64,000 nucleotides of DNA, taken from the NCBI GenBank assembly GCA_009841255.1, contig VXMD01000050.1, positions 17,533 to 81,532 on the forward strand, given 5' to 3'. Below the pieces are notes generated by a model. It had not been told where the DNA came from, searched no databases, and saw only the letters and a list, made by a program, of their open reading frames with translations. Source of the DNA: Candidatus Poribacteria bacterium (GTDB lineage Bacteria; Poribacteria; WGA-4E; WGA-3G). The position numbers and the translations under genes are program-made. This document shows positions 1 through 64,000 of this stretch, in pieces (the stretch's first letter is position 1; the number at the start of each line of letters is the position of its first letter).

Positions 1-2
1 GT

Positions 3-824
3 GTGTATGGTTTGAAGTTGCGCGAGGTACCAGAGCGTCGGGAATTCTCACGCCGAATTGCGGACGAGCCTTTCTTCTCACAGCATCCGATTGACGAGAT
101 TCGGGTCCGTACAAATTTTGTGCTTGAACCTATGGAGCGCGAGGTCGCTGCGCTCTACGGGACAGAGGACGGCGCAACAATTGTAACGCGACGCCATGGT
201 GAAGGACGCGTCTTCCTTATCGTTTCTGCGTATCTATTCCACAAAAATGGGCTACAGTATGATGAGAGCAACGCTATGCTCCTCTATAATCTCATGTCAA
301 CACTGCCACGCAACGCACGGATTGGACTCGCTGAAAAGAGATATTACACGGCTGAGACGAGACCGCCGAACCCGTTTACGGCTCTAATGTTTGGGACACG
401 CGGCGGTTTGGCGACCGTCTATATCTGCATCACCCTTTTCGTTTTTCTGGTGCTGCGGGGGCGTCGGTTTGGGAAACCGTTAGATGTGCAGGAGAGAAAT
501 AGGCGTTTGAGTTCCGAGTACGTCCACGCCATGACTGCACTGTATCAGAAAGGCAGCACGCGCCCTGAGATTTTAAAGCACATTCGCGACACGTTCAGGT
601 CGGACCTTGGGAACCGCTGGCGTGTCAATCCGAATGTGGACACACCGACTTTTTTGGAAGAGTTGGAACATCGGGGTGCTGTTGATGCGGATAAAGAGTT
701 GACACATCTGGTGACGGACTTGGAACCGTCGGGTGATATATCGGAGGCACAATTGCTTGACCTCGCAAAGCGCGTCGATACCTACCGTGAAATCGCGAAC
801 ATTAAAAGGTATGTTAAAATATGA
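3..824 (+). CDS. DUF4350-like protein of the MoxR/DUF58 cluster; N-terminus may lie beyond the window edge
   Basis: ORF open from the window start. It ends with a TGA overlapping the ATG of the MoxR gene (ATGA coupling). It has one predicted TM segment. Position upstream of MoxR-DUF58 is typical for this family. Confidence 0.5.
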
Positions 825-1774
825 CGAATCTGGTTCAAACGGTTTTTGAGAAAATGAAGCAGGAGGCACAAAAAGTTATTGTTGGACAAGCGGAGCTTTT
901 TGAGCTTATGGTCGTGAGTCTGTTTTCCGGGGGGCATGTGCTGTTAGAAGGGGTCCCTGGGACAGCGAAGACACTCGTTGCGAAGACCTTGGCAATGATA
1001 GTCTCCGGGCAATTCAGTCGTGTGCAATTCACCCCTGACCTGATGCCGTCGGACATTGTCGGTACCAGCGTCTACGATCTGGCGACGAACCAATTTAACC
1101 TCAAGCGCGGTCCCGTTTTTACGAATGTCCTACTCGCTGATGAGATTAACCGTGCACCGGCGAAGACGCAATCGGCACTCTTAGAGTGTATGGAGGAACG
1201 GCAGGTAAGCATTGACGGTATCCGCCATGAACTCCCACCGCCATTTATGGTATTAGCAACGCAAAATCCTATCGAATACGAAGGCACCTACCCACTCCCC
1301 GAAGCGCAGCTGGATCGGTTTCTGTTCAAATTACGGGTGGATTATCCGCTTCCAGAGGTGGAAACAGAGATTTTGATGAACTATCATCACGGTTTTAATG
1401 CCACACGCTTGGAAACAATAGGTATTAAGAGTGTCGTTGACAGCGCGTCACTTCAGGCGTGTCAGGAGGCGATCCAAGCGATCACAGTGGAAGATTCGAT
1501 CTTCAATTATATTGTCGGTTTGGCGGAAGCATCGCGTGTGTCCAATGAGTTAGTGTTGGGTGGCAGTCCACGCGCCTCAATTGCGCTTTTGTTGGCGAGC
1601 AAAACCTACGCCGCACTTCAAGGACGGGATTATATTCTGCCCGACGATGTCAAATTCTTGGCACCGCCTGTCTATCGGCATCGAATTCTCCTGAAACCGG
1701 ATGCCGAGATTGAGGGACTAACGCCCGACGATGTGATTGATAGATTGCTTGCCGAGGCAGAAATTCCGAGGTAG
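821..1774 (+). CDS. moxR: MoxR-family AAA+ ATPase
   Basis: Walker A GVPGTAKT, Walker [10 protein letters not shown]. 317 aa, with the usual MoxR C-terminal region. Confidence 0.9.
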
Positions 1775-1826
1775 ATGGAAAGGTAGTAAGTGTATCCGGT
1801 GTTTCTCTTCAGAAGTTAATTTTCGT

Positions 1827-1939
1827 AACCGTAGTCCGTAATGTAATGGAGGGGTTTTTGCTTGGGTGTTTCCCCTAGATATACGTAAAGGAACGTCAAA
1901 CCTGAAACCTACCTGCCCGAACCGCAAGGTAAAATTAAA
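1827..1939 (+). repeat. leader-type intergenic element (degenerate copy) ending CCGCAAGGTAAAATTAAA-ATG of the DUF58 gene
   Basis: Shares CCGTAG(T/C)CCGTAA...GGAGGG and the terminal CCGCAAGGTAAAATTAAA with the other copies. Confidence 0.5.
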
Positions 1940-3295
1940 ATGCACTTAAGCAACCGTCTCCTCATCTTCTTACTTATAGTTGCCGTTCCGATTGCGCTTA
2001 GCGGTGTTTCACCGAATCTGTTATTCGTCGGGGGAGCCTATATCGTGGTGCTTTTCGTCGTCAGTGCCGTGGATTACCAGACCAATCCACTTTTAAAAAG
2101 CATCGAAGTTCACCGAGAGATGAATTCCAAATTTTCGTTAGGCGTGGAGAACGTCGTGACGCTGAAGGTCATCAATCGCTCGCGCCATCAGCTCAAAGTG
2201 CGTCTCAAAGACGATTTCCCCGACGAGTTCCTGTTCGATGCGGTTGTCCACGACCGCTATGTTTCCGCGATGGACCAGACGGATATATCGTATCGTCTGA
2301 CACCCCTACGGCGAGGAATTTATCGGTTCGTAGATATACATCTGCGGTGTCAAGGGATCCTGGGACTTGTCGTCCGACAACGGCGTATCCAAGCGGCGAC
2401 GGAAATAAAAGTCTATCCGAACCTGCAAGCGATCCGACAATATGAACTCTTAGTGAAGCGTGGGATGCTCCATCAGATCGGACTCAAGAATTCACGGCGA
2501 TTCGGGGAAGGCACGGAGATGGAGCGACTCCGTGAGTATTTTCCTGATGACGATTTCCGTTGCATGGATTGGAATGCCACTGCGCGGCAACGGAAACCGA
2601 TTGTTCGGGAATTTGAGACCGAACGGAGCCAAGATGTCGTCATTATGGTGGACACTGGGAGGCTCATGGCATCGCCGATCCTTTTAGAGACGTCCAGGCT
2701 ACCTTCTACGGAGGCAACATCGCAAAAGGCGATGCTGAAATTGGATTATGCCATTAATACGACTTTGATGACAGCGTATGTCTCGACGCTCAAGGGGGAT
2801 AAGATTGGGTTGATCGCTTTTGCGGATACCGTTCATCAATACCTTGCGCCGAGGCCCGGCAAAAAGCAGTTTCTCACGATGCTGGAGGCGATCTATGCAC
2901 TCCCTGTCCATGCGGTTGAACCGGATTTTGAAGCGGCATTCAAGTATCTCGCCGCAAAGCAGCGAAAACGTGCGCTTATCATCCTATTTACGGACATCTT
3001 GGATAGCGATTCTGCTGAGGGGATCGCCGCCTATGTGTCGCAACTCTCTAAGCGTCACCTTGTTGCTTGTGTGACCTTGACAGACTCCGGTATCGTTGAA
3101 TTGGCGCAACAGAAGTCTACGGATTCCAAGTCAGTCTATCAGAAGGCAATCGCTGAGCGGTTGTTGCAGGAGAAACATGCAACATTAGAGATCCTGCGGC
3201 GTCGAGGGGTCATCACGATTGATGTCCCTGCGCATCAGTTGACAATGGCGGTGGTGAATAAGTATCTGGAGTTGAAAGCGAAGTCTCAAATTTAA
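1940..3295 (+). CDS. DUF58 domain protein (vWA-like MoxR partner)
   Basis: N-terminal TM helices. Central DUF58 and vWA-like region (VIMVDTG). Located immediately after MoxR. Confidence 0.8.
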   Translation: MHLSNRLLIFLLIVAVPIALSGVSPNLLFVGGAYIVVLFVVSAVDYQTNPLLKSIEVHREMNSKFSLGVENVVTLKVINRSRHQLKVRLKDDFPDEFLFDAVVHDRYVSAMDQTDISYRLTPLRRGIYRFVDIHLRCQGILGLVVRQRRIQAATEIKVYPNLQAIRQYELLVKRGMLHQIGLKNSRRFGEGTEMERLREYFPDDDFRCMDWNATARQRKPIVREFETERSQDVVIMVDTGRLMASPILLETSRLPSTEATSQKAMLKLDYAINTTLMTAYVSTLKGDKIGLIAFADTVHQYLAPRPGKKQFLTMLEAIYALPVHAVEPDFEAAFKYLAAKQRKRALIILFTDILDSDSAEGIAAYVSQLSKRHLVACVTLTDSGIVELAQQKSTDSKSVYQKAIAERLLQEKHATLEILRRRGVITIDVPAHQLTMAVVNKYLELKAKSQI

Positions 3296-3337
3296 GCAAG
3301 TTTAAGTATTAACGTTCAAGTTTTGCATCCCTAACCG

Positions 3338-3420
3338 GGTTGGAAAGTTGGAAGATGGGAAGGGTGGAAGATAGCGAATATGATGTTTCTTCCAATCTTC
3401 CTGTGCTTCCATCCTTCCTC
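3338..3420. repeat. GGAAG/CTTCC-rich long imperfect palindrome downstream of the DUF58 gene
   Basis: GGTTGGAAAGTTGGAAGATGGGAAGGGTGGAAGAT ... TCTTCCAATCTTCCTGTGCTTCCATCCTTCC. Possible terminator or REP-like element. Confidence 0.45.
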
Positions 3421-3445
3421 AAAACTTAACATTGATTTTTTTATA

Positions 3446-3600
3446 TTGCTTAAGCAATTTTCGGTATTAAATATGCACATTGTCTGTCGATGATGGGCGG
3501 GGAAACCCTAGGGGAAACACCCAAGCAAAAACACCCTACGGGGTCCGCACCCATCAGAAAGGCAGAAAAATTGTAATTTATTATTTAATATTGCTTAATG
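3446..3600. mobile_element. MITE-like intergenic element with terminal inverted repeats TTAAGCAAT / ATTGCTTAA
   Basis: Near-identical to 29344..29460, apart from a roughly 30-bp internal insertion whose reverse complement recurs at 1849..1878. Confidence 0.55.
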
Positions 3601-4548
3601 TGCTTTCGCTGCAAAGAGGTAGGTGAACAGTAGGATCCCTGTCAAGGCACCGAATCCGATTTTGACGGAGGGGAGTAGGCTGGAAGGCGACACAAAACCC
3701 TCAATAATCCCCGCAACGACGAGTAAGGCAACGCAGCCACCGAGCAGTTGAATCGCTGTTCTCGCGGCGTCCGTCAACGTCCGTTTCCGCGTGAAGTGCG
3801 ATGGGGCGATGAGTGCGTATCCTAATTTCAACCCGGCACCGCCAGCAATGAAAATCGTTGTGAGTTCGATATAACCGTGCGGCGATACAAACGACCAGAG
3901 TGCGAGCGCAACCCCATTGGTATGACACAGACCCGCGACAGCACCGATGGCAATGCCGTTGAGAACTAAAATGTAGGCGGTACCTACCATGAATATGATG
4001 CCGCCAGCAAAGGCTAAAAACGCGACCCGAATGTTGTTCGTCATTACGAAAGATGCGAATAGATTCCGATTTTCTGTTGAGGTATCGTTCCATGCACCGT
4101 CCTCTAATTCTTTGATGTGAGACACGAAGTGTTCAGGGACGAGTTGTTCCGCAAGTTCAGGCGTATTTAGAGCGATCCAGTATGCGGCTGCAAATGAGAG
4201 GGTGAACATCAGGAACGCTACGCCGATGAAGTTGAGGTTTTCACGGAATACTTTCGGGAAACCGAAAAAAAGAAACCGACGAAGTGAGCCACGCTTGAAA
4301 GGGGCGGTTTGGTAGACTGCGGCGTGTGCGCGGGATGTAAGGGCGTTGAGATAGGAGACGCACGGATCTTGTGGGAAATCACGTCGGGCGACCGCTAAAT
4401 CGGACGTAACGCGACGGTATAGATACCCAAGCCGATTGAGTTGATTCGTACTCGCACCGCGTGAACGGTTGAGGAGTGCCTCAAGTTCGTCCCAAGATTT
4501 CTGTTTTTTGGCAATGAATTCTGTTGCGGTCATGGTTAAATTAAACAC
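3595..4548 (-). CDS. SpoIIM-like (DUF95) polytopic membrane protein
   Basis: Multiple hydrophobic helices. Convergent partner in the MoxR/DUF58/RDD cluster. TAA stop. Confidence 0.6.
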   Translation of the reverse strand: MFNLTMTATEFIAKKQKSWDELEALLNRSRGASTNQLNRLGYLYRRVTSDLAVARRDFPQDPCVSYLNALTSRAHAAVYQTAPFKRGSLRRFLFFGFPKVFRENLNFIGVAFLMFTLSFAAAYWIALNTPELAEQLVPEHFVSHIKELEDGAWNDTSTENRNLFASFVMTNNIRVAFLAFAGGIIFMVGTAYILVLNGIAIGAVAGLCHTNGVALALWSFVSPHGYIELTTIFIAGGAGLKLGYALIAPSHFTRKRTLTDAARTAIQLLGGCVALLVVAGIIEGFVSPSSLLPSVKIGFGALTGILLFTYLFAAKAH

Positions 4549-4603
4549 TGAATCGTATTGAAAATCAACCTATTTTACAGGGGAAGGTTCCTGACTTTTA
4601 CAC

Positions 4604-5392
4604 ATGAACGAACAGGTATCCGTGGAAACACCGGAACAGATTGATATAGAATTCCAGCAGGCAGGTATCGGTTCTCGTTTCTATGCGGCACTCATTGATA
4701 CCGCGGTGCTTACGCTGATTTCACTCGTCGGATATTACGTCAACAGGCGGTTTATCTCCGAACTCGGGGATATTGTCGGTAATTGGCTCGGCGCGTTGGG
4801 CGGGGTTATCGTTTTCGCGCTGTTCTGGGGTTACTATATGGTGTTCGAGGTTACCACGAATGGTCAGACTCTTGGAAAACGCGTCCTCGGTTTACGTGTT
4901 ATCAAGGAGGGTGGCTATCCGATCGGTTTTGCTGATGCTGCGATCCGTAATTTGGTGCGAATCGTCGATTTTCTTCCTTTCTTTTATGCCGCGGGTTTAC
5001 TGTGTATGGTGATAAACAGGAAGTGGCAGCGATTGGGGGACCTCGCGGCGGGGACACTTGTCATTAAAACGGCACGGACAGCGTTAAAACCGACCGGTGC
5101 CGGTTCACACGCAGAGAACGCATCTATCAGCATTCCACCCCGAGAATTTATCTACACTGCGTGGATACAACCGGCGTTGGTGACGGAGACAGAGATGGGG
5201 GTGATTCGTGAATATCTTGGGCGTCGAGCAACGCTCCCGGGACCCCGTCGATTGGAACTCGCACGCGTCATCGCCAATCCTATCGTTGAAAGGATGGGCG
5301 TGCCTGGCTTTATTGGCTACGATAGGTTTTTGGAGGAGGTCTACATGCTACAAACCTACGAAGAACTGAATCATATTGAGACTGATAGTTAA
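4604..5392 (+). CDS. RDD family membrane protein
   Basis: N-terminal RDD-like domain with R..D..D spacing and TM helices. Confidence 0.65.
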   Translation: MNEQVSVETPEQIDIEFQQAGIGSRFYAALIDTAVLTLISLVGYYVNRRFISELGDIVGNWLGALGGVIVFALFWGYYMVFEVTTNGQTLGKRVLGLRVIKEGGYPIGFADAAIRNLVRIVDFLPFFYAAGLLCMVINRKWQRLGDLAAGTLVIKTARTALKPTGAGSHAENASISIPPREFIYTAWIQPALVTETEMGVIREYLGRRATLPGPRRLELARVIANPIVERMGVPGFIGYDRFLEEVYMLQTYEELNHIETDS

Positions 5393-5395
5393 AAT

Positions 5396-5424
5396 TTGCC
5401 TAAATATGGGAACTTTGCTAAAAT
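5396..5424 (+). promoter_or_regulatory. sigma70-like promoter TTGCCT-17-TAAAAT for the LamG gene
   Basis: Spacing is exactly 17 nt. Located about 85 nt upstream of ATG 5510. Confidence 0.45.
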
Positions 5425-5509
5425 GAGGGTGTTACCGAAAGAATGCTGTCGTATGCAGAAACTGTCTGGATTTTCATAGTAGATTACACCGCAACAGGAG
5501 GTAGACTTT

Positions 5510-6340
5510 ATGAAGGTTTTGGGGATATTTCTCTTATCACTGGGGGGCATTGTCGCGTTCAGCGCGATGAGTGAGGCTGTTCGGGAAGACGATTTGGCAC
5601 TCTACCTTTCCTTTGACGAAGCGAAAGGGGATACAGCCAAAGATAAGTCCAAACATGGAAATGATGGGACCCTTCACAAAGCAAAGCGAGTAAAGGGCAA
5701 AATTGGTCAGGCAATCGAGTTGGAGGGTGCACCCGGCGGTTGGGTGGAAGTACCAGATTCCGATTCCTTGGATATCACCGATGAAATCACCTTGATGTGT
5801 TGGGTGTATCCGACCGAGTTCACAAATGAGTGGTTCCGGATTATTGTGAAGACGTGGGCAGGCGATACCGCCCCGTGGATGGTCTATGGGTTCTATGAGC
5901 AGGGCGGATCTAACGGAAAGACGGGGTTTATTATCTCTGTTAATAAGGGAACGGAGAAGCGGTGCGGCAATGGTCCGAGTCCACAGTTACCGCCGGAAGA
6001 GTGGACGCATCTTGCGGCTACCTACGACGGAAGTCAGATGAAACTTTACTATGATGGTGAAATGAAAGTCGAACAGGATGCCAAGGGTAAGATTGATACA
6101 AACGATGTTCCTGTGTCGGTAGGTCGAAACAGTGAAGGGAATCGGGAACATTACATTGGACTCATCGATGAGGTCGCAATCTGGAGCGTTGCGCTTGATG
6201 AAGACGAAATCAATCAGGCAATGGATCGGGTTTATGCTGTCGAGCCAGAAGGCAAGTTACCCACGAGATGGGGCGCGCTAAAAGGCGGGTATCTGAGAGT
6301 GCCTAAATCGTTTACTCCAAGAGGACCGAATTGGCAGTAG
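5510..6340 (+). CDS. secreted LamG/concanavalin A-like jelly-roll domain protein
   Basis: Signal peptide and LamG-like motifs. Paralog of 40160..40936. AGGAGG ribosome-binding site and a TTGCCT-17-TAAAAT promoter upstream. Confidence 0.65.
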   Translation: MKVLGIFLLSLGGIVAFSAMSEAVREDDLALYLSFDEAKGDTAKDKSKHGNDGTLHKAKRVKGKIGQAIELEGAPGGWVEVPDSDSLDITDEITLMCWVYPTEFTNEWFRIIVKTWAGDTAPWMVYGFYEQGGSNGKTGFIISVNKGTEKRCGNGPSPQLPPEEWTHLAATYDGSQMKLYYDGEMKVEQDAKGKIDTNDVPVSVGRNSEGNREHYIGLIDEVAIWSVALDEDEINQAMDRVYAVEPEGKLPTRWGALKGGYLRVPKSFTPRGPNWQ

Positions 6341-6474
6341 GCACAGTCTCCACAACCGAAGTAACCAAAGATGGGCATCGCAAGTGTGATGCCCTCTTTT
6401 TTTATGGTGAATTATCAAAATATGTGAACATCTTGTAGGGGTAGGTCTTGTGCCTACCCACAAATCCACTATAA

Positions 6475-7788
6475 TTACTGCCCGAGGCGTTCCAGCATTT
6501 TGCGGGCGTTTTGGTTCTGCGGGTCCAAGCGTAGCACTTCTCGGAATTCACGAATAGCCCGATCTTCCTCGCCGAGTTTGTAGTAAGCGGTTCCCAATGC
6601 CCCATGCGTTAGCGCATTGTCCGGATTGCGTTGAAGTGCTTTTTGAAAGCAAGAGACGGCTTCATCGTACTCCTGTTTCGACAGCAAAATTATGCCGAGG
6701 TGATGCAGAGCACTTTCATCTGAAGGATTCAGTTCAAGGATAATGCGGTATCCGATTGCGGCTCTATCATACATCCTCTTTTGCCAATAAATCTGTGTCA
6801 AGTTTCGGTGGAACTCGATGTTTTCAGGCGCAATCTTAATCGCTTTTTGGCAGTGGCGAATCGCCGCATCAAGGTCTCCAGTTCGCCGGTAGATGACCCC
6901 AAGCCCACCGTAAGCATCGGCGAAATTCGGTTCGAGTTGGATCGCTGTTTGATAGGCGGCACTCGCTTTTTCGATCTTACCCTCATGATAGTAAGCGAGT
7001 CCTAAATTGTAGTGGCTTTGGACTTTTAAATCGGTGGTTTCTGTTGGATTCCGGGGTGTGTTCTCCGTGTCGTGGATAACCGTCAATGTGTTCTCTAAAA
7101 CAGCAATGGCTTCACTATATTGCTTGTTGAGCAGGCGCGCGATTCCGTAATTGAGCCAGAGATGCGGGTCCTTATTAAGCCCCGATATTGCCACCTCCAG
7201 TTCACTGACCGCGCGCTTGAAGTCCCCTTGTTGTAGGTATCGGTTTCCACGTTCAGCGTAGCGTTGTGCTGTTACGCCGAGTTTCAGGACATCCCACCAC
7301 CGTGGATCGTGCATCTGTGTGTATTTTGTTCGTTTGCGTGAGGCTTGCGCATGTTGGGTAGCGGCAGCCGTTTCTCCGAGAATCCTCGCAATTTGTGCCA
7401 TTGCGGCGTGTGCTTCGCTCTGTTCTGGATTGAGTTTCAAGGCGCGTTGCAAGTGGCTTTGCGCCGTTTCAAACTGTTGGGTGGCGAGTGCGAGTTCACC
7501 GAGCCATAAAGAGGCATACGGGTTCCGAGGATCCAATTCGTTGGCGGTTTCGAGGTGTACTTTCGCTTGCTGTAGGTGTCCGAGGCTTCGGAGGGCAGCG
7601 GCATGGTAGATATGAGCGGGTGCATAGTGCGGGTCGAGTTTGATGGCTTCAGCAAGCGTTTGGGCAGCGGCTTGTGGGTTGACTTTATAGGTGGTCAACC
7701 CGAGGTAGTATAACCAGTGGAATTCGGTGGGCGCAATCTCGACGGCACTTCGGTAACACTGAGCGGCTTCCACCTCCCAGCCGTGCAC
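6475..7788 (-). CDS. TPR repeat protein (as called from a GTG start; the TPR motif continues upstream across an in-frame TGA)
   Basis: About ten TPR units. The start codon at 7786-7788 is GTG. The residues just upstream (GQLGNIYF) already fit TPR positions 5-12. Confidence 0.7.
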   Translation of the reverse strand: MHGWEVEAAQCYRSAVEIAPTEFHWLYYLGLTTYKVNPQAAAQTLAEAIKLDPHYAPAHIYHAAALRSLGHLQQAKVHLETANELDPRNPYASLWLGELALATQQFETAQSHLQRALKLNPEQSEAHAAMAQIARILGETAAATQHAQASRKRTKYTQMHDPRWWDVLKLGVTAQRYAERGNRYLQQGDFKRAVSELEVAISGLNKDPHLWLNYGIARLLNKQYSEAIAVLENTLTVIHDTENTPRNPTETTDLKVQSHYNLGLAYYHEGKIEKASAAYQTAIQLEPNFADAYGGLGVIYRRTGDLDAAIRHCQKAIKIAPENIEFHRNLTQIYWQKRMYDRAAIGYRIILELNPSDESALHHLGIILLSKQEYDEAVSCFQKALQRNPDNALTHGALGTAYYKLGEEDRAIREFREVLRLDPQNQNARKMLERLGQ

Positions 7789-7812
7789 GAAATAGATATT
7801 GCCTAACTGTCC

Positions 7813-8064
7813 TCACGCCGTGGCATCTTTAGGAGTTTCAATCAATGCTTTCTGTGCGACTTTAACGGCAGTTAAGAGTCGTTGTTCTTCGACGCGTCCT
7901 ATGTCGCTCGGCTGTGGCACCCAACTCGGCGTGAGCGCAGTGTGCCGATTTCCATCTACACCCACCTGCTGATTGGAAACGTCTGCGGGGGTGGGCGTCC
8001 CGACTTCGCTACAAAGGAGCAGCGCGCAGCACACCAAAAGCGGTGCACAATAGATTCCTTTCAT
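7813..8064 (-). other. signal-peptide-bearing N-terminal fragment in the same frame as the TPR gene, separated by a single TGA at 7813..7815
   Basis: The fragment ends ...KALIETPKDATA-TGA and the next codons read GQLGNIYFVHGW. The TGA sits at the conserved Trp4 position of a TPR motif. Confidence 0.4.
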
Positions 8065-8073
8065 CCATCTCTC

Positions 8074-8805
8074 CTATATGACATACGGTTCGGGGTTGCG
8101 CTCGACCTCTGCCAAAAGCGTATCCACATACGTCTCAATGTGGAACAACCGACACATGGAATCTCCTACCTTTCCTTGTCTCAACTGACTGAGTCCTTCC
8201 CAAAACGCCCCGAGTTCTGGTCGTTTCAGACGGATATATTCCGCCTGTGGATCGTCGGCAAGACGGTTGTTCCAATGGATAACCTCAACGAGATGGATGT
8301 AGGTCGAGGTCTCGTAATCGACACCGATCATGAGAAGTTTAGCGTTCGTCTTATAGGCACGGAACATCGGTGAATGCGTGCCGTAAGTCTTTCCCCACGG
8401 GTAATGATCCCACGGTGATTCGTGGCCTTCGCGGCGACGGTGATCAGACACAAACGCCTTTGCATCTCTCCCGCGAGCGGCAACGGCGTGCGAATAGTGG
8501 TCAGAGCGATAGGTGTCGGGCATCTGTCGAAAAAATTCTGTCAGCCAACCGACTGTGGACGGCGTCTGGTTGACATTCCATGCTGCGACACGCTCTTCCC
8601 GACTCGATAAAAGGCTGAAGGTCGGCATCAGAATCAGTCCTTCCGCCCCGACTGCCGCTTCTAATGCCGTGATGACTGTCCCTGCTCCACCTTCGACAGG
8701 TCCGAGACTCTTGAAAGATGAATGGATAAAGAGTGTATCTCCTTTTTCAATGCCGAGGTCGGTAAAATCTTCGGTGAGTTTTTCGTGGATATAAGGTGTT
8801 TGCAT
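8074..8805 (-). CDS. aminoglycoside N(3)-acetyltransferase family protein (AAC(3)-like)
   Basis: LFIHSSFKSL, GLILMPTFS and LLMIGVDYETSTYIHLVE blocks align with AAC(3) proteins. 243 aa. Confidence 0.7.
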   Translation of the reverse strand: MQTPYIHEKLTEDFTDLGIEKGDTLFIHSSFKSLGPVEGGAGTVITALEAAVGAEGLILMPTFSLLSSREERVAAWNVNQTPSTVGWLTEFFRQMPDTYRSDHYSHAVAARGRDAKAFVSDHRRREGHESPWDHYPWGKTYGTHSPMFRAYKTNAKLLMIGVDYETSTYIHLVEVIHWNNRLADDPQAEYIRLKRPELGAFWEGLSQLRQGKVGDSMCRLFHIETYVDTLLAEVERNPEPYVI

Positions 8806-8827
8806 TTTCAGGAATTTTAAGTTTTAA

Positions 8828-10006
8828 TCAAGGATGCAAGGTTTTACCGTAAACAGCACTATATTTTTGAACCAATTCGACGATTCTTCCTGCGTTTTCC
8901 CTTCGCATCCGCTTCGCGACTCGCAGTGGGGTCTGCCCTTTCCGGTTCTTGACGTTCGGGTTTGCGCCTTTGATGAGCAACGCTTCCAACGCCGATCGTT
9001 GTTTTTCGCCACTCTTTATTGTCGATCGGATCGCCTCAAACAGTGGGGTTTCGCCGTCGTTGTCAAGGGCATCAAGGTCCGCCCCGTTTTCGATGAGCAG
9101 ATTGATGACGTTGAGGAAACCCGCCTTCGCTGCATAATGTAACCCCGTTTTCCCTTTATAATTCTGAATATTAATGTCGGCACCCAGTGCTAACAGTTGC
9201 TGGATTTCGTCTGGATGTTCGCCGTTGTCGCCACGGCAGGCATAGACGAGTGGGGGCCAACTCTGATTTTCTGCGTTTATATCCTTGGACGGGACGCCGT
9301 GCGCCTTGAGGAGCACGCTCATTTCGGAGTCGTCGTCCAAAATGCGCGGGGCTTTACTCGGATCCGCCCCGTTTTCGAGTAACAACTTGGCAATCTCCAC
9401 CCGATCGTACGCGACGGCATAATCGAGGAAACGTTCGCTGTGCGGTTTGATTGTCGCCCCGCGTGAGATGAGCAGGTCCACAATCGCGGGGTTTCCGCCC
9501 ACGATGGCATAGCAGAGCGGTGTCGCCCACGCCGCGTGACGGTGTTCAAAAGTATGGGGTTGCCCTGCCGGTAGCATTACTGCCTGCAGGTATCCACTGT
9601 TGATGGTATCTGGGTCATTATTGAGATGCGCTCGGACGGTATCGTAATCTCTGAGATAGGCGGCGGTATGGATGTCGAGTGTCGCGCCGTGCTGAAACAG
9701 ATAGTCCGCTACGAGATCGCGCCCCTCATACCGTGCGACGCAGTAGGGGGTTATCTCAATCCTGTGCTGGATATGATAGCAACCCGGCAAGTTTATATCG
9801 GCACGGCGTTCGAGGAGGAATTGAACCATCTCCAGTTTGCCCCGATATGCGGCTTCCCACAACATCGTCCGACCGTGTGAACCGACGGTGTGAATCCACG
9901 CCGGATTGTCATCGACCAGTAGTCGGACGGTTTCAAGATCCCCGCGTCCTGCCGCGGCGACAACAATTTTCAGGAAATCACTCTGGTTTCCAGTGAGGTT
10001 TGGCAT
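8828..10006 (-). CDS. ankyrin repeat protein
   Basis: About ten ANK repeats with the G-TPLH..A...G motif. Confidence 0.85.
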   Translation of the reverse strand: MPNLTGNQSDFLKIVVAAAGRGDLETVRLLVDDNPAWIHTVGSHGRTMLWEAAYRGKLEMVQFLLERRADINLPGCYHIQHRIEITPYCVARYEGRDLVADYLFQHGATLDIHTAAYLRDYDTVRAHLNNDPDTINSGYLQAVMLPAGQPHTFEHRHAAWATPLCYAIVGGNPAIVDLLISRGATIKPHSERFLDYAVAYDRVEIAKLLLENGADPSKAPRILDDDSEMSVLLKAHGVPSKDINAENQSWPPLVYACRGDNGEHPDEIQQLLALGADINIQNYKGKTGLHYAAKAGFLNVINLLIENGADLDALDNDGETPLFEAIRSTIKSGEKQRSALEALLIKGANPNVKNRKGQTPLRVAKRMRRENAGRIVELVQKYSAVYGKTLHP

Positions 10007-10011
10007 TGGCT

Positions 10012-10767
10012 TTAGCCTTCATCTATGACGTAGGGGCGTCTACCCACGGAGGGCGGCAGGAGCATCCGTTTCTGTTGTTCCGTGAGTTCGCCGTATTTGC
10101 TGAGGTCGTGATATTCTCCCGACCATGCGGAGTGTCCCGGACTGTATTTGTAGAGCAGGGAGCGGCGTTGATGTTTTGCCCGCCACGGCATCGTCCCATG
10201 AACAAGCGCTTCAGTGAAGAACAACACATCTCCCGCTTCGACAGGCGGTTGCACGACGTAGTGTGCCGGACGCTCGAAATGCTGCACATCCGACGGTAAG
10301 TCCCGCAAGAAATTGCTCTTGTGGCTGCCCGGAATACAGGCGAATCCGCCCGCGCCTTCTGGTGCATCTGCCAAATTGTAGGTCATCACAGACAATCCGT
10401 TGCGCATAACACCATCGCGGTATTTGTACCAGTGATCCGCCTCAGGACCGCCGGGTCCACCCCCATCTTCACCGCCGTGTAATCTACCGCCTTGTTGCCC
10501 TTCATCCATAAAGATGGTATAATCGTGGTCGAGACGGACGTGCGGACCTAATAACTCGAGGAGATACGGAAGAATCTTCGGATGGTCAATCAGACTCTTA
10601 AAGGGTTCACCCCACAGACTCGACACTCGCTCGCCGTGTCCTCTCAATCTCTCGCTGGATTCGCTATCGATAAACGCATTCATCTCAGCGACTTCGTCCT
10701 CGGTCAAGATGTTCTTTATGACGAGATAGCCTTGAAGGTCTACCTGAAATTTTTCTTCGCTGGTCAT
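10012..10767 (-). CDS. phytanoyl-CoA dioxygenase (PhyH) family protein
   Basis: PhyH fold motifs. HxD...H iron ligands are plausible. The conserved leader element abuts the ATG. Confidence 0.75.
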   Translation of the reverse strand: MTSEEKFQVDLQGYLVIKNILTEDEVAEMNAFIDSESSERLRGHGERVSSLWGEPFKSLIDHPKILPYLLELLGPHVRLDHDYTIFMDEGQQGGRLHGGEDGGGPGGPEADHWYKYRDGVMRNGLSVMTYNLADAPEGAGGFACIPGSHKSNFLRDLPSDVQHFERPAHYVVQPPVEAGDVLFFTEALVHGTMPWRAKHQRRSLLYKYSPGHSAWSGEYHDLSKYGELTEQQKRMLLPPSVGRRPYVIDEG

Positions 10768-10860
10768 TTTTTAATGTTTCCTTGCGGAGAAACAACGTGC
10801 GTTAAGACGCTTAGATGCGTTGCTTATATCCGCCCTCCATTCCATTACGGGCTACAGGTT
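10768..10860 (-). repeat. leader-type intergenic element abutting the ATG of PhyH gene 10012..10767
   Basis: The minus-strand reading ends ...AACGCACGTTGTTTCTCCGCAAGGAAACATTAAAAA-ATG. Confidence 0.6.
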
Positions 10861-10942
10861 TTGAAGGTATCGTCAGAGAAATCCTTGTGTGAGACGAAAA
10901 CCTCTTAACCGATGGGTGGCTGCCAATTGCTAATTGTTTCTT

Positions 10943-11677
10943 CTAACCTGCCTCAATAACCGGGGGTCTTCTACCGACGGACGGCGGCAGGAGCATCCGT
11001 TTCTGTTGTTCCGTCAACCCTTCGTATTTACTGATGTCGTAATAGTGTTCCGACCATGCCGAGTGTCCCGGACTGTATTTATAGAGGAGGGAACGGCGTT
11101 GGTGTTCCGCTGTCCACGGCATCGTCCCGTGGATGAGTGCTTCGGTGAAAAACAGCACGTCCCCGGCTTCGAGTGGTGGTTGGACGACATAGTGTGCCGG
11201 ACGCTCGAAACGTCGCACGTCTGTTGGGAGGTCTGTCGGGAAATTGCACTTGTGGCTCGCTGGGATACAGGCAAATCCGCCCGCTCCCGCTGGTGCATCC
11301 ATCAGATTGTATGTCATCACGGACAGTCCGTTGCGCATGTGTCCATCTCGGTATTTATACCAGTGGTCCCCGACACCTCCACCGGCGCGTCCGCCGTCCT
11401 CGCCGCCGTGTAATCCACCGCGCCCTTGCCCTTTCTCCATGAAGAGGGCGTAGTCGTGGTCGAGTCGGACATGTGGACCCAGCATTTCGATGAGATACGG
11501 CAAGATGTTCGGGTGATCGATGAGTCTCCTGAACGGTTCACCCCAGAGACTCGGTGGTCCCTGGAGGTCGCCTTTGTCGATGATAGCGTTCATCTCAGCG
11601 ACTTCATCGTCGGTCAGCACGTTCTTTATGACGAGGTAACCCTCGAGATCCACTGCAAATTTTTCTTCACCAGTCAT
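10943..11677 (-). CDS. phytanoyl-CoA dioxygenase (PhyH) family protein, tandem paralog
   Basis: About 75% identical to 10012..10767. Same leader motif before the ATG. Confidence 0.75.
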   Translation of the reverse strand: MTGEEKFAVDLEGYLVIKNVLTDDEVAEMNAIIDKGDLQGPPSLWGEPFRRLIDHPNILPYLIEMLGPHVRLDHDYALFMEKGQGRGGLHGGEDGGRAGGGVGDHWYKYRDGHMRNGLSVMTYNLMDAPAGAGGFACIPASHKCNFPTDLPTDVRRFERPAHYVVQPPLEAGDVLFFTEALIHGTMPWTAEHQRRSLLYKYSPGHSAWSEHYYDISKYEGLTEQQKRMLLPPSVGRRPPVIEAG

Positions 11678-11710
11678 TTTTTAATGTTTCCTTGCGGATA
11701 AGTGATGTGG
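11678..11710 (-). repeat. 3'-terminal part of the leader-type element abutting the ATG of PhyH gene 10943..11677
   Basis: Reads ...TCCGCAAGGAAACATTAAAAA-ATG. Confidence 0.5.
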
Positions 11711-11921
11711 TTCGTGATTTGAAGATTTCGGTGTTTGAGTCGCCTGCGTGTTTTTGCGAATCAACGCTGGATTTAGTCTAACCCCAGACTAAATCCGGTA
11801 TTTCTGTGTATTGTTGCAGGCTTACGGACCTGGGTGTACCAAAACCCTCTTAACTGGTAACTGAAAACTGACAACTGAAAACTATTCCTTATTATAGCAT
11901 TACCGAAATATTTCGTAAACG

Positions 11922-13091
11922 TCATATTTTTCGATCTTTCGGTGCCGTGACTTCAAAATCGAAGCCGCCGAGTACATCGCCGTTCACCTCAAGCTCGAAA
12001 CGGTGCCAACCGAGACACGCTTTTCCGTCGTGATGCTGTTTGAGCGACGGCAACGGAAAGACGGGTTTCTCGTAATCGACGCGCTGTCTCGGTTTCAGTT
12101 TCCGTTGACTGAGACGGTAGCGTTTGCGCGTGATGTGTCCCGATGGACGTTTGTAAGCGACTGCGTAGTAGGTCAGGATCGTTTGCGGTGCATCGGATTC
12201 GCTCTGCAAGCTAAACGAGAAACGAAAGGTTTCATTGATTGGGAGAACGTAATGTTCAGGTTTCAGCTCGATGAGTGTGATGTCCGCTTTACCTAACGTC
12301 GGCACTGCGCCTAGACCGAGGAGTTTAAACGCACGTTCGTCCCCAATTTTCACCTGATATTTGAGCGCCTGCCGAAGGATCTGCTGTGTCTCTGGACGTC
12401 CGTCCTGATGCCACCGTTCCAGTGTGGCATAGCCTGCCTCTGGGTAATCCTTGACGATGTCGCGCATGTCCGTCGCGACCTGTTCCCGCACCCGTGCATC
12501 TGGATCGTCTTTGAGGGTTTCCAGAAGTGATAGGATCGGTTGCGGGTCTGGGATAAACGGACGCAGCCATTTTTGCCATACGCCGCGCGTGCAGAGCGAT
12601 GCTGCTACAAACAGACGGGTGTTTGCGTTTTCGTCTTTAACCCATTCAGCGAAGCGTTCAAAACACCGATCCGGGTCTTCGATGATAAACGCACGGATCT
12701 CACCGCCACGGGTACACCGATGTTTTGAGAGTTCATAGAAAGCGTCCAGCGATGCGTCGAAATCCTCCAATCCGTAGAGATTCAGAAAATGCGAAATCGG
12801 GCGCAGACTCGTCTCGACTTCCGGCGTCGGGTGTCGCGTCGGTTCCGGCAGAGCCTCGATCTCGACAAACGCCATCAAGATGGCGAGTGCTTCGGAATAG
12901 TCCTCTGGCAGGTACTGGCGCAGGACGCGACCGATGGCTTTCGTGACGTTATAGAGCGTCTGACCTTCCATCTCCGTCCGGACGTCCGAGACGAAGACAG
13001 CGACATCGAATTCAGGATAGATATGCTGAATCTTTTGACCGATAACCAAGCCGTCTTGTGTCAGATCGAAAAGCGTGCGTTGTTCTCTCAT
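11922..13091 (-). CDS. hypothetical protein, possibly a HEAT-like DNA alkylation repair (AlkD-like) domain with a C-terminal extension
   Basis: Alpha-helical repeats with DPDARVREQVA-type motifs. Family assignment is uncertain. Confidence 0.35.
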   Translation of the reverse strand: MREQRTLFDLTQDGLVIGQKIQHIYPEFDVAVFVSDVRTEMEGQTLYNVTKAIGRVLRQYLPEDYSEALAILMAFVEIEALPEPTRHPTPEVETSLRPISHFLNLYGLEDFDASLDAFYELSKHRCTRGGEIRAFIIEDPDRCFERFAEWVKDENANTRLFVAASLCTRGVWQKWLRPFIPDPQPILSLLETLKDDPDARVREQVATDMRDIVKDYPEAGYATLERWHQDGRPETQQILRQALKYQVKIGDERAFKLLGLGAVPTLGKADITLIELKPEHYVLPINETFRFSFSLQSESDAPQTILTYYAVAYKRPSGHITRKRYRLSQRKLKPRQRVDYEKPVFPLPSLKQHHDGKACLGWHRFELEVNGDVLGGFDFEVTAPKDRKI

Positions 13092-13510
13092 AACTTAAGA
13101 GATTTCATTATTTCACGGAACGGTAATTTCTCTGCGATTGGATCGCTCTACAACTGCCCCAGATCGTATGGATTAGCGGTTAGCGAGTTGGGCACGGAGA
13201 CGCGCTAACTCGGCTTCCGCTGCCTGTCGACGTTCCTGTTCTTCTCTGGCGCGTCTCTCTGCGGCTTGCCGTTGTTCTTCTGCGACTTGTAGATCTTCCT
13301 GTGCGGCTTCTTTCAATGCCTTATCTTCCTGAGAAGTCGTTTATTTTCTTTCTTTGGTTTCAAAGTCGCTGAGGGTATTCACTGTTTTACTCCTTTGTAT
13401 CCCAGGACAAGAACCCCGCTGGTTTTATGTAATTTTAGCGACATACATATTCCTTGTCAAGCAACATTTTCGGCTAAAAAGTTCTGATTTTCAGGAGAAT
13501 TCCCCTTAAA

Positions 13511-13533
13511 AATGTTACACCAGTGTAACATTT
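13511..13533. promoter_or_regulatory. perfect 10-bp inverted repeat AATGTTACAC-CAG-GTGTAACATT (operator-like)
   Basis: The TGTAACATT motif recurs at 13631..13643 in the same 785-bp AT-rich non-coding region at the left edge of the island. Confidence 0.35.
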
Positions 13534-13876
13534 GGTGTACAAAGTTGATCGGCGAAGAACCCAGTGGTTGTAAGGGTTCAGAGGCGTTTTTACGTTCGTT
13601 TCCGTTTTAGAAAAAAATAATTTGGCGTAAAGTGTAACATTTTACTGAGGGTTGATTCATTGCCTTATTCGGGATCTGCTGCAGTCGATTATCTCGTTTT
13701 TTATTTGCGGTTGTGAACGAGTTTTTAGAGGTTCTCTGAATGTTAATATAATATATTTTAAGTATAACATATATAAAGGAAAAAGTCAAGGGGAATATTC
13801 AGTTTTTTTAATTGTCTGAATCGCGGATTACACGGATGACGCGGAGTGGGTGTTTTTGTTTGCTGTATTTCCTGAT

Positions 13877-16800
13877 TTAGCGAATGTCTAACGCTGGCAG
13901 GTTGTTAACGATGTCTACTGTCTCCAAACTTACTGTTATCACCTTCGCAATCAACTTGACGATATACTGCGGATCGTCGATACGGTTCGGATTGTTGACG
14001 ATACCGCTCCGTTTATCCGTTTTCACGCGATACTGGTCTATTACCCACTCTAACGCCGAACGGGTGCCAAGTCGATAGCCGAAAGTCTTTGTGGGAATAC
14101 CCGAGATCGTTAGGAAGTTGTTATAGACAAGCGAGGCTTTGTCTTTTGAGAGTTTCATTTTCTCAACGCGCCAATCGAGCGGGACTTCCTGGTTCTGAAT
14201 GAATTTGAGATCGCTATATTCAGGTTGGGATTCGTAGTTGACGTGGAGATCTGATAGCCGCGCACCTGCCTTCGCAAATTCCCAGAAATCATTGACGAAG
14301 GGGATATGCGGGAGATCGCGTTTGAGGTTGGCGGCATACTTCTCACGGTAGTCGGGATGGTGTAGGATGCCGTAGTTGTAGTGGAAGATGTCCCACTTGG
14401 TGATGGTATTGTCTTGATAGTGGGTTCGGAACTGTGTCAATGCCCAATCGGTGATGTTTTCTTGGCGGTTTGTGCCATCCTCGTCGTAGGTGTAGAAGGG
14501 AAAGCATTGAGAACCTCCCTGTGGCAACTGATCGGGTAATTGGTTGACCATCAGTCCAAACATCGGCCACTCTTTGCCAACTTTAAGCCATATCACCCGA
14601 TTTTCCGTTTCTGTATAAAGCGTGGGAAAAATAGATGGAAATACGGCAACTACATCATTCATTGTTCGGTCAAAGTAGAGGTTGGATTTTGTAAACGGAC
14701 GATAGAGGGCTGTTCTTACCTTGTGCTCAGTATATTCGGACGTTGTGCCTCGCTCTAATTTCACTTTTAAATCACGACTCCACTTAATCTGTGTGTCCTC
14801 GGAAACCACAAAGTTATCAAGGTCAACATTGCGATCTTTCCGCTGCGTCCAGCGGGCGACCTCAGCGTTATAGGTTTCATTCATGCGGTCCACATTCGTA
14901 ATAAGCGTGTTTCGGTCGAAATTGTAAGCCCAGGCATCACGATTGGTTTTTACGCCGTTGCTATAGGTTTTAAAGATCACATCTGTAGGATCATCTTTTA
15001 CCATCTTTGCTGCCTTACTTCCCATCGGAATAAAGGTGTCAAATTCGGCATAGAGCCCTTCGGTAAGCCACGTATATCGCGCATCCGGTTGAATGTTTTG
15101 CCATTCAATTCTGCCTGCGTGCTCCCGTTCATTTAGAAAATCGAACTTCTGTTTCCTGTTCCACAAATCATCTGTACAGTAGTAAAAAATACGAGGTGAT
15201 TTGGACAGATGCCGCTTATTCTTCACGAACAGGTTGATACTCACACCGACACGAATCCCAAACACATTCGCATCGGAGACCTTCAATCCTTTCCGGGCAT
15301 TTCCTCCTAAATCCAGAATATAAATCGCGTCACAATCCTCAGCGAGATGTTTCCGCATGCCGTCAAATGCAACTCCGTCAAGGAAACTGTTGTTCGTTAC
15401 GAAGGCGACAACTCCCTCATCGCCAATTCTATCCAAAGCCCATCGGATGGCTTTGACATACGGATCGTAAAGTTTATTTCTCAGGGTCGCTTTGGAGTCT
15501 TTCGCGTAAGTGTCCGCGATCCGTTCGTTCATCGTCTCATAGTGCCGATTCTTGTTGTTGTCGTTTTCGTTGACTTGTCCTGCGTTGTAAGGTGGGTTGC
15601 CGATAATCACAAACATCGGTGTCTGCTTCTGCTTCTCAACACGTTCTGTATTGGCAGGCGTAAACATCTGTATCTGTCGTTCTTCTGCCATCTCAAACGT
15701 ATCTACCAGACAGATACCTTCATACGGAGCGTATCGGTGCGTTGCGGCGTAAAACTGTTGTTCTATGTTGAGACTGGCGATGTAGTAGGGCAGCAGCATC
15801 ACCTCGTTGCACTGGAGTTCCGGCGGATTCGCAGTGTATTTTCGCTCTAACGAAATAGGATCGAGTTCCTGCATGACACGCACGATGAAGTTACCCGTGC
15901 CGACAAACGGATCAATGATATTCACGCCGCTTTCTGAGAGTGATCGATTAAACTCGGTCTGTAGGATATGTTCAACGCTTTTCACCATAAAGTCGACAAT
16001 CGGCTGCGGTGTGTAGACGATACCGTGTGTATCAGCGACCTTGACGGAGAAGCCTTGAAAAAACTGCTCGTAGACAGCATTGAGGAATCCCTGTTTCTGT
16101 GAGAAATCCGTGATAGTCGCCGCCGTTTTCTCAATCGCAACGTAGAACGGATCCAAGCTCTGAAGAAACTGGTCACGATTCAGGGCATGCTCCGTCAGCA
16201 CATCAACCACTTTCTCGATGTCTCTGGCAATGATGTTACGTCGCGTGAAATCGCGGTTCTTGAAAACGGTCGCGAAAATTCGCTCTGTCAGGAGATGTTG
16301 AATGAGCATCTCCTCTACAGCGGCAATTGCGAGGTTTGGATTAATGGAGGCTTGGCACTGCTGATGAAAGTTGCTGAACGCCTCTCGGAAGTGTGGATTG
16401 TTTTGACGTTCTGTTTCGATGAGTGCTGCCAACTTTTCGCCGAGTTCCGGCACCGTCTCTCTGAATTCGGAGACTGCCGCGTGCCATGCCGAAATATTCG
16501 CCTCCTGATACGCGAAGAAAGTCTGTAGCATACGGACAAGGTTTCTCGGATCGGTGATATCCACATCGAGTTGTAGCTGCCCATCCTGATAGAGGAGCGC
16601 GTGGGTCGGTGACTGCACAACAATATTTTTTGACGGATAGCCTGCAGCAAACTTCTTGGACGCTTCACTATGGAGGTCGTCTTGTGTATCTTTCGCTTCC
16701 CAATAGCCGTGTGGCAGTCCGAAGGCATCGACGACTTCACCATCCGGTCGGATGTGTCTGTAACCGCCTTGGGTCGTTGTATCATCTGCAGCGCGTGTCT

Positions 16801-16969
16801 TTTCACAGAGCAGTGTAAAATCGGATTGGTGGCAATAGTGTTGAAGGAGATTTTGGAATGCGGCACGGACGGTGCCTTCGTTTTCTTCACCCAGTTGCGC
16901 GTATTTTTCCAGTTCGGCGTAGTAGGTCTTGATAGGTTTATGCGTAGGCTTGATGTTCAGATCGGACAT
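13877..16969 (-). CDS. MmeI-family single-polypeptide type IIL/IIG restriction-modification enzyme
   Basis: N-terminal PD-(D/E)xK nuclease motif (RPDGEVVD...YWEAKD). Central gamma-class N6-adenine methyltransferase motif IV GNPPYN. Long C-terminal target-recognition region. 1030 aa. Confidence 0.7.
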   Translation of the reverse strand: MSDLNIKPTHKPIKTYYAELEKYAQLGEENEGTVRAAFQNLLQHYCHQSDFTLLCEKTRAADDTTTQGGYRHIRPDGEVVDAFGLPHGYWEAKDTQDDLHSEASKKFAAGYPSKNIVVQSPTHALLYQDGQLQLDVDITDPRNLVRMLQTFFAYQEANISAWHAAVSEFRETVPELGEKLAALIETERQNNPHFREAFSNFHQQCQASINPNLAIAAVEEMLIQHLLTERIFATVFKNRDFTRRNIIARDIEKVVDVLTEHALNRDQFLQSLDPFYVAIEKTAATITDFSQKQGFLNAVYEQFFQGFSVKVADTHGIVYTPQPIVDFMVKSVEHILQTEFNRSLSESGVNIIDPFVGTGNFIVRVMQELDPISLERKYTANPPELQCNEVMLLPYYIASLNIEQQFYAATHRYAPYEGICLVDTFEMAEERQIQMFTPANTERVEKQKQTPMFVIIGNPPYNAGQVNENDNNKNRHYETMNERIADTYAKDSKATLRNKLYDPYVKAIRWALDRIGDEGVVAFVTNNSFLDGVAFDGMRKHLAEDCDAIYILDLGGNARKGLKVSDANVFGIRVGVSINLFVKNKRHLSKSPRIFYYCTDDLWNRKQKFDFLNEREHAGRIEWQNIQPDARYTWLTEGLYAEFDTFIPMGSKAAKMVKDDPTDVIFKTYSNGVKTNRDAWAYNFDRNTLITNVDRMNETYNAEVARWTQRKDRNVDLDNFVVSEDTQIKWSRDLKVKLERGTTSEYTEHKVRTALYRPFTKSNLYFDRTMNDVVAVFPSIFPTLYTETENRVIWLKVGKEWPMFGLMVNQLPDQLPQGGSQCFPFYTYDEDGTNRQENITDWALTQFRTHYQDNTITKWDIFHYNYGILHHPDYREKYAANLKRDLPHIPFVNDFWEFAKAGARLSDLHVNYESQPEYSDLKFIQNQEVPLDWRVEKMKLSKDKASLVYNNFLTISGIPTKTFGYRLGTRSALEWVIDQYRVKTDKRSGIVNNPNRIDDPQYIVKLIAKVITVSLETVDIVNNLPALDIR

Positions 16970-17197
16970 CTATGTTCTCCGTGTGTTGTGGGTATCAGAG
17001 CGATACCCCATTATACACGGAGGCGTCCGAAATTGCGAAGAGAATTTTGCGATAGAAACAAGTAGACCTCTCAGTGAAATGTAGGTGTGAAAACGAGTTG
17101 TGGTTCCAAACCGCTTTTGACTTTTGCCGAAAAACGTGACATGATACCTGTCCTAAGCCCTCAATTCTGCAACGGATGGATATTTACGAAATGTGCA

Positions 17198-18046
17198 CTA
17201 CTTATGACAAATCAAACACGGTTCCTCGTCATCTTCGTCGTCATGGACATCGGTGAGGATATCTATCAGACGGCGATTCGGTTTTGCTGTTTTCTTGGAT
17301 GCCATCGCTTTTTCGGTGTTTGCCTTGATTTGTGCTATCCGTTTTGGATCCGACAACTCCTCTAAACTTTCGCCTTGGCACCATGTGAACTGTTCACCTG
17401 TCTCTGGATTGGATTTCTCGTATTCCTTGGCGAGTTCGAAGAGATTTGGATGCTGCTCCAATAATCCGACCCACTCGGATTTGCGCTGGAAGAAACAGAA
17501 ATAACATCCGGAGCGCGTCCGCCACTTATAATAGTCAGGTAGACCGACTCCACTTTCCTCCAGAATTCGGTAGACATCCGCTTTAGTAATGCCATCTTCT
17601 TTAAAGGGGTATTTCGGTTCGATGTTGCGGAGCGAGGAGGTCTGTGGCGGTTTGTAGCCAACGCGATCTTCATCTGCACGAATGGCGATGTAGTGATACG
17701 CTTTGTCTTCACCTACATATTCTTCAAAGGGTCTTATTTTGAGGTTGACAGTGCACCAACGGACTTGAGAGGATGGCAGTAAGCCGCCGTAAAGCGTCAA
17801 CCAGTGGTCGAAATCTCGGTTCTTACTGTCATCGGAATCCATGTTGAGGCGCACAATCGGTTTGCCGAGAAGTGCTTCTAACCGGTCCAAAAACGCATAG
17901 GTCTCTGGCAATTCTTTACCGGTATCGGAAAAGAAGTATTCCATCTCTGGCACCCTGTCCCGCATGTAAACTGCAAGGGCAGAGCTATCTTTTCCTCCAG
18001 AAAGCCCGAGGAGATGACGTGTTTTTTGTCCCATACTTCCTCCCAA
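17198..18046 (-). CDS. PAPS reductase-like PP-loop ATP pyrophosphatase (DndC/SspD/BrxP-like)
   Basis: PP-loop LSGGKDSS and RWCT motif. C-terminal cysteine clusters CYFCFF and CLICHK. Confidence 0.8.
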   Translation of the reverse strand: MGGSMGQKTRHLLGLSGGKDSSALAVYMRDRVPEMEYFFSDTGKELPETYAFLDRLEALLGKPIVRLNMDSDDSKNRDFDHWLTLYGGLLPSSQVRWCTVNLKIRPFEEYVGEDKAYHYIAIRADEDRVGYKPPQTSSLRNIEPKYPFKEDGITKADVYRILEESGVGLPDYYKWRTRSGCYFCFFQRKSEWVGLLEQHPNLFELAKEYEKSNPETGEQFTWCQGESLEELSDPKRIAQIKANTEKAMASKKTAKPNRRLIDILTDVHDDEDDEEPCLICHK

Positions 18047-18104
18047 GGTGAATTCTTTATTGAGAACTTTTACATTTTAATCATAGCACGTATCTGCCAA
18101 GATG

Positions 18105-21100
18105 TCAAGTTGTTCTTTTCTTTTCAGATTCCTGCATCAGCTTTTGTGAGATGCGCCCTAAAACCGCAAGACGAAATTCAGGATTTCCATCCGTATCAAT
18201 TTCGTTAGAAGCTTTCTCAATTGCGCGTTCCAATTTATCTGCTTGTTCCTCGGAAGTTGAAGGCAAAATGACAACCTGTTCCTGTTCGAGGTGTTTAGGT
18301 CTCGTAACGCCGACACGAATTAGTTCACCTGCTGGTAATTCAGTATGATCCCATTTTTCGTAAGACACCGCTTCGAAATGCCGAAATTTCCTTGCGGTTT
18401 GAGACAAGTTGATCTCAAATTGAGCTTTGTCCATGTCGGTCCAAGATGCCGGTGGTCTTTTGGTAAGATAGGTTGCTATTGCCTCAAGCCAACTGGTAAA
18501 ATCATATCCACTGCTACAGGTTCGAATTAAAAATCCTTTAAACTCAGTTTCGATTACTATTTCTAATAAGGGCTCAGCTTTGGTGACCAATTCTGTTCGA
18601 AGTTCTTCTTTCTTCGGTGTCAAATTGAAGGCTTTCGCGAGCAATTGCTCAATGAAGTTCAGCAGCACTTCGTAAGCCTGCTCTAACTCGGACAGAGCAT
18701 CTTGCAGTGTAGTGAAGAAATCCGAAACAATCTTTGTATCTGTTGCTGTTTCTGTGCCAAAGGCAGGAAATCCAAGTGCTTCAGGCAATTGATTAAAAAG
18801 GAGTTCGTCAGGTTCACGCGCATTCAGAACAGTTTCCCTTACATTTTTTGATGCGTCACTCAATTCTTGTGTTGTTAGTACATACTTTGGCAGTTGTGCT
18901 ATAGAGTGTATAAGCGGCGTAATGGCCGTCAATAAATCAGAATTTTCAGTTGCGACCGGTTGATCGAGCATCTCCAAAAATTGTGCTAACAGATCCGCGC
19001 GAATACCGACTATCCGAAAACATTTCAGTTCAAATTGTTGAGGCACTTTGAGTAATCTTTCAAAAACTGGCATTGACCAGCCTGGTATAAAAGAGCCGTT
19101 TTCATAAAGGGCGATTTCGGTTTTGTGATGCAGCATCGTGGCACACAAAAGAATAGACAATGGACCATTTCGAACGCCGAGGGGAGGCGACATCAAACGT
19201 TCATAGAGGCGGATAACGGGTTGTCGCTCACCTTCACATTCGCTAAGAAACGTCTCGATCGCTTGCCATGTGTGTACTATTCTACTTTTATCATCTGGAT
19301 GTGGGGGATGGAATCCCCATACACCTCCAACTTCGCGGTGTATCCCCGTGTTCCATAAGAGGGAGCGGTAGATGCTCATTTGAGGAGGATAGCTTTTGAT
19401 GTCAAGATTGTTCTTGTCACCATTTTCAAGCATGGCTTTAATCAAGTGCTTTCTTGCTGTTGTTGCGGCACCAGAAATTTCCCGTCGGTTGATCAATTCA
19501 TTCTGAATAATGGGGGTTTTATCATATATCTCATCACATATTTTTGAGAGGTAAGTATTTCTCGCGCGTTGAGAATTAATGTTTACGGGTTGTCCCTTGT
19601 GGTACCATGTACAAGCCCCTTTACTGTCCTCGCCAAATATTGCTGTTAATCTATCAGATGCTTCTTTCTCCGCTTGTACCTGTTGTGCTGAGAGTTCATC
19701 TCTCGCTACCGCGTCACCATCTAACTCGGGTGTATGTTCGGCTACCCAACGTAAACTAGCGAGTTGACAGACAGCGTCTTGCAGAGTACCAATGGGGTGC
19801 GGAATTGCAATCAATACCTCTTTGCGTTCTATTAGTTTGGTGCTACTCGCCTTTTTACTTAGTTGATTGGCTTCGTGTTCGTTTGTGGGTAGGGCATAAA
19901 GTACAAGTCCATCTGCATCGTCAACAGGTTTTTCTATATCCGTATCGAAGTTTTCGAGGTCGGTGTACTGAACGGCAAAGTATCGCAAGGTGCCAGTTTC
20001 AAATAAGTGCCTTCGTGCGACAAGCGGACGCGTCGGCAAATAACGGGACAGATCAGTGGAGAGAGAACCTTGTGTGTCAATATGCCTTTCTGCTTCTCGG
20101 AGTTTTGCCTCGAGGTCGACGTCACTCCCTTCCCAAATCGCATAAGCCTTATTATAAAGACGGTAGATAGCAATTGAGCGGTCTTGCAACGTAGCAAGTG
20201 ATGTCTCAAATTCATGGGCAAACTTGTCCGTTTTATCATCTAATGCGTAACGGAGCATCGACTCTGAAGCTTTCAAATTTGGAACCGCTTCACCAACGAT
20301 GCCGAGTATCCCAATCGTTTTAATCAGCTTGGCTGACATAGCAGACGAGTCTGACAATCGACCTATTGCCAATTCAGTTTCTGCCCACTTCTTGCTATTG
20401 TGTGAGATATACAGACGGTTTCCCATATTAGTTTTGAGGTAATCGTACAGATCGGCAATTGAGAACAGGGGCAGTGTATCTTTGTTGTAATGTTGATTAA
20501 AAAGAAAGTCTTGGAATCCGTGAGGTTCGCTTGAGCTGAGAAAGGCAAAGAGGGAGCGTTCGTTCTGACCGAATCGCCGGAAGATCGAATCTATAACAAG
20601 TACCACAGTCGGATGGAGTGGAAGACAGTTTCTCAGAAGTTCGCTGAATTCGTCCTCGGTAAGTTGGCTTGGCTTTAGGTCAAATTTAATAGGTAAAGAT
20701 AAATTTTCTTCCTTACCTTCTGGGGTCCGTTCAATAGCGGTGCTAATCAAACGGAGTACCTGCTCCGTAGGTTCTACAAATGCTATATCCTCGAACCTTC
20801 CCTGTATCTTTGCCCACTCTTCCTGTTGTGATTTGGCTAATTTGTTTGCATATTGCTCAAAAGCTTGATGCAGAATCGTCAGCAAAAGCAGTGGAGTTTG
20901 CTGGTTACTTCGTGTAGCGAATTCAGCAAGGGTTTGTAGCACAAATACATCACCTTGTGCAGGATTTTGTGCAGCATACTCAAGAAATTTTCCAAGTTCA
21001 TCAATCACTAATAACAAACCCTGTCCGCCGTTTTTCTCGATAGTGCGCGTTGCAGACTCAAAAAGGTTCGTGATTTCAGAGGCTTGGAGGGACGTGTTAT

Positions 21101-21608
21101 TCACAGCGATTTGCAATAGTTTTCTGATCTTACGTGGGAGTGAACTATTAGACGGTATTCCGAAAGTCTTGAGTCCATTCTCTAAACCGCGCAGAAGGGC
21201 GATTGGTAGAGGGGCGCGCTCTCCAGAGATAAGCACAGGACAAAATCCGGATAGCGACCAATTTCCGTTACGCTTTGTATCCATAAATTGCTCATATAGT
21301 GTGATATCTCCATCATTTAATACTTTTAAGGCCTGTTGAGTTGTAACTGCCTCAGGATCCCCAAGAAGTTTCGCTGCGAAAAGTGCGAATGCTGATTTTC
21401 CCGACCCATAGGGACCGGTGAGCGACCATGCTTTCGATGTTGTCTCATTTTCGGGCGTCGCGAGGATACGCGATAACATCTCTCGCGCTGTGACAGTCAA
21501 AATGTATCCATCTAAGGCGTTCTCTGTATAGAAATCGCGTTCCAGATGAACCGAACGCCTAAAACGACCTTTAATCTGGAAAAATTTTGACAAGGGGGTG
21601 TTATCCAT
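18105..21608 (-). CDS. large P-loop NTPase (DUF499/SspC-like), 1167 aa
   Basis: Walker A TGPYGSGKSAF about 70 aa in. Walker B LLLVIDELGKF. Long helical C-terminal region. 8-nt overlap with the upstream DUF4007-like gene. Confidence 0.6.
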   Translation of the reverse strand: MDNTPLSKFFQIKGRFRRSVHLERDFYTENALDGYILTVTAREMLSRILATPENETTSKAWSLTGPYGSGKSAFALFAAKLLGDPEAVTTQQALKVLNDGDITLYEQFMDTKRNGNWSLSGFCPVLISGERAPLPIALLRGLENGLKTFGIPSNSSLPRKIRKLLQIAVNNTSLQASEITNLFESATRTIEKNGGQGLLLVIDELGKFLEYAAQNPAQGDVFVLQTLAEFATRSNQQTPLLLLTILHQAFEQYANKLAKSQQEEWAKIQGRFEDIAFVEPTEQVLRLISTAIERTPEGKEENLSLPIKFDLKPSQLTEDEFSELLRNCLPLHPTVVLVIDSIFRRFGQNERSLFAFLSSSEPHGFQDFLFNQHYNKDTLPLFSIADLYDYLKTNMGNRLYISHNSKKWAETELAIGRLSDSSAMSAKLIKTIGILGIVGEAVPNLKASESMLRYALDDKTDKFAHEFETSLATLQDRSIAIYRLYNKAYAIWEGSDVDLEAKLREAERHIDTQGSLSTDLSRYLPTRPLVARRHLFETGTLRYFAVQYTDLENFDTDIEKPVDDADGLVLYALPTNEHEANQLSKKASSTKLIERKEVLIAIPHPIGTLQDAVCQLASLRWVAEHTPELDGDAVARDELSAQQVQAEKEASDRLTAIFGEDSKGACTWYHKGQPVNINSQRARNTYLSKICDEIYDKTPIIQNELINRREISGAATTARKHLIKAMLENGDKNNLDIKSYPPQMSIYRSLLWNTGIHREVGGVWGFHPPHPDDKSRIVHTWQAIETFLSECEGERQPVIRLYERLMSPPLGVRNGPLSILLCATMLHHKTEIALYENGSFIPGWSMPVFERLLKVPQQFELKCFRIVGIRADLLAQFLEMLDQPVATENSDLLTAITPLIHSIAQLPKYVLTTQELSDASKNVRETVLNAREPDELLFNQLPEALGFPAFGTETATDTKIVSDFFTTLQDALSELEQAYEVLLNFIEQLLAKAFNLTPKKEELRTELVTKAEPLLEIVIETEFKGFLIRTCSSGYDFTSWLEAIATYLTKRPPASWTDMDKAQFEINLSQTARKFRHFEAVSYEKWDHTELPAGELIRVGVTRPKHLEQEQVVILPSTSEEQADKLERAIEKASNEIDTDGNPEFRLAVLGRISQKLMQESEKKRTT

Positions 21609-22536
21609 AATGTCTCTCTAAGAGTTTCATCAGGTTTAGATCGTCGCGTCGATAAACCTGTTTCAAACCTGTGGTTTCATCGTACTGTAGTGCTTCATTG
21701 GTAAGTTGTGCAAGGTTTTCAAGATATGCTGTCATTGTGTCTTCGTCTAACCTGAAGATTCGTCCGGGACTTAAAGGAGCGTACATCAAGTCTGAAAATG
21801 GTAACGCACCCCTTTCAGAAAAGCGGAGATCCCAAAATGCGATGAGCGTCGCTGTGAAAATCTCAACTGGCAGTGTCTCTTTCGCACCCCGTTGGAATTC
21901 ATATCCGTTACTTTCTGGCAATTCGGCGATTAAGTTGAGTTCAACAAGCGGACAGTCAAAGCTTTCCTCAACTACAGCAGCAGTGTGACGTGACTGACAA
22001 TACGTTCGGATAAAACAATTAACGTCACGTTGAAGTGTATTATCAGAAATGGATCTCATAAATTTTCTCTGTTGTACCCATTTGTATACCTCTTCTATGA
22101 ATGTTGTCGGAACGAATTGATTTTTCCTCAAAACGTTAAATGCCCAATACCATGCAGTTGCTTGATTGATGTTCGTTGTTATCTGCCAGTGAATTAGCCA
22201 TAGGGTGGCTGGATCGTCAAGATATGGATCAAAGCCATTTTTGTCGTTAAAAATGGCTTTGCCGAGTTCAGTTGGAACAAGTCTTCTACGCTGGTGCGGA
22301 TCCGCCTTAATGAGTCTAGCGACGGTACACCAGTGTCGAATAGAGCTTACCATGTTCTTTCCAACGCCTAAAGTAACGGAGGCATCTTCCGATGAAAAGA
22401 CAGTCGGATTTTCTGTTACAGCATCAACACCTTTTTTTAGCCATGTATATCGAAACGGAAAGGTCTGGTGGCCCGAGAAAGAAGGATTCATCAGCTGTGG
22501 TGGAATTGTGTGTTCAGCAATTAGAAAGTTTTCCAT
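21601..22536 (-). CDS. DUF4007-like protein (SspB-like), 311 aa
   Basis: Size and N-terminal features match what I recall of DUF4007. It is the first gene of the co-oriented three-gene operon. Confidence 0.45.
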   Translation of the reverse strand: MENFLIAEHTIPPQLMNPSFSGHQTFPFRYTWLKKGVDAVTENPTVFSSEDASVTLGVGKNMVSSIRHWCTVARLIKADPHQRRRLVPTELGKAIFNDKNGFDPYLDDPATLWLIHWQITTNINQATAWYWAFNVLRKNQFVPTTFIEEVYKWVQQRKFMRSISDNTLQRDVNCFIRTYCQSRHTAAVVEESFDCPLVELNLIAELPESNGYEFQRGAKETLPVEIFTATLIAFWDLRFSERGALPFSDLMYAPLSPGRIFRLDEDTMTAYLENLAQLTNEALQYDETTGLKQVYRRDDLNLMKLLERHYG

Positions 22537-22766
22537 ATAACTTATTATATCTTATATACTGGAAGGAAATCAACGCCTATCCGCAAAGATTCGGGATATT
22601 TTTTGGACATTTTTTTGAAAATCTGATATGCTTTTATTGTCGGATGCAGTAGCCTGTGATTAAGAGGATTCCTCACATTTCTGTAATACCATTGATTGGA
22701 TAAAACCCTTGGATGATGTATCATACGCTCTTTTTTCTTTAAGTTTTATAGTATTACCTTCAGCAA

Positions 22767-23876
22767 GTGGATTACCAGATGCCTAAATATGAAGTTGGAA
22801 TCACGGATATTAACGTAGTTGTCCGCCGTTTAGGTTATATTTCTGCCATTCTACGATTGCTTGAGCATAAAACACTAAGCGAGTCAGTGCTTTATACTCG
22901 GCTTGAAAGGTGGAGCCTTAACCACAAACAGAATTTGAAGGATTACGCAAATGAGCAAGGGTTTATTAAGGCAACACGCGGGCAAACTGCCTCAAAACGC
23001 TACACTAACTTCGTTGTTTCAATGGGACTTATAGGGCGAATTGCTGGTGCTTGCCGTGTAACTCGATTTGGAAAGCCATTGCTTCCTTTTCTTCGCCGGA
23101 TTCCTAGTCAAAATCCATTTGAACTGACTGACGCTGAACGCTGTGCGTATCTATATTGGCTTCTGTTGAAGGATGGCGATCAACTTCTCACAGTTATTAG
23201 GATGTTAGTAGAAAAGCATTCTCGATCTTTGTCTGGTTTACAGAACGCTTTTCCTACGTTTTATCTTCAGCAATTGAAAGATCGTATGCTGACAGCGGAA
23301 GAACACGTAGCTCCGGAAATCTTGGCAGTACGGAACCGAGTGGCACATTGGGGAGAAGGGACAGGACGTTCTATAGAAAATATTGTGCCGCCTCGACTTC
23401 ATTGGTTGGCAGACCTCGGTTTGGTTGCAGTTGAGAATGATGGAAAGAGACAGGCTCGGTTAACAGAGATGGGGATACAATTTTCTCAGTCTCTTCCGAA
23501 AATTCAAGGAACGCTGACTTTTCATACAAGTTCAGTGTGGTTGCGGCAGCAATTCTTTGGTATGGCTGGACAGGTACTTGTGGGCAAAATTGATCGACAA
23601 TGGACAGAAATACATAATTCAGAAAGAAGAGAGCTGCTTCACAAACTCACTTTTCAAGCTTTTGAAACGCTCCGGAGTACACCTGCCCCGCAGATTTCTT
23701 TATATCCGGCACTTATTTATATGGCACTCCTTCTTATGAAGGATAACGGAATCGCGGTGAACCTTGAGGAGCTCCATGCAGATTTAGATGCGTTTTCTAA
23801 AGAACCTGACCCACGATATACAGTCCGGTTTTCTCACCGTGAAAATGAGTCCTATCTTATTTTTTTTCCAACCTAA
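22767..23876 (+). CDS. hypothetical protein, first gene of a 3-gene operon
   Basis: 369-aa ORF with no recognisable motifs. Sits divergent from the Ssp-like operon across a low-GC region. Confidence 0.6.
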   Translation: MDYQMPKYEVGITDINVVVRRLGYISAILRLLEHKTLSESVLYTRLERWSLNHKQNLKDYANEQGFIKATRGQTASKRYTNFVVSMGLIGRIAGACRVTRFGKPLLPFLRRIPSQNPFELTDAERCAYLYWLLLKDGDQLLTVIRMLVEKHSRSLSGLQNAFPTFYLQQLKDRMLTAEEHVAPEILAVRNRVAHWGEGTGRSIENIVPPRLHWLADLGLVAVENDGKRQARLTEMGIQFSQSLPKIQGTLTFHTSSVWLRQQFFGMAGQVLVGKIDRQWTEIHNSERRELLHKLTFQAFETLRSTPAPQISLYPALIYMALLLMKDNGIAVNLEELHADLDAFSKEPDPRYTVRFSHRENESYLIFFPT

Positions 23877-23886
23877 CCCAAGGCTT

Positions 23887-24522
23887 ATGGATATTCTGAT
23901 TCCTGATACATCATCGCTCATAAACATACATAAGATTTATGTGGGACGAACCCACATTATTGATGTTTTAAATCAACTGTTCAATGTGCAAGTCTCACGA
24001 GAAATTCCGCACGAAATCAGACGCAGGAAAAATAAATTAGGGGACTATGACAAACAGATGTTGCAATTTGTGCGTCAGGCAAGGCGATATTTTCACCGTG
24101 AACGGGATTATGAGAAGCTCCTTTTCAACCAATTTTCACCGGATGGCAATCCATGTAAAAATCAAGGAGAACGTTATAACTGCGCGCTGGCATTTTATCT
24201 CGTTCGGAAACGACGGACAGGACAAGTTATCATACTAACAGATGATAGGAAGGCACGGCGAGGTTTGATTGAATGGTACGAAAATCGCTTCACAGCGACA
24301 AGAACTTGGTCCTCTTTGGAATTGCTTTTACATGTCTATCTGGTTATGTTTCCAAGGTGGCCGTATGCTCAGGCTGAAGCGGCTTTAAAACATGTAAACC
24401 CTTATGTTGCAGGAAAAAAGGAGGAGATGACCAAGCGTCTTCGTGAGTATTGCCGTTATCTCATGGAGTTACATATTATGTTGAAAGGCTTACCATCTGT
24501 AAGAAAACGAGGTGAGTTATGA
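23887..24522 (+). CDS. hypothetical protein with a PIN-like N-terminus
   Basis: ATG at 23887 lies 10 nt after the upstream stop. N-terminal MDILIPDTSSLINI resembles a PIN-domain start. The ORF as called from 23788 overlaps the upstream gene and was trimmed. Confidence 0.45.
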   Translation: MDILIPDTSSLINIHKIYVGRTHIIDVLNQLFNVQVSREIPHEIRRRKNKLGDYDKQMLQFVRQARRYFHRERDYEKLLFNQFSPDGNPCKNQGERYNCALAFYLVRKRRTGQVIILTDDRKARRGLIEWYENRFTATRTWSSLELLLHVYLVMFPRWPYAQAEAALKHVNPYVAGKKEEMTKRLREYCRYLMELHIMLKGLPSVRKRGEL

Positions 24523-25694
24523 AATTCTTGATTGATTGGGATGTAGCCGGTTTACGGGAGAACCCCTTTATAATTGGCCCTCCAACTAATCCCCAGCAGG
24601 CAATTTGGGCAGGTCTAAAAGAACTCAAAGGCGAATTTAAAAATGCCTTTCGGGAGGCCAAAGCATCAGCGCCAACGCAAGTGGTATTATGCCGAGGGGC
24701 TATTGGGGCAGGCAAAACACACGCTTCACTTTTCTTTAGTTCTGACCAAAATATGCCTGAGACATCACCGAGCGTCCAAAATATAGAAGTTTTAAGAGTT
24801 CAAACACCTACTGAAACTGGGAATCCAGCAAGAGATTTTTATCTGGATGTCATAGATCAGATTGGACTTGACCGAATAGGGAAGGCTATTAAAAAAAACG
24901 TGGAAGCCGTTGGGCGCGATGTAGTTGAACGAAACCTTCGCCAAACGGTGGTGAGTGGTGATTTTGCGAACGCTCTGCTAAAATTATTTGAGGCTTCGCC
25001 AATTTCTCCGGGGGCTAGCTTACCGCTAAGTGCCTACTTCCTCGGTAAATGCACAACTACGGAATTGCGAAAACTTGGCTTGAATCGAAACATTGAGAAA
25101 ACACAAGATTACTTTCGAGTTTTGGCAGGGGTTTTTCAATGTCTTACGGGATTATCTGAATCCTCTGATGTAACTCAGCACAATCGATTCTGTCTATGGA
25201 TTGATGAAATGGAGAATTTCATCTATTTTACACCGCCGCAATACCGTCCCTTCGGACAAGGATTGCGTGAACTGGTAGATCGGCTCCCCTATTTCTTCAC
25301 ACTTTTCATGAATTTCACGCTGACCGCGCCAGAGGAATATGAAGAAATTGAACTGATTCTCGGAGGTTATCTCACTGACCGGATTACTCGACAGGTTTTC
25401 TTTCATGAAGTGAAGGATCAAGAAAAGCTGCTGCAATATGTCCGCGAACTTCTCTGTTACTACAGACCCCAAGAAAAACCCAAAACACCTTATTTCCCGT
25501 TTACGGAGGACGCACTTAGGGCACTCACGTCTAACTTACAACATGGAACACCGAGAGATGTGAATAAGCGGTGTCGTAATGCCCTGATGCGAGCGTTTGA
25601 AAAGGGAATTTTTGAAGAAGGAAAAAACTCGGAAATTACTCTCAAATTTGTACAGGAGATAAGTCAGGAAGAATTGGATAAAGAGATCGGATAA
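24519..25694 (+). CDS. P-loop NTPase
   Basis: Walker A GAIGAGKTH and Walker B CLWIDEMENF. ATGA overlap with the upstream gene. Confidence 0.65.
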   Translation: MKFLIDWDVAGLRENPFIIGPPTNPQQAIWAGLKELKGEFKNAFREAKASAPTQVVLCRGAIGAGKTHASLFFSSDQNMPETSPSVQNIEVLRVQTPTETGNPARDFYLDVIDQIGLDRIGKAIKKNVEAVGRDVVERNLRQTVVSGDFANALLKLFEASPISPGASLPLSAYFLGKCTTTELRKLGLNRNIEKTQDYFRVLAGVFQCLTGLSESSDVTQHNRFCLWIDEMENFIYFTPPQYRPFGQGLRELVDRLPYFFTLFMNFTLTAPEEYEEIELILGGYLTDRITRQVFFHEVKDQEKLLQYVRELLCYYRPQEKPKTPYFPFTEDALRALTSNLQHGTPRDVNKRCRNALMRAFEKGIFEEGKNSEITLKFVQEISQEELDKEIG

Positions 25695-26009
25695 TCAAAA
25701 TCACAATTTCCATAAAGTGATTTATCAGACATCGGAAGTTGGATAATCGCACTAATATGCTGATTTGTATCCAGAACAACTCGCATTAGGGAGACAACTT
25801 ACTCCTTTTACGAGCTATCTCCGCGCGTCCCTCAGCAATTGCTTGTTCAATATCTGCTTGTGCTTCTTCTTCACTCACGGCTGGCAAGTTTTCGGCGAAT
25901 TCCAAACGAATCTTCAGAAATCGTATAATATCGCCCACTCAGAGTGAATTATTTTCGGCCATCATAAACCGTGATACCATAAACCCAATTATTTCGTAAG
26001 CCCTAAATC

Positions 26010-26279
26010 TCATAGTTCGCCAAGCAATTTCTCATATTCTGTATGTGGACCGATCCAGAACCAAACAATTACGCCGTTCTCAACAGCCCCAACCGCTCGG
26101 TAATTGATGTTGATGCGAACGGAGTAAATTGAATCTGTGTTGTGGACTTTCTTGAATTGTAGGCTCGGATGGTGTGAGTTCTCAATGAAGAGTTTGTATG
26201 CCTCCTTAGCCTGCTGTTGAATGTTACTTGGTAATTTCGCGAGCATCTGGCGAAAGTGGTTTGTCGTTCTTGAATTCAT
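26010..26279 (-). CDS. RelE/ParE family type II toxin
   Basis: 89 aa with a RelE/ParE-like fold signature. 4-nt overlap with the upstream antitoxin. Confidence 0.65.
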   Translation of the reverse strand: MNSRTTNHFRQMLAKLPSNIQQQAKEAYKLFIENSHHPSLQFKKVHNTDSIYSVRININYRAVGAVENGVIVWFWIGPHTEYEKLLGEL

Positions 26280-26494
26280 AGTTGGTCTGGATCGAGTTCT
26301 CTTGTTTGACCACTACGATACTCGGCAATTGCTTCAGAAGCCAGTTTAGATAATACCTCTTGAGAATTGGCGAATAATCTATCCCATTTCTTCTCAGAGC
26401 GGAGTTCAGCAAGCACCCAATCCGCCAGGACATCTTGTTCCTTCGGTGAGAGTTTTGATGCTTCTGTAAAAGCTTGTTCAAGGCGTGTTGTCAT
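26276..26494 (-). CDS. antitoxin (addiction module component)
   Basis: LSPKEQDVLADWVLAEL motif. ATG at 26492-26494 is preceded by GGAGGT with 7-nt spacing. The called TTG at 26510-26512 is less likely. Confidence 0.6.
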   Translation of the reverse strand: MTTRLEQAFTEASKLSPKEQDVLADWVLAELRSEKKWDRLFANSQEVLSKLASEAIAEYRSGQTRELDPDQL

Positions 26495-27038
26495 TGAGAT
26501 ACCTCCATACAAAAAGGGGTTAGCAATGCAGTGTTCAGTATGATCCTGAGCATGTCGAGCAGCGGTTTCCCATTTTTCTCATTGATATGCCTCGCGATCA
26601 CTCTGGCAAATAAACAAATCCGCTGATTACCTATTATACCACCTGTTCCCTCAAAATGCAACAAAAACTGGCATCTTCATCAGAGCCATTCAGTTTTTGA
26701 GATTACTATAAGTTTATTATGTTTTCACATTTGTGTTTTCACGGAGAAGGAGCATATTGCGCCTTGGAAACCCACGGCACGCCTATGTCCGTAAAAAAAT
26801 CTCCGTGAAGTCTCCGTGAAAGTGCGGGTTTCTAACGAGCGTTTATCGTAAAGGCAACAATGACTGATCTTCATCCCCGTTTTCAGAGTTTACTCTGAAT
26901 ACTCTGAAACTCACAGCGGTTTCTTTTCTATATTTCTGAGCTATGTCTCCATGATCGCAGCCTTACTGATCATTAACTGCCGGTTGCTGAGTTCTCATAA
27001 CTATGGTAGATTTTAGAATTACCTTGACACGCTGCATC

Positions 27039-27059
27039 GGCGAGGTTACAAACCTCGCC
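27039..27059. repeat. REP-like short hairpin GGCGAGGTT-ACA-AACCTCGCC
   Basis: 9-bp perfect stem. Member of a three-copy family in this window. Confidence 0.5.
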
Positions 27060-27214
27060 TACCGCGATAGGGGGTGCGTTTCGGGTTGGGGGACCCAACC
27101 CCTACGAAACTGTCCATATATTTTTAGGATTTACCATAAATGATGCTGTCTCCAACCAGGACCATTCAATTGTACCTATTCCCTTTATGTATGTTAATAT
27201 TTTCGCCTGTAGGA

Positions 27215-27238
27215 GCGAGCTGTGCTCGCGATTTTTCC
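27215..27238 (+). terminator. Rho-independent terminator-like hairpin GCGAGC-TGT-GCTCGC followed by ATTTTTCC
   Basis: Perfect 6-bp GC-rich stem followed by a T-run. There is no annotated upstream CDS, so it may terminate a small RNA. Confidence 0.4.
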
Positions 27239-27317
27239 GAAGACCGTTCACTTATGTAAGGCAAAACCAATATCCAAATCGAGAATTGAATGACCCTGTG
27301 TCTCCTACAGGGAAAAA

Positions 27318-27346
27318 TTGCAGGAGAAGTAGGGATGTGCTATACT
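27318..27346 (+). promoter_or_regulatory. sigma70-like promoter TTGCAG-17-TATACT for the FGE gene
   Basis: 17-nt spacer. Located 45 nt upstream of ATG 27391. Confidence 0.45.
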
Positions 27347-27390
27347 GGAAGTGGAAAGTTTACTGCTATTATTTATTTTAGAGGATCTTC

Positions 27391-28119
27391 TTGCCTACCA
27401 TGCACATCAATACATTCGATTACTCTTTAATCCATATCCCTGCTGGGGCGTTCATAATGGGGACGATTCCAACTGGAATGCGGAAGACGGATCCAGAGGA
27501 GCCGCAACGGAGCGTTCTGCTCGATGCCTATGCCATCGGGACGTCTCAGGTCACAAACGCGCAATACGCGCAGTTTGTTGAGGAGACAGGATACCCGCAA
27601 CCGCTGTTCTGGAACGAGGAACCTTTTAACGCTCCCGATTTTCCGGTCGTCGGTGTGAGTTGGCACGATGTGACAGGTTTTTTGGAATGGCTCAGCGAGC
27701 GTGAAGGTATGGGATATCGCTTGCCGTCGGAGGCGGAGTGGGAGAAGGCTGCGCGTGGCACGGATGCTCGGGAGTATCCGTGGGGAGATGTATGGGATGC
27801 GAGTCGAGCGAATACATCGGAGTCGGGGAATAAGCGGCTGATGCCGGTGGGGAGTTATCCGTCGGGTGTGAGTCCTTACGGGTGCTACGATATGGCGGGC
27901 AACGCTTACGATTGGTGTTTCGACTGGTTTCACATGGAGACGTATAAGTACTCGCCTATTGAGAATCCGTTGGGGGCGAGTGAGGGACGGCGGAAGGTGA
28001 TTCGTGGGGGTTCGTGGATTGCGCGTGGGGAGTTCGCTGCGCGGTGTGCGAACCGTGCGGCGTATGAGCCGATCCGAGGAATTCATAGCGTCGGTTTTCG
28101 GATTGCCATGGACCTTTGA
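27391..28119 (+). CDS. formylglycine-generating enzyme (SUMF1/FGE-sulfatase) family protein
   Basis: GSYP.G.SPYGCYDMAGNAYDWC and RGGSW motifs. TGA stop overlaps the ATG of mutY. Confidence 0.8.
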   Translation: MPTMHINTFDYSLIHIPAGAFIMGTIPTGMRKTDPEEPQRSVLLDAYAIGTSQVTNAQYAQFVEETGYPQPLFWNEEPFNAPDFPVVGVSWHDVTGFLEWLSEREGMGYRLPSEAEWEKAARGTDAREYPWGDVWDASRANTSESGNKRLMPVGSYPSGVSPYGCYDMAGNAYDWCFDWFHMETYKYSPIENPLGASEGRRKVIRGGSWIARGEFAARCANRAAYEPIRGIHSVGFRIAMDL

Positions 28120-29213
28120 ATATGCACAAAAAGCCTTTACACGAACACTACCAAGATTTTCGGGACGCGTTGTTGGCGTGGTTTGACGTGTATCAGCGCG
28201 ATATGCCGTGGCGACGGACCGGTGATCCTTACCGGATTTGGGTGTCTGAGGTGATGCTCCAGCAGACACAGGTCAAGAAGGTCGTGGAATACTATGAGCG
28301 ATTTATCGAGCTGTTCCCCAATGTGCAACACTTGGCAGCTGCACCGCTGCAAGATGTCCTGAAGGTGTGGGAAGGTCTGGGGTATTATGCGAGGGCACGG
28401 AATCTCCACAAAGCGGCACAGGTCGTTGTAGATGAACTGGACGGGAAGATACCTGAGGATTATGCGGGTTTTCGGAAGTTGCCGGGTGTCGGGGATTACA
28501 GCGCGGCGGCGGTGCAGAGTATCGCTTTTAATGCACCATACGCCGCTGTGGATGGGAACATTAAACGCGTGCTGGCACGCCTGTTCCTGATGGAGTCGCC
28601 GATTAACGACGCCAAGTCAGCGAAGGTGTTTCAGCAGAAAGCGGATGCGCTTTTGGACGTGAATGCCCCTGGATGCTTCAATCAGGCGATGATGGAGTTG
28701 GGGGCAACCGTGTGTCGTCCGCAATCCCCGACGTGTCTTGTGTGTCCCGTGAATTCGTTTTGTGCGGCGTTCCGGACGGCACGTCAAGACGAGTTTCCGT
28801 ATCGGCGCGAGACGAAACCTGTTCCGGAACACCATCTCGCTGTCGGGGTTATCTATAGGGACGAGACGGTTTTACTCACACAGCGGCAACTGGACGGTTT
28901 GCTCGGTGGGCTTTGGGAGTTTCCGGGCGGACAACTCGCCGAGGGTGAGACTGCCGAGGCGGCTTGTGTTCGGCATATCGCTGAGGTCGTCAACCTCTCT
29001 GTCACCAATGTGCGGTATCTCACGCGGGTTAGGCATGCTTATACGCATTTCAAGGTGGTTGTAGATGTGTTTCAGTGCGATTATCAGGCGGGTGAGGTCG
29101 TGCTGAAGGGGCCGCGGGATGCGAAGTGGGTCGCGGTTACGGCACTAAAGGAGTATCCGCTCCCGCGTGTGACGCATAAGTTTTTGGAAGAATTGATTGC
29201 GGATGGAACGTAA
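28116..29213 (+). CDS. mutY: A/G-specific adenine DNA glycosylase
   Basis: HhH-GPD domain. 4Fe-4S cluster loop CRPQSPTCLVCPVNSFC. C-terminal NUDIX-like domain. Confidence 0.9.
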   Translation: MNMHKKPLHEHYQDFRDALLAWFDVYQRDMPWRRTGDPYRIWVSEVMLQQTQVKKVVEYYERFIELFPNVQHLAAAPLQDVLKVWEGLGYYARARNLHKAAQVVVDELDGKIPEDYAGFRKLPGVGDYSAAAVQSIAFNAPYAAVDGNIKRVLARLFLMESPINDAKSAKVFQQKADALLDVNAPGCFNQAMMELGATVCRPQSPTCLVCPVNSFCAAFRTARQDEFPYRRETKPVPEHHLAVGVIYRDETVLLTQRQLDGLLGGLWEFPGGQLAEGETAEAACVRHIAEVVNLSVTNVRYLTRVRHAYTHFKVVVDVFQCDYQAGEVVLKGPRDAKWVAVTALKEYPLPRVTHKFLEELIADGT

Positions 29214-29343
29214 TGATTGTTTGTAGTCGCGCAATGGTGCACGTCGCGTGTGGACTTACGGGACACTGCGCCTTGAAACGTGCGATGAATCGCACGACTA
29301 CGAACTTAAACTATCTGGTAGAATTATGGTGAAGAAAGATGCG

Positions 29344-29460
29344 GTTAAGCAATTTTCGGTATTAAATATGCACATTGTCTGTCGATGATGGGCGGGGAAA
29401 CCCCGCCCCTACGGGGTCCACACCCATCAGAAAGGCAGAAAAATTGTTAATATTGCTTAG
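29344..29460. mobile_element. MITE-like intergenic element, second copy
   Basis: Same terminal inverted repeats. Internal perfect hairpin GGGCGGGG-AAA-CCCCGCCC. Confidence 0.55.
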
Positions 29461-29502
29461 ATGAAGATTAAGAATTTAATTCGGTAATTCCCCAAAGATG
29501 CC

Positions 29503-29523
29503 GGTGCGGTTACAAACCGCACC
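29503..29523. repeat. REP-like short hairpin GGTGCGGTT-ACA-AACCGCACC
   Basis: Same architecture as the 27039 copy with two compensatory base-pair changes. Flanked by the 10-bp inverted repeat TCGGTAATTC / GAATTACCGA. Confidence 0.5.
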
Positions 29524-29611
29524 TATCGGGTCTGGAGAAAGCACAGAATTACCGAAATATTTATTTAAACTCCATGAAACCGCACCGACCGTGTTTTATG
29601 ACGGGTAGCCT

Positions 29612-30565
29612 CTAATTATTTGTGCCGAAGCGTGCTTCATATTGTTCCCATACCTCATCGGGGAGTGGTGTGCTGGCGGCTCGGACGTTCGCCTCAAGCT
29701 GCTCGACATTGAGACTCCCGATGTTGTTGCCTTGAATCCGTTCTTCTTTCAGACAGAACTGGAGGGCAAGTTGAAGCAAACTAATTCCTTCTTCAACGCA
29801 CCATTCCCAAATTGGGTATGATGCTGCAACATCACCCTCTTTTTTCCAACGTCCCCTTGCAATCTCGGCGTCGAGATCGACACCTGTGAGGATGCCGCGC
29901 AGGATCGACCAACCGTTCATTACCCCGATGTCGTGTTCAGCGGCATAGGGAAGGATGGTGTCAGCAGCGGTCTGCCGGATGAGGTTATAGTCGTTGAAGC
30001 AGAGGATGAGGTCGATGTCGCCTGTCGCCATCGCCTTGAGGTGGAAATCGTGGGGACGCATCCCGTATCCGAGATGTCGGACGAGTCCACGCGCTTTACA
30101 CTGGAGCAACCCATCGAGCGTGCCTCCCTTTTCCAACGTGGGATCGATCTCGCCTGGGTCGTGGATAAGCATTCCGTCGAAATAATCTATGCCGAGGAGT
30201 TCGAGTTGGTCTTCGAGGTCGGCGATTGCGCGTTCGGCGGAATAATCGGGTCTCCCTTCTCCGTAGCCACCCCATTTCGCGGCGGAATGGCAACAGAGCC
30301 TTCCGGTGATGATGACATCCTCGCGCGGGATCTCTTTCAACGCCAGACCGAATTTGCGCATTGAATCCCCATAACAGCGTGCACAATCGAAGTGGTTCAC
30401 ACCGATGGAGACGGAGTGTTTAATGAGATCTACAGCCTCTTCATCCGAGACGGGACCGAAGTTGTTTCCAAATCCCTGCGTGCCGAACGGAACAACGGGG
30501 ATACTCAACTCCGTCCTCCCGAGGCGTCGCCTCGGGATTGTGGGAAGATCTTGATTGGTTGCCAT
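29612..30565 (-). CDS. aldo/keto reductase
   Basis: AKR fold motifs. 317 aa. Confidence 0.85.
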   Translation of the reverse strand: MATNQDLPTIPRRRLGRTELSIPVVPFGTQGFGNNFGPVSDEEAVDLIKHSVSIGVNHFDCARCYGDSMRKFGLALKEIPREDVIITGRLCCHSAAKWGGYGEGRPDYSAERAIADLEDQLELLGIDYFDGMLIHDPGEIDPTLEKGGTLDGLLQCKARGLVRHLGYGMRPHDFHLKAMATGDIDLILCFNDYNLIRQTAADTILPYAAEHDIGVMNGWSILRGILTGVDLDAEIARGRWKKEGDVAASYPIWEWCVEEGISLLQLALQFCLKEERIQGNNIGSLNVEQLEANVRAASTPLPDEVWEQYEARFGTNN

Positions 30566-30576
30566 AAAAATTCCTC

Positions 30577-31203
30577 TTAATATTTGTCTGAGCCTTCAAG
30601 CGGGAGTGGGACTGCCCAGATGTTCCGGTAGCGAACGTCGTTGCCGTGGTCTTGCAGTTTGAGTGGACCCGGTGTGGCGGCTTCTGAATCGATACTTCCG
30701 ACGGTTGCACCACCGAGTTGGGCGTTGTTGATAATGACCAAGCCGTTCTGAATGACGGTGATGCGTGGACCTTCAGTCATTGCGCCGGCATCGTCGAAGC
30801 GGGGGGCTCGGAAGATGATGTCGTAGGTCTGCCATTCAAGGGGCGGTTTGCAGGCGTTGACAAGCGGGGCGAACTGGTTGTAAATTGCGCCGCAATCGCC
30901 CATTCCCGGGACTGCAATGCCGTAAGAATCCAAGACTTGGACTTCATATCTGCCTTGGAGGAAGACACCGCTGTTGCCTTTCGCCTGTCCTGTTGCTTCA
31001 GGCATATCGGGACATCTGAATTCGACGTGAACGAAATGATCGGTGAAGGTTTCCTTGCTGATGACGTCGCCGCTGCGTGGGATCACGAGCATCGCGTCGC
31101 CTTCGACTTGCCAACCCGGCTCGCTGCCGTCTAAGCTTGTCCAGTTGCTGAGATCTGTGCCGTCAAAGAGGATGACTGCGGATTCTGGAGGTGTTTGTGC
31201 CAT
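30577..31203 (-). CDS. DUF1080 (3-keto-disaccharide hydrolase-like) domain protein
   Basis: WQVEGDAM...HFVHVEF...GNSGVFLQGRYEVQVLDSYG motifs typical of DUF1080. Confidence 0.75.
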   Translation of the reverse strand: MAQTPPESAVILFDGTDLSNWTSLDGSEPGWQVEGDAMLVIPRSGDVISKETFTDHFVHVEFRCPDMPEATGQAKGNSGVFLQGRYEVQVLDSYGIAVPGMGDCGAIYNQFAPLVNACKPPLEWQTYDIIFRAPRFDDAGAMTEGPRITVIQNGLVIINNAQLGGATVGSIDSEAATPGPLKLQDHGNDVRYRNIWAVPLPLEGSDKY

Positions 31204-31628
31204 GAGTTTTCCTTTCGTATGCTGTGGATGTGCACATTGATGTAGAGAAATGAGAATTTTCCACTATTTTAACGAAATTCGTTTTTTTGTCAAGCGACTG
31301 GATTGCGCGATTGCACCGTTTTATGGCTGCGATGGGAGAGCTTGAAGGACCGGAAAGTTCCTCACGCCGAGCGACGACGTAATTATCTTTGGAATTGACG
31401 GGACCTTGGGTTCCAAACCGTCTCATTTTTTGCTCCTGTTGTCTTCGGTGCAAAACATTGTATCAGGTTTCCGTGTGAAAGTCAATTCGCAATCGGCGAT
31501 CAGTTGTCATTAGCGGAACAAAGAGAAAAAACTTTTTGAAAAAACGAGGGTGTGGTATAATAAAATTGTATTTGGGCGCATTCGGTAGGACGCGCCTGCA
31601 ATTATAGAGAATTGAGAAGCGAAACGTT

Positions 31629-32711
31629 ATGCTAAAACCGAAACCCAGCATTGACACGATTCAGCCGTATCAGGGGGGTAAACCGATTGAAGAGGTCCGG
31701 CGCGAACTCGGCATTGCCGATATTATCAAGCTGGCGTCCAACGAAAATCCGTTAGGTCCTTCACCGTTGGCGATGCAGGCGATTGCGGAGAGTGTCACAC
31801 AGGTGCATCTGTACCCTGACGGTAACGCCTACTACCTCAAAGCGGATCTCGCGGCGTCCTTCGGGGTTTCTGCTGAACATCTAATTTTAGGGAACGGCTC
31901 GAACGACGTGCTACAACTCGTCGCCGAAGCCTACGTTGCACCGGGGGATGAGGTGATCTATGCGGCGGGTGCATTCGTCGTCTATAGTCTTGTGACGAAG
32001 TTGTGCAGTGCCACAGCAGTCGTCGTGCCGATGGTGGAACATACACACGATCTCTCTGCCATGGCAGCAGCGATTACCGATAAGACGAAGGTTATCTTCG
32101 TGGCGAATCCGAACAACCCTACCGGTACGATGGTCACAGCGGACGAGGCGGCGGCGTTTATGGAACAAGTGCCCGACAATGTGCTGGTCGTTTTTGACGA
32201 AGCCTATTATGAGTACGTCGACCGTCCAGACTACCCACAGACACTCCCTTATGTGCTGGAGGGACGGAACTTCATCATCACCCGAACGTTTTCTAAGATT
32301 TACGGACTTGCTGGGCTGCGCATCGGCTACGGCATCGCGCCTCCGCCGTTGGTTGAGACGTTAAATCGGGTGCGCCAACCCTTCAATTGCAGCTTGGTCG
32401 GACAAGCGGCGGCGCGAGCCGCACTCAAGGATACCGCACATGTTACGAAGAGCCGAGAAGAGAACGCTGTTGGTAAAGCCTTCCTCTACGAGGCGTTTGG
32501 CGATATGGGACTCCGGTATGTCGAAAGTGAGGGCAATTTCATCATGTTGCACCTCGAACGTTCGGGGGCGGAGATCGCTGACGCACTTCTGAAGGAAGGG
32601 GTCATCGTGCGCCCGATTGCGGGCTACGGCTATCCGAATGCGGTGCGCGTAACGATCGGCACACAGCAGGAAAACGAAAGATTCATCAAGGCTTTAAAAG
32701 TGGTCAACTGA
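31629..32711 (+). CDS. hisC: histidinol-phosphate aminotransferase
   Basis: Class II aminotransferase with YPD and TFSKIYGLAGLRIGY PLP-lysine region. Ends TGA TAA. Confidence 0.9.
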   Translation: MLKPKPSIDTIQPYQGGKPIEEVRRELGIADIIKLASNENPLGPSPLAMQAIAESVTQVHLYPDGNAYYLKADLAASFGVSAEHLILGNGSNDVLQLVAEAYVAPGDEVIYAAGAFVVYSLVTKLCSATAVVVPMVEHTHDLSAMAAAITDKTKVIFVANPNNPTGTMVTADEAAAFMEQVPDNVLVVFDEAYYEYVDRPDYPQTLPYVLEGRNFIITRTFSKIYGLAGLRIGYGIAPPPLVETLNRVRQPFNCSLVGQAAARAALKDTAHVTKSREENAVGKAFLYEAFGDMGLRYVESEGNFIMLHLERSGAEIADALLKEGVIVRPIAGYGYPNAVRVTIGTQQENERFIKALKVVN

Positions 32712-32726
32712 TAACTATAAAAAAAT

Positions 32727-33851
32727 ATGAAAGAACTGCTACAAATCAGCAATAAGCGTCCTACGCGAAAAATTATGGTAGGGAACGTCCCAATCGGCGG
32801 TGGCACCCCTATCTCCATCCAGACGATGACGACGACGCTGACGCGCGATGTCGATGCGACACTGGCACAGGTAGAGCGGTGTGCGGAGGCGGGCGCGCAG
32901 ATTGTCCGCGTTGCTGTCCCTGAAGAGCCGGATGCCAAGGCACTCGGTGCGCTTGTGAAGCGTGCCCCTGTACCCATAGTTTCGGATATCCATTTCAACT
33001 ACCGATATGCACTCGCCGCGGTAGACGCCGGAGTGGCGAAGGTTCGCATTAATCCGGGGAACATCGGGAGTGAAGAGCGGATTGCTGAGGTATTGTCTGC
33101 GGCGAAAGCGGCGAATATTCCGATCCGTATCGGGGTCAATGAGGGATCGCTTGAACGGGATCTCTTAGAGAAATATCCGTCCCCAACGGCGGAAGCGTTG
33201 GTGGAGAGTGCGATGCGGCACGTCAAGATTTGTGAGGAACACGATTTCAGGGACATCGCCATCTCCGTGAAATCGAGCGATCCACTTCGGATGATAGCCG
33301 CGAACCGTCAGTTTTCAGCGAAGGTCCCGTATCCGTTGCATCTCGGTGTGACAGAGGCGGGGACACCGCGGCGTTCGCACGTCAAATCGACACTCGGTAT
33401 CGGCACGTTGTTATTAGAGGGGATTGGTGACACCATCCGTATCTCGATTACCGGTGACCCCGTTGAGGAGGTCTTGACGGCGAAAGAGCTTCTTCGGGCA
33501 TTGGGTATGGCGGAAGACATGTTAGACGTTGTTTCCTGCCCGTTCTGCGGGCGCGGCGACCCTGCGGCGGACTATGAGAACATTGTGGCTGTCGCTGAGG
33601 AACTTTTAGAGAAACACGGCATCAAGATCCCAGTTGCTGTGATGGGGTGTGAAGTTAACGGTCCCGGTGAGACTCGCAACGCTGAGGTCGGTATCCATCT
33701 GGGGGGTAAGGAACTCGCCGTTCTGAAGGTTCGCGGTGAACGGGTGCGTACCTTCCGCGGGAAAGACGAGGTCAACCCCGAATTTTTGGCAAACGCATTG
33801 TTAGAGGCGGCACAACAGTTAGAGGCGCCGGATAATTCCCGCACAACATAA
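32727..33851 (+). CDS. ispG: 4-hydroxy-3-methylbut-2-en-1-yl diphosphate synthase
   Basis: GcpE family. Cysteine ligands CPFCGR...C. Confidence 0.9.
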   Translation: MKELLQISNKRPTRKIMVGNVPIGGGTPISIQTMTTTLTRDVDATLAQVERCAEAGAQIVRVAVPEEPDAKALGALVKRAPVPIVSDIHFNYRYALAAVDAGVAKVRINPGNIGSEERIAEVLSAAKAANIPIRIGVNEGSLERDLLEKYPSPTAEALVESAMRHVKICEEHDFRDIAISVKSSDPLRMIAANRQFSAKVPYPLHLGVTEAGTPRRSHVKSTLGIGTLLLEGIGDTIRISITGDPVEEVLTAKELLRALGMAEDMLDVVSCPFCGRGDPAADYENIVAVAEELLEKHGIKIPVAVMGCEVNGPGETRNAEVGIHLGGKELAVLKVRGERVRTFRGKDEVNPEFLANALLEAAQQLEAPDNSRTT

Positions 33852-33863
33852 CCAAAAACCATT

Positions 33864-35387
33864 GTGGAACATAGTGGAACGATGCGCAAAAACTTAATAC
33901 TTAAAACAATTCCTGTCCAGATTGGATTCCTCGCGCTATTTTTCTGCCTTTATCATCTATTCCTGTATTACGTCATGCGGGAGCTGTCCATCAATCTCGG
34001 TGCAGTACGGTTTGAAAGGCACATTTTGCCCCTTTATGCGGAACCGAGTTTCGACCTGAGTTGGTGGATACTGCCTGCCCTCGCCGTGTGTATCGGTTTT
34101 CTGTATCTGTCTCACAGATACCTGCTTTCGGGTGCGGAGAGTCGCCGATTGATCGGCATAGCGGTTATCTGCTTCCTTGCGATCCATATCAGCGTTGCCC
34201 AAATTGATGGTTACCGAGAGTTGGAACGGGATGGCGAGACGGAACGGGTCCTAACGCTCTTAGAGCCGTATACGCGCACTTCCTTGGAGTATTATGGCGA
34301 TGTGCCGCGTGTTAACGAACTCGGACTCCGCAGGTTTCTACGGGATTATAGCCAACCGGAATTATTTGATACCCTCTCAGGACACACGCGCACCCATCCG
34401 CCGGGGGGTGTGATTTTTTTATGGTTCTTTAGCAAAATCTTCGGTTACAATCTCCTATCGGCATCGTTGATCTCGATTCTCTTCACGGCAATTACAGTCA
34501 TCCCGATCTATCGCCTCGGCGAACATCTCTACGGCGAAAAGGTTGGTCGATATGCGCTGCTCCTTTTTCTGATTACTCCCAACTTTGTGATGTTCACTGG
34601 CACATCAATGGACGGTCCGTTCAGTGTTTTTCCGATCCTGAGCGTTTACCTGTTTTATAAAGCGCGACATCAAGAAACCTTATCGGACCAGACGTGGCAC
34701 GAATTCCGTCCTTATAGTTTATTAACGGGACTTTCACTTGCGCTTGGGATGTTCATGACGTATTCAACGGTCGTTGTGGGTGTCTTTTTCTGTGTTGTCG
34801 CCTTATTGGAGCGGAGACAGTTCAGACAGTATTTGAAGGTCTTGCTGTTCGCGGCTTCCGGATTTATCGGATTTTATCTGTTGCTTTTCGTCCTAACCGG
34901 ATTCCGTCCGATTGAGGCACTCTGGGCGGCTATCAAGAAAGATGAGTTGGGCATGGGGACGGGATATGAGAGCGTCGGGCGGTATTTCCACCTGAGTTTC
35001 GCGAACCTATTTGCGTTCCTTATCGGCGTGGGACTCCCGATAACGACTGTCTGGCTACGGCAGATTGTTGTCGTATTGAAGAAGTGGCGGCAGAATACGC
35101 GCGCGTCTGAGCAGGAGAGCGGTGGGACACGTGTTCCTTGGATATTCCGTCATGATGAAGTGTTGGACACGTTCGTTGTCGGTTTCCTCATCACGCTTCT
35201 CTACTTCACATTCTCGACGCTGTTTACGATGGAGGTCGAGCGGATCTGGATTTTCATGGTGCCATTTTTCGTGATTCCAGTTGCTAAATATCTCACAACG
35301 CGCCCGATATCCGATCTCTATTGGGTTGCAGGGATCCTCGTTGTGCAACTTATCGTCGGAGAGGTCCTTCTCTATACGTATTGGTAG
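33864..35387 (+). CDS. polytopic membrane protein (GT-C/PMT-like fold suspected)
   Basis: At least 12 hydrophobic helices. 507 aa. Confidence 0.5.
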   Translation: MEHSGTMRKNLILKTIPVQIGFLALFFCLYHLFLYYVMRELSINLGAVRFERHILPLYAEPSFDLSWWILPALAVCIGFLYLSHRYLLSGAESRRLIGIAVICFLAIHISVAQIDGYRELERDGETERVLTLLEPYTRTSLEYYGDVPRVNELGLRRFLRDYSQPELFDTLSGHTRTHPPGGVIFLWFFSKIFGYNLLSASLISILFTAITVIPIYRLGEHLYGEKVGRYALLLFLITPNFVMFTGTSMDGPFSVFPILSVYLFYKARHQETLSDQTWHEFRPYSLLTGLSLALGMFMTYSTVVVGVFFCVVALLERRQFRQYLKVLLFAASGFIGFYLLLFVLTGFRPIEALWAAIKKDELGMGTGYESVGRYFHLSFANLFAFLIGVGLPITTVWLRQIVVVLKKWRQNTRASEQESGGTRVPWIFRHDEVLDTFVVGFLITLLYFTFSTLFTMEVERIWIFMVPFFVIPVAKYLTTRPISDLYWVAGILVVQLIVGEVLLYTYW

Positions 35388-35547
35388 GGAGTAGTTGTCG
35401 GTCGTCAGTTCTTGGTTATCGGTAAAGAGGTTTTCGTCTCATAAAGGGTTACTCTTTGGAGTGTCGGAAGTTGTTGGTATCCTGCACACCCCCAGCTTGC
35501 GGGGGTAGGGGTGGCACAACCTAACAGGTTATGCTACGATAGGCTCA

Positions 35548-35783
35548 AAACCCGTAGCCCGTAAGCGTAGCGGAGGGCGGCTTTAAGGAACGCTCTTGAT
35601 AGTTGAAACGCACGTTACTTCTCCACAAGGTATTATTAAAATTCTTTGTGTCATTGATTCCATACCCGTAGCCCGTAAGCGTAGCGGAGGGCGGATTTGA
35701 GGAACGCTCTTGATAGTTGAAACGCACGTTACTTCTCCGCAAGGTAAAATTAAAAGATTAAAATTCTTTATGTTATTGATTCC
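35548..35783 (+). repeat. tandem duplication (2 x about 115 bp) of the leader-type element upstream of the GT4 gene
   Basis: Two adjacent copies of CCCGTAGCCCGTAAGCGTAGCGGAGGGCGG(A/C)TTT(G/A)AGGAACGCTCTTGATAGTTGAAACGCACGTTACTTCTCC(G/A)CAAGGTA...ATTCTTT(A/G)TG(T/)TATTGATTCCAT. The second copy ends at ATG 35784. Confidence 0.7.
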
Positions 35784-36854
35784 ATGACAAAGGACGGTGC
35801 CGAATCGCAACTGCTCAAGACGTTGGATCGGTTGCCACCGGAGCAGTATGAAGCGTCCGTTGTGCTGAGTCGTGCCGAAGGGGAACGCGTCAGGGAACTC
35901 GCCGCACTGCCCTGTGTGCGGGAAGTCGCAACGCTTGCAAGTGAAGGCAGACGCATGCGGTTGCTCGAAAAGGCGTTCGCACTTGGGGGTATTGTTAACG
36001 CTGTCAAGCCCGACATTGTGCATAGTTGGTTATGGTACTCCAATTTCCTCTGTGGACTCTCGCGTAAATTCGGACTGTGGCGACAGATTCCGTTCATCGC
36101 TTCGCAACGCGGCGACTACCATGCGCGATACGGGAAGTTTCGGCTCTATCTTACGGAGAAACTCATCTACAATGCCGCAGATGTCCTGCTGACGAACGCC
36201 GCGCAGATCCAACGACAACTCCACCAGCGGTATCCAGACAAAAAGGTTTTTAGTATCCCCAATCTATTGGAACTACCTGCCGAAACGTGGTCGCCGCACA
36301 CGTCTCCTCCCGAGGAAAAATTAATCGTAAGCGTCGGACGATTCGCCTCTGAAAAGGGGCATCGGTATCTGATTGAGGCGTTAAACTCGCTGAACCGAGC
36401 AGATGTCGCATGGCGGTGCAGGTTTCTCGGTGAGGGTGAACTGGAGGCGGAACTCCGAGCACTCACAACGGAATACGAACTCTCGGAACGGGTGGCGTTT
36501 CCAGGTTTTTGTGAAGATGTTTTTTCTGTGCTTTTGACGGCAGATGCGTTTGTGCTTCCGTCGTTGCACGAGAGTTCACCGAACGCATTGATCGAGGCGA
36601 TGGGAATCGGGATGCCGTGCATTGCATCGGATGTGGGAGGTATCGTGGATTTGATAGAAGATGGGAAGAACGGTATCCGAGTGCCACCACAGGATCCAGC
36701 GGCGTTAGCGGCGGCACTATATCAGGTGCTGACGGAGCCTGATCTTGCGAGTGAATTGGGTAAGAATGCCCGCGCGACGATTCAGGAGAAGTTTGATAGT
36801 GCGGCGTCTCTTCGGAAATTAGAAGGCGTTTATCGGCAATTGTTCGTTGAGTAA
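35784..36854 (+). CDS. glycosyltransferase family 4
   Basis: GT4 C-terminal motif EAMGIGMPCIASDVGGIVDLIEDGKNGIRVPPQD. Confidence 0.8.
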   Translation: MTKDGAESQLLKTLDRLPPEQYEASVVLSRAEGERVRELAALPCVREVATLASEGRRMRLLEKAFALGGIVNAVKPDIVHSWLWYSNFLCGLSRKFGLWRQIPFIASQRGDYHARYGKFRLYLTEKLIYNAADVLLTNAAQIQRQLHQRYPDKKVFSIPNLLELPAETWSPHTSPPEEKLIVSVGRFASEKGHRYLIEALNSLNRADVAWRCRFLGEGELEAELRALTTEYELSERVAFPGFCEDVFSVLLTADAFVLPSLHESSPNALIEAMGIGMPCIASDVGGIVDLIEDGKNGIRVPPQDPAALAAALYQVLTEPDLASELGKNARATIQEKFDSAASLRKLEGVYRQLFVE

Positions 36855-36900
36855 GAAATGTCTATTGTTTGTAATTCTTTAGGACCTGCAAGGTGGAACG

Positions 36901-37230
36901 GTGGTTAGGCAATTCTGGACGAATTTAGTTGAATTAGACATTCTTACGATATTCTATGTTTTCGTTGGGCTCGGTTTCATTGGAGTCGTTTATGATCTTT
37001 GTTCACTCATACGGCGGAAGCGTTTTGGAGAAAGATACCTCTCAAAATTCAAAGAGTTCATGGACTGTGGTCCGTATAATCCTTATAAAACGGAACATCA
37101 CCAGTGGTTACGCCATAATTTAACAAGGATGAAAAGTGGGATGGAGGGGGATGGCTTTTGGATATCTACAGTCTTGCTTCTGGTGATTATCCGTTCCAAG
37201 ATGCTGATATGTTATCCGATACACTGGTAA
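36901..37230 (+). CDS. hypothetical small membrane protein
   Basis: ORF with one TM helix, located downstream of the glycosyltransferase. Weak support. Confidence 0.3.
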   Translation: MVRQFWTNLVELDILTIFYVFVGLGFIGVVYDLCSLIRRKRFGERYLSKFKEFMDCGPYNPYKTEHHQWLRHNLTRMKSGMEGDGFWISTVLLLVIIRSKMLICYPIHW

Positions 37231-37541
37231 ATATTACGCTATATTCTGATAAAGAATTGGCAAAGACGCAAGCTATTTTGGAAATTTATGTCAGCGAACT
37301 TGCGACGCTGATTTCTCGCAGATTGTGGAGATTAGTTAATCCGTTTTTTTGGCTTCGGCGAACGATGCGTTTAATTATATTGGACGGGCCTTTTTGGATC
37401 CTACAGTCAGTTGGCGTAATAAGTGGTAACGCTGAAAATAAAATCAGATACTACTCGATAGTTAGCAAGGTTATGAGTGTGCTCGTCGTTTTGGCAACAC
37501 TGTTTGGTCTTGTAAGAATTTTGACCGATATTTTCGGATAG
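37158..37541 (+). CDS. hypothetical small membrane protein
   Basis: ORF overlapping the previous one in another frame. Two hydrophobic segments. Weak support. Confidence 0.3.
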   Translation: MDIYSLASGDYPFQDADMLSDTLVNITLYSDKELAKTQAILEIYVSELATLISRRLWRLVNPFFWLRRTMRLIILDGPFWILQSVGVISGNAENKIRYYSIVSKVMSVLVVLATLFGLVRILTDIFG

Positions 37542-37590
37542 GCATGGCTATCGAAGTGAATTCTTGGCTTCTTGTGGGATGATGTGATAG

Positions 37591-38484
37591 ATGCGTAATT
37601 TTCTAAAAAATGTGGTAGCAATTTTTGTGTGTCTATCGGGAATGCCTATTCTCATTCGGGAATGGGTGTGTCGACATCGGGTGGCTATCCTGCTGTATCA
37701 CGACCCGAAACCGGCGATTTTCGCGAAACATATCGCCTATCTCTCGCGCCATTATACGATTATCCCACTGGATTCGCTTGTCTCCGCTCTCCACCAAAAT
37801 GACTTCTCGCAGATCCCCCCGAAAAGTGTTGTGATTACAATCGACGACGGACACGCTGGGAATATCGCACTCCTGCCGATTTTCAGGCAGTACCGTATCC
37901 GTCCGACGCTCTATGTCTGCACACAGATTGTTAATACACACCGGCATTTCTGGTTCAAGATAGACGGACAATCTAAGGCGGAGAAGGAGAGGCTGAAAAG
38001 ACTCTCAAATGCGGAACGGTTGGCGCACCTCAAGCGGACTACGGATTTTGAACCTGAAAAGGTGTATCCAGAGAGGCAGGCACTCACAATCGCGGAAATG
38101 AAAGAGATGGCGGAACGCGTTGACTTTCAGCCGCATACCCGATTCCATCCGATCCTCCCACGCTGTACGGAGACGGAGTGTCGACATGAGGTGCTTAAGA
38201 GCAAAACGGATTTGGAAACGCTTTTGGGGATTATGTGTTCGCATTTCAGTTACCCGAACGGCGATTATACGGAACGCGAGGTTGAAATTGTGAAGGCAGG
38301 TGAGTTCTGTTCAGCACGCACGACGGATATCGGGTGGAACACATTGGATACGCCGCTGTATCGGCTGAAGGCTGTTCCGATCACGGATGACGCTGGACTG
38401 ACCCTCTTCCGTTCAGAGCTCACAACGATTTCGCAACGGCTCAGCAGGTGGATGAATTCTTTGCTGTGGGGAGACATCGCGTGA
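37591..38484 (+). CDS. polysaccharide deacetylase (NodB-like) family protein
   Basis: VVITIDDGHAGN motif. Confidence 0.75.
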   Translation: MRNFLKNVVAIFVCLSGMPILIREWVCRHRVAILLYHDPKPAIFAKHIAYLSRHYTIIPLDSLVSALHQNDFSQIPPKSVVITIDDGHAGNIALLPIFRQYRIRPTLYVCTQIVNTHRHFWFKIDGQSKAEKERLKRLSNAERLAHLKRTTDFEPEKVYPERQALTIAEMKEMAERVDFQPHTRFHPILPRCTETECRHEVLKSKTDLETLLGIMCSHFSYPNGDYTEREVEIVKAGEFCSARTTDIGWNTLDTPLYRLKAVPITDDAGLTLFRSELTTISQRLSRWMNSLLWGDIA

Positions 38485-39164
38485 CAGAATGGCATCGTGC
38501 ATACATTCAGAATGCTTACCGCGAGTTAGAAGAGGGGACAACGCGTAATCAACTCGATACTTTGAACATTGATGCTACCGGCAAAAGGGTGTTAGATGTC
38601 GGGTGTGGAGCCGGGAATCTTCTTGTTGCCCTCTCCACCGATACACCCGAACTCCTTGTGGGTGTCGATGTAGATGCGGTCTTCTTGACGTACGGACGTT
38701 CTCAAATCGGGGAGTTCGTAGCACCCTTTTCTGCAGATCCTGTTTTGCTGCGTGCCGCGCTTCCGAATCTGCCGTTCGCAGACGAAACTTTTGATGTGGT
38801 CACCTGTTTCCTTGTCATGCCGCATGTGCCGGACGACAAAGCCGCCTTAATGGAGTTGGCGCGAGTCTTGAAACCCGGCGGCACCCTCGCGATCTCTGGA
38901 CACGGTTTGGGATTTCCGCTCCGGTATCTCAAGCGTTTCAGACTGAAGCCGTTACAGATGTACCTCGCCAGTCTGATTTATGGATGCACGGGGAAAAAAT
39001 GGATTCGGAACACACTTCAAAACGACAGGAAAATCTGCGACCTCTTAAAGCGTATCGGCGTGGTGCCCGAGATGCGGCACTACAACAAACGGGTGCTTGG
39101 ATGCGTTGCGACTTACTGGATTAAGGCGATTAAGAGTGATGTGAGTCCTAAAGCGACACAGTAA
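38448..39164 (+). CDS. class I SAM-dependent methyltransferase
   Basis: VLDVGCGAGNL motif I and LKPGG motif. Confidence 0.8.
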   Translation: MDEFFAVGRHRVTEWHRAYIQNAYRELEEGTTRNQLDTLNIDATGKRVLDVGCGAGNLLVALSTDTPELLVGVDVDAVFLTYGRSQIGEFVAPFSADPVLLRAALPNLPFADETFDVVTCFLVMPHVPDDKAALMELARVLKPGGTLAISGHGLGFPLRYLKRFRLKPLQMYLASLIYGCTGKKWIRNTLQNDRKICDLLKRIGVVPEMRHYNKRVLGCVATYWIKAIKSDVSPKATQ

Positions 39165-39952
39165 TAGGAAAAGATCGAGAATTTGCCTCGGTTTAGCATG
39201 ACCAGTAGGAACCGCAACGCGATGTAACCGACGATAAACGAAGCGAGCATCCCGGTTCCGACGATGTGAAACGGGATTGTGGTGTCTCCGAGGTCTCGGA
39301 TTTTGAGGGCAACGGCGCCGAGAATCGCAGGAATTGAGAGAAGGAAAGAGTATTCCGCCGCGGTTTTTGCGGGAATCCCCAAAAAGAGTGCCAACGAGAT
39401 TGTCGTGCCGGAACGGGAGATGCCGGGTGTAATTGCGCAGCCTTGTGCGATGCCGATGAGGGGGGCGTGCCACGTTTTCAATTCGCCTGCGGGGTTATCA
39501 GAAACATCCGTCTTCTCTCTACGGAGTCGCGGGAGTTGAAGAATAATGCCGGTGAGGATGAGCATGCCGCTCACGATGCGGACCTCGTCGAAAAAGGACT
39601 CTAATTGCGTCTTGAACACCACAGCGATTATGCCTGTGGGAATGGAACCGAGAAATATTAGCCAGATAAACTTGAGTTCCGCCGACGTGTTGAGTGTTGA
39701 CTTGAGTTTCCGCCAGAAGCGGGGACTCCCGACCGTAGAAAGCCCACCTGTTACTAACCTTCCTATTGCCTCACGATACGCGACGAGCACGGCGGCTAAT
39801 GTGCCGACGTGAAGCATCACATCGAAAAAGACGAGGGGTTCCTTGAGTCCGAGGAATTGCTGCGCCAAGACGAGATGGCCTGAGCTACTGACGGGTAGGA
39901 ATTCTGTGAGACCTTGTAAAATCCCGAGGAAAATCGCTTCAAGAAATGTCAT
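39113..39952 (-). CDS. uppP: undecaprenyl-diphosphate phosphatase
   Basis: MTFLEAIFLGILQGLTEFLPVSSSGH signature. Start trimmed to the ATG at 39950-39952. The longer ORF to 40078 runs into the intergenic repeat and the promoter. Confidence 0.85.
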   Translation of the reverse strand: MTFLEAIFLGILQGLTEFLPVSSSGHLVLAQQFLGLKEPLVFFDVMLHVGTLAAVLVAYREAIGRLVTGGLSTVGSPRFWRKLKSTLNTSAELKFIWLIFLGSIPTGIIAVVFKTQLESFFDEVRIVSGMLILTGIILQLPRLRREKTDVSDNPAGELKTWHAPLIGIAQGCAITPGISRSGTTISLALFLGIPAKTAAEYSFLLSIPAILGAVALKIRDLGDTTIPFHIVGTGMLASFIVGYIALRFLLVMLNRGKFSIFSYYCVALGLTSLLIALIQ

Positions 39953-39958
39953 GGAGGT

Positions 39959-39987
39959 ATTGTAGCACTTAAAACGTTGGCTTTCAA
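39959..39987 (-). promoter_or_regulatory. near-consensus sigma70 promoter TTGAAA-17-TACAAT for uppP
   Basis: The minus-strand reading is TTGAAAGCCAACGTTTTAAGTGCTACAAT, 6 nt upstream of the uppP ATG region. Confidence 0.5.
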
Positions 39988-40000
39988 GTGGTAAAATTAA

Positions 40001-40095
40001 AACCGTAGCCTGCAACATCGGCGCAGGCGGATTTGAGAAAGGCACGTTGAGGTTGAAACGCAGGTTATTCCTCCGCAAGGTAAAATTAAAAAATA
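40001..40095 (+). repeat. leader-type intergenic element between divergent uppP and LamG promoters
   Basis: AACCGTAGCC-TGCAACATCGGCGCAGG-CGGATTTGAG...CCTCCGCAAGGTAAAATTAAAAAA. The CCTGC...GCAGG hairpin replaces the CCGTAAGCG...CGG segment. Confidence 0.6.
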
Positions 40096-40100
40096 ATATA

Positions 40101-40129
40101 TTGACGATGCGCCAGATATGTGTTAGAAT
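40101..40129 (+). promoter_or_regulatory. near-consensus sigma70 promoter TTGACG-17-TAGAAT for LamG gene 40160
   Basis: 5/6 match in both hexamers with a 17-nt spacer. AAGGAGG ribosome-binding site follows. Confidence 0.55.
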
Positions 40130-40159
40130 TCTTGTTAAAATGTTTAAGGAGGCACAAGA

Positions 40160-40936
40160 ATGCGTAGAAATCTATTCCTGTTAGGGCTTACGGCGATCTG
40201 TGTATTCGCGGTGAGTCTCTCTCACGCTTTCGAGGAAGAGGACATCCTCGTCTATTACTCTTTTGATAAACTCAGTGGTACTAAAGTCAGCGATGATTCT
40301 GGTAACGGAAACGACGCAGAATTGGTTGGAAAGGGTTCGCTTGTTGATGGAGCATTCAATAAGGCGATCCAGCTGAACGGTGGCGTCGTTGTAATGGAAC
40401 AGAATGACTTTATCGTTCCTATCGGGGAGAAGACAGAGATCACGATGGAAGCGTGGTTTTACCTGAATCAACACGCTTCATACGACGGGATTATCTCCAT
40501 TGAAGCCGCGGCGGGTGGGTGTTGTGAGTTCCGCACCATGGTGGATCCGAGTTTCAATCCATTTTGGGATGCAGGACACCACGCCGACAAGAAGCTCGCA
40601 AACTTCAAATTTGAATTGAAAGAGTGGTACCACTATGTTTTGGTTGCCGATGGCAAAGATGGCAAGATCTATGTCAACGGCAAATTTATTGGTGAGGTGC
40701 CAGAGAATTTCAAGTGGCCCAAGTTCAAAGAGGCGGCAATCTACATCGGGGCAGGCGAAAATCCGAACCTCCATAAAGTCGAAGATGCAATCATCGATGA
40801 GGTCGTCATATACGCCGCGGCGTTGACGGAAGAAGAGGTCAAAACATCGATGGAGCTGAGTGTGCCGGGGGTGCTTGCCGTTGAAGCGCGCGACAAGTTG
40901 GCGGTAACCTGGGGAGAATTAAAAACCGATTTCTAA
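40160..40936 (+). CDS. secreted LamG-like domain protein (paralog of 5510..6340)
   Basis: Signal peptide and LamG motifs. Near-consensus promoter upstream. Confidence 0.65.
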   Translation: MRRNLFLLGLTAICVFAVSLSHAFEEEDILVYYSFDKLSGTKVSDDSGNGNDAELVGKGSLVDGAFNKAIQLNGGVVVMEQNDFIVPIGEKTEITMEAWFYLNQHASYDGIISIEAAAGGCCEFRTMVDPSFNPFWDAGHHADKKLANFKFELKEWYHYVLVADGKDGKIYVNGKFIGEVPENFKWPKFKEAAIYIGAGENPNLHKVEDAIIDEVVIYAAALTEEEVKTSMELSVPGVLAVEARDKLAVTWGELKTDF

Positions 40937-40992
40937 AGTAATTTGTAGGGCGGGGTGCTTCCATCCCAGCCCTACGTCTATTCGGAGATGTT

Positions 40993-41385
40993 ATGAAATT
41001 AGGATTCTTATCAAAGATTTTTGAAGGTGCGTTGAGTATTGAAAAAACATATAACGAATGCGATGCTGCACTCAGCGAACTAAAAGCCTACAACGAAAAA
41101 CGCCAAGAAGCGGATTTTCGGATCTCAACTGAGGAAAAAGCCGAATTGGACGAGGTTGTCAACACGGCTATTACAAATGCGACCCGTATTATTGACAAAG
41201 AAGGCGAACGGAATTGGCCCGGTGTGTTTCGGGAGATGCACACGAATTTAGCAAAACTCTATTTGGAACTGGACGAACACGATAAGGTCCGAGCCGCCTG
41301 TGAACGTCTCCAAGACTATGGCGAAACCGGTAGACTGGAGGCCGATGAGGTGCTGGAGAGCCTCAAGGAGAAAGAAGATTCTTAA
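40993..41385 (+). CDS. hypothetical protein
   Basis: 130-aa helical, acidic ORF. Confidence 0.45.
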   Translation: MKLGFLSKIFEGALSIEKTYNECDAALSELKAYNEKRQEADFRISTEEKAELDEVVNTAITNATRIIDKEGERNWPGVFREMHTNLAKLYLELDEHDKVRAACERLQDYGETGRLEADEVLESLKEKEDS

Positions 41386-41470
41386 TTGTTCCTTGCGGAG
41401 TAATAACGTGCGTTAGAACTTTGAAATGCGTTTCTTATATCCGCCTGCGCCGATGTTGCAGGCTGCGTTT
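41386..41470 (-). repeat. leader-type intergenic element, reverse orientation, between two plus-strand genes
   Basis: The reverse complement reads ...GCCTGCAACATCGGCGCAGGCGGATATAAGAAACGC...AACGCACGTTATTACTCCGCAAGGAACAATTAAG. Confidence 0.55.
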
Positions 41471-41543
41471 TTGATGCTATCTTAAGAGGAAATCTTTATG
41501 AAGCGAAACCCTCTTGACTGATTGCTGACGGCTGACAACTATC

Positions 41544-43445
41544 ATGCAATTTCTGAACCCTGCCGCGTTTTATCTACTCGGTGTCATTCCGATCGTGGTG
41601 GCACTTCACTTTCTGAAATTGCGCCGCCACCCCCGCCTCGTCCCCAGCATTATGTTTTGGCGCTCCACTGCTGAAGACCGGAGAGCAAATGTCCCGTTCC
41701 AACGTCTCCGTAACCTACTCCTCCCACTGCTACAGGTGCTGTTTCTGTTGCTGCTGATATTCAGCGTCGCGCGTCCCACACTGCGTAGACCCGGATTCAT
41801 GCCCGGTAAAGCGATTCTTATCGTTGATAATTCCGCGAGTATGTCCTCAAAAGAGATGGGACAAACCCGCCTCGCACTCGCGAAACAGGAAGCCCGGCAA
41901 TACGTTGAAGCGGTTTCGTCAAGCGGTGGGATGATGCTCATGGTGACGAATTCCGCTGATACCCATATCCAACGAGCTTTTACAACGGATACCTCGAAAC
42001 TCCACCAAGCGATAGAGAGTATCGCTCAGACGCAGGCCCCGCGTAATCTCCGCCCTGTGTTTGATGCGGCAACACGCTATGCGGATTCACCGCAAGATAA
42101 GATTGTCTTTATCAGTGGAACGTTTGAAGACCTGCCGGATATATCGCTGCCGGTGCAGGAAATCGGCGTCGGTGGGAGTGCGGAGAATGTCGGTATCGTC
42201 CGGTTCAGCGTTGAGATGTTCGCGGATCGTTATGAGGTCCTCATCGGCATTCACAATTTTACGGATACACTGCGGGAATTAGACGTTCAATTGTCGGTGG
42301 AGACTGTTCCGCTTGATGATAGAGTGGTGTCTGTTCCGCCGGGTGAGACCAAGTCAGTCCTGTTTTCGGGGAATCCGAGCGGTTTAGCGGGAAAGGTTCT
42401 TAGTGGACACCTTGATGTGGCTGACGACTTTCCGCTGGATGACAGGGCTTGGGCGCTTCTATCTGCTGTCCCCTCGCTGCGGATTTTGCTTGTGAGTGAC
42501 AATCGAAAATCGTTGCTACCCGATCTTTTGAAATCTTATGGCGATCACGTGAAACTGAGTGTAGTGGATCCGGCGGATTATCACGGCACCGGCGATGCGG
42601 ATGTCGCAATTTTCGATGGTGGCACACCCACTGGACGCGCCGGTATCGGAGACTTCTCTGAAATCGCTTCTGGGACGGCTGTGGTCTTTATCGCGCCGGG
42701 GGACAATCTGCCCTTCGTTCGAGAGGATACTCCGAGTGTCGAAGCGGAGAGGACACCTGTGCGTGTTATCAAAGTAGATGGGAATCACCCGCTCATGGAG
42801 AGTGTATCGCTGCAGGGGTTACAGGTGAGCGAGTCTATGCACCGAGCGTTACCACTTTGGGGACATTCGCTTGTTGAAACGGAGAAAGGGGCATTGATAT
42901 GGCTCGGTAGCAGGGCGGACGCTCGGATCCTTGTTTTCGAGTTCGATGCGTTTAACCCCGAAATTTCTACCTTCGCGTTGACTGTCCCCGATGGACCGCA
43001 ATTCATCTATCAGTGTTTGGCGTGGTTTGAGGCGGGAACTGCCCCACTGCAGCCGCTTGCGTCTCAAGGAAGTGGAACCCGGCACGCCTTCCGAACCGGA
43101 GATCAGGTGCGCGTCGCATTGGCACGTGAGGGACGCACACTTCACGTGCAGAAACCTGATGGGACGACGGTTGGATTGGAGCGTCCGATATTCACCGGGA
43201 CGGATCAGATTGGCGTCTACACCCTTTTTGCCGATGATATTCAGCTTGAGCGATTCACCGTCAATCTGCTGAACCCTACGGAATCGGCACTGTCGCATTC
43301 TCCAACAACAGCGATTGCAGACGCTTCAATGGATGTGGCGGGCGGATTGCAACCGATGGCGCAGGAGGTCTGGCGTTGGTTTGCGTTTGCGGCACTCCTG
43401 CTGCTTCTGTTGGAGTGGTGGTTTTATCATCGAAATGGTCTGTGA
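41544..43445 (+). CDS. membrane-anchored vWA domain protein (BatA-like)
   Basis: N-terminal TM helices. MIDAS motif ILIVDNSASMS. C-terminal TM helix. Confidence 0.75.
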   Translation: MQFLNPAAFYLLGVIPIVVALHFLKLRRHPRLVPSIMFWRSTAEDRRANVPFQRLRNLLLPLLQVLFLLLLIFSVARPTLRRPGFMPGKAILIVDNSASMSSKEMGQTRLALAKQEARQYVEAVSSSGGMMLMVTNSADTHIQRAFTTDTSKLHQAIESIAQTQAPRNLRPVFDAATRYADSPQDKIVFISGTFEDLPDISLPVQEIGVGGSAENVGIVRFSVEMFADRYEVLIGIHNFTDTLRELDVQLSVETVPLDDRVVSVPPGETKSVLFSGNPSGLAGKVLSGHLDVADDFPLDDRAWALLSAVPSLRILLVSDNRKSLLPDLLKSYGDHVKLSVVDPADYHGTGDADVAIFDGGTPTGRAGIGDFSEIASGTAVVFIAPGDNLPFVREDTPSVEAERTPVRVIKVDGNHPLMESVSLQGLQVSESMHRALPLWGHSLVETEKGALIWLGSRADARILVFEFDAFNPEISTFALTVPDGPQFIYQCLAWFEAGTAPLQPLASQGSGTRHAFRTGDQVRVALAREGRTLHVQKPDGTTVGLERPIFTGTDQIGVYTLFADDIQLERFTVNLLNPTESALSHSPTTAIADASMDVAGGLQPMAQEVWRWFAFAALLLLLLEWWFYHRNGL

Positions 43446-43487
43446 GTAGGATCTATAACAGAACTTACGCACAAAACGGATATTATA

Positions 43488-43556
43488 GGAGGCAAAGGTT
43501 GGAAGATTGGAAAGTTGGGGTCTCCATCCTTCCTTTCTTCCATCCGTCCATTCCCT
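43488..43556. repeat. GGAAG/CTTCC-rich long imperfect palindrome downstream of the vWA gene
   Basis: GGTTGGAAGATTGGAAAGTTGGGG ... CCATCCTTCCTTTCTTCCATCC. Shares the GTTGGAAG motif with 3338..3420. Confidence 0.45.
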
Positions 43557-43564
43557 AATTCTAT

Positions 43565-45391
43565 TCAGCGTCCTATGGCTTTCAGAATTCTCTGAACCAT
43601 CTGCGCTTTTGGTTGCACTCCCCAGAAACTGTCAACAGCCTTTCCGTCTTGGAATACTATATAATGCGGCGTTGCTCGAATCGGATATTTTTGGAGCGTT
43701 TGTCGGGCATTCTTAATATTCAATTTCGCGACAGCAAACGTATTCCGGTGCTCTGAAGCAATTTGGGCGACAACTGGCGCCATCCGTGCACAGAACGGTC
43801 AGCCATCCTTTACATACTCAAGCAAGATGGGGGCATCTGATCCAAGTACAAGGCTATTAAACGTTGCGTCAGTGACTTCAAATGGGACCCCCGAAGTTTT
43901 ACTGGAAGTGGTAAAACGAATGTTAATGTCGGTGGAATTGCCCGCAGCATCGCTAACTTTTCCCGCAATGACATAGGTGATTGCGTTGCCGAGTTCTTTT
44001 CCTCTGACCAGTTCAAGCGTCCCTTTCTTACCTGAAACTTTGCCGAGCCAGCCCGCATCAACACCGGCGACGGTTCGCAGTGCGATGTTGCCAGTTACGG
44101 TTTCGTTGAAGGTAACTTCGATCCGCTTAAGTGCTTCCGGATCAACGTCCTTATCACCGTTCTTGACGTTTCCGCTGGTAATTTTGGGTGCCTCGGTGTC
44201 TGGAACACGGACGGTATAATTGAGCGTTTCGGATCCATCTGCCCAAGTGATGGTCAAGGCGAGTGGACCTGAGTCGAAGGGACCCGTGATTCGCACCCGT
44301 TTGCCCGTGATTCTCGTCGTTCCTGTGTTGACTGTAACATCCTCTGGTGGATTGTCAAAGGTCAGGATAAGGGTATCGTCGACATCAATTTGTGATCGGA
44401 CCGCTGGATTTGCGCTCACAAAAGCGGCAGGGGTTCTGATGGTATAGTTGAGCGTCTGGGCGCCATCCGCCCAAGTGACGGTCAAGGCGAGTGCTCCGGA
44501 ATCGAAGGGACCCGCGATTTCCACAGTTTTGTCGGTGACCGTAGCCGTTCCTGTGCTGACTGTAACGTCCTCTGGTGGATTGTCGAAAGTCAGGGTAAGG
44601 GTATCGTCAATGGATAGTTTGGAGTTGACTGCTGGATTGGCCCTGATGAAAGCGGCAGGGGTTCTGACGGTATAGTTGAGCGTTTGGGTGCCATCCGCCC
44701 AGGTGACGGTCAGTGTGAGTGCCCCTGGGGCGAAGGGACCTGTAATTGCTACAGTTTTTCCAGCGGGTGTGGCGACACCTGTGCTAACTTTAACGCCTCT
44801 TGGTGGATTGTCGAAAGTCAGTGTGATGGTATCGCTGACAACAATTTTTGAGTTCGTTGCTGGATTTGCACTCACGAAAGCGGCGGGGGTTCTGATGGTA
44901 TAATCGAGCGTTTGGGTGCCGTCTGTCCAAGTAATCGTTAACGTAAGCGGACCCGCATTAAAAGGACCCGTGATTTCCACGGTTTTGTCGGTGACTGTGG
45001 CGGTACCTGTGTTCACTGTAACATCGTCTGGCATGTTATCAAAAGTAAGCGTGATGGTATCGTTCAGCGTCAACTGTGAACCGGTTGCTGGGTTGGCACT
45101 CACGAACATCACAGGTGGAGGGACGGTTTTGCCCACGTGGCTCGCGACGCGTGTCAAATCGAGGATATTGACGGTGCCGTCGCCGTTGACATCCGGGTTC
45201 GGTGTCTGATCTGCGGTGGGTGTCGTGCCGAGATGTGCGGCGACAAGCGTCAGATCGAGGATGTTTATCACGCCGTCGGCGTTGACATCGGAGGCTCTTA
45301 AAGTCTCGAGATCCGTGTCTTGTGTATAGCCTACGGTTAAATGCGTGAGGATTAAACAGGTCGTCAGGCATAAAAAGGCGATTTTTCTCAT
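43565..45391 (-). CDS. dockerin / 4x Ig-like repeat / thioredoxin-fold protein with an in-frame UGA (putative selenocysteine) at the CxxC position
   Basis: Conventional ORFs are 43799..45391 (530 aa) and 43565..43783 (72 aa), in the same frame and separated by one TGA. The junction reads ...FEVTDATFNSLVLGSDAPILLEYVKDG-TGA-PFCARMAPVV..., which aligns to the Trx pattern ...[36 protein letters not shown]. Confidence 0.55.
44220..45131. repeat. four tandem 228-bp coding repeats (Ig-like domains) inside the dockerin protein gene
   Basis: Four consecutive 228-nt units with about 75-80% identity, visible as four parallel plus-strand ORFs of identical length. Confidence 0.8.
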
Positions 45392-45403
45392 CTGTTTTCT
45401 CCT

Positions 45404-46015
45404 TTATTCAGTTTCGTCAATCTCTAAGTTTCCAAGGATGCGTTGCACCAATTCAGCCTTCGGCATGGCTCCTGCAAACCCTGTTACAATTTCTCCATCC
45501 TTGAATACGATATAGGTAGGCGTTCCACGGATGTGATATTCAGCGGTTTTTTCCCGTTGGGTATTTACATCCAACTTGACGAAACTGAATGTCTCGCGAT
45601 ATTCCACTGCGACTTCTGCGACCACCGGTCGCATCCGTATGCAGAATATTCAGGTATCGTCTTTGAATTCTACCACAATCGGCAGTTCAGAACCCAAGAC
45701 GATATCGTCAAACGTTGCATCCGTAACCTCAAACGGGATACCGGATCTCTTACCTAAATGGCTCGCGGCGAGCACCAAATCGAGGATATTGACCGTTCCA
45801 TCGCCATTGACATCCGGGTTCAGGGTCTGATCTGCGGTGGGTGTCGTGCCGAGATGTGCGGCAACGAGCGTCAGATCGAGGATGTTTACGACGCCATCGA
45901 TATTGACATCAGATGCCCGTAGATGTTCAAGGTTTGTCTCTTGTGTGTAGCCTATCGTTAAAAAATGAGTCAGGACTAAACAGGTCGTTAGCAAAAAGAC
46001 CGTAATTTTTTTCAT
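45404..46015 (-). CDS. paralogous dockerin / thioredoxin-fold protein with the same in-frame UGA (putative Sec)
   Basis: ORFs 45650..46015 and 45404..45634 share a frame and are separated by TGA. Junction reads ...IVVEFKDDT-TGA-IFCIRMRPVV. Start set at MKKITVF (ATG 46013-46015), directly after the stop of the upstream gene. Confidence 0.55.
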
Positions 46016-46019
46016 TTTT

Positions 46020-47060
46020 TTATGCGTGTGCCTTGTGCCATTCTTGAACGGCTTCGGGAATCGCTTGCAAATTTTCGATTGTCGTTTGAAGTGGGATGGC
46101 GCACTCGGGTCCGATGAGCGGCACGCCGGCGTCAAGGTTTTTTACGACCTCTGCTTTCACATCTTCCGGTTCTTTAGAAAACAGTGTCTCGGGGTTGTTA
46201 ATGTTCCCGACGAGGGCAATGCGTTCCTTCACGATGTCCATCGATTCCTGCGGTTCGTTTTTGGAGTCATAATGGAAGGCGGACATGCCGGTTTGCGCGA
46301 TGTATTCCATCCTGTCAACGGTGCGACCGCAGATATGCAGGATTAAAGGGATAGGGATCCGGTCGACGAATTCGATGTGGAGGTCCCGAAGATAGCGTTC
46401 GTAGTATTCGCCGCTGACCAGATCGCCTGTGGCGTGGTCGGGGAGTGTGAGAGCGTCGGCACCTGCCTCGATTTGTGCGACCCCGAATTGCACAGTGGCT
46501 TCCTTCATCCGATCGAGGGCGAGTTTCGTTTTCCCGGGATCGTCAAGTGAGAGCAACAGGAAGGGTTCGACCCCAAAACAGTGGTAGCCGAGCGACCAGG
46601 GTCCCATCGTTTTTCCAATGATAGCGACGTCATCGCCGTATTCTTTTTTCAGGATTTTAATCGCTTCGAGGACGCACTGGATATCTGGGTGTGTCAGGTA
46701 ATCGTCCGGGACAACGATATCGTCAACGTCTTCCCAGATCGGTTCGCGCATTCTGACGGTGGGCCAGTTGTCCTTCTGTTCCCACTGAATTTTGCAACCG
46801 AGTGCGCTGGATTCTTGGATAATCGTGAAAACGGGCATGATGGTATCGAACCCGAGTTCGGTGTATCCTGTCGCCGCGAGGCGTGCCATGAGTTCCGGTT
46901 CTCGATTTGCCTGTGGGAAGGGTGCGTCAACGAGATCCATCAGTTCGACCGTCGCGACAGAAGTCGGATTACAGATAGGCGTTCGATCGGTGGGTTCGTT
47001 GCGGAGCGCGGCGAGCACCCGTTCACGGCCCGTCATCGGTTTAACAGTTTGGTTGTGCAT
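46020..47060 (-). CDS. uroporphyrinogen decarboxylase (URO-D) / MtaA-CmuA family protein
   Basis: URO-D fold motifs. 346 aa. Confidence 0.75.
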   Translation of the reverse strand: MHNQTVKPMTGRERVLAALRNEPTDRTPICNPTSVATVELMDLVDAPFPQANREPELMARLAATGYTELGFDTIMPVFTIIQESSALGCKIQWEQKDNWPTVRMREPIWEDVDDIVVPDDYLTHPDIQCVLEAIKILKKEYGDDVAIIGKTMGPWSLGYHCFGVEPFLLLSLDDPGKTKLALDRMKEATVQFGVAQIEAGADALTLPDHATGDLVSGEYYERYLRDLHIEFVDRIPIPLILHICGRTVDRMEYIAQTGMSAFHYDSKNEPQESMDIVKERIALVGNINNPETLFSKEPEDVKAEVVKNLDAGVPLIGPECAIPLQTTIENLQAIPEAVQEWHKAHA

Positions 47061-47178
47061 CCTTGAATTCCTTAATTTCGCTGAGCGTCATCGCTTGACA
47101 AATGCGCTGGTAAGGAGGCTTTCCGTATTCCACCTTCGCGAAGTGTAAACTATACCCAAATTATATCACGGATTTCTT

Positions 47179-47454
47179 TTAATTACGAGAAAAATGAAAA
47201 ACGGGATTCAAAAGGGAGAAAAGAGAGGAAACACAAACGCAGCAAGTTTCAATTCTGCCGTGCTTGGTGTAGCCACTGTTGAACTTGGTCTCTGGTAGGC
47301 GTGATTGCCAGATTAAGAGCCACATTCCAGGTGCGCGTGCGGTATCACCAAATGCGCCTGCGACCAGCGTCAAATCTACGATATTCACAACGTCATCCTC
47401 ATTGACATCCGCACTGTTCTGTCCGGTCTTTCCGAAGTAGTTTGATGCGCCCAC
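47179..47454 (-). pseudogene. remnant of a dockerin-containing gene
   Basis: Fragment DVNEDDVVNIVDLTLVAGAFG matches the dockerin repeats of the two tandem genes. It has no signal peptide and no downstream domains. Confidence 0.3.
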
Positions 47455-47571
47455 CGTCAGATCAATTTTGGAAAAATAGTGTTAGATTTCAAGGGAGTGT
47501 GAAAGGGAAGGAAAAGTAGTTTATACTACAAAAAGATCTGGACGGAATAGAGATATCCGATTTTCCGATCT

Positions 47572-48228
47572 TTAGGTTTGTTGGCTTGGGGCGGATAAGA
47601 CGCCTCGTGAGGCGCTCATCTCTTCTTCTCGTAGGGTGATTCTGACGTTCGGGGCGCGAATTAATAGGAGTCCGACAAGTGCGTCATGCGAATGCCCACA
47701 GGCAAAGCGGACGGTATCCTTGTTATCGGTGTCGACGCTTTCCATTTCGCCCAATTTCATCAAGCCGCCAGCAATCGCTGAGATTCGTCGTGCTGCACCT
47801 CTGCCTTCGCCGTTTGCACGCACCTGATAGGTGCCATCTCCAATTGAATCGACAGTGATGGTGAGTTTGGATTTCCTATCCAGTATGTTTAAAGGGCGTG
47901 GTTCGGCAGGGGTGTCTGATGCGAGTTTGCATGCCTCCAAGAAAACGCGACGACAGGCGAATTCGTGGGCATCTTTACACGGGAAATAGAGCAGACCTTC
48001 AGGGGTTTTTCGCATACCTCCGAGCGTTTGCATGGCGTCTGCAATTGCCTCGATTCTCTCAGTAGCCCCTACCATCTGGCTATAGGTGTAAACAAGGAAA
48101 GCAGGGAACTCCGTCCCAGTCGTTGTATCGGCAATTTGCTGGCGATAGAGTCCAATCGTAATATCGTGGAAGTGGGGATCGATGGGTATGAGTTCAATAC
48201 GTCTACCGATGTCAACGGTGCGTCGCAT
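47572..48228 (-). CDS. hypothetical protein
   Basis: ORF trimmed to the internal Met (MRRTVDIG) to avoid overlap with the upstream gene. Confidence 0.4.
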   Translation of the reverse strand: MRRTVDIGRRIELIPIDPHFHDITIGLYRQQIADTTTGTEFPAFLVYTYSQMVGATERIEAIADAMQTLGGMRKTPEGLLYFPCKDAHEFACRRVFLEACKLASDTPAEPRPLNILDRKSKLTITVDSIGDGTYQVRANGEGRGAARRISAIAGGLMKLGEMESVDTDNKDTVRFACGHSHDALVGLLLIRAPNVRITLREEEMSASRGVLSAPSQQT

Positions 48229-48247
48229 GGGGGTTCCCTCACAACAA

Positions 48248-49207
48248 TTAGCGACGGGCGAGTCTACCGCCGTAGTGGTTTTCATAGATATACTTGTAGG
48301 CGCGTTCTGAGAGTCTCCGCAAGATATAGGTGCGTTGATTTCTCCACTTCGCAAAAGACTGCCAGCGATTTCTTCGGTTGGTCTTGGTCCTGTCTTCCAT
48401 CAACCCAACAAACACATAAGCCCTTTGTTTACCTTGTGGGTCGCGGAAAACTAATATGCCACCATCCCCTACCAATCCGTAGACGGTACCCGTTTTGTTG
48501 TAAACCGTTACTGACGAAGGGAGGTAGGTATATTTAAAGATGTAATCCCCATTTTTGAGTTTAAAGTACCACTTCATTTTTTCCGAATGCGGGAGCCTGT
48601 CGTGCCACAATCGCAGAAAGAAGGTGCCGAGATCACGAGCGGATGTCATATTCTTGTAGGTCCGCCCGCTCAGGGGTATGTATTCGACGATCCGAGTCTC
48701 CTTAAAATAGGGGTAATTCGTTTTCAGTATCCGATTAACGCGTGCCGGTCCGCCAAGTAACCGAATAAAATGGTTGGTAGATGGATTGTTGCTCCGCTGG
48801 ATCATAGCCGTTAGGTGTGACCGGTTTAGAGCGGTGTGTGCTTGCCGTCCGTGTTTAACTTCATGAAAATAGGCGAGCATAACAAAGTTCTTAATCAGCG
48901 AGGCTGCCATCATCTGCCGATTTTCGTTGATGGACACGAGTTTTCTATTTTTTGAGATATCGTAGACGACGAAGCTCGTACGGTCGGTTGTTGCGAGCGC
49001 ACGGCGATTCCGTTTGTTTTTAACATAGAGCTCGAAGGTTGCCTCCAAAGGCGAATCGATCGTCCTTCGAAGTTTGCTCGGGACCCCCGGATATTCCCTG
49101 GCTGGCGCGCTGCCTATCGGAAATAAGAGTGCGATACCACAACAAAGCACGAGCGGGTATAACTTTCGTATATATCTCAACATTCTGCTGCCGATTTTCG
49201 TTTTCAT
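48248..49207 (-). CDS. class A beta-lactamase-like serine hydrolase
   Basis: SLIK (SxxK), SNN and KTG motifs in the right order. N-terminal signal or TM segment. Confidence 0.65.
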   Translation of the reverse strand: MKTKIGSRMLRYIRKLYPLVLCCGIALLFPIGSAPAREYPGVPSKLRRTIDSPLEATFELYVKNKRNRRALATTDRTSFVVYDISKNRKLVSINENRQMMAASLIKNFVMLAYFHEVKHGRQAHTALNRSHLTAMIQRSNNPSTNHFIRLLGGPARVNRILKTNYPYFKETRIVEYIPLSGRTYKNMTSARDLGTFFLRLWHDRLPHSEKMKWYFKLKNGDYIFKYTYLPSSVTVYNKTGTVYGLVGDGGILVFRDPQGKQRAYVFVGLMEDRTKTNRRNRWQSFAKWRNQRTYILRRLSERAYKYIYENHYGGRLARR

Positions 49208-49271
49208 TCGTGTCCCCTAACAGATGAAAGTTATGTTATCTATGAGGGCAAAAGGGTGTCTGAATTACGAA

Positions 49272-50813
49272 TCAATCGCCGCTGGAATTAATGTCCGTAT
49301 TCAGAGTCGGTAACTGATAGCACGCCGCTTCACGATCGTTTCGGACGAGGAGGTAATCTCCCACAAGGGCGGGAGTATTCCAAGTTCTACCCTTGAGTGG
49401 CGCGAACCGTGCGTATTCTATGTGGTTGTTCGGGTTTGGATCTACGAGTACAACTTCGCCGGATTCGGTCAAGACAAGGAGCACATCGGAAATCAGGAGC
49501 GTCTGTCCGTGTCCATATCTCCCGCGTTTCCATTGACGTGTGCCGTCGGTTGGGTTTATACAGGCAAAGATCCCGTCGTCTAACCCGTACAGATAGCCTT
49601 CATAATAGATGATGTTGGTGAATTTGGCTTTTAGATATATGGTTTCCCATATAGTAGAAACGTTGAATTCATCTGTTGGGTTACGAGAAATTTGGAAGAG
49701 TTTCGCCCCGATACCGTAACCGCTTGAGACGAGAAGTTGGTCGTCAGGGAGCGGTACGGGTTGTGATACACATTCCACCGGCATGGGCCAGGGTTGCTTC
49801 CATAAGAGTTTACCGCTCAAGGGTTCATGCGCCGTGACGAGTCCTTGATTAAAAATCACGATCTGCTCGACACCCGCGAACGTCGTGAGGAAGGGTGAAC
49901 TGTAACCGCTCTGGGTCCTGTATCCTATCCAAGCGACCTCGCCGGTCTCTCTGTTGTATGCAACCGCACCGCCCGCACTGACGACAACGAATTCACCAAA
50001 AACGAGTGGCGAAATGCTTACGCCCCAAGGGGGTGCTGTTGCCTCGTGTTCTTCAAAGATGTTAGTCGTCCAGAGTTGTTCCCCAGTCTCAAAGTCGAGG
50101 CAGTTGAGAATCCCGGTTGAACCGACGGTATAGACCCTATTTCCTGAGATCGTCGGGGTGGCTCGCGGTCCGAGTCCAGCCGGAGGTGTGTTGTATTTGG
50201 CGTAGTCTTGGTGGGTCCACTTCACATCACCTGTGTGGAGTGCGTAGCAGACCACTTTTTCCCGGTTGTCTTCCTGTTCTTGTGTGATTGCGGAATTACC
50301 GGCAATTGCGAATCCTGACCAACCTGCGCCGACAGGTCGCCGCCACACTAACTTCGGGGGAGAGGCTTCCCAATCAAGGTTCAGCCTTGTCGTGGATATG
50401 ACGCCGTTTCGGTGCTGTCCGAGAAACTGTGGATAGTCGGTTGTGGATACTGGCGGATCCGGCGCGTTTTCAGAACGCGATAGAAAAGTCGTTTGTCTCT
50501 CTTGCCAACGCCATTCAAATATCGGCACGAGATCACCGCTGAATCCTTTGAATTGGAATAGGTTGGCGCCGATCAGAACACCCACGGCGATCACCGCAAG
50601 GGCAAGATATTTAACCCGCCCTCTCATCTCAGAAAGGAATAATAACCATAGGATCCCCAAGATGATCGTGACGATGACAATTAGGGTGGTTAAGAGAATC
50701 TTATCCTGGCGATGGCCCGCGTCCGTAATCCATGTCACCAGCACACCTACAATGGCTAAGATGATGACAACATAAAGGGGCCACCAGCGGATCGATTTTG
50801 GGGTCTGTTCCAC
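49272..50813 (-). CDS. PQQ-like beta-propeller repeat protein with N-terminal TM helices
   Basis: Repeated WxxxxG propeller blades. Three N-terminal TM helices. Confidence 0.7.
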   Translation of the reverse strand: MEQTPKSIRWWPLYVVIILAIVGVLVTWITDAGHRQDKILLTTLIVIVTIILGILWLLFLSEMRGRVKYLALAVIAVGVLIGANLFQFKGFSGDLVPIFEWRWQERQTTFLSRSENAPDPPVSTTDYPQFLGQHRNGVISTTRLNLDWEASPPKLVWRRPVGAGWSGFAIAGNSAITQEQEDNREKVVCYALHTGDVKWTHQDYAKYNTPPAGLGPRATPTISGNRVYTVGSTGILNCLDFETGEQLWTTNIFEEHEATAPPWGVSISPLVFGEFVVVSAGGAVAYNRETGEVAWIGYRTQSGYSSPFLTTFAGVEQIVIFNQGLVTAHEPLSGKLLWKQPWPMPVECVSQPVPLPDDQLLVSSGYGIGAKLFQISRNPTDEFNVSTIWETIYLKAKFTNIIYYEGYLYGLDDGIFACINPTDGTRQWKRGRYGHGQTLLISDVLLVLTESGEVVLVDPNPNNHIEYARFAPLKGRTWNTPALVGDYLLVRNDREAACYQLPTLNTDINSSGD

Positions 50814-51058
50814 TATAAGAGTTCCTTTTTTCCTTCCTGAGACGTGAAATTACGCCTAAATTTCAAGGTTTTACGCCGCTATACTAACTATAATAGTGTC
50901 TTTCATTAGGGTTTGTCAAGGAAAATTTGTAGATCCTGGGATGCCCGCGTGTTCTCACTGTGAATGGCGTGAAAATTTGCATAAAAACAGGACGTTGTGA
51001 TACAATATTAGAAGGCAAAGGGACGAAGCACAGAAATTGTGTGAAAGGAGGGAACTGG

Positions 51059-51832
51059 ATGCGTTTTGAGAATAGGGTTGCATTTGTAACAGGTGGCGGT
51101 GGACCGTTAGGTATCGGGAGGGCGGCGTGTTTGGCGTTCGCGCGTGAAGGTGCAGCTGTCGTTGTTGCGGGGGGTAGGAGTGCCGATGCCGTCGCGGCGG
51201 AAGTCCGTGCCGAGGGTGGCGAAGCGATCGCTGTCCCCTTAGATGTCACCGTGCCTGAGGACGTTCAGGAAGCCGTAGCAATTGCAGTGAAGACATTTAA
51301 ACGGATTGATATTCTCTTTAATAATGCCGGAATTCTCGGTAGGCAACCGTTGTTTGAAGTGACACCCGAACAGTTTGACAGGGTAATGGCGGTGAATGTG
51401 AAGGGATGCCTTCTTTGTGCGCAGGCGGTTGTTCAAGTGATGATAGATCAGGGGATACGCGGACGCATCATTAACAACTCCTCTATTTTTGCCGAGGAAT
51501 CTCACGTCGGTGTTTTGAGTTATTGTGTGAGTAAAGCGGCACTGAATCGGCTCACGCGGAGTCTCGCACTGGAGCTGCGTCCACACGGTATCACTGTGAA
51601 TGCTGTCGCACCGGGAGGCGGCGCGCCGACCGGTATGAATGCTGCACAGAATCTCCCTGAGGGTGACACCCTCCCCGATTTACCGCCTGTTTCGCCGGAC
51701 GCGCCGCCGCTTGAACGCGGGGCATCGGTGTGGGATTATATTGGGGCGGTGTTGTTTCTTGCCTCTGATGAAGCCGCCTATATTAGTGGTGATATTATGA
51801 CTGTTGACGGGGGTGCCGTTTCGCGTCGATGA
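51059..51832 (+). CDS. SDR family oxidoreductase
   Basis: TGGGGPLGIG Rossmann motif. AAGGAGGG ribosome-binding site 7 nt before ATG 51059. Catalytic YxxxK (YCVSK). Confidence 0.85.
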   Translation: MRFENRVAFVTGGGGPLGIGRAACLAFAREGAAVVVAGGRSADAVAAEVRAEGGEAIAVPLDVTVPEDVQEAVAIAVKTFKRIDILFNNAGILGRQPLFEVTPEQFDRVMAVNVKGCLLCAQAVVQVMIDQGIRGRIINNSSIFAEESHVGVLSYCVSKAALNRLTRSLALELRPHGITVNAVAPGGGAPTGMNAAQNLPEGDTLPDLPPVSPDAPPLERGASVWDYIGAVLFLASDEAAYISGDIMTVDGGAVSRR

Positions 51833-51854
51833 ATTATGATGAGGAGAAGACTTT

Positions 51855-52298
51855 TTGGGGTTTATTGAACCGTTAAAAAATTTCTGTTTCGTTCTCTTTG
51901 GATGGTTAAAAGGGCATGGGGTGCTGCTAATTTCCGTCTCTGTCACCAGTTTTATCGTGAGCATCCTCTTTTGCACGCTGGTGATCGCTTACTTACCTTC
52001 CGACTATTTCTTGCCGACTGGCCAGTCGAGTCGCGTCAAAAATCCCGTTTTGCGGATAGGTCTCAAGTGCTTAAAAAATCTGTTCGCAATGCTCCTTGTT
52101 GTGGTTGGGATTATTCAGATACCCTTACCCGGACAAGGTGTTTTGACGATACTGATAGGGATTATCATCAGCGATATTCCGGGGAAGCGGCGGGTAGAAC
52201 GGCGGATTATCCGTTCGCCGGTGATCTTAGCGACCGCAAACGGCATTCGTTCACGCTTTAAGCGTCCGTTGTTTGTGTTGGATGAATCGCTGGAGTAG
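51855..52298 (+). CDS. small membrane protein
   Basis: Three hydrophobic helices. Confidence 0.45.
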   Translation: MGFIEPLKNFCFVLFGWLKGHGVLLISVSVTSFIVSILFCTLVIAYLPSDYFLPTGQSSRVKNPVLRIGLKCLKNLFAMLLVVVGIIQIPLPGQGVLTILIGIIISDIPGKRRVERRIIRSPVILATANGIRSRFKRPLFVLDESLE

Positions 52299-52456
52299 AA
52301 GTGGTCCGCCGGATAGTTTATAGTAAACCGGGATTTAAGGGTTTATTCGCTTGATTCTGACAGCTCGACAGCAAAAGGTTTGCCCCCACCTTCACATTGG
52401 TGTTATAATTTGAATATAATCATGATCCTCTAATCATTAAGGAACGGATTCAAACG

Positions 52457-52612
52457 ATGAAACTAAAAATCGTCATTCACAACGCTGAAGAAGGTGGGTA
52501 TTGGGCAGAAGTACCATCAATTGCCGGTTGTGCCACGCAAGGCGATACCTTTGAAGAATTGCTCGAAAACATCTACGAAGCAATTGAGGGGTGTCTGTCC
52601 GTAGACGTTTAA
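52457..52612 (+). CDS. HicB-like (UPF0150) small protein, orphan antitoxin-type
   Basis: [47 protein letters not shown] is a HicB/UPF0150 signature. 51 aa, below the ORF-track cutoff. Confidence 0.5.
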
Positions 52613-53319
52613 CGCGGAAGTAATTGCTTATGAATCTCCAATAACTGTTGGAGTTCTTCGATCGGCTTCTCGGCATCGTCCACCCGTAGGTCGATGTACC
52701 GGTCATTAAAACCACCGTAACCACTGTTCTCTTTGACAACGAGCAGGGCGGCTGACTGTTGTCCGCGTGTATCTCCACCTGCTTCTTGCCCTGCGAAGAG
52801 TGCCGCCATCAATTTATCTGCCAGCTCACCCTCTGTTTCCTCGAATGCTTTTCCCATTGACTTGACGACGTCTTCACCGGCGAGGATATTGCCTTGCGCC
52901 GTGTAATATTTACCGGAGACTGCTCCTGCCCACGCGTTGCATTCATCACCTGTATAGTTAGCGACGTTGCCTTTCGCATCCACGATCCCTACCTGCCGGG
53001 TTGCACGTCCCGAATCATCGGCAATGAGACGTTCCAAAGTCTGTTCGGCGGAGAGTCCACTTTTCAGCAGTTTTAAACCGTTGGGACCGAAGGTCGTATT
53101 TGCCCAAGATTGGGTTGCAATCGCGCCAACACCTGCCTCTGCCCACGGGACAACCGCGCCAACGGCGAAAAATTTGGATTGCACGGCGATCCCCAGCGCA
53201 CCGGTTCCTGGGTCATATCCGACAATTGAAAACGTCGCGATGGGAGGTGGAACAGGTTTTTCATCGGATATGTTCGGATCGGAAAGGTGGAACAGTAGAC
53301 TCAGGGGGATGAGAAGCAT
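52609..53319 (-). CDS. DUF1028 family (Ntn-hydrolase-like) protein
   Basis: TFSIVGYD motif. Confidence 0.65.
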
Positions 53320-53352
53320 TTGATGGGTCTCCTATGAGCAGGATATAGTGTA

Positions 53353-53374
53353 GGCGAGGTTAGGAAACCTCGCC
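53353..53374. repeat. REP-like short hairpin GGCGAGGTT-AGGA-AACCTCGCC
   Basis: Same stem as the 27039 copy with a different loop. Lies just downstream of the hisD stop. Confidence 0.5.
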
Positions 53375-53390
53375 AACGATGGCAGTAAGC

Positions 53391-54689
53391 TTAGTCTTCT
53401 TCAAATCGGATCTTCATCGCGGCGGCATGCCCTTCGAGTCCTTCAACCTCGGCGAGTTTAACAACCGCTGGTGTGACTTCCGCTAAAGCCGTCTTGGTGT
53501 ATGAGATGAGACTTGACTTCTTTAGGAAATCGTCAACACTGAGTGGGGAGGCGTAACGTGCGGCTGTCCCTGTGGGTAAGACTGCGTTTGTTCCTGCAAT
53601 GTAATCCCCAACGGCTTCTGGTGAATAGGGACCTATGAAGATAGCCCCAGCATTATGCACGTCTCCGAGCCCCTCAAATGGGTTTTCAATGTGAAGTTCG
53701 AGGTGTTCAGGTGCGATTTCGTTGGCAAGAGCGAACGCCTCGGATAGATTTGCGGTGATAAGGGCGGCACCGAAGTTCGCAAACGCTTCTGTCAGTACGT
53801 CGCGGCGGGGTAAGGATTCACCCTGAACCTCAATCGCAGATTTGACCTGTTCGGCGAATCCGAGTGAAGGGGTGATAAGGATTGCGGCGGAGTCAATGTT
53901 GTGTTCTGCTTGTGAGATAAGGTCTGCGGCGACGTAATCTGGGTCGGCTGTGCTGTCGGCGATAACAAGGATTTCGCTGGGACCCGCTAATTTGTCTATA
54001 TCAACGTGTCCGTAAACCTCTTTCTTGGCGAATTGGACATAGAGGTTTCCCGGTCCGACAATTTTATCGACGGGTGGGATGGTCTTGGTGCCGTATGCCA
54101 TCGCGGCGACGGCTTGTGCGCCGCCGCATTTGTAGACTTCTTGGATACCGCATTCTGCGGCGGCAACCAACATATACGGGTTAATCTCCCGATTTCGCAT
54201 CGGAGGGATACAGACGGCGATTTCTTCAACACCCGCAACGGTAGCGGGAATGACGCTCATTAGCAATGAAGAGACGAGGAGTTGGCTGATGGCTGGAACG
54301 TGAACACCGACACGCCTGAGCGGGCGAATCAGATGTCCGAGTAGTACACCGTTGGGCTCTGCGGACATCCATGAGGTTTGTAGCTGTTTCTCATGGAATT
54401 TTTCGATGTTTGTTCTGGCGTGCGTGATTGCGTCTATAAAATCAGAGGGGACTTCTAAATACGCCTCCCCAAATTCTGCTCGTGATACCTTGAGTTCTTT
54501 TGCGGAGATACGGGGTGCGTCGAGTTTACGTGTATATCGGACAACTGCCTTATCCCCTTCCGCTTGCACATCACTCAAAGTACGCCGGACTGTCTTTAAA
54601 ATACTTTCATCTGTGAGTTTACCGCGCTCCTTTAATTTTGAGAGAAAATCCTCGGCTTCTTGGGTGCCTGTCTTGACAATTTGTAACAT
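53391..54689 (-). CDS. hisD: histidinol dehydrogenase
   Basis: HisD signature regions. 432 aa. Confidence 0.9.
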   Translation of the reverse strand: MLQIVKTGTQEAEDFLSKLKERGKLTDESILKTVRRTLSDVQAEGDKAVVRYTRKLDAPRISAKELKVSRAEFGEAYLEVPSDFIDAITHARTNIEKFHEKQLQTSWMSAEPNGVLLGHLIRPLRRVGVHVPAISQLLVSSLLMSVIPATVAGVEEIAVCIPPMRNREINPYMLVAAAECGIQEVYKCGGAQAVAAMAYGTKTIPPVDKIVGPGNLYVQFAKKEVYGHVDIDKLAGPSEILVIADSTADPDYVAADLISQAEHNIDSAAILITPSLGFAEQVKSAIEVQGESLPRRDVLTEAFANFGAALITANLSEAFALANEIAPEHLELHIENPFEGLGDVHNAGAIFIGPYSPEAVGDYIAGTNAVLPTGTAARYASPLSVDDFLKKSSLISYTKTALAEVTPAVVKLAEVEGLEGHAAAMKIRFEED

Positions 54690-54887
54690 TCTACAATAAT
54701 CCTTCCTCTACACAGATGTCGCCCCGCTGGGGCTTTAACGCATTACACATCGGGCTTAGTAAGGTTCCCTCCCACAATTTATGAAAAGGTACTTAAAAAC
54801 GCGATGAAAATAACACCTCTTATTTTAAGGTAGCAACTTAGATTATATGAGCAGGTTTTAGGAATCTACGAGTGGTGCCGAAAGCGG

Positions 54888-56168
54888 CTAAACCTCTTCT
54901 TCGTTGTCGTTGACTCTTTTAATGTTTGCACCGATGTTGTTCAGTTTTTCCTCGATGGATTCATACCCGCGATCGATGTGATAGATCCGTGATATAACGG
55001 TTTCGCCGATTGCTGCCATTCCGACTGCCACAAGCACGGCACCCGCACGGAGATCGGAAGCCATCACGGGTGCACCACTGAGTTTGGAAACACCGTTAAT
55101 CACTGCCCTGCCACCATCGAGCATGATGTCGGCACCCATCCGGTTGAGTTCCGCTGCATGGATATAGCGATCCGTGTGTACATTTTCTGTGATAACGCTA
55201 GTCCCAGATGCGAGGCAGAGCAGTCCCATAATTTGTGCCTGCATATCTGTCGGAAAGCCGGGGAAGGGTTCTGTCGTGACATCAATGCCGCTAATTTCAC
55301 GGGGTGTTGTAACGCGGACACCCGTGTCGTCCCAATCTAATTCAACGCCCGCTTCAGTGAGTTTTTCTGAGATGGCGGGAATTTGTTGGGGGGTGATACC
55401 TTCGACGTAAACGTCGCCTCTGGTAATCGCGCCTGCGACCATGAAGGTGCCAGCCTCAATATCGTCAGATATAACGGTATGTTCGGTACCGCGCAATTGT
55501 TTGACGCCGTGAATCGTCAGGACAGAGGTGCCGATGCCTTCTATATCTGCGCCCATAGTGTTGAGGAAACGGGCGAGATCGGTGATGTGCGGTTCACGGG
55601 CTGCCCCTCGGATCACCGTGGTGCCTTCAGCCAAGGTGGCAGCCATCATCACATTTGCAGTTGCACCGACGCTGGGTCCATGCTGTCCCATCAGATACAT
55701 CTCTGTGCCGACGAGGCGTTCGGCTTGCGCGTAGATGTATCCGCTTTCCACTGTGACTTCTGCACCTAAGTGCTCCAAGCCTCGGATATGCAAGTCGATC
55801 GGACGCGGTCCAATAGCACATCCGCCGGGGAATGAAACTTTTGCCTTCCCTAATTTCGCCACGAGCGGACCGAGGACATAGATAGATGCGCGCATTTTTC
55901 GCACCAGATCATAGGGGGCTTCGTACTCTAAGTGATTTATGGGTTCAATATAGAGTGAGGATTTTTTTATTTTTGTTGTGGCGCCGAGTCCTTCCAACAC
56001 GGCACTGAGGGTTTTTACATCTGTTAGATTTGGTACGTTGTGAAGGACGCTTGTCCCATCGCCGAGAATTGCAGCGGCGACTGCGATCGGTAGAACTGCG
56101 TTTTTGCAACCGCTGACGGGAATTGTTCCTTGAAGTCGGGTGCCGCCTTTGACGATTAACTTTTCCAT
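54888..56168 (-). CDS. murA: UDP-N-acetylglucosamine 1-carboxyvinyltransferase
   Basis: MurA/EPSP synthase fold. 426 aa. Active-site Cys region GGCAIG. Confidence 0.9.
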   Translation of the reverse strand: MEKLIVKGGTRLQGTIPVSGCKNAVLPIAVAAAILGDGTSVLHNVPNLTDVKTLSAVLEGLGATTKIKKSSLYIEPINHLEYEAPYDLVRKMRASIYVLGPLVAKLGKAKVSFPGGCAIGPRPIDLHIRGLEHLGAEVTVESGYIYAQAERLVGTEMYLMGQHGPSVGATANVMMAATLAEGTTVIRGAAREPHITDLARFLNTMGADIEGIGTSVLTIHGVKQLRGTEHTVISDDIEAGTFMVAGAITRGDVYVEGITPQQIPAISEKLTEAGVELDWDDTGVRVTTPREISGIDVTTEPFPGFPTDMQAQIMGLLCLASGTSVITENVHTDRYIHAAELNRMGADIMLDGGRAVINGVSKLSGAPVMASDLRAGAVLVAVGMAAIGETVISRIYHIDRGYESIEEKLNNIGANIKRVNDNEEEV

Positions 56169-56510
56169 TTCCTTCTCCTTACAAATTTTCGTCGCCCAAT
56201 GTAGTGGGTTGTGTTAACCCTACCTGCATAAACGATGCCAATTGCGTATTTGTTACAAGTCGCGTAAATACAGGGCTCTCGCTCGAAAGAGTTGTGTCAA
56301 AAAAGACACATGTTAGGAGTTTGGCATACTTTTTGCATCAAGTTGAAAGCCGACTGGATCAAACGGAACCGCAGTTTTGCCGTGCTTTCTTTTTTTGCAA
56401 TTCGCTTGCCTTGATACACAAATTTTGCTAAAATAGGTTTTACTTTCAATCCTTGCTTTCATTGGTGAGGAAGTCATTGTAGATTTTATTCTTAAAAACA
56501 CAAGGACAAG

Positions 56511-57572
56511 GTGAAACAGATGGCAGACAAGACATATCGTGTTGGAATTATTGGATGCGGGGGCATGGGACGTTCCCATGCGCGTAATTGGACAAGTACT
56601 GGGCGTGTCGAAGTTGTCACGGCTTCAGACATTAGCGCCGAGTCGGCGGCGAAATTTGCGGAAGAGCATGGACTCCCAACGCACTATACCGATTTCGGTG
56701 AAATGTGCGAGCAGGAGGACTTGGACATCGTCAGTATTACGACCTGGCAGAGTGTCCGTGCCGAACCGACGATCGCTGCGGCAGAGAGTGGTGTACTCGG
56801 TGTCATTACTGAGAAACCGATGGCGGCTTCGGTTGGCGATGCGCAGGACATGATGGATGCCTGTGAGAAGCACAACGTGAAGTTGGTCGTTGGACACCAG
56901 CGGCGTTTCAGCCCCCAAAATTGTGAGGCACGTCGCTTGATTCAAGAGGGTGCGATCGGTCAACCGCAGGCGATGCTCCGTCGCGACGGACACGGGCTAT
57001 TGAACCGTGGCACCCATGAAATCGATGAAATGCGCTACATCCTCGGGGATCCAGATCCGTTATGGCTCATCGGTCAGGTTGCACGCAAAACTGATCGTTG
57101 GGAACGACGCGTCAGAACGGAAGACCTGTGCATGGCGGAAATCTGCTTTGAAAACGGTATCCGCGGCATCTACGAAAGCGATTTACCGGAACCCGTCCTC
57201 CGCGGCGATGTCGTCTATGGAGACGATGGGCAGCTCCGTCGGGGTGAAAACAATACGATTGAATTGCTCAACAGCAAAGCCGCAGGATGGCAGGTCGTTG
57301 AACCCCGTCAAGATGAACCGAATCAGTTTGACGAGATGTTAGATTGGATTGCGGGGAGTGTTGATGAACACCGCAATGCAGGCAAACACGGGCTTTGCAC
57401 GATAGAAATCCTGATGGCGATTTATGAATCCTTGCGCCTCCAAGACGTTGTGACGTTCCCGTTAAAAACGCGTCCCAACCCGCTTGACCTTCTGGTCGAA
57501 GGTGGAAAGTTACCGGTATTTGTTGAGGGACGCTACGATATCCGTGCGCCGTTCCCGGAAGAGACGAAGTAG
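56511..57572 (+). CDS. Gfo/Idh/MocA family oxidoreductase
   Basis: N-terminal Rossmann motif GIIGCGGMG. Confidence 0.85.
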   Translation: MKQMADKTYRVGIIGCGGMGRSHARNWTSTGRVEVVTASDISAESAAKFAEEHGLPTHYTDFGEMCEQEDLDIVSITTWQSVRAEPTIAAAESGVLGVITEKPMAASVGDAQDMMDACEKHNVKLVVGHQRRFSPQNCEARRLIQEGAIGQPQAMLRRDGHGLLNRGTHEIDEMRYILGDPDPLWLIGQVARKTDRWERRVRTEDLCMAEICFENGIRGIYESDLPEPVLRGDVVYGDDGQLRRGENNTIELLNSKAAGWQVVEPRQDEPNQFDEMLDWIAGSVDEHRNAGKHGLCTIEILMAIYESLRLQDVVTFPLKTRPNPLDLLVEGGKLPVFVEGRYDIRAPFPEETK

Positions 57573-57766
57573 CTTAATAGTTGTCGGTTGTCGGCGGTCA
57601 GAAGTTGGAAGTTGAGAAGTGTCTACAGTCTATAAAGTCGGTAAAGTGTTCTAAAGTCGGTAAAGTTCAAGACAACTTCCTAACTTTAGAACACTTGCAA
57701 ATTTCTTACACTTTAGAATACTTTACAACGCTCTCTTACTTATTGCTGATTGCTGACAACCGTTAC

Positions 57767-58630
57767 TTAGCAATCCACGTCTTTTCCTTCGCTTCCGTAA
57801 ACGTCCATCCGTTCCTGTGTTGTAATCTCTTCAGTATTCGTCGGTTTGTAATGAAACTGTAACGCGCGCCGCCGTTGTTCCGATTGGTTAACAGGGCTTC
57901 CGTGATGCGTTAACCCGTGCCAGAAAAGACAACCCCCCGGCTTGAGCGGCACCATCGTATCTCGTCCTATGGGTACATCCGTGTCGCAAATCTGCCAATC
58001 CCGCCGTTTGAAATGGATCATCGGTCCCTCATTATTTGAGCCCGGTATGATGTGTAGACATCCGTTTTCAGGCGTGGCTTCATCTAAGGCGATCCATACG
58101 CCGATAACCGTTGTTCCCTCCGGTAGGTTAAAGTAGGCGCAATCCTGATGCCACGGCTTTTCTGAACCGTGACGTGGCGGTTTGACGAGTGCCATGTCTT
58201 GGAATAGTTCAGGCGCATCCCCCATCATTTGTTCGAGCACACCGAGAAGTCCCGCATGGGCTGCCATTGCGTTCAGACGCGGTTCGTAGTCAACAAAACG
58301 GAAGATTTTCCTGATGGCGTCCCGACGTTCCTGTGCTTCCATCTTGTTCTTCTGTTTGGCGAGTTTCGGTTCAAATTGGATCGCCCGAAAATCGGGGCAC
58401 TTTCCATCCATGAGATGGAGCATCCCTGCCAATGCGTCCTCGATTTCGGCGGGGCTAAAGGCATCGTTAATGACGAGGTAACCGTTTCGATGGAAGTATT
58501 CGATCTCTGCCTCGGTTACGGCGGGGAACCCACCGGAAATCCCTTCGGCAGTGGTATCAAAACGGTAAAGGTCGGGTGGATATAGGATTTGGGCGATGTC
58601 TGTCTGTTCGCTTGTCGTTGCGGTATCCAT
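57767..58630 (-). CDS. phytanoyl-CoA dioxygenase (PhyH) family protein
   Basis: PhyH motifs. Third paralog in the window. Confidence 0.75.
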   Translation of the reverse strand: MDTATTSEQTDIAQILYPPDLYRFDTTAEGISGGFPAVTEAEIEYFHRNGYLVINDAFSPAEIEDALAGMLHLMDGKCPDFRAIQFEPKLAKQKNKMEAQERRDAIRKIFRFVDYEPRLNAMAAHAGLLGVLEQMMGDAPELFQDMALVKPPRHGSEKPWHQDCAYFNLPEGTTVIGVWIALDEATPENGCLHIIPGSNNEGPMIHFKRRDWQICDTDVPIGRDTMVPLKPGGCLFWHGLTHHGSPVNQSEQRRRALQFHYKPTNTEEITTQERMDVYGSEGKDVDC

Positions 58631-58640
58631 GTTAAACTCC

Positions 58641-59654
58641 TTAAATTTCGCCGTTACTTTCGCGGGTCATGAGGGTCAGGAAATTGTCAACCCGATCGAT
58701 TGCGGCTTGGGCGCGGTCGCGTGCCGATGCGTCTTTTTCCGATTCAGCGAGCCATTGTCGGCGTTGTGAGAGCCATTCGTTTGTCAGATGGTCGAGTTGG
58801 TTCAGGAAGTGAGGATCCTCGGTTTCACTGACGAAATACTCAATCACACCCAGCAATCCATATTTACGGTTTGTCTCCATATCGTCTAATTCATCTACCA
58901 TTTCCAAGAAAAGATGTTGATTCCTATCCTGTCGGGCTTGGGCAACTTCACGCGAGGCCTCTGTCAAGAGTTTGTCGACGAATTCCTGTTTGGAGTTAAT
59001 CCAACGCGGTAGGTTCCGGACGTAGTCTTCAAGGTCAAAGTTTCCACGTTGTAGCGCGAAATGGGAGTGGATGTGAATGTTTCGGAAGAAAGCGGTATAA
59101 CCGACGTTCGGGTCCATGGTGTCAGCATCGTAGAGGACTTGGTTTTCGATCCGATTGTAGAGCAGTTTAAAGTCCTCTGCTGTGAGGTTCATCGGCTTTA
59201 GGTGCGCGAGGACAACGGCTGTCGCCGCTTGGACGAAATCAGGATCAAAATCATACATCGCCAAGATGTTCTCGGTGATGACTGCCCCGGATTCGTGATG
59301 GACCTTGCCGTGGAGGTTGTGTTTGTCGTAGAGTTCGGTAACAACGTTCTGACCGGCAGGGGTGAGCGTCTCGTTTAGCCAGAAACCGTTGTGGTCGAGG
59401 ATACGTTGTCCGTTGTCGTCAGTCAAGATAACACCGTCGTACCGTTTGGTGATATCGTGCAGGGTGCCGGCGACTTCAAGCAACTTCACATCCCCGCCTT
59501 CCCGCTTACCGAGTTCCATGCTCAGCGCACGCACACGCATGGTGTGGTTCCATGTATAGTGTCGCCACTGGAAACCGACGCGGTTGTGTTCCCAGAGTGC
59601 GAAGGTTTCGTTAACTAAAGTTTCCAATTCATTCAAGACTTGGCTATAGTTCAT
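58641..59654 (-). CDS. HD-domain phosphohydrolase-like protein
   Basis: H...HD motif (GTLHDITK). Conserved leader element abuts the ATG. Confidence 0.55.
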   Translation of the reverse strand: MNYSQVLNELETLVNETFALWEHNRVGFQWRHYTWNHTMRVRALSMELGKREGGDVKLLEVAGTLHDITKRYDGVILTDDNGQRILDHNGFWLNETLTPAGQNVVTELYDKHNLHGKVHHESGAVITENILAMYDFDPDFVQAATAVVLAHLKPMNLTAEDFKLLYNRIENQVLYDADTMDPNVGYTAFFRNIHIHSHFALQRGNFDLEDYVRNLPRWINSKQEFVDKLLTEASREVAQARQDRNQHLFLEMVDELDDMETNRKYGLLGVIEYFVSETEDPHFLNQLDHLTNEWLSQRRQWLAESEKDASARDRAQAAIDRVDNFLTLMTRESNGEI

Positions 59655-59754
59655 TTTTTAATTTTTCCTTGCGGTTAAAGTTCGTGCGTTTCGACGTTGA
59701 GGGGCGTTGCTTATATCTGAAGAAATCCGCTAATTACTATCTGCCAAATCCGCC
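59655..59754 (-). repeat. leader-type intergenic element abutting the ATG of HD-domain gene 58641..59654
   Basis: The minus-strand reading ends ...CGAAACGCACGAACTTTAACCGCAAGGAAAAATTAAAAA-ATG. Confidence 0.6.
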
Positions 59755-60495
59755 TCAGGCGTTATATTTAACTTCAATGAGAGATAATCCGTGTGCTGGA
59801 GCTGACATTCCTGCTGCGGCTCGGTCTTTGGCATCTAAAATACGACGAAGTTCCATCTCAGCATCTCGGCATTTCGTGTATTTCAGAAGGGTACCCGTGA
59901 TGGCGCGCACCATACCTCGTAGGAAGGCATCCGCTTCAATCTCAAAGTAGACGTAGGGTGCTTTTGTCCACCAGTATGCCTCGTAAATCTCACAAATAGG
60001 GTTTATCCGGTCGCTCCCTACCTTTTGGAAAGAGGAGAAATCGTGTTTACCGACCAGCGTTTGGCACACATTGTTTGTTCGCGAGATATCGATTTCTGTT
60101 GCGAAGCGGTAACTCGTCTGTCGCATCAATGCACTCGGATATTCCCGATTCAAAATCGTGTACCGATACCGCCGACGTGTCGCGCTGAAGCGGGCGTGAA
60201 ACTCGACAGGCACCTCTGTTGCGGAGCAGACGACGATATCCGGCGGCAGGAGAGCGTTGAGTCCTTTCTGGAATGCGACGACGGGTATCCGTGAATCCGT
60301 CTGGAAGTTGGCGACCTGTCCCTCTGCGTGGACACCGGTATCGGTCCTCCCTGCCCCGATGATCTGTATCGGGGTTTTGGTGAGTTTTGCCAATGCCTCC
60401 TCGATGGTGTCTTGGATTGTCGGCATGTTCGGTTGCGTCTGCCAGCCGTGATAATTCGTGCCATCGTATTCAAGCACGAGTTTAATGTTTCGCAT
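59755..60495 (-). CDS. truA: tRNA pseudouridine(38-40) synthase
   Basis: MRNIKLVLEYDGTNYHGWQ and catalytic-Asp region GRTDTGVHA. Confidence 0.9.
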   Translation of the reverse strand: MRNIKLVLEYDGTNYHGWQTQPNMPTIQDTIEEALAKLTKTPIQIIGAGRTDTGVHAEGQVANFQTDSRIPVVAFQKGLNALLPPDIVVCSATEVPVEFHARFSATRRRYRYTILNREYPSALMRQTSYRFATEIDISRTNNVCQTLVGKHDFSSFQKVGSDRINPICEIYEAYWWTKAPYVYFEIEADAFLRGMVRAITGTLLKYTKCRDAEMELRRILDAKDRAAAGMSAPAHGLSLIEVKYNA

Positions 60496-60669
60496 TATGC
60501 CACCCTGTTATAGGGTTCATGGAAGTCTAATAAATAAAGGGTATCATATTCCTATATTAAGTGTCAAATCAATTCCTACCCAACAAGAACTTGATAATTT
60601 CTTTCATGGTGTGCTATTATATTTTCAGTGAGAGCCAGTGGCGAATGCAGGTCGTGGTGATAGGAGGGA

Positions 60670-61464
60670 TTGTTTATGGTGAGCCGACAAGAAATTCAGG
60701 CTACTTGTGATGCCATCGTACGCGAGTTCGCGCCGCTACAAGTAATCCTTTTTGGATCTTATGGGTATGGCACCCCTACAGAAGACTCAGATGTCGATCT
60801 ACTTGTTGTCATGGCGATTCCGGAGTCGGAGACGCGCCGCCAAGCGTCAGAAATTAAACAGCGCATTTCCCATCGCTTTCCTATGGATTTGCTTGTTCGA
60901 TCGCCGGAAGAGATTGCGTATCGCCTCTCATATAATGACTGGTTTCTTCGCGAGGTAACTGAAAAAGGGGAAGTCCTTTATGGGACTGCGGATCCCTTAC
61001 AACGTGCGCTTGCGAAATACTCCGCTACCTGTCCGGATGCGTTGGAAAAGGAGAAGGATGTAATGAATCCATTGACAGTGGAATGGATCCAAAAGGCGGA
61101 GGGCGATCATACCATCATGCACCAGAATTATCGCTCATCGAATCCAGTACACGATGCCATCTGCTTCCATGCCCAGCAGTGTATTGAAAAATATCTCAAA
61201 GCGTGGCTCCAAGTGGCGAACATTCCCTTTACGAGGACACACGATTTAGAAAGGCTACTGAATTTGATTACTCCTACGCTCCCTGATTGGAAAATTTGGC
61301 AAGCCGATTTCTCAACAATTTCTGAACATGCGGTGGATTTCCGTTATCTGGGCAAAGCGGCGACTGATGCTGATGCTCAACACGCTGTAGAAACTTGTGT
61401 TCGGGTTCGCCAAGCGGTTCGGAAAAAGTTGGGATTACCTCCGAATATAGAAAGCGACGGTTAG
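60670..61464 (+). CDS. nucleotidyltransferase (MNT) / HEPN fusion protein
   Basis: N-terminal GSYGYG...DSDVDLLV nucleotidyltransferase motif. C-terminal HEPN-like helical domain. Confidence 0.65.
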   Translation: MFMVSRQEIQATCDAIVREFAPLQVILFGSYGYGTPTEDSDVDLLVVMAIPESETRRQASEIKQRISHRFPMDLLVRSPEEIAYRLSYNDWFLREVTEKGEVLYGTADPLQRALAKYSATCPDALEKEKDVMNPLTVEWIQKAEGDHTIMHQNYRSSNPVHDAICFHAQQCIEKYLKAWLQVANIPFTRTHDLERLLNLITPTLPDWKIWQADFSTISEHAVDFRYLGKAATDADAQHAVETCVRVRQAVRKKLGLPPNIESDG

Positions 61465-61610
61465 CCGCTGATACCTGATAAATAACCACCTTTGATCGTT
61501 GCTACCCCGAAGTTTATCTCTGATTTGAATCGGTCTAAGAAGTGTGGGAAATTCTTGTGTGCGGACGATTTACAGGTTATCAGTTGCATAGATGGACGTA
61601 GTGTTCGAAA

Positions 61611-62612
61611 ATGAAAAACGAAACGCAGGTCTATGACATTCAAGGAAGTCAGCGCGGGACACGTCTCGATCGCTTTCTGATCCAGGCAACGGAAGGGGTA
61701 TCTCGAACCTATCTCCAGCGGTTGATTCGCGAGGGTGAGGTTACCATCAATGGCGCGGTTGCGAAACAACCGAGTTATGCGCTGCGGGACGGTGACCGGG
61801 TGTGCTTGACGCTTCCACCGCCGCGCCCTTTGGACACCGCACAACCTGAACGAATTTCGCTCGACATCCTTCAGGAGGATAGCCACTTAATCGTTCTGAA
61901 TAAACCCGCGGGTATGCTCGTTCATCCTGCGAATGGGGTGAATGTTGGCACGCTTGTGAATGCCTTGCTGGCGCATTGCACAGACCTTTCGGGGATCGGG
62001 GGTGTGGAGCGACCGGGGATCGTTCACAGACTGGACAAGGGAACATCAGGTGTGCTCGTTGTCGCGAAAACGGATGTGGTGCATCGCGGACTCTCGGTTC
62101 AATTTGAACGACATAGCATCACGCGTCAATACGTCGCTGTAGTGTGTGGGGCGCCTACAGAAACCACAGGGACAATTGATGCGCGAATTGCGCGGAGCCG
62201 ACGGGATCGACGGCGGATGACGACGGTTGAGACGGGCGGACGGCACGCTGTCACGCACTATGCGGTCTTGGAGAGGTACCCGCAATTCGCCCTCGTTCAA
62301 CTAACGTTGGAAACCGGACGCCTCCATCAGATTCGCGTACATCTGCAACATATTGGGCATCCTGTGGTCGGAGACGCCGTCTATGGGGGTGAACAACGGG
62401 CTTTGAACGATGCCGACACGCCGGAACTGAAACAGATGCTCTCGCAACTGAAGCGTCAGGCATTGCATGCACGCCTGCTCGGATTTGAGCATCCGGCAAC
62501 GGGGAAACACTTGACTTTTTCAGCAGAGATGCCCGGAGATATGCATCGGATTGTGGGTGCCTTACGGCAGTCGGCAATTAGCCATCAGCGGTCAGCAGTC
62601 GGTGGTCAGTAA
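61611..62612 (+). CDS. rluD: RluA-family 23S rRNA pseudouridine synthase (RluD-like)
   Basis: S4 domain followed by the catalytic HRLDKGTSG motif. Confidence 0.85.
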   Translation: MKNETQVYDIQGSQRGTRLDRFLIQATEGVSRTYLQRLIREGEVTINGAVAKQPSYALRDGDRVCLTLPPPRPLDTAQPERISLDILQEDSHLIVLNKPAGMLVHPANGVNVGTLVNALLAHCTDLSGIGGVERPGIVHRLDKGTSGVLVVAKTDVVHRGLSVQFERHSITRQYVAVVCGAPTETTGTIDARIARSRRDRRRMTTVETGGRHAVTHYAVLERYPQFALVQLTLETGRLHQIRVHLQHIGHPVVGDAVYGGEQRALNDADTPELKQMLSQLKRQALHARLLGFEHPATGKHLTFSAEMPGDMHRIVGALRQSAISHQRSAVGGQ

Positions 62613-62704
62613 TCGGATGTCCTTATGAGATGATCCCATTGATTTTTTAATCTATATCCAATTCGTTCGTTTCAAGAAATCAATCTGCGAAAGGTAAAGG
62701 AAAT

Positions 62705-63697
62705 TTGTCTATGGAATATGTCAATTTTGGAAAAGCAGGGGTTAAGGTAAGTCCACTCGCATTGGGTTTAGGGCTCAGAGGACAAGGCGACGCGAATGAA
62801 GCCCAAAGACTCGTTGAACACGCCATTGATTCTGGTATCAATCTCATTGATTGTGCCAATATCTATGGACTTATGGACGATCGCGCCAACATTGGTCGTT
62901 CTGAGGAGGTTCTCGGTAAAGCGATTCAGGGGAAACGGGACGACGTAGTGATTACCTCGAAAGTTTTCAGCCAGATCGGTCCGGGTCCGAACGATCAAGG
63001 GTTGTCGAGATACCATATCATGCGAGAGGTGGAACGTTCCCTATCGCGGCTGAACACCGACCACATTGATGTTTATCTCATCCACGCGCCCGATGAAACG
63101 ACGCCGCAGGAGGAGACGGTCCGCGCCATGGACGATCTCGTCCGTTCCGGGAAGGTACGCTACATCGGCTGTTGTAATCATCAGGCATGGCAGGCGTGTA
63201 AAGCACTCTGGATCGCCGATCGGATTAATGCAACGCCCTATATGTGTATTCAGAATATGTATAACCTGCTGAATCGGGATATGGAAACCGAGCTGTTCGG
63301 TTTGGTACGTGAGGAAGGGTTAGGCGTTATGTGTTATAGCCCGTTAGCCGTGGGTTTGTTAAGTGGAGTTTATGCACCGGATGAACCGCCGCCTGCAGGG
63401 ACCTTGTGGGGGACACGCTTACGTGATGAGTTTGAACAACGGATGCGTGGTGAGACGGGACAAGTGATCGTAACCCTCAAGCGACTGGCGGCGGAGTTAG
63501 GTAAAACGCCTGCGCAACTCGCTGTGGCGTGGGTATTATCGCATCCAGAGGTCACTGTGGCAATTAGTGGAAGCGATACGATTGAGCAACTTGACGATAC
63601 ACTCGGCGGTGTTGGTTGGGAACTCGATGCCGCCGTTCGAGAGGAATTAGACGAGGTGTCGAGTTCGTTTGTGCGTCTCATCGCACCACCGGCTTAG
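62705..63697 (+). CDS. aldo/keto reductase
   Basis: AKR motifs. 330 aa. Confidence 0.85.
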   Translation: MSMEYVNFGKAGVKVSPLALGLGLRGQGDANEAQRLVEHAIDSGINLIDCANIYGLMDDRANIGRSEEVLGKAIQGKRDDVVITSKVFSQIGPGPNDQGLSRYHIMREVERSLSRLNTDHIDVYLIHAPDETTPQEETVRAMDDLVRSGKVRYIGCCNHQAWQACKALWIADRINATPYMCIQNMYNLLNRDMETELFGLVREEGLGVMCYSPLAVGLLSGVYAPDEPPPAGTLWGTRLRDEFEQRMRGETGQVIVTLKRLAAELGKTPAQLAVAWVLSHPEVTVAISGSDTIEQLDDTLGGVGWELDAAVREELDEVSSSFVRLIAPPA

Positions 63698-63756
63698 CCT
63701 TCCAACTGAAGATAGGTGCAATTTCCGTGAACTTATCGTTTCGCTGGTGAAGTCTC

Positions 63757-64000
63757 ATGAAATTAATAATCGCTACTGTGTCAGGGATAGCAACAGTCGG
63801 GTTGTTGTGGGTTTTCTTCAGACCCCCCTTCGGAGAGAACATTGTTCACCTGAACACACATCAACGGGTTGTCGCCCTCACCTTTGATGATGGACCGAGT
63901 CCGCCTTATACCCATCAGTTGCTTGATGTCCTCGCCAAACATGATGTCAAAGCCACGTTCTTTATGATCGGGAATCGGGTTGAACAGTATCCTGAAACGG
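63757..64000 (+). CDS. polysaccharide deacetylase family protein, 3' end beyond window
   Basis: ATG at 63757. TM helix followed by the TFDDGP NodB motif. Confidence 0.6.

Follow-up and report, generated by a model that had tools for sequence, protein, structure and literature searches.

A probable non-autonomous DNA transposon (MITE) family of Candidatus Poribacteria with TA-flanked insertions

Introduction

The Correia/NEMIS elements of Neisseria duplicate a TA upon insertion and occur in full and in internally deleted size classes. Both size forms are also found in the family described here, which we call element B. Non-autonomous DNA transposons of this kind (MITEs) have been defined by terminal inverted repeats (TIRs), flanking direct repeats, the lack of a transposase, a stable fold and the existence of empty and filled sites (PMC3184786; PMC11602168). 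For Nezha, a cyanobacterial MITE, mobility was inferred from empty and filled orthologous sites and from a stable predicted fold (PMC3184786), a parallel to the reasoning applied here to B. REP sequences, which will be met below, are known insertion targets (PMC3184786). A full-text literature search found no earlier description of MITEs in Poribacteria, an uncultivated phylum of sponge and coral symbionts.

The window, that is, the whole 64-kb stretch of DNA analysed here, had been reported in a preliminary description to contain two copies of a MITE-like repeat, one of them with an insert shared with a third locus. Here we define the ends of this element, compare its insertion sites with those of relatives (loci L001 and following) and weigh the explanations for its spread.

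Results

The two repeats of the window, B1 (copy 1, 3450-3598) and B2 (copy 2, 29345-29460), are real. Positions 3450-3508 and 29345-29403 are 100% identical over 59 nt and positions 3534-3574 match 29407-29447 at 98% over 41 nt, so that the near-identity first reported for 3446-3600 and 29344-29460 holds apart from two indels. These are a 22-25-nt apex segment and an 11-nt stretch of the right arm (AATTTATTATT), both present in B1 alone of the two. Probes of 25-29 nt with up to three mismatches found exactly two copies in the window, B1 and B2, where 0 were expected. The stretch comprising B1 and its neighbor, element A, occurs identically in L005, a scaffold of a second sample, and B2 occurs in L003, from another sample, which shows that they are not assembly artefacts. 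Due to the 59-nt identity between B1 and B2, Logan contig L007 (k=31) ends 30 nt into the repeat; contig ends inside B in the short contigs of other samples were rejected as evidence for more copies.

The borders of copy 1 read TTAAGCAAT...ATTGCTTAA, the latter 9-mer occurring four times in the window against 0.49 expected, a number reached in 0 of 100 shuffles. The 9-bp terminal inverted repeats of the preliminary description are therefore correct for copy 1, but not for copy 2, where the right border ATTGCTTAG leaves an 8/9 inverted repeat, and their outer T/A proved to be flank. Indeed, this outer base is a C in L001 and a G in copy 2, which places the true ends at AGCAAT and ATTGCT, flanked by TA. 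Delimited in this way, B1 is a full-length copy of 143 nt (AGCAAT...ATTGCT, 3453-3595, plus strand, with TA at 3451-3452 and 3596-3597), and the span of 3446-3600 first given for it takes in its flanks. B2 is a deletion derivative of 110 nt (29348-29457, plus strand, with TA at 29346-29347 and 29458-29459) that lacks both the apex module and the 11-nt right-arm stretch and contains, as had been described, the perfect hairpin GGGCGGGG-AAA-CCCCGCCC at 29390-29408.

Over the four copies presented below, B is an element AGCAAT...ATTGCT of 102-147 bp with imperfect TIRs and flanking TA, in which an AT-rich arm on each side encloses a conserved G/C-rich apex. Its ends read 5'-AGCAAT(A/T)TT...AATATTGCT-3' or, with the flanks, TA-AGCAATATTG...CAATATTGCT-TA. 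The imperfect TIRs span about 10-25 bp. In B1, the perfect inverted repeat has 8 bp (TA + AGCAAT; 9 bp with the outer T/A) and 10/12 positions match overall, and in the L001 copy it is perfect over 12 bp (TAAGCAATATTG/CAATATTGCTTA) and then imperfect up to about 27 bp. Compared with the TIR length of at least 10-15 bp given for MITEs (PMC11602168), the best copy, L001, lies inside the range and the window copies are borderline; the size of 102-147 bp is within the about 50-800 bp given for MITEs, which encode no transposase. The left flank is TA in all five elements (A, B1, B2 and the L001 and L021 copies), the right flank in four of the five, with CA in the L021 copy. A 2-bp TA flank is not distinguishable from terminal bases of the element itself, and the empty site has a single TA. 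A 4-bp duplication of TTAA was considered and rejected in favor of TA, the better fit: TTAA agrees with A and B1, but B2, L001 and L021 each have one end with only 3/4 of its bases.

Four copies of B were found at four non-orthologous loci in three genomes, namely B1, B2, L001 48-197 and L021 4294-4395. The L001 copy came from an exact-pattern scan of 185,579 species genomes with a 22-mer of the left arm common to three copies, which matched a single contig, in the Poribacteria MAG Plut_88880. It sits 127 nt upstream of an amidohydrolase gene, with flanks unrelated to those of B1, and is 94% identical to B1 over 95 nt, while the host proteins of a Porites lutea relative are only about 80% identical. 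The L021 copy is shorter and has the termini and the apex core without the long arms. An nhmmer profile built from the four copies gave E = 9e-51 to 6e-26, the L021 copy scoring at E = 5e-26, and found no further copy in 236 kb of non-redundant Poribacteria loci; L010, L011, L018-L020, L024 and L025 are free of B. By exact protein matches, the window belongs to ENA ERZ23491743 scaffold_59 (178 kb), from a sponge metagenome assembly. No further copy was present in an additional 16.7 kb of this scaffold, which makes 2 copies in 80.7 kb of scaffold. Two exact-pattern probes gave 0 matches in JGI metagenomes and one gave 0 matches in viral contigs. The loci in hand and the exact-pattern scans together suggest a low-copy family. 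Homologs of the proteins flanking the window copies are labelled Candidatus Poribacteria. The flanks of all four copies are unrelated to each other, the homology ending exactly at AGCAAT/ATTGCT. With respect to genes, B1 and B2 are located between convergent ones, the L021 copy between tandem ones and the L001 copy upstream of one.

These additional copies change the reading of the roughly 30-bp extra segment, which had been taken for an insert gained by copy 1. The segment is present in L001 and L021 too, and L001 also has the 11-nt stretch. Being shared by three of four copies, the apex segment is ancestral; copy 1 is the full form and copy 2, having lost both stretches, a double-deletion derivative.

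Empty sites were identified in relatives for three of the four loci. The cleanest pair is site 3, filled by the L021 copy (B3). In the window (5396-5410, minus strand, ATATT-TA-GGCAAAT) and in L010 this orthologous site is empty and reads ATATTTAGGCAAAT, and in L021 it reads ATATT-TA-[AGCAATATGG...GAATATTGCT]-CA-GGCAAAT. From this comparison, the element extends from AGCAAT to ATTGCT and its target is TA. Sites 1 and 2, filled by B1 and B2, were compared with relatives about 10% diverged and have other elements nested in them; the clean single-element case is site 3 only.

At site 1, Pfam identified MoxR and DUF58 genes upstream of copy 1, with the plus-strand DUF58 ending at 3295, and a convergent SpoIIM-like gene at 3595-4548 on the minus strand. 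Copy 1 stands in tandem with a second element to its left, a point absent from the preliminary description. This second element, A (3295-3450, plus strand, with TA at 3293-3294 and 3451-3452), is a single-copy palindromic element with the B-like termini AGCAAG...ATTGCT. These termini resemble those of B at z 5-6 against shuffles, but its hairpin core (about 3340-3420) differs from the B core. A and B1 form a block of 307 nt (3297-3603) with the composition TA-A-TA-B1-TA that is absent from relatives. The left TA of element A lies within the DUF58 stop codon (TAA, 3293-3295), and the last base of B1 together with the right TA (3595-3597) makes up the stop codon of the minus-strand SpoIIM-like gene. 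In the empty site, there is a 23-nt overlap between the DUF58 and SpoIIM-like genes, as seen in L010 (SpoIIM 90% identical) and in L011-L017 (80%), and in BLAST alignments window position 3296 was joined to position 3604 over only 3 nt of L010. In the reconstructed ancestor both stop codons overlap in one TTAA, and a TA duplication would therefore have left both reading frames unchanged.

The DUF58/SpoIIM stop-stop junction as such is an insertion hot spot (window 3292-3598, L010 10931-10957, L011 10552-10574, L021 6674-6776, L024 10940-11274). Two lineages have no insert there, while three others each have a different one, namely A+B1, a piece of 99 nt that contains a REP, and a block of 335 nt whose inverted ends read TTAACGTGAGTTCGA.

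The ends at site 3 can be read in another way. B may have moved as single-stranded DNA, like palindrome-associated elements of the IS200/IS605 type with a Y1 HUH TnpA. Insertion would then take place on the 3' side of a short YTA target and duplicate nothing, and the TA on the right would belong to the element as its last two bases. Site 3 agrees just as well with this reading, as ATATTTA + [AGCAAT...ATTGCTCA] + GGCAAAT, where the CA at the right end needs no mutation. Further points in favor are that CAATATTG, at both ends, is itself a palindrome, that the tandem A|B follows if each right end recreates the target, and that an IS605 OrfB/TnpB gene is present in a close relative (L019 1648-2739). 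However, the ends of B show the mutual complementarity typical of DDE elements, over 12-27 nt, there is no subterminal hairpin at each end, and a TnpA gene was seen in none of the loci. We regard this style of insertion as improbable, but keep it as the main rival mechanism to cut-and-paste transposition.

The predicted fold of B is a strong hairpin, of -55.2 kcal/mol (z -6.9) for B1 and -41.1 kcal/mol (z -4.6) for B2. Open reading frames in the copies are short (up to 49 aa, the two longest running into the flanks) and none has a database relative; the concatenated open stretches from the six frames of both copies gave nothing at E <= 0.01 in a collection of 5.8 billion proteins. A strong fold on both strands, the position of two copies between convergent genes, 94% conservation of left arm and apex between species and, on the minus strand, an apex that reads as a short GC stem followed by a T-run might together point to a functional RNA or DNA structure under selection, such as a small RNA, a stabiliser of mRNA 3' ends or a bidirectional terminator. 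The copies had indeed been suspected of doubling as terminators. They do lie after the plus-strand DUF58 and mutY genes, both confirmed by Pfam, but equally after minus-strand genes, so that these are convergent regions. A GC hairpin with T-run is absent from copy 2 (29150-29700 scanned), and copy 1 offers only two weak minus-strand sites with 5-bp stems at the apex against 0.6 expected; neither copy is a canonical terminator, and the proposed terminator role is not supported. A promoter-like site is absent from the element. Rfam had no match in the whole window at gathering score and, at E <= 5, none in B1, B2 or 1851-1878; the only matches nearby were to miRNA models, at the level of chance, in the element A hairpin. 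Compensatory changes were seen in 0 of 48 pairs over the four copies, although four sequences this similar give little power. L001 has a broken middle stem and L021 has none, and the position relative to genes varies. A mainly structural function of B thus appears quite unlikely, somewhat more so than single-stranded transfer.

At site 2, copy 2 lies between a plus-strand MutY gene that ends at 29213 and a convergent minus-strand aldo/keto reductase (AKR) gene at 29612-30565 (Pfam). In L020, the MutY and AKR genes overlap by 12 nt. L022 and L023 (AKR 94% identical) share window positions 29214-29331, followed by an intact hairpin GGTGCGGTTA|GAAACCGCACC and a T-run. In the window, this resident REP/terminator hairpin is split into a left half (GATGCGGTTA, 29338-29347, plus strand) and a right half with the T-run (GAAACCGCACCGACCGTGTTTTAT, 29576-29599, plus strand, hairpin arm 29576-29586) by the insertion of B2 and of a second element, C'. 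The location of copy 2 next to another element within a split REP hairpin had likewise been missed in the preliminary description. C' is an unrelated palindromic repeat of 115 nt (29461-29575, plus strand) with a REP hairpin at its centre (29503-29523), and it begins 1 nt after the right-hand TA that flanks B2. Its layout is ATGAAGATTAA..TTCGGTAATT..REP..ATTACCGAA..CTTCAT, the window entry ending in CTCCAT. Two of its three copies (window 29461-29575, L021 3121-3235 and L021 4589-4703) are within the loop of a resident REP hairpin. In L021 3100-3250, C' is found alone inside such a loop (GGTGCGGTTGG|ATGAAG). Site 2 of the window reads GATGCGGT-TA-[B2]-TA-G|ATGAAG, and removal of B2 and one TA restores GCGGTTAG|ATGAAG. 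Membership of C' in the B family was rejected, its termini being not above shuffles (z < 3).

Could B simply be an immobile intergenic hairpin that was copied by segmental duplication or gene conversion and lost in the relatives? Only two copies in 80.7 kb of scaffold, nearly identical, and very few in the scans of the collections would agree with this, and the preliminary description would have favored simple segmental duplication if only two copies existed genome-wide and no target-site duplication were found. Instead, there are four copies, two of them at other loci in other genomes, with TA on the left of each and on the right of three, their surroundings unrelated and their homology ending exactly at AGCAAT/ATTGCT. 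The empty sites are precise to the base with one TA kept, and the overlapping convergent genes of the relatives would be hard to reach by deletion without damage to both. We consider an immobile B very unlikely.

The MutY/AKR junction and its surroundings vary in other respects. In L019 (AKR 91% identical) this junction holds an insertion sequence (8307-9784) with a DDE_5/DDE_Tnp_1 transposase and 15-bp ends (CATAGGTGTCAATTT), and the same junction in another sample holds an internally deleted derivative of about 390 nt (L018 11081-11470). This insertion sequence was examined as a partner of B and rejected, as its true ends CATAGGTGTCAATTT/AAATTGACACCTATG are unrelated to those of B; GTTAATATTGC at the 3' end of its transposase gene resembles the right end of B, an 11-nt match that we treated as chance. 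Next to MutY, a cluster resembling a defence island (window 13877-21608; L002/L018/L020), with DUF4007, BrxC/PglY-like, PAPS reductase and Type ISP restriction-modification genes, varies in content between relatives.

The REP sequences belong to a GTAG-tagged family, GGTA-GGTGCGGTT-N3-5-AACCGCACC, with 14 matches in about 194 kb of Poribacteria loci (window 29503-29523 and the split halves 29338-29347/29576-29586; L010 2254 and 3103; seven sites in L021; L022 1584; L018 11059). In L022, where T6 follows it, the REP has the appearance of the MutY terminator. This family suggests a RAYT-type system in the genomes concerned. That B itself is a REPIN, an inverted REP pair spread by a RAYT (TnpA_REP) enzyme, is hardly credible despite this wealth of REPs and the long imperfect palindrome of B, given that B shares no sequence with the REP family, has neither a GTAG/CGTC head nor a GC-rich REP arm at its ends but AT-rich inverted termini with TA flanks, and has a REP as its target at site 2 and not as a component, the true GTAG-REP being another sequence.

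The apex core of B1 (GGGCGGGGAAACCCTAGGGGAAACACCCAAGCAAAAACACCCTACGGGG, 3495-3545, plus strand) is conserved in L001 and L021 and lost in B2. It contains a 25-nt segment, CTAGGGGAAACACCCAAGCAAAAAC (3508-3532), and, as had been noted, the reverse complement of this segment occurs upstream of DUF58, where the match is exact at 1854-1878 and extends to 28 nt at 96% (1851-1878). At this place in the DUF58 leader (1851-1878, minus strand), the module stands alone, as AAACACCCAAGCAAAAAC enclosed by GGGG and CCCC, and is not part of a B element. The observation that several intergenic repeats have modules in common was right, since the 25-nt segment recurs in unrelated contexts. The core AAACACCCAAGCAAAAAC has eight occurrences in the loci, in unrelated settings that include three B apexes. 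The DUF58 leader has the module in reverse orientation in the window, in forward orientation in the ortholog L010 (12362-12382) and as a variant in L021 (8225-8255). A further occurrence lies within the L019 insertion sequence (8628-8650) and its deleted derivative (L018 11402-11424), and L001 has the module in a second place (7651-7690); the one in the B1 apex is at 3513-3535 on the plus strand. Direct repeats of 6 nt (ACGCAG, ACCTAC and ACCCTA) border the module in three independent contexts, and in others it makes up the loop of a short G/C stem. We see a small chance that the 18-20-nt module AAACACCCAAGCAAAAAC(AC), with at least six independent contexts, is a unit of its own, over and above its place in the MITE. 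Candidates would be a very small insertion, templated or mobile, and a conserved loop for protein or RNA recognition that was captured by different repeats.

The Logan contigs L007, L008 and L009, from three independent assemblies, all start at window position 1856, within the solo module upstream of DUF58. A 25-nt repeat is too short to account for this shared break at k=31, which likely reflects strain variation at the DUF58 leader. A leader-type repeat that ends in TGAAAC...CCGCAAGGTAWAATTAAAA directly before the ATG of many genes is conserved in relatives and was found in the window at 1903-1940, 35545-35641, 35659-35755 and 39995-40091 on the plus strand and at 10764-10830, 11674-11740, 41375-41441 and 59651-59717 on the minus strand. 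Possible roles are those of a shared promoter or translation-initiation region. Another repeat array, at 44210-45121, consists of four 228-nt units in tandem, with 68-79% identity to the reference copy, in a minus-strand dockerin-domain ORF (43799-45391).

Discussion

Element B has terminal inverted repeats, flanking TA dinucleotides, four copies at non-orthologous sites in three Poribacteria genomes and precise empty sites, which bears out the MITE-like nature proposed for it in the beginning. Its features match the published definition (PMC3184786; PMC11602168) and are, in this sense, those of a MITE-like element. We therefore think it probable, with good though not full confidence, that B is a non-autonomous DNA transposon of Candidatus Poribacteria, a new family of a known kind in a neighbourhood rich in other small palindromic repeats. 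The 64-kb window encodes no transposase, and no autonomous partner with matching ends was present among the loci examined, where the insertion sequences of L019 have unrelated ends.

As to the mechanism of transposition, the class of enzyme and the order of events, we infer the following scheme. B would insert at a TA dinucleotide, often within TTAA, and leave TA on both sides. A DDE transposase of the cut-and-paste type, acting in trans, would produce such flanks, and the TA flank, the one feature that links B to this group, suggests by analogy an enzyme of the IS630/Tc1-mariner type. B1 and the related element A may have landed one after the other at the TTAA of the overlapping DUF58/SpoIIM-like stop codons. 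B2 would have landed at a TA in the loop of the REP/terminator hairpin, 1 nt from the inserted C', and would later have been shortened by the apex module and by 11 nt in the right arm.

The picture that emerges is one of convergent genes with overlapping ends that were pushed apart by stacks of small palindromic elements, the same two junctions holding different elements in different lineages. This helps to explain contig breaks in short-read assemblies of these symbionts and offers strain markers. It also calls for caution before hairpins of the B type are annotated as terminators or small RNAs. A new mechanism is not revealed.

Among known systems, the Correia/NEMIS elements show many parallels to B. 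They, too, are non-coding elements of roughly 100-160 bp with TIRs, TA flanks and long hairpins, lie in intergenic positions near gene ends and have no known cognate transposase. Sequence similarity is absent, however; the perfect TIRs of B have 8-12 bp compared with about 26 bp, and the copy number is apparently low in B compared with >100. Promoters, an IHF site and RNase III cleavage are features of Correia/NEMIS, to be set beside a B that is known from sequence alone. Bacterial MITEs derived from IS630/Tc1-mariner elements insert at TA with an apparent TA duplication and have short TIRs, as B seems to; the possible link to B is through the TA flank, and no IS630-family transposase or insertion sequence with matching ends was found in the loci examined. 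Nezha shares its TIRs with the insertion sequence ISNpu3, whereas B is without a known partner. Finally, the location of B2 and C' inside a REP hairpin loop recalls insertion sequences that target REP hairpins, such as IS1397 and IS621, although B itself is neither a REP nor a REPIN and has TA flanks.

Follow-up and report, generated by a model that had tools for sequence, protein, structure and literature searches.

A modular repeat of Candidatus Poribacteria that abuts the start codons of unrelated genes

Copies in the window and distribution of the family

Upstream of a GT4 gene, a sequence of about 96 nt is found twice in tandem, and related sequences precede several other genes in the window (the whole stretch of 64,000 nucleotides analysed here). 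Three modules make up this mosaic element, namely a 5' hairpin (P1), a middle segment of about 45 nt, and a 3' module. An iterated nhmmer search finds eight copies in the 64 kb (here c1 to c7, with c4 as a pair); the first-pass annotation had counted at least eight, and all of these are present at or near the places where it had put them. With up to three mismatches allowed, the terminal motif CCGCAAGGWAAAMATTAAAA has six matches in the window against 0.05 expected from shuffles, and an independent repeat search recovers the same families (D4, D5, D7 and I1-I3).

The pair before the GT4 gene is a tandem duplication of 114 nt on the plus strand. Its upstream copy, c4a (35548..35641, found by the repeat search with a spacing of 114 and by nhmmer), has its P1 at 35557-35578 and a slightly decayed 3' module, CCACAAGGTATTATTAAAA, at 35623-35641. 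The second copy, c4b (35662..35758, found by motif scan and, at 35664-35758, by nhmmer), has its P1 at 35671-35692 and the 3' module CCGCAAGGTAAAATTAAAA at 35737-35755. Between the end of the element and the GT4 start codon at 35784 lie 25 nt. The sequence here holds a mini-ORF of five codons (ATG TTA TTG ATT CCA TGA, 35770..35787, plus strand), and the first bases of the GT4 gene overlap with its stop (ATGA at 35784). Two other Poribacteria loci, L015 and L018, have a similar mini-ORF sequence, followed by orthologs of the GT4 gene (85-87% amino acid identity).

Four further copies run directly into a start codon. On the plus strand, c1 (1827..1942, placed at 1827-1940 by nhmmer) ends in the ATG (1940) of a DUF58/VWA gene and carries an inserted mini-module of 22 nt, GTTTTTGCTTGGGTGTTTCCCC, directly after P1 (1854-1875). 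On the minus strand, the full-length c2 (10766..10861) ends in the ATG (10767) of a PhyH gene, c3 (11676..11822) in the ATG (11677) of its tandem paralog, and c7 (59653..59754) in the ATG (59654) of an HD-domain gene, all three being found by both motif scan and nhmmer. Copy c3 has kept an intact 3' module (11678-11697) but a degenerate 5' half. A canonical promoter, TTTACG-17-TATAAT, lies upstream of it on the same strand (11919-11891), and the element would therefore be part of the leader there. Only model columns 29-96 are present in c7 (59653-59726); its 5' part is missing, and the stretch where P1 would be expected reaches the 3' end of the truA ORF (stop at 59755-59757). These four start codons, and the GT4 gene with its 25 nt in between, are as the first-pass annotation had described them.

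The same applies to the two copies that it had described as promoter-distal and inverted. The orphan c5 (39999..40094, plus strand) has no attached gene and lies in the divergent region between BacA (minus strand) and a Laminin_G_3 gene (plus strand), with a solo GGTAAAATTAAAA before it (39990-40002). The Laminin_G_3 gene that follows has its own promoter, TTGACG-17-TAGAAT (40101-40129), plus an AAGGAGG Shine-Dalgarno (SD) sequence. On the minus strand, c6 (41377..41472, placed at 41382-41471 by nhmmer) lies between two plus-strand genes and is antisense to both. It ends in ATTAAG, whose TTA is the opposite strand of the TAA stop codon (41383-41385) that closes the gene at 40993-41385. Together c5 and c6 form an inverted pair of 97 nt (81%), and the orthologous loci L015 and L018 have no element at either site.

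Outside the window, a motif scan of 185,579 species genomes gave at least 120 stretches, nearly all from Candidatus Poribacteria MAGs; the three motif matches outside this phylum have no further similarity to the element. The repeat family is restricted to Candidatus Poribacteria. From 998 kb of DNA, collected as 8-kb pieces around motif matches, 216 copies were gathered, 174 of them full length. Copies that lack the ascertaining motif alone occur once per 12.5 kb, and a density of about one per 5-12 kb extrapolates to hundreds of copies per genome.

None of the papers covered by a literature search describes the element, and the covariance models of Rfam 15 match it neither in the window (at gathering score or E ≤ 5), nor in 35500-35800 even at E ≤ 10, nor in 18 Poribacteria loci at gathering score. 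A candidate structured RNA from this phylum, the Poribacteria-1 RNA motif, was reportedly described by Weinberg and colleagues in 2017 and is said to occur in many copies. Identity of the element with this motif is unlikely, because none of the Rfam 15 families matches it, be it in the window or at the 18 loci.

One covarying hairpin in a mosaic of modules

P1 is 21-25 nt long, is preceded by (G)(T)AG, and comes with two loop types. Its outer stem covaries: both sides have changed in 107 cells, shuffles give 31 ± 6, with none of 500 as high as the real value, and slid controls lie far below the real pairing. Columns 12-28 form CG, UA or AU pairs, and columns 13-27 mostly CG (59) or UA (43). 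These compensatory changes bear out the claim that the variable hairpin retains its pairing. The loop, G(T/A)AAYGNARTGGAG, is conserved in sequence and is common to a second, shorter family of elements. In the tag (columns 7-10) G is found in 66%, T in 65%, A in 99% and G in 98% of copies, and since the G of column 10 is base-paired to C30 in 99 of the 106 copies, the tag is present in part only and is partly paired. Mismatches in the stem have no clear asymmetry: sense copies have 24 G-U against 17 A-C, and in antisense copies the ratio is 6:5. With G-U and A-C so near parity, an action of the hairpin at the RNA level remains putative. Among antisense copies, the CTGC type of P1, a perfect palindrome, seems to be somewhat more frequent.

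The middle segment occurs in three sequence types, for which no base pairing is supported, and the P1 type of a copy is independent of its middle type (chi-square p = 0.77). The 3' module is nearly invariant, CCGCAAGG-W-AAAATTAAAA, that is CCGCAAGG-W-A-W-AAT-TAAAA. Full-set conservation of this module is inflated because the loci were fetched with that very motif, and it was re-measured on 81 copies without an exact motif. Other modules add to the mosaic. A mini-module of about 20 nt is inserted in either orientation, and both tandem full copies and tandem terminal modules of 21 nt are seen. A further module, AAGAGGTTTTCG, occurs upstream, as a qualitative observation.

One further reading would be a regulatory RNA that responds to a signal and controls a regulon, as a riboswitch-like leader or as a leader to which a CsrA-type protein binds. 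In its favour are the hairpin with the sequence-conserved loop shared with the shorter family, and the single-stranded, near-invariant CCGCAAGG, which could be a binding site for protein or RNA. Beyond the one stem of 4 bp, though, no multi-helix architecture is supported. RNAalifold gives this outer stem plus an invariant mini-hairpin of 2 bp, CC-GCAA-GG, at -6.2 kcal/mol, and the element folds no more stably than shuffled sequence does (z-scores for the copies in the window lie between -2.3 and +1.8 and are mostly positive). None of the folds pairs the 3' tail. A second helix (P2) closing the middle, which the differences between subtypes a and b (AGAAAC/GTTTCT against CGG/CCG) made plausible at first, was tried and rejected: RNAalifold gives no structure in either subtype, and mutual information and pair tables within each subtype show mismatches, not compensation. 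A long-range pairing of GCGGAG with CTCCGC, proposed in the first-pass annotation, is likewise rejected, because the modules that it needs assort independently, so that it fits some combinations of P1 and middle only, and because it is absent from the consensus fold. The same annotation saw a structured 5'-UTR cassette and asked for a covariation test; of this, P1 stands, whereas a second helix or a global structure does not. Its CsrA-type sites are not supported either. GGA follows after CAAGG in only about 40% of copies, and in 41 of the 81 unselected copies (those with A in column 83), it is single-stranded and outside any hairpin loop, and the downstream genes, which cover 122 Pfam families, form no regulon. 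With both the structure and the functional coherence of the genes absent, and with no Rfam family matching, a regulatory RNA is highly improbable here.

The junction with start codons

A long ORF begins no more than 2 nt away from a fixed point, 12 nt past AAGG, in 104 of the 216 copies; about half of all copies have the 3' module followed by ATG within 0-2 nt. Among 100 attached copies checked, the start codon is ATG in 89 and the spacer between AAGG and ATG is 12 nt in 72, in agreement with the 11-13 nt noted in the window. The downstream genes are mutually unrelated (122 Pfam families among 103 genes, with PhyH the commonest at nine), and the description of a dispersed cassette at the start codons of unrelated genes is supported. 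The downstream gene is co-directional for 157 copies (73%) and converging for 36 (17%). In about 24 of the 36 antisense copies the TAA stop of the converging gene lies inside the terminal ATTAAAA, and therefore the same end of the element touches coding sequence in either orientation.

Genes without the element in the same genomes have a sharp peak of GGAG, GAGG or AGGA at -13 to -9, and the element-attached genes have no such SD peak. The AAGG(A) of the element gives four to five anti-SD pairs at 12 nt, and the GGAG peak of the genome starts at -11. One pair of orthologs illustrates an exchange: in locus L052 a gene carries the element where the spacer of its ortholog in L003 is 44 nt long and contains a normally spaced AAGGAG, and the N-termini of the two proteins are identical. 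The 3' module apparently replaces the normal ribosome-binding signal, judging from these sequences. The position directly after AAGG, column 83, is informative as well. It is the most context-associated of columns 1-94 tested. When only A and T are counted, 53 of 97 copies attached to an ATG have A, compared with 24 of 101 unattached and 3 of 29 antisense ones (Fisher p = 1e-5). With an A here the anti-SD match grows to AAGGA, and a -10 box would lose its preferred T. From this bias and the unpaired 3' tail we infer selection at the RNA or translation level.

The best explanation, to which we give a probability of roughly 45%, is that the element is a recombining intergenic cassette whose 3' module would be an SD-poor, A/U-rich translation start region in mRNA, joined to a REP-like hairpin. 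The 3' module would be read in the mRNA as an initiation region without a normal SD, with a weak and far-spaced anti-SD match, AAGG(A), 11-12 nt before AUG, and an unstructured A/U-rich tract leading from there into AUG. P1 would be a separate, REP-like module, which may affect RNA stability or processing, or propagation of the element. Spread and reshuffling would proceed through local duplication and recombination between copies, and swapped modules, tandem copies and wholly replaced intergenic spacers look like traces of this. The earlier idea that the element supplies a ribosome-binding site very likely holds as regards a translation start region (with the canonical SD absent, and the L052/L003 exchange); the structured UTR attached to that idea is not supported.

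Some observations argue against this translation-start reading. AAGG lies about 3 nt farther from ATG than the SD optimum of the genome, and the related short family has AGGAG 14-15 nt from ATG, a different SD alignment. Upstream promoters are not consistent: TANNNT is found at the 5' boundary in about 30% of copies (an enrichment of about fourfold, at -13 and -8/-7 of that boundary), and strong sigma-70 matches upstream of the element are rare. Canonical sigma-70 promoters just upstream were considered as a candidate and rejected, as they are not enriched at the level of 9 of 12 matches. Finally, the hexamer that follows AAGG ends 6 nt before ATG in most attached copies, which is the geometry of a leaderless promoter.

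This last point leads to the main rival, in which the hexamer WAWAAT after CCGCAAGG would be a -10 box, TAAAAA the discriminator, and the A of ATG the start of transcription; an SD would then be unnecessary and the remaining element would be upstream DNA. Such a leaderless start is possible, though we regard it as doubtful. It fits with the spacing of six nt, with ATG making up 89% of attached starts, and with element genes lacking an SD in a genome that otherwise uses strong ones. The hexamer has A at position 2 (A84, 98%) and T at position 6 (T88, 99%), this 98-99% A/T conservation is also seen in copies that were not selected by motif, and its variants include TATAAT. Textbook promoters of this layout are found in the same genomes: BacA has TTGAAA-17-TACAAT-6-ATG (39950-39987, minus strand), conserved in the window, L015 and L018, and a gene in locus L080 has TTGACT-17-TATGAT-6-ATG. 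The short sister family mostly keeps hexamer, TAAAAA and start (with CATAAT or CATAGT) and has its SD-like motif elsewhere, and solo GGTAAAATTAAAAAATG modules stand before genes. However, T at -12 is depleted in start-attached copies (44 T and 53 A, against 77 T and 24 A elsewhere, p = 1e-5), which is the opposite of what is predicted for a needed -10 box. No -35-like hexamer is present at 16-18 nt, few genes outside the element family have a -10 hexamer at -12, and the 17% of copies that are antisense would fire into the 3' end of the converging gene. The near-invariance of CCGCAAGG is also left without explanation.

Turnover at orthologous sites

The element is gained, lost or swapped at orthologous sites. 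Of 35 comparisons between orthologous intergenic regions with the element on one or both sides, 18 are cases of presence against absence, and orthologs whose proteins are 98% identical carry differing P1 modules. There is no sign of cut-and-paste transposition. Terminal inverted repeats of at least 8 nt are found in none of three copies, and the 5' end, AAACCCGTAG, is unrelated to the complement of the 3' end, TTTTTAATTTTACC. At orthologous sites without the element the spacer is wholly different, with neither an excision footprint nor a target duplication. The label MITE-like, offered in the first-pass annotation, is not supported, as terminal inverted repeats, clean empty sites and target duplications are all missing.

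Such turnover could also be that of a selfish mosaic repeat of the REP/BIME kind, without a role of its own in expression, spread by a RAYT or an IS200/IS605-type Y1 transposase or by recombination alone, whose AT-rich end would abut coding sequence through target preference and loss of spare DNA. A hairpin with a (G)(T)AG tag and a covarying stem, like that of the GTAG-tagged REPs (PMC3733652), is what one would see in this case, as are high copy number, mosaic modules and frequent presence/absence at orthologous sites. It would also suit the near-equal G-U and A-C mismatches in P1, expected under constraint at the DNA level, and the occurrence in both orientations, with a converging TAA stop in the terminal ATTAAAA of about 24 of the 36 antisense copies. 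A purely selfish repeat is nevertheless improbable. The orientation bias is strong (157 co-directional against 36 converging), about 100 long ORFs start in frame at the ATG of the element, and the attached genes have no alternative SD. The composition of column 83 varies with context, the L052 element replaces the SD-bearing spacer of the L003 ortholog, and the hallmarks of transposition searched for above were not found.

A bolder reading is that a self-propagating gene-start cassette has colonised at least some 10% of the genes in an entire phylum and given them one shared expression signal. Besides the ATG, the cassette would comprise a hairpin, a CCGCAAGG box recognised by a protein or RNA, and either a leaderless promoter or a start region independent of an SD. 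We consider this rather unlikely. If it were true, a single trans-acting factor could tune the attached genes jointly, the sponge host being one conceivable stimulus. If the 3' module does work as a start signal, a large share of Poribacteria genes would start translation or transcription non-canonically, in a genome of otherwise strong SDs, and the signal would have spread by recombination instead of arising separately at each gene. This bears on gene regulation in uncultivated sponge symbionts, on the annotation of gene starts in their MAGs, and on the design of expression signals for such organisms, and orthologs with and without the element offer a clean natural experiment on the exchange of expression signals.

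Comparison with known systems

Dispersed repeats such as REP, BIME, Correia and BOX elements, and the reuse of promoters before unrelated genes, are already known. A very high copy number, restriction to one phylum, and in-register fusion to start codons at which an ortholog has an ordinary SD are three features that, to our knowledge, no described family unites.

Correia elements of Neisseria are about 100-150 nt long, occur in hundreds of copies, often by gene starts, can supply promoter elements, and are co-transcribed with their neighbours. They have terminal inverted repeats of 26 bp, a TA target duplication and an IHF site, all of which are absent from the Poribacteria element. A-rich SD-independent 'Kozak-like' starts are known from Bacteroidota, and A/U-rich, S1-dependent enhancers are known as well; the likeness to both lies in an unstructured A/U-rich tract before AUG in place of a canonical SD. 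Poribacteria, however, otherwise use strong SDs, and the tract is a fixed sequence borne by a repeat and not a compositional bias. Promoters of leaderless genes in Actinobacteria and Deinococcus have TANNNT 6-7 nt before ATG or GTG. These share with the element a hexamer with A2 and T6, placed 6 ± 1 nt before ATG, and the lack of an SD; the Poribacteria hexamer differs in that it sits in a long, dispersed, near-invariant repeat and has its first T depleted at start codons.

The GTAG-tagged REPs have an unpaired GTAG tag at one end of a palindrome (Di Nocera et al. 2013, PMC3733652). The Poribacteria element resembles REPs and BIMEs in being a high-copy intergenic sequence with a short hairpin, a GTAG-like tag and a compensated stem, in the mosaic of small modules in either orientation, and in its lineage-specific families; P1 also has the size of a REP unit (a palindromic hairpin of 20-40 bp). 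It differs in that only the AG of the tag is near-invariant, with the G paired, and in an additional part of 65 nt that ends at the start codon. REPs are found mostly downstream of genes and often as inverted dimers, whereas 73% of the Poribacteria copies point toward a downstream gene, half end at ATG, and 17% come after a converging gene.

Putative mobile promoters are near-identical upstream sequences before non-homologous genes, as found here, and have been interpreted as reused expression signals (Matus-Garcia, Nijveen and van Passel 2012, PMC3488235). In the window, the copies before the DUF58, PhyH, GT4 and HD genes are of this kind. Families of mobile promoters are reportedly small, and the Poribacteria element stands apart from them in its hundreds of copies per genome (as extrapolated), its modular anatomy, and its in-register fusion to the start codon.

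Copies in the window and across Poribacteria

The site at 35548-35783 holds two tandem copies of the element (c4a at 35548-35641, and c4b, which ends at 35758) with a spacing of 114 nt and an identity of 93%. The element was located with an HMM of the window copies, iterated in nhmmer, which in the window recovered exactly the eight copies of the first-pass annotation. The terminal motif, with up to 3 mismatches, has 6 matches there against 0.05 expected, which confirms the observation. The element was said to end directly at start codons, and four window copies do so, namely those of the DUF58/VWA gene (ATG 1940), of the two tandem PhyH genes (ATGs 10767 and 11677) and of the HD-domain gene (ATG 59654); the copy at 35664-35758 ends 25 nt upstream of the GT4 start. 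The copy at 39999-40094 (c5) is an orphan without an attached gene, and the one at 41382-41471 (c6) is inverted between two plus-strand genes. A five-codon mini-ORF, MLLIP*, lies at 35770-35787, with a TGA stop that shares bases with the start codon of GT4 (ATGA); L015 and L018, two of the 8-kb loci fetched around motif matches, have something similar (MSLIP). This overlap suggests translational coupling of the element and the GT4 gene. The tandem PhyH (phytanoyl-CoA dioxygenase) paralogs at 10012-11677 encode proteins that are 76% identical, and were duplicated together with their leader elements (spacing 910-931 nt).

A scan for CCGCAAGGWAAMATTAAAA in one genome per species, covering 185,579 bacterial and archaeal species, gave at least 120 stretches, almost all of them in MAGs and complete chromosomes of Candidatus Poribacteria; about 27 different Poribacteria assemblies occur among the 80 loci listed. 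Three matches lie elsewhere (Bacteroidales, Vagococcus and a Nitrospirae MAG), and these show no similarity beyond the motif and are chance matches. By nhmmer, the window and 120 loci, 998 kb in all, contain 216 copies, of which 174 span the full length. Because the loci were ascertained by the 3' motif itself, density was counted solely in sequence >1.5 kb from any exact motif, where there are 47 copies in 588 kb. Since copies without the exact motif make up just 40% of the total, the overall density comes to ~1 copy per 5 kb (in the window, one per 8 kb); by extrapolation, a genome of 5-6 Mb would hold from several hundred to about a thousand copies. No family in Rfam 15 matches the element at any threshold tried, and a literature search found no paper describing it. 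One Poribacteria locus has a T-box leader (L107 4549-4801, Rfam RF00230, 109.7 bits), an ordinary riboregulator unrelated to the element.

A paired hairpin in a mosaic element

The consensus has 96 columns, AAACCCGTAG CCCGTAACGAAGTGGAGGGC GGATTTAAGAAACGCACGTCAAAGTTCAAACGCACGTTGTTTCT CCGCAAGG TAAAAT TAAAA (A)AT, with a 5' hairpin (P1, columns 10-30), a middle segment of ~45 nt and a near-invariant 3' module. The pairing potential proposed earlier is borne out by compensatory changes in the P1 outer stem, and not in the middle segment, which has mismatches. Outer-stem variants are GCCC/GGGC, GTCC/GGAC, GCAC/GTGC, GCTT/AAGC, GCTC/GAGC and GCCTGC/GCAGGC. In a MAFFT alignment of 106 copies there are 107 cells with double-sided changes versus 31 +/- 6 after shuffling (0/500 shuffles reach 107), and partners slid by 1-3 columns score far lower; the stem is under pairing constraint. 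Its loop is either G-T-A-A-Y-G-N-A-R-T-G-G-A, with an inner C-G/U-A pair that covaries too, or a 9-nt loop, AACAACGGC. An A and a G just before or at the stem start are 98-99% conserved, and the preceding G and T ~65%. G-U mismatches are about as common as A-C ones (24:17 in sense and 6:5 in antisense copies) and so do not distinguish RNA-level from DNA-level function. The perfectly palindromic CTGC-type hairpin has a larger share in antisense contexts (pair 15-25 is CG in 16 and TG in 9 copies) than in sense contexts (40 and 69), which hints weakly that the non-canonical GTAA-type hairpin is important on the sense strand.

The middle segment has three sequence types, 'AAG...GTTxTTTCT', 'TACGG...CCTGACCGAA' and 'GACTCGAACACG...CTTAT'. 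The difference between types a and b first resembled covariation in a long helix, a candidate that was rejected on pair tables giving mismatches rather than compensation; RNAalifold within each of these two types finds no structure. In the 3' module, measured on 81 copies that do not match the search motif exactly, each column of CCGCAAGG is 94-100% conserved; W, A (98%), W, A, A, T (99%) and then TAAAA follow. Apart from the P1 outer stem and an invariant CC-GCAA-GG mini-hairpin, the consensus fold (-6.2 kcal/mol) has no pairs. In every fold of the window copies the tail from GCAAGG on is essentially unpaired, with a 2-3 bp mini-hairpin in some. Seven window copies fold no better than their own shuffles (z-scores 0.95, 1.26, -0.59, -0.54, -2.27, 0.46 and 1.79), which speaks against the structured regulatory RNA of the first-pass annotation.

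Which P1 type a copy has is independent of its middle type (chi-square p = 0.77), and the W after AAGG does not obviously go with the middle type either. Some copies carry insertions of 19-77 nt behind the 3' strand of P1. A mini-module of ~20 nt, GTTTTTGCTTGGGTGTTTC, is found inside elements 21 times forward (as at 1854-1875 in window copy c1) and 5 times reversed (L001, L038, L051, L083, L115), inserted next to or inside P1; its pattern has 33 matches outside elements, some of them clear copies (e.g. L008 7631, L013 4427, L015 4496), and it seems to be one more building block of the mosaic. Tandem duplicates of the terminal 21-nt module occur in L002, L015, L016, L018 and L030, and whole copies are in tandem in L024, L087 and L116 as in c4a/c4b. 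The loci, but not the window, also contain 23 copies of a second family, which is shorter at ~52 nt (L077 4243-4293 and 4345-4394; L057 2705-2756 and 2809-2861; L021 526-576 and 4040-4090; L017 7268-7319; and others). Its layout is GAAAC-C-[6-7 bp stem, loop GTAAYGNARTGGAG]-YCCAGGAGC-CATART-TAAAAA, and in many cases an ATG comes next. The loop sequence is that of P1, the stem is longer and covaries richly, and pairs of copies lie back to back in opposite orientation, pointing apart.

Other repeats were seen as well. One is an accessory module with the sequence AAGAGGTTTTCGTCTCA...CTCTT and, behind it, a -10-like TAAGAT or TACGAT. In the cases seen it lies just upstream of an element copy or ~100 nt off (window 10883-10913, 35418-35448 and 41487-41545; L013, L019, L094, L096, L103), and heptamer repeats (CAGTCAG, ATCAGTT, GCTGACC) often run up to it. 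A dispersed repeat of ~100-125 nt at 3450-3574 and 29345-29447 (59 nt 100% identical and 41 nt 98%, with an inter-block gap of varying length) lies 3' of unrelated minus-strand genes, SpoIIM-like and aldo/keto reductase, and contains a long GC-rich inverted repeat (GATGGGCGGGG...CCGCACCCATC); it is another repeat family. Four tandem 228-nt repeats at 44210-45121, 68-79% identical to the first, lie inside a 530-aa minus-strand ORF (43799-45391), probably a repeat-domain protein, and a 213-nt repeat pair is next to them (45129-45341 and 45750-45962).

Start codons, stop codons and the 3' module

The proposal of a dispersed start-codon cassette supplying a ribosome-binding region is supported. 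With crude longest-ORF calls, 104 of the 216 copies have the start of a long ORF no more than 2 nt from a single fixed position of the model. Of 100 attached copies measured directly, 72 have 12 nt between AAGG and ATG, and 89% of these starts are ATG; among all copies, 157 (73%) have a co-directional downstream gene. The 103 attached genes fall into 122 Pfam families, with PhyH at the top (9), then ABC transporters, oxidoreductases and others, and are not a regulon. Having no structure and no regulon, the element is not a riboswitch or CsrA leader, and the CsrA site suggested earlier is not supported. In front of 375 element-free ATG genes GGAG/GAGG/AGGA peaks sharply, beginning at -13 to -10, so Poribacteria normally use a canonical SD, which element genes are without. 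In the orthologs of L052 and L003, with the same N-terminus (MKTITYRD...), the L003 spacer is 44 nt with AAGGAG at normal spacing, and the L052 spacer is 134 nt and has the element at its end, next to the ATG. There is thus one ortholog pair at least in which the element stands where the other genome has a canonical SD. Another 36 copies (17%) are antisense to a converging gene, and in about 24 of these the TTA of the terminal ATTAAAA, read on the other strand, forms that gene's TAA stop (e.g. L103, L056, L064, L025, L043, L050; in the window, c6 supplies the TAA at 41383-41385 of gene 40993-41385). The AT-rich end therefore abuts coding sequence in both orientations; from the hairpin end to the next gene there is a spacer of ~50-200 nt.

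We favour the 3' module as a translation-start region, at a probability of roughly 45%: AAGG(A) upstream of the ATG, with the A-rich tract, would start translation without a canonical SD. The base after AAGG is A in 53/97 attached, 24/101 unattached and 3/29 antisense copies (A and T only; Fisher p = 1e-5), the strongest context association among columns 1-94 tested (p = 6.5e-5). An A here lengthens the anti-SD match to AAGGA, extends the A-rich tract and loses the preferred first-position T of a -10 box. This last point bears on a rival that we consider less likely, in which the module is a promoter for leaderless mRNA and the hexamer after AAGG its -10 box: a needed -10 box should keep T in functional copies, yet attached copies favour A, and no -35 hexamer accompanies it, even though the critical A2 and T6 are nearly invariant and the hexamer sits 6 nt before the ATG. 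Most short-family members also keep the hexamer-TAAAAA-start geometry, and the 14-15 nt between their AGGAG and the ATG do not fit a single SD alignment. Genuine leaderless architectures do exist in these genomes, at L080 (TTGACT-17-TATGAT-6-ATG) and at BacA (undecaprenyl-diphosphatase; minus strand, 39950-39987, TTGAAA-17-TACAAT-6-ATG, conserved in the window, L015 and L018). For BacA, the longest-ORF call with its start at 40078 is therefore probably incorrect, and the gene probably codes over 39113-39952. Window copy c3 (11676-11822) lies downstream of a canonical extended -10 promoter and so would sit in the leader, and ~30% of copies have a -10-like hexamer that would place the transcription start at the first base of the element or no more than a few bases from it. 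Together with the base after AAGG and the missing -35, these promoters make translation start the favoured reading; both functions may operate. Just downstream of c5, at 40101-40159, a Laminin_G_3 gene has a TTGACG-17-TAGAAT promoter and a strong AAGGAGG SD, so ordinary sigma-70 and SD signals are in use in this genome.

Turnover and comparison with known repeats

In 97 orthologous intergenic comparisons the element is on both sides in 17 and on one side in 18. At L015 and L018, c5 and c6 are absent, with different sequence of similar length instead, and at the c6 site the last codons of the upstream gene differ from those of element-free orthologs. L094 and L019 both have the element, which is 96% conserved versus 68% for synonymous sites; L008 and L017 have different P1 modules and proteins that are 98% identical. 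Among the orthologous sites compared, none was a clean empty site or had a target duplication, and no terminal inverted repeats were found in the element. For these reasons the element is neither a MITE, as the first-pass annotation had considered, nor a Correia element. Duplication and recombination between copies fit the turnover better than cut-and-paste transposition does. We know of no description of such a repeat being joined in register to start codons in such numbers.

With REP/BIME mosaic repeats the element has hairpin, modules, copy number and lineage specificity in common. By the definition of GTAG-tagged REPs (PMC3733652), P1 is alike in form, but the location of the element is not that of a REP. 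The same upstream sequence before unrelated genes is a property of the 'putative mobile promoter' (PMC3488235), and by analogy the element would work like a hybrid of this and a REP/BIME-type mosaic repeat.

Follow-up and report, generated by a model that had tools for sequence, protein, structure and literature searches.

Thioredoxins in which selenocysteine (Sec, U) takes the place of the first active-site cysteine are an experimentally verified bacterial family (Trx UxxC, PF00085; representative WP_010956703.1), and a "Trx-like 1" UxxC group is abundant in marine metagenomes. The known proteins are described as small and stand-alone, of cytoplasmic type, with G-P as the dipeptide between the two active-site positions. 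Extracytoplasmic thiol-disulfide oxidoreductases of the UxxC type are also known, and for the DsbA, DsbG and Redoxin families no architecture with a dockerin or Ig repeats has been reported. In bacterial selenoprotein genes such as E. coli fdhF, the selenocysteine insertion element (bSECIS) is a stem-loop located within the open reading frame directly 3' of the UGA, with G or GU early in a small loop. Dockerins belong to a separate field: in cohesin-dockerin systems the typical cargo is a carbohydrate-active enzyme, and the non-cellulosomal ones use type I dockerins with two Ca-binding repeats.

Here we analyze a locus in Candidatus Poribacteria where these two fields appear to meet. The window, i.e. 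the whole stretch of 64,000 nucleotides that was analyzed, contains two tandem minus-strand genes (copy A and copy B), each interrupted by an in-frame TGA. Their products would share with the Trx UxxC selenoproteins the fold and Pfam family, Sec at the N-terminal, nucleophilic position of CxxC, a SECIS hairpin inside the reading frame right after the UGA and the existence of Cys homologs. What sets them apart from the known Sec thioredoxins is an N-terminus resembling a signal peptide and a type I dockerin, together with CopC/Ig-like repeats in the paralog copy A and I-F, P-F or I-Y where the known proteins have G-P. They are of the same UxxC type as the extracytoplasmic oxidoreductases, and copy B passes the PF13098 threshold; their best match is PF00085 rather than DsbA, DsbG or Redoxin. 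The dockerin module is the one seen in non-cellulosomal cohesin-dockerin systems; it is N-terminal here and its cargo is a predicted redox selenoprotein. We estimate at roughly 0.82 the probability that both genes are single, uninterrupted selenoprotein coding sequences with UGA decoded via a SECIS hairpin.

What is new is a Poribacteria-wide subfamily, in both lineage and architecture (a predicted signal peptide and a dockerin, with Ig-like repeats added in one of the paralogs). The earlier note on this DNA had called such proteins unusual; this is justified for the dockerin/Ig architecture and the lineage and overstated for the Sec-thioredoxin part, since a verified family of that kind is known. 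Our literature search found no account linking dockerins with selenoproteins or dealing with Poribacteria dockerins, and no prior description of a Poribacteria dockerin-thioredoxin selenoprotein family.

Results

Two tandem dockerin genes with TGA at the thioredoxin active site

Features of the two genes are as follows.

45404-46015, minus strand: copy B, predicted complete selenoprotein gene, 203 codons counting the UGA
45770-45913, minus strand: copy B, type I dockerin module (Dockerin_1, E=4.6e-12, 46.4 bits, cutoff 22.9)
45650-45652, minus strand: copy B, in-frame TGA, predicted Sec codon (residue 122, motif U-I-F-C)
45437-45730, minus strand: copy B, thioredoxin domain running across the TGA (PF00085, 68.1 bits)
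43565-45391, minus strand: copy A, predicted complete selenoprotein gene, 608 codons counting the UGA
45137-45292, minus strand: copy A, type I dockerin module (Dockerin_1, E=8.7e-13, 48.7 bits, cutoff 22.9)
44207-45106, minus strand: copy A, spacer of four beta-sandwich (CopC/Ig-like) units of about 76 aa, a 228-nt tandem repeat
43907-44200, minus strand: copy A, Big_5 bacterial Ig-like domain (PF13205, E=2.8e-7, 31.7 bits, cutoff 23.6)
43799-43801, minus strand: copy A, in-frame TGA, predicted Sec codon (residue 531, motif U-P-F-C)
43586-43882, minus strand: copy A, thioredoxin domain running across the TGA (PF00085, 59.2 bits)

Copy B starts with an ATG at 46015 and has 121 codons before the TGA and 81 codons after it, ending with TAA at 45404-45406; its layout is a signal-peptide-like N-terminus, a dockerin and a UxxC thioredoxin. 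Copy A starts with an ATG at 45391, with AGGAG 8 nt 5' of it, has 530 codons before the TGA and 77 in-frame codons after it, and its terminal stop is also a TGA (43565-43567). Between its signal-peptide-like N-terminus and dockerin on one side and the UxxC thioredoxin on the other lie four CopC/Ig-like repeats and Big_5. In public gene calls, copy B appears as two pieces, a Dockerin protein of 121 aa and a Thioredoxin fragment of 73 aa. The ORF boundaries and sequences quoted in the earlier note are all present in the window, and its view of the locus as two tandem dockerin genes, each with TGA at the first Cys of a thioredoxin CxxC, is borne out by near full-length PF00085 matches on read-through.

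When TGA is read as Cys, copy B matches PF00085 with E=7e-19 (profile positions 4-101 of 103) and copy A with E=4e-16 (positions 3-101 of 103); both scores exceed the curated cutoff of 23.5 bits, and both matches run across the TGA. The best PDB match of copy B is a thioredoxin (E=1.5e-17), and this copy is also above the threshold of PF13098, Thioredoxin_2 (45.6 bits versus 27). Alignment with solved thioredoxins places the TGA column on the first Cys of WCGPC, in agreement with the alignment proposed earlier, and in full-length homologs the residue opposite the copy B TGA is likewise the first Cys of CxxC. The motif's second Cys is retained, and TPT falls on the position of the cis-Pro in solved thioredoxins. 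Members of the family have I-F, P-F or I-Y between the two active-site positions and have mostly lost the Trp preceding the motif. The two copies had been described as about 45% identical; we measured 56% identity between the two thioredoxin domains. All NCBIfam thioredoxin equivalogs scored below their cutoffs (the best, TIGR01068, 66.5 bits versus 96.8), and no dedicated selenoprotein model was matched by either protein. Judged by these profiles, both proteins are members of the thioredoxin-fold family and not orthologs of TrxA or TrxC.

Each dockerin carries two DxNxDGxxNxxDL repeats (type I, PF00404), the two Ca-binding repeats of copy B being DVNIDGVVNILDL and DVNGDGTVNILDL. The copy A spacer matches Pfam CopC with 35 bits (cutoff 23.3), and TRF reports its repeat with a period of 228 and 3.6 copies at 44213-45031. 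Spacer length differs among the genomes, and the part of type A proteins N-terminal to the TGA ranges from 315 to 610 aa.

Conservation of the TGA and its replacement by Cys codons

About 57 orthologous or paralogous genes from approximately 40 Poribacteria assemblies show TGA at this codon with an open, conserved frame behind it. A regex scan at the DNA level gave TGA in 53 genes and TGT or TGC in four, and a blastp Sec/Cys scan put the number of TGA genes at 60-61, with three copies of the pair from the window among them. The TGA is kept in 35 type B orthologs and in at least 18 type A genes. Because of this conservation over genes, a chance origin of the TGA is excluded. We saw this family in Poribacteria only, to which it is apparently confined.

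Full-length homologs with Cys at the TGA column, which the earlier note had proposed to look for, were found: deeper relatives and positional orthologs carry TGT or TGC there, the classical Sec/Cys pattern. Two genomes in which the synteny is identical carry TGC or TGT in copy B and still have TGA in copy A. Positional orthologs with a Cys codon are single full-length ORFs, and public protein sets contain dozens of 120-121-aa "proteins" that stop exactly one residue short of the Cys column. Several independent Sec-to-Cys replacements are seen in the family, with matching gain or loss of the hairpin described below.

The tail downstream of the TGA has a median dN/dS of 0.15 in type B and 0.33 in type A, and the Cys at codon +3 after the TGA is invariant (53/53 genes), with both TGT and TGC in use. 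TGA, frame and downstream thioredoxin residues are constrained phylum-wide, which sustains the earlier argument for purifying selection and against a pseudogene. No separate start of the downstream ORFs could explain why the xxC codons, which lie after the TGA and ahead of the first Met, are invariant, and no ortholog was found that ends at the TGA and is accompanied by a separate full-length thioredoxin gene.

Putative SECIS hairpins downstream of the TGA

Both hairpins quoted in the earlier note exist at the locus.

45618-45632, minus strand: copy B, SECIS-like apical hairpin GCGACC-GGU-GGUCGC (extended stem 45599-45649)
43766-43781, minus strand: copy A, SECIS-like hairpin GGCG-CCAGUUGU-CGCC, i.e. 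GGCG-C(C-AGUU-G)U-CGCC (extended stem 43750-43796)

The distance from the UGA to the loop is 23 nt in copy A as well as in copy B, and 26 nt in one clade; the base following the UGA is always C or A. Both properties agree with the bSECIS consensus, where a spacing of 16-37 nt is allowed. The apical loop carries G or GU (AGUU in copy A), and the GU of the loop doubles as part of the coding sequence, as the Val codon of a conserved P-V-V tripeptide. A shifted hairpin, CUGU-GGUC-ACAG with the loop GGUC, is found in one clade. Unlike fdhF-type elements, the hairpins are short, with an upper stem of 4-7 bp.

Across 35 orthologs the type B stem is 87% paired, all slid registers being far worse, and two of its pairs show double changes (pair 22-34: AU10/CG9/GU2; pair 23-33: GC13/AU5/CG2). 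The type A stem is 100% paired in 18/18 genes, with one variable pair (CG13/UG2/UA2/AU1), and the entropy of four-fold synonymous sites in type A is 0 at codons +7 to +11 and 0.67-1.75 elsewhere. In Cys forms that are only distantly related (L034-L036 and the L001 paralog) the hairpin is missing (0 to -2.3 versus -2.2 to -10.9 kcal/mol). A recent Cys convert, L085, retains a relic stem with an altered loop, so the Cys-form control is not clean for close relatives.

Published bSECIS criteria ask for a loop of 3-9 nt with G within its first two positions, a stem of at least 4 bp, a distance of 16-37 nt from the UGA and a minimum free energy of -7.5 kcal/mol or lower. The geometry is present in 53/53 genes and the energy cutoff is also reached in 48/53; the same criteria are passed by 48% of ordinary TGA stops and 51% of shuffled sequences, which makes generic bSECIS scoring poor as stand-alone evidence. 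Single-sequence folding energy is modest in copy B (z = -1.6 to -2.6) and not significant in copy A (z = -0.3 to -1.0), where the hairpin is short (4 bp plus 1). It is only through the comparative data that these putative SECIS elements are convincing.

No Rfam SECIS family matched the whole window at gathering thresholds or the locus at E<=10. The only Rfam matches (mir-H1 on a palindrome, snoRNAs) are spurious. Rfam's models of bacterial SECIS elements are, as far as is known, specific to particular lineages, and the negative result therefore carries limited weight. Of the SECIS compatibility suggested earlier, the hairpin at a fixed distance stood and was joined by covariation; a match to an Rfam model did not materialize.

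TGA usage and the Sec machinery

Elsewhere in the window TGA behaves as a normal stop, as had been claimed: it ends 11 of the 47 long ORFs. A TGA followed by TAA, cited as a gene end, was confirmed at 32709, and TGAATATG, quoted as a stop/start overlap, occurs at 28117 and 3990, both checks being made at the level of sequence only. A Sec/Cys-pair scan of 1.49 Mb of Poribacteria DNA revealed no other conserved in-frame TGA. The scan used a dominant-frame filter to remove the many off-frame translations that conserved DNA produces, and it left no independent selenoprotein beyond the thioredoxin family in the 1.49 Mb.

A TPR-like gene in the window also has an in-frame TGA, at 7813-7815.

SelA, SelB and SelD COGs have been reported for Ca. 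Poribacteria WGA-3G, bin44 and bin70 (PMC5649159, Table S4), and Sec-type hydrogenases have been predicted in Poribacteria (PMC13582414). WGA-3G corresponds to our locus L013, where both TGA genes are present. We searched by tblastn with SelA, SelB and SelD of E. coli MG1655, the target being 1.49 Mb of Poribacteria DNA rather than whole genomes, and found no selA, selB or selD in the window or in this flanking DNA. The only matches were IF-2 (L023) and a fragment of the SelA family cut by the end of L061. ARAGORN detected no tRNA-Sec in the window and all loci (1.49 Mb; two tRNAs in total). For the Sec machinery, on which the earlier note had suggested a search, the evidence is thus second-hand, consisting of the published SelA, SelB and SelD COGs and including no tRNA-Sec.

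Alternative explanations

The conserved TGA, the hairpin and the Cys homologs would fit equally well if UGA were recoded to Cys by a tRNA(ReC)/SelC*-type tRNA together with SelB and SECIS, which would make these proteins ordinary CxxC thioredoxins. Such tRNAs and SECIS-dependent reading of UGA as Cys have been described, as summarized in PMC13582414. The same source gives tRNA(ReC) as a minority trait, found in about 13-17% of the surveyed genomes and alongside canonical tRNA-Sec. SelA and SelD, which are needed for Sec synthesis, are reported in Poribacteria genomes, and keeping a TGA and a constrained hairpin phylum-wide would bring no obvious benefit for inserting Cys when TGT and TGC replacements arise readily. 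We consider Cys recoding improbable, although it is the strongest of the alternatives.

Still less probable, and very unlikely in our view, is that the TGAs are genuine stops of dockerin-only proteins (121 aa and 530 aa) followed by independent small thioredoxin fragments or decaying remnants. This is how gene callers and NCBI annotate the genes, and a Met codon does lie 6 codons past each TGA; however, no ribosome-binding site precedes this Met, a fragment started there would be without CxxC and the first half of the thioredoxin fold, and the upstream ORFs would finish in half a thioredoxin domain. The codons between TGA and Met are under coding constraint, the +3 Cys being invariant in all 53 genes with synonymous variation, the arrangement persists in some 40 assemblies with a tail dN/dS of 0.15, and positional orthologs with a Cys codon read straight through. 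A generally leaky or reassigned TGA (Trp or Gly, as in codes 4 and 25), or sequencing and assembly errors, we regard as the least credible explanation of all. The TGA of the TPR-like gene sits where TPR repeats often have Trp, which would suit reassignment; against this, nearly a quarter of the long window ORFs (11/47) end at TGA, conserved in-frame TGAs in the 1.49 Mb occur only at one catalytic column, and homologs have Cys at that column, never Trp or Gly. Error is excluded by the independent occurrence of the TGA in about 40 assemblies made with differing technologies.

Discussion

Recoding of the UGA to Sec in both genes thus appears highly likely. The UGA at the first active-site position would be read as selenocysteine during translation, and the hairpin within the coding sequence, 23 nt past the UGA, would serve as the bacterial SECIS that recruits SelB carrying Sec-tRNA(Sec). 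The prediction that the inserted residue is Sec rests on the SelA, SelB and SelD published for Poribacteria. The predicted copy B product has 202 residues, comprising a signal peptide, a type I dockerin and a thioredoxin domain with U-I-F-C; the predicted copy A product has 607, comprising a signal peptide, a dockerin, four CopC/Ig-like repeats, Big_5 and a thioredoxin domain with U-P-F-C.

Since the N-terminus is signal-peptide-like, the proteins are probably exported. The dockerin would then tether them to cohesin-bearing partners and they would act as extracytoplasmic thiol-disulfide oxidoreductases, with Sec giving a more reactive and more oxidation-tolerant nucleophile. To such a cohesin-tethered extracytoplasmic redox role we give about even odds. 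A dockerin module of the same type is also present in Poribacteria on SBP_bac_5, esterase, WD40 and other exported proteins, proteins combining Cohesin and Dockerin exist in Poribacteria, and cohesin-domain proteins were seen in other genomes (L045, L066). Within 10 kb of the locus we found no cohesin, DsbD/CcdA or sel genes.

A more speculative idea, which we hold to be rather unlikely, is that the system is a redox counterpart of the cellulosome, where the dockerin puts a Sec center into an extracytoplasmic cohesin-dockerin assembly and Sec predates the duplication into copies A and B. If so, the neighbors of these proteins would be dockerin-tagged binding proteins, esterases and beta-propellers, and selenium supply would gate a phylum-wide surface function, for example remodeling of a disulfide-rich host matrix or resistance to host oxidants. 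Selenium limitation might then yield UGA-terminated, dockerin-only products competing for cohesin sites. On this idea, no selenoprotein before the full-length products of copies A and B would have been shown to belong to a cohesin-dockerin system.

For annotation, the finding would correct a systematic error, as every public gene set examined splits the genes or drops the tail. The approximately 57 genes offer a clean natural data set for studying the embedding of SECIS elements in coding sequence and their decay, and the family supplies concrete peptides to look for in sponge metaproteomes. In the literature searched, selenoproteins and cohesin-dockerin targeting have not been connected before, and this would be the first link between the two. 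Poribacteria, major uncultured symbionts of sponges, would gain a conserved selenoprotein subfamily, which implies that these symbionts may depend on selenium for a function predicted to be exported.

Gene pair and domain architecture

The two genes are co-directional and lie 12 nt apart, with AGGAG 8 nt upstream of the copy A start:

Copy B (short dockerin and thioredoxin gene), minus strand: ATG 46015, 121 codons, TGA 45650-45652, 81 further in-frame codons, TAA 45404-45406
Copy A (long paralog with an Ig-like spacer), minus strand: ATG 45391, 530 codons, TGA 43799-43801, 77 further codons, stop 43565-43567
76-aa repeat units of copy A, minus strand: 44207-45106, above the Pfam CopC threshold

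When both copies were translated with TGA as Cys, the Pfam thioredoxin model PF00085 matched across the TGA (profile positions 4-101 of 103 with 68 bits in copy B, and 3-101 of 103 with 59 bits in copy A; cutoff 23.5). Dockerin_1 is located close to the N-terminus of copies B and A (46 and 49 bits, respectively; cutoff 22.9). Among solved structures, thioredoxins gave the top matches (E=1.5e-17); in these alignments the TGA takes the place of the leading Cys in WCGPC, and the residues of the cis-Pro loop are kept. The earlier note had placed the TGA on the nucleophilic Cys, as borne out by these matches, and its coordinates, sequences and hairpins were all correct; the identity of the two copies, which it put at about 45%, is 56% between the thioredoxin domains. 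The 121 aa of copy B upstream of the TGA match the NCBI entry 'hypothetical protein F4X10_15265 [Candidatus Poribacteria bacterium]' with 100% identity.

In copy A, a 228-nt tandem repeat codes for the four CopC/Ig-like units of the spacer, and a Big_5 domain comes next. The units, whose number differs among genomes, contain no histidine and are therefore read as Ig-like spacers, not copper-binding modules. Copy A and BatA are convergent, and between them, right behind the copy A stop, lies a near-perfect, strong palindrome (43485-43558), probably a terminator-like hairpin working in both directions; its Rfam score as mir-H1, on both strands, is spurious.

Distribution of the family

A protein search identified 666 relatives belonging to two classes. 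The first consists of dockerin-thioredoxin proteins about 200 aa long in which Cys occupies the TGA column; the second comprises dozens of clusters of 120-121-aa proteins with a C-terminal end exactly one residue before this column. With each species represented by one genome, a scan found the gene pair at about 40 Poribacteria loci. At the DNA level, the codon is TGA in 53 genes (35 resembling copy B, type B, and 18 resembling copy A, type A) and TGT or TGC in four. An independent blastp-based Sec/Cys scan gave 60-61 TGA genes; the window pair is included three times in this count, which leaves about 57 distinct genes, spread over about 40 assemblies. The signal-peptide-like N-terminus (e.g. 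MKQFLSLFLIVCLLSAVSA/QE) and two dockerin repeats are conserved in the family, type A additionally having a spacer of variable length between genomes.

One genome (L001) has a third paralog upstream of the pair, a CPPC thioredoxin (Cys codon TGC at 8695) with neither hairpin nor dockerin and with a lipoprotein-signal-like N-terminus (…LLTIHITGC). In a long-read assembly (L084, 6667-8053), gene calling splits the type A gene into four pieces of 59, 123, 180 and 75 aa, which suggests frameshift errors or decay within the repeat region; the TGA and hairpin of its thioredoxin part are intact.

Decoding of the TGA codon

The median pairwise dN/dS of the type B tail is 0.15; over the first 30 codons of the type A tail it is 0.33, dS being depressed there by RNA constraint. 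Judged from these comparisons, the tail is under purifying selection, which the earlier note had argued for the recoded codon. All 53 genes have Cys at codon +3, encoded by TGT in some and TGC in others, which marks the codons from the TGA to the first downstream Met as constrained at the protein level. An independent start at that Met, upstream of which no ribosome-binding site was found, cannot account for this pattern.

Gene order around the pair (adh_short, PQQ_2, beta-lactamase, hypothetical, URO-D, B, A, BatA) is the same in two further Poribacteria genomes. In both of them copy B is a single ORF of 189-202 aa with TGT or TGC, and copy A keeps the TGA; these positional orthologs settle the homology. 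In a neighbour-joining tree without support values, Cys forms of both paralogs are scattered tips inside Sec-bearing clades, suggesting that the ancestral form had Sec (selenocysteine) and that replacement occurred several times.

In agreement with the earlier note, TGA works as an ordinary stop in this genome and terminates 11 of the window's 47 long ORFs. Across 1.49 Mb of Poribacteria DNA, with a dominant-frame filter applied, a conserved in-frame TGA was found only at the catalytic column of this family. The base after UGA is C in 28 genes, A in 25 and G or U in none; C and A are weak termination contexts, seen too at Escherichia coli Sec codons. Elsewhere in the window, a TPR-like gene whose start resembles a signal peptide (MKGIYCAPLLVCCALLLCSEVG; 6475-8073, minus strand) has an in-frame TGA at 7813-7815, within 'ALIETPKDATA*GQLGNIYFVHGW', where TPR repeats often have Trp and no redox motif is nearby. 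A TGG-to-TGA lesion, a misassembly or a start further downstream probably explains it.

RNA hairpin after the UGA

In both paralogs the hairpin begins 18 nt past the UGA and its loop 23 nt past it. The type A stem, GGCG-C[C-AGUU-G]U-CGCC, is paired in all 18 genes; the sole variable pair (C-G 13, U-G 2, U-A 2, A-U 1) stays paired alongside amino-acid changes (A..A, V..A, V..T, E..S). Four-fold degenerate third positions of type A codons +7 to +11 have zero entropy, versus 0.67-1.75 bits at comparable codons elsewhere. The type B hairpin, GCGACC-GGU-GGUCGC, is paired in 87% of cells, versus 25-69% for all six slid registers, and shows double compensatory changes at two pairs (AU10/CG9/GU2 and GC13/AU5/CG2). 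In one clade (L011-L019, L039) this stem is broken and C(C)UGU-GGUC-ACAG(G) forms instead, with a 3-nt shift. The apical loops GGU, AGUU and GGUC all have G among the first two positions.

The published bacterial SECIS model (bSECIS) calls for a loop of 3-9 nt, a stem of at least 4 bp, spacing of 16-37 nt and MFE <= -7.5 kcal/mol (PMC13188914). The SECIS-compatible spacing claimed previously holds, with bSECIS geometry in 53 of 53 genes and the energy cutoff also passed in 48, but the model is unspecific, since 97 of 203 ordinary TGA stops pass it, as do 27 of 53 shuffles. No Rfam SECIS family matched, and folding z-scores of single sequences are weak; what speaks for a functional element is consequently its conserved position, the covariation and the freezing of synonymous sites. 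In distant relatives with a Cys codon, P-I-V, P-T-I or P-I-I stands in place of P-V-V and the hairpin is missing (0 to -2.3 kcal/mol). Of the recent Cys converts, one keeps a relic stem whose loop is altered (CGAUC) and another has largely lost the stem, in keeping with SECIS relics reported in other families (PMC13582414).

Selenocysteine or cysteine

Copies A and B are each a single ORF, in which a recoded UGA occupies the nucleophilic position of the thioredoxin active site and a conserved SECIS-type hairpin lies behind it. The main rival to Sec insertion is that this UGA is recoded to Cys via tRNA(ReC), which is able to decode SECIS-linked UGA in this way (PMC13582414). Neither sel genes nor tRNA-Sec were found in the window or in the flanking DNA examined. 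Published work supports the presence of the Sec machinery indirectly: SelA/SelB/SelD counts are 2/1/1 in Ca. Poribacteria WGA-3G, 2/1/1 in bin70 and 4/1/2 in bin44 (Table S4 of Slaby et al. 2017, PMC5649159); WGA-3G is our locus L013, where both TGA genes are present. A 2026 survey also names Poribacteria as one of the phyla for which Sec-type group 4 hydrogenases are predicted (PMC13582414). The observation is confirmed and its interpretation as Sec supported; we put the probability that copies A and B are Sec-decoding genes at about 0.8.

A SelA-family (COG1921-like) PLP-enzyme fragment (…FSGGKGLHGPQSSGLIVGK…; L061, 19459-20019, minus strand) ends at the locus edge and is indistinguishable from SelA-like paralogs common in these genomes.

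Proposed function and relation to known selenoproteins

Sec would be inserted at the UGA by SelB with Sec-tRNA(Sec), and both proteins would be exported by their N-terminal signal peptide; the dockerin may then bind a cohesin. A likely role is that of an extracytoplasmic, scaffold-tethered thiol-disulfide oxidoreductase, and in the long paralog the Ig-like spacers would keep the thioredoxin domain away from the anchor. The same dockerin module, N- or C-terminal, is present on many other exported Poribacteria proteins, among them a solute-binding protein (SBP_bac_5), an esterase, a WD40 propeller and proteins of Reeler-like and DUF3108-like type. Cohesin and dockerin are combined in two kinds of Poribacteria protein, one with VWA/YfbK domains; this cohesin-dockerin repertoire (L044, L045, L047, L052, L056, L064, L066, each around position 10001) is non-cellulosomal. 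A short ORF in the window with a dockerin-like segment (DVNEDDVVNIVDLTLVAGAFG; 47179-47454, minus strand) is possibly a fragment, or else the end of a further gene with a dockerin.

Thioredoxin (PF00085, UxxC) is a prokaryotic selenoprotein family with experimental verification, Trx-like UxxC proteins rank among the most abundant marine-metagenome selenoproteins, and exported Trx-fold types (DsbA-like, DsbG-like, thiol:disulfide interchange) have been predicted. The recoding mechanism and catalytic principle, which the Poribacteria genes would share with known UxxC thioredoxins, are thus already known and will not surprise a selenoprotein specialist. What is new is the thioredoxin subfamily itself, which falls below every NCBIfam thioredoxin equivalog cutoff and has no dedicated model; its restriction to Poribacteria and conservation across the phylum, as scanned in one genome per species; and the architecture of signal peptide and dockerin, with or without Ig repeats, of which we found no earlier mention in the literature searched. 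The family is well enough established to be annotated, and its link to cohesin-dockerin targeting is intriguing.
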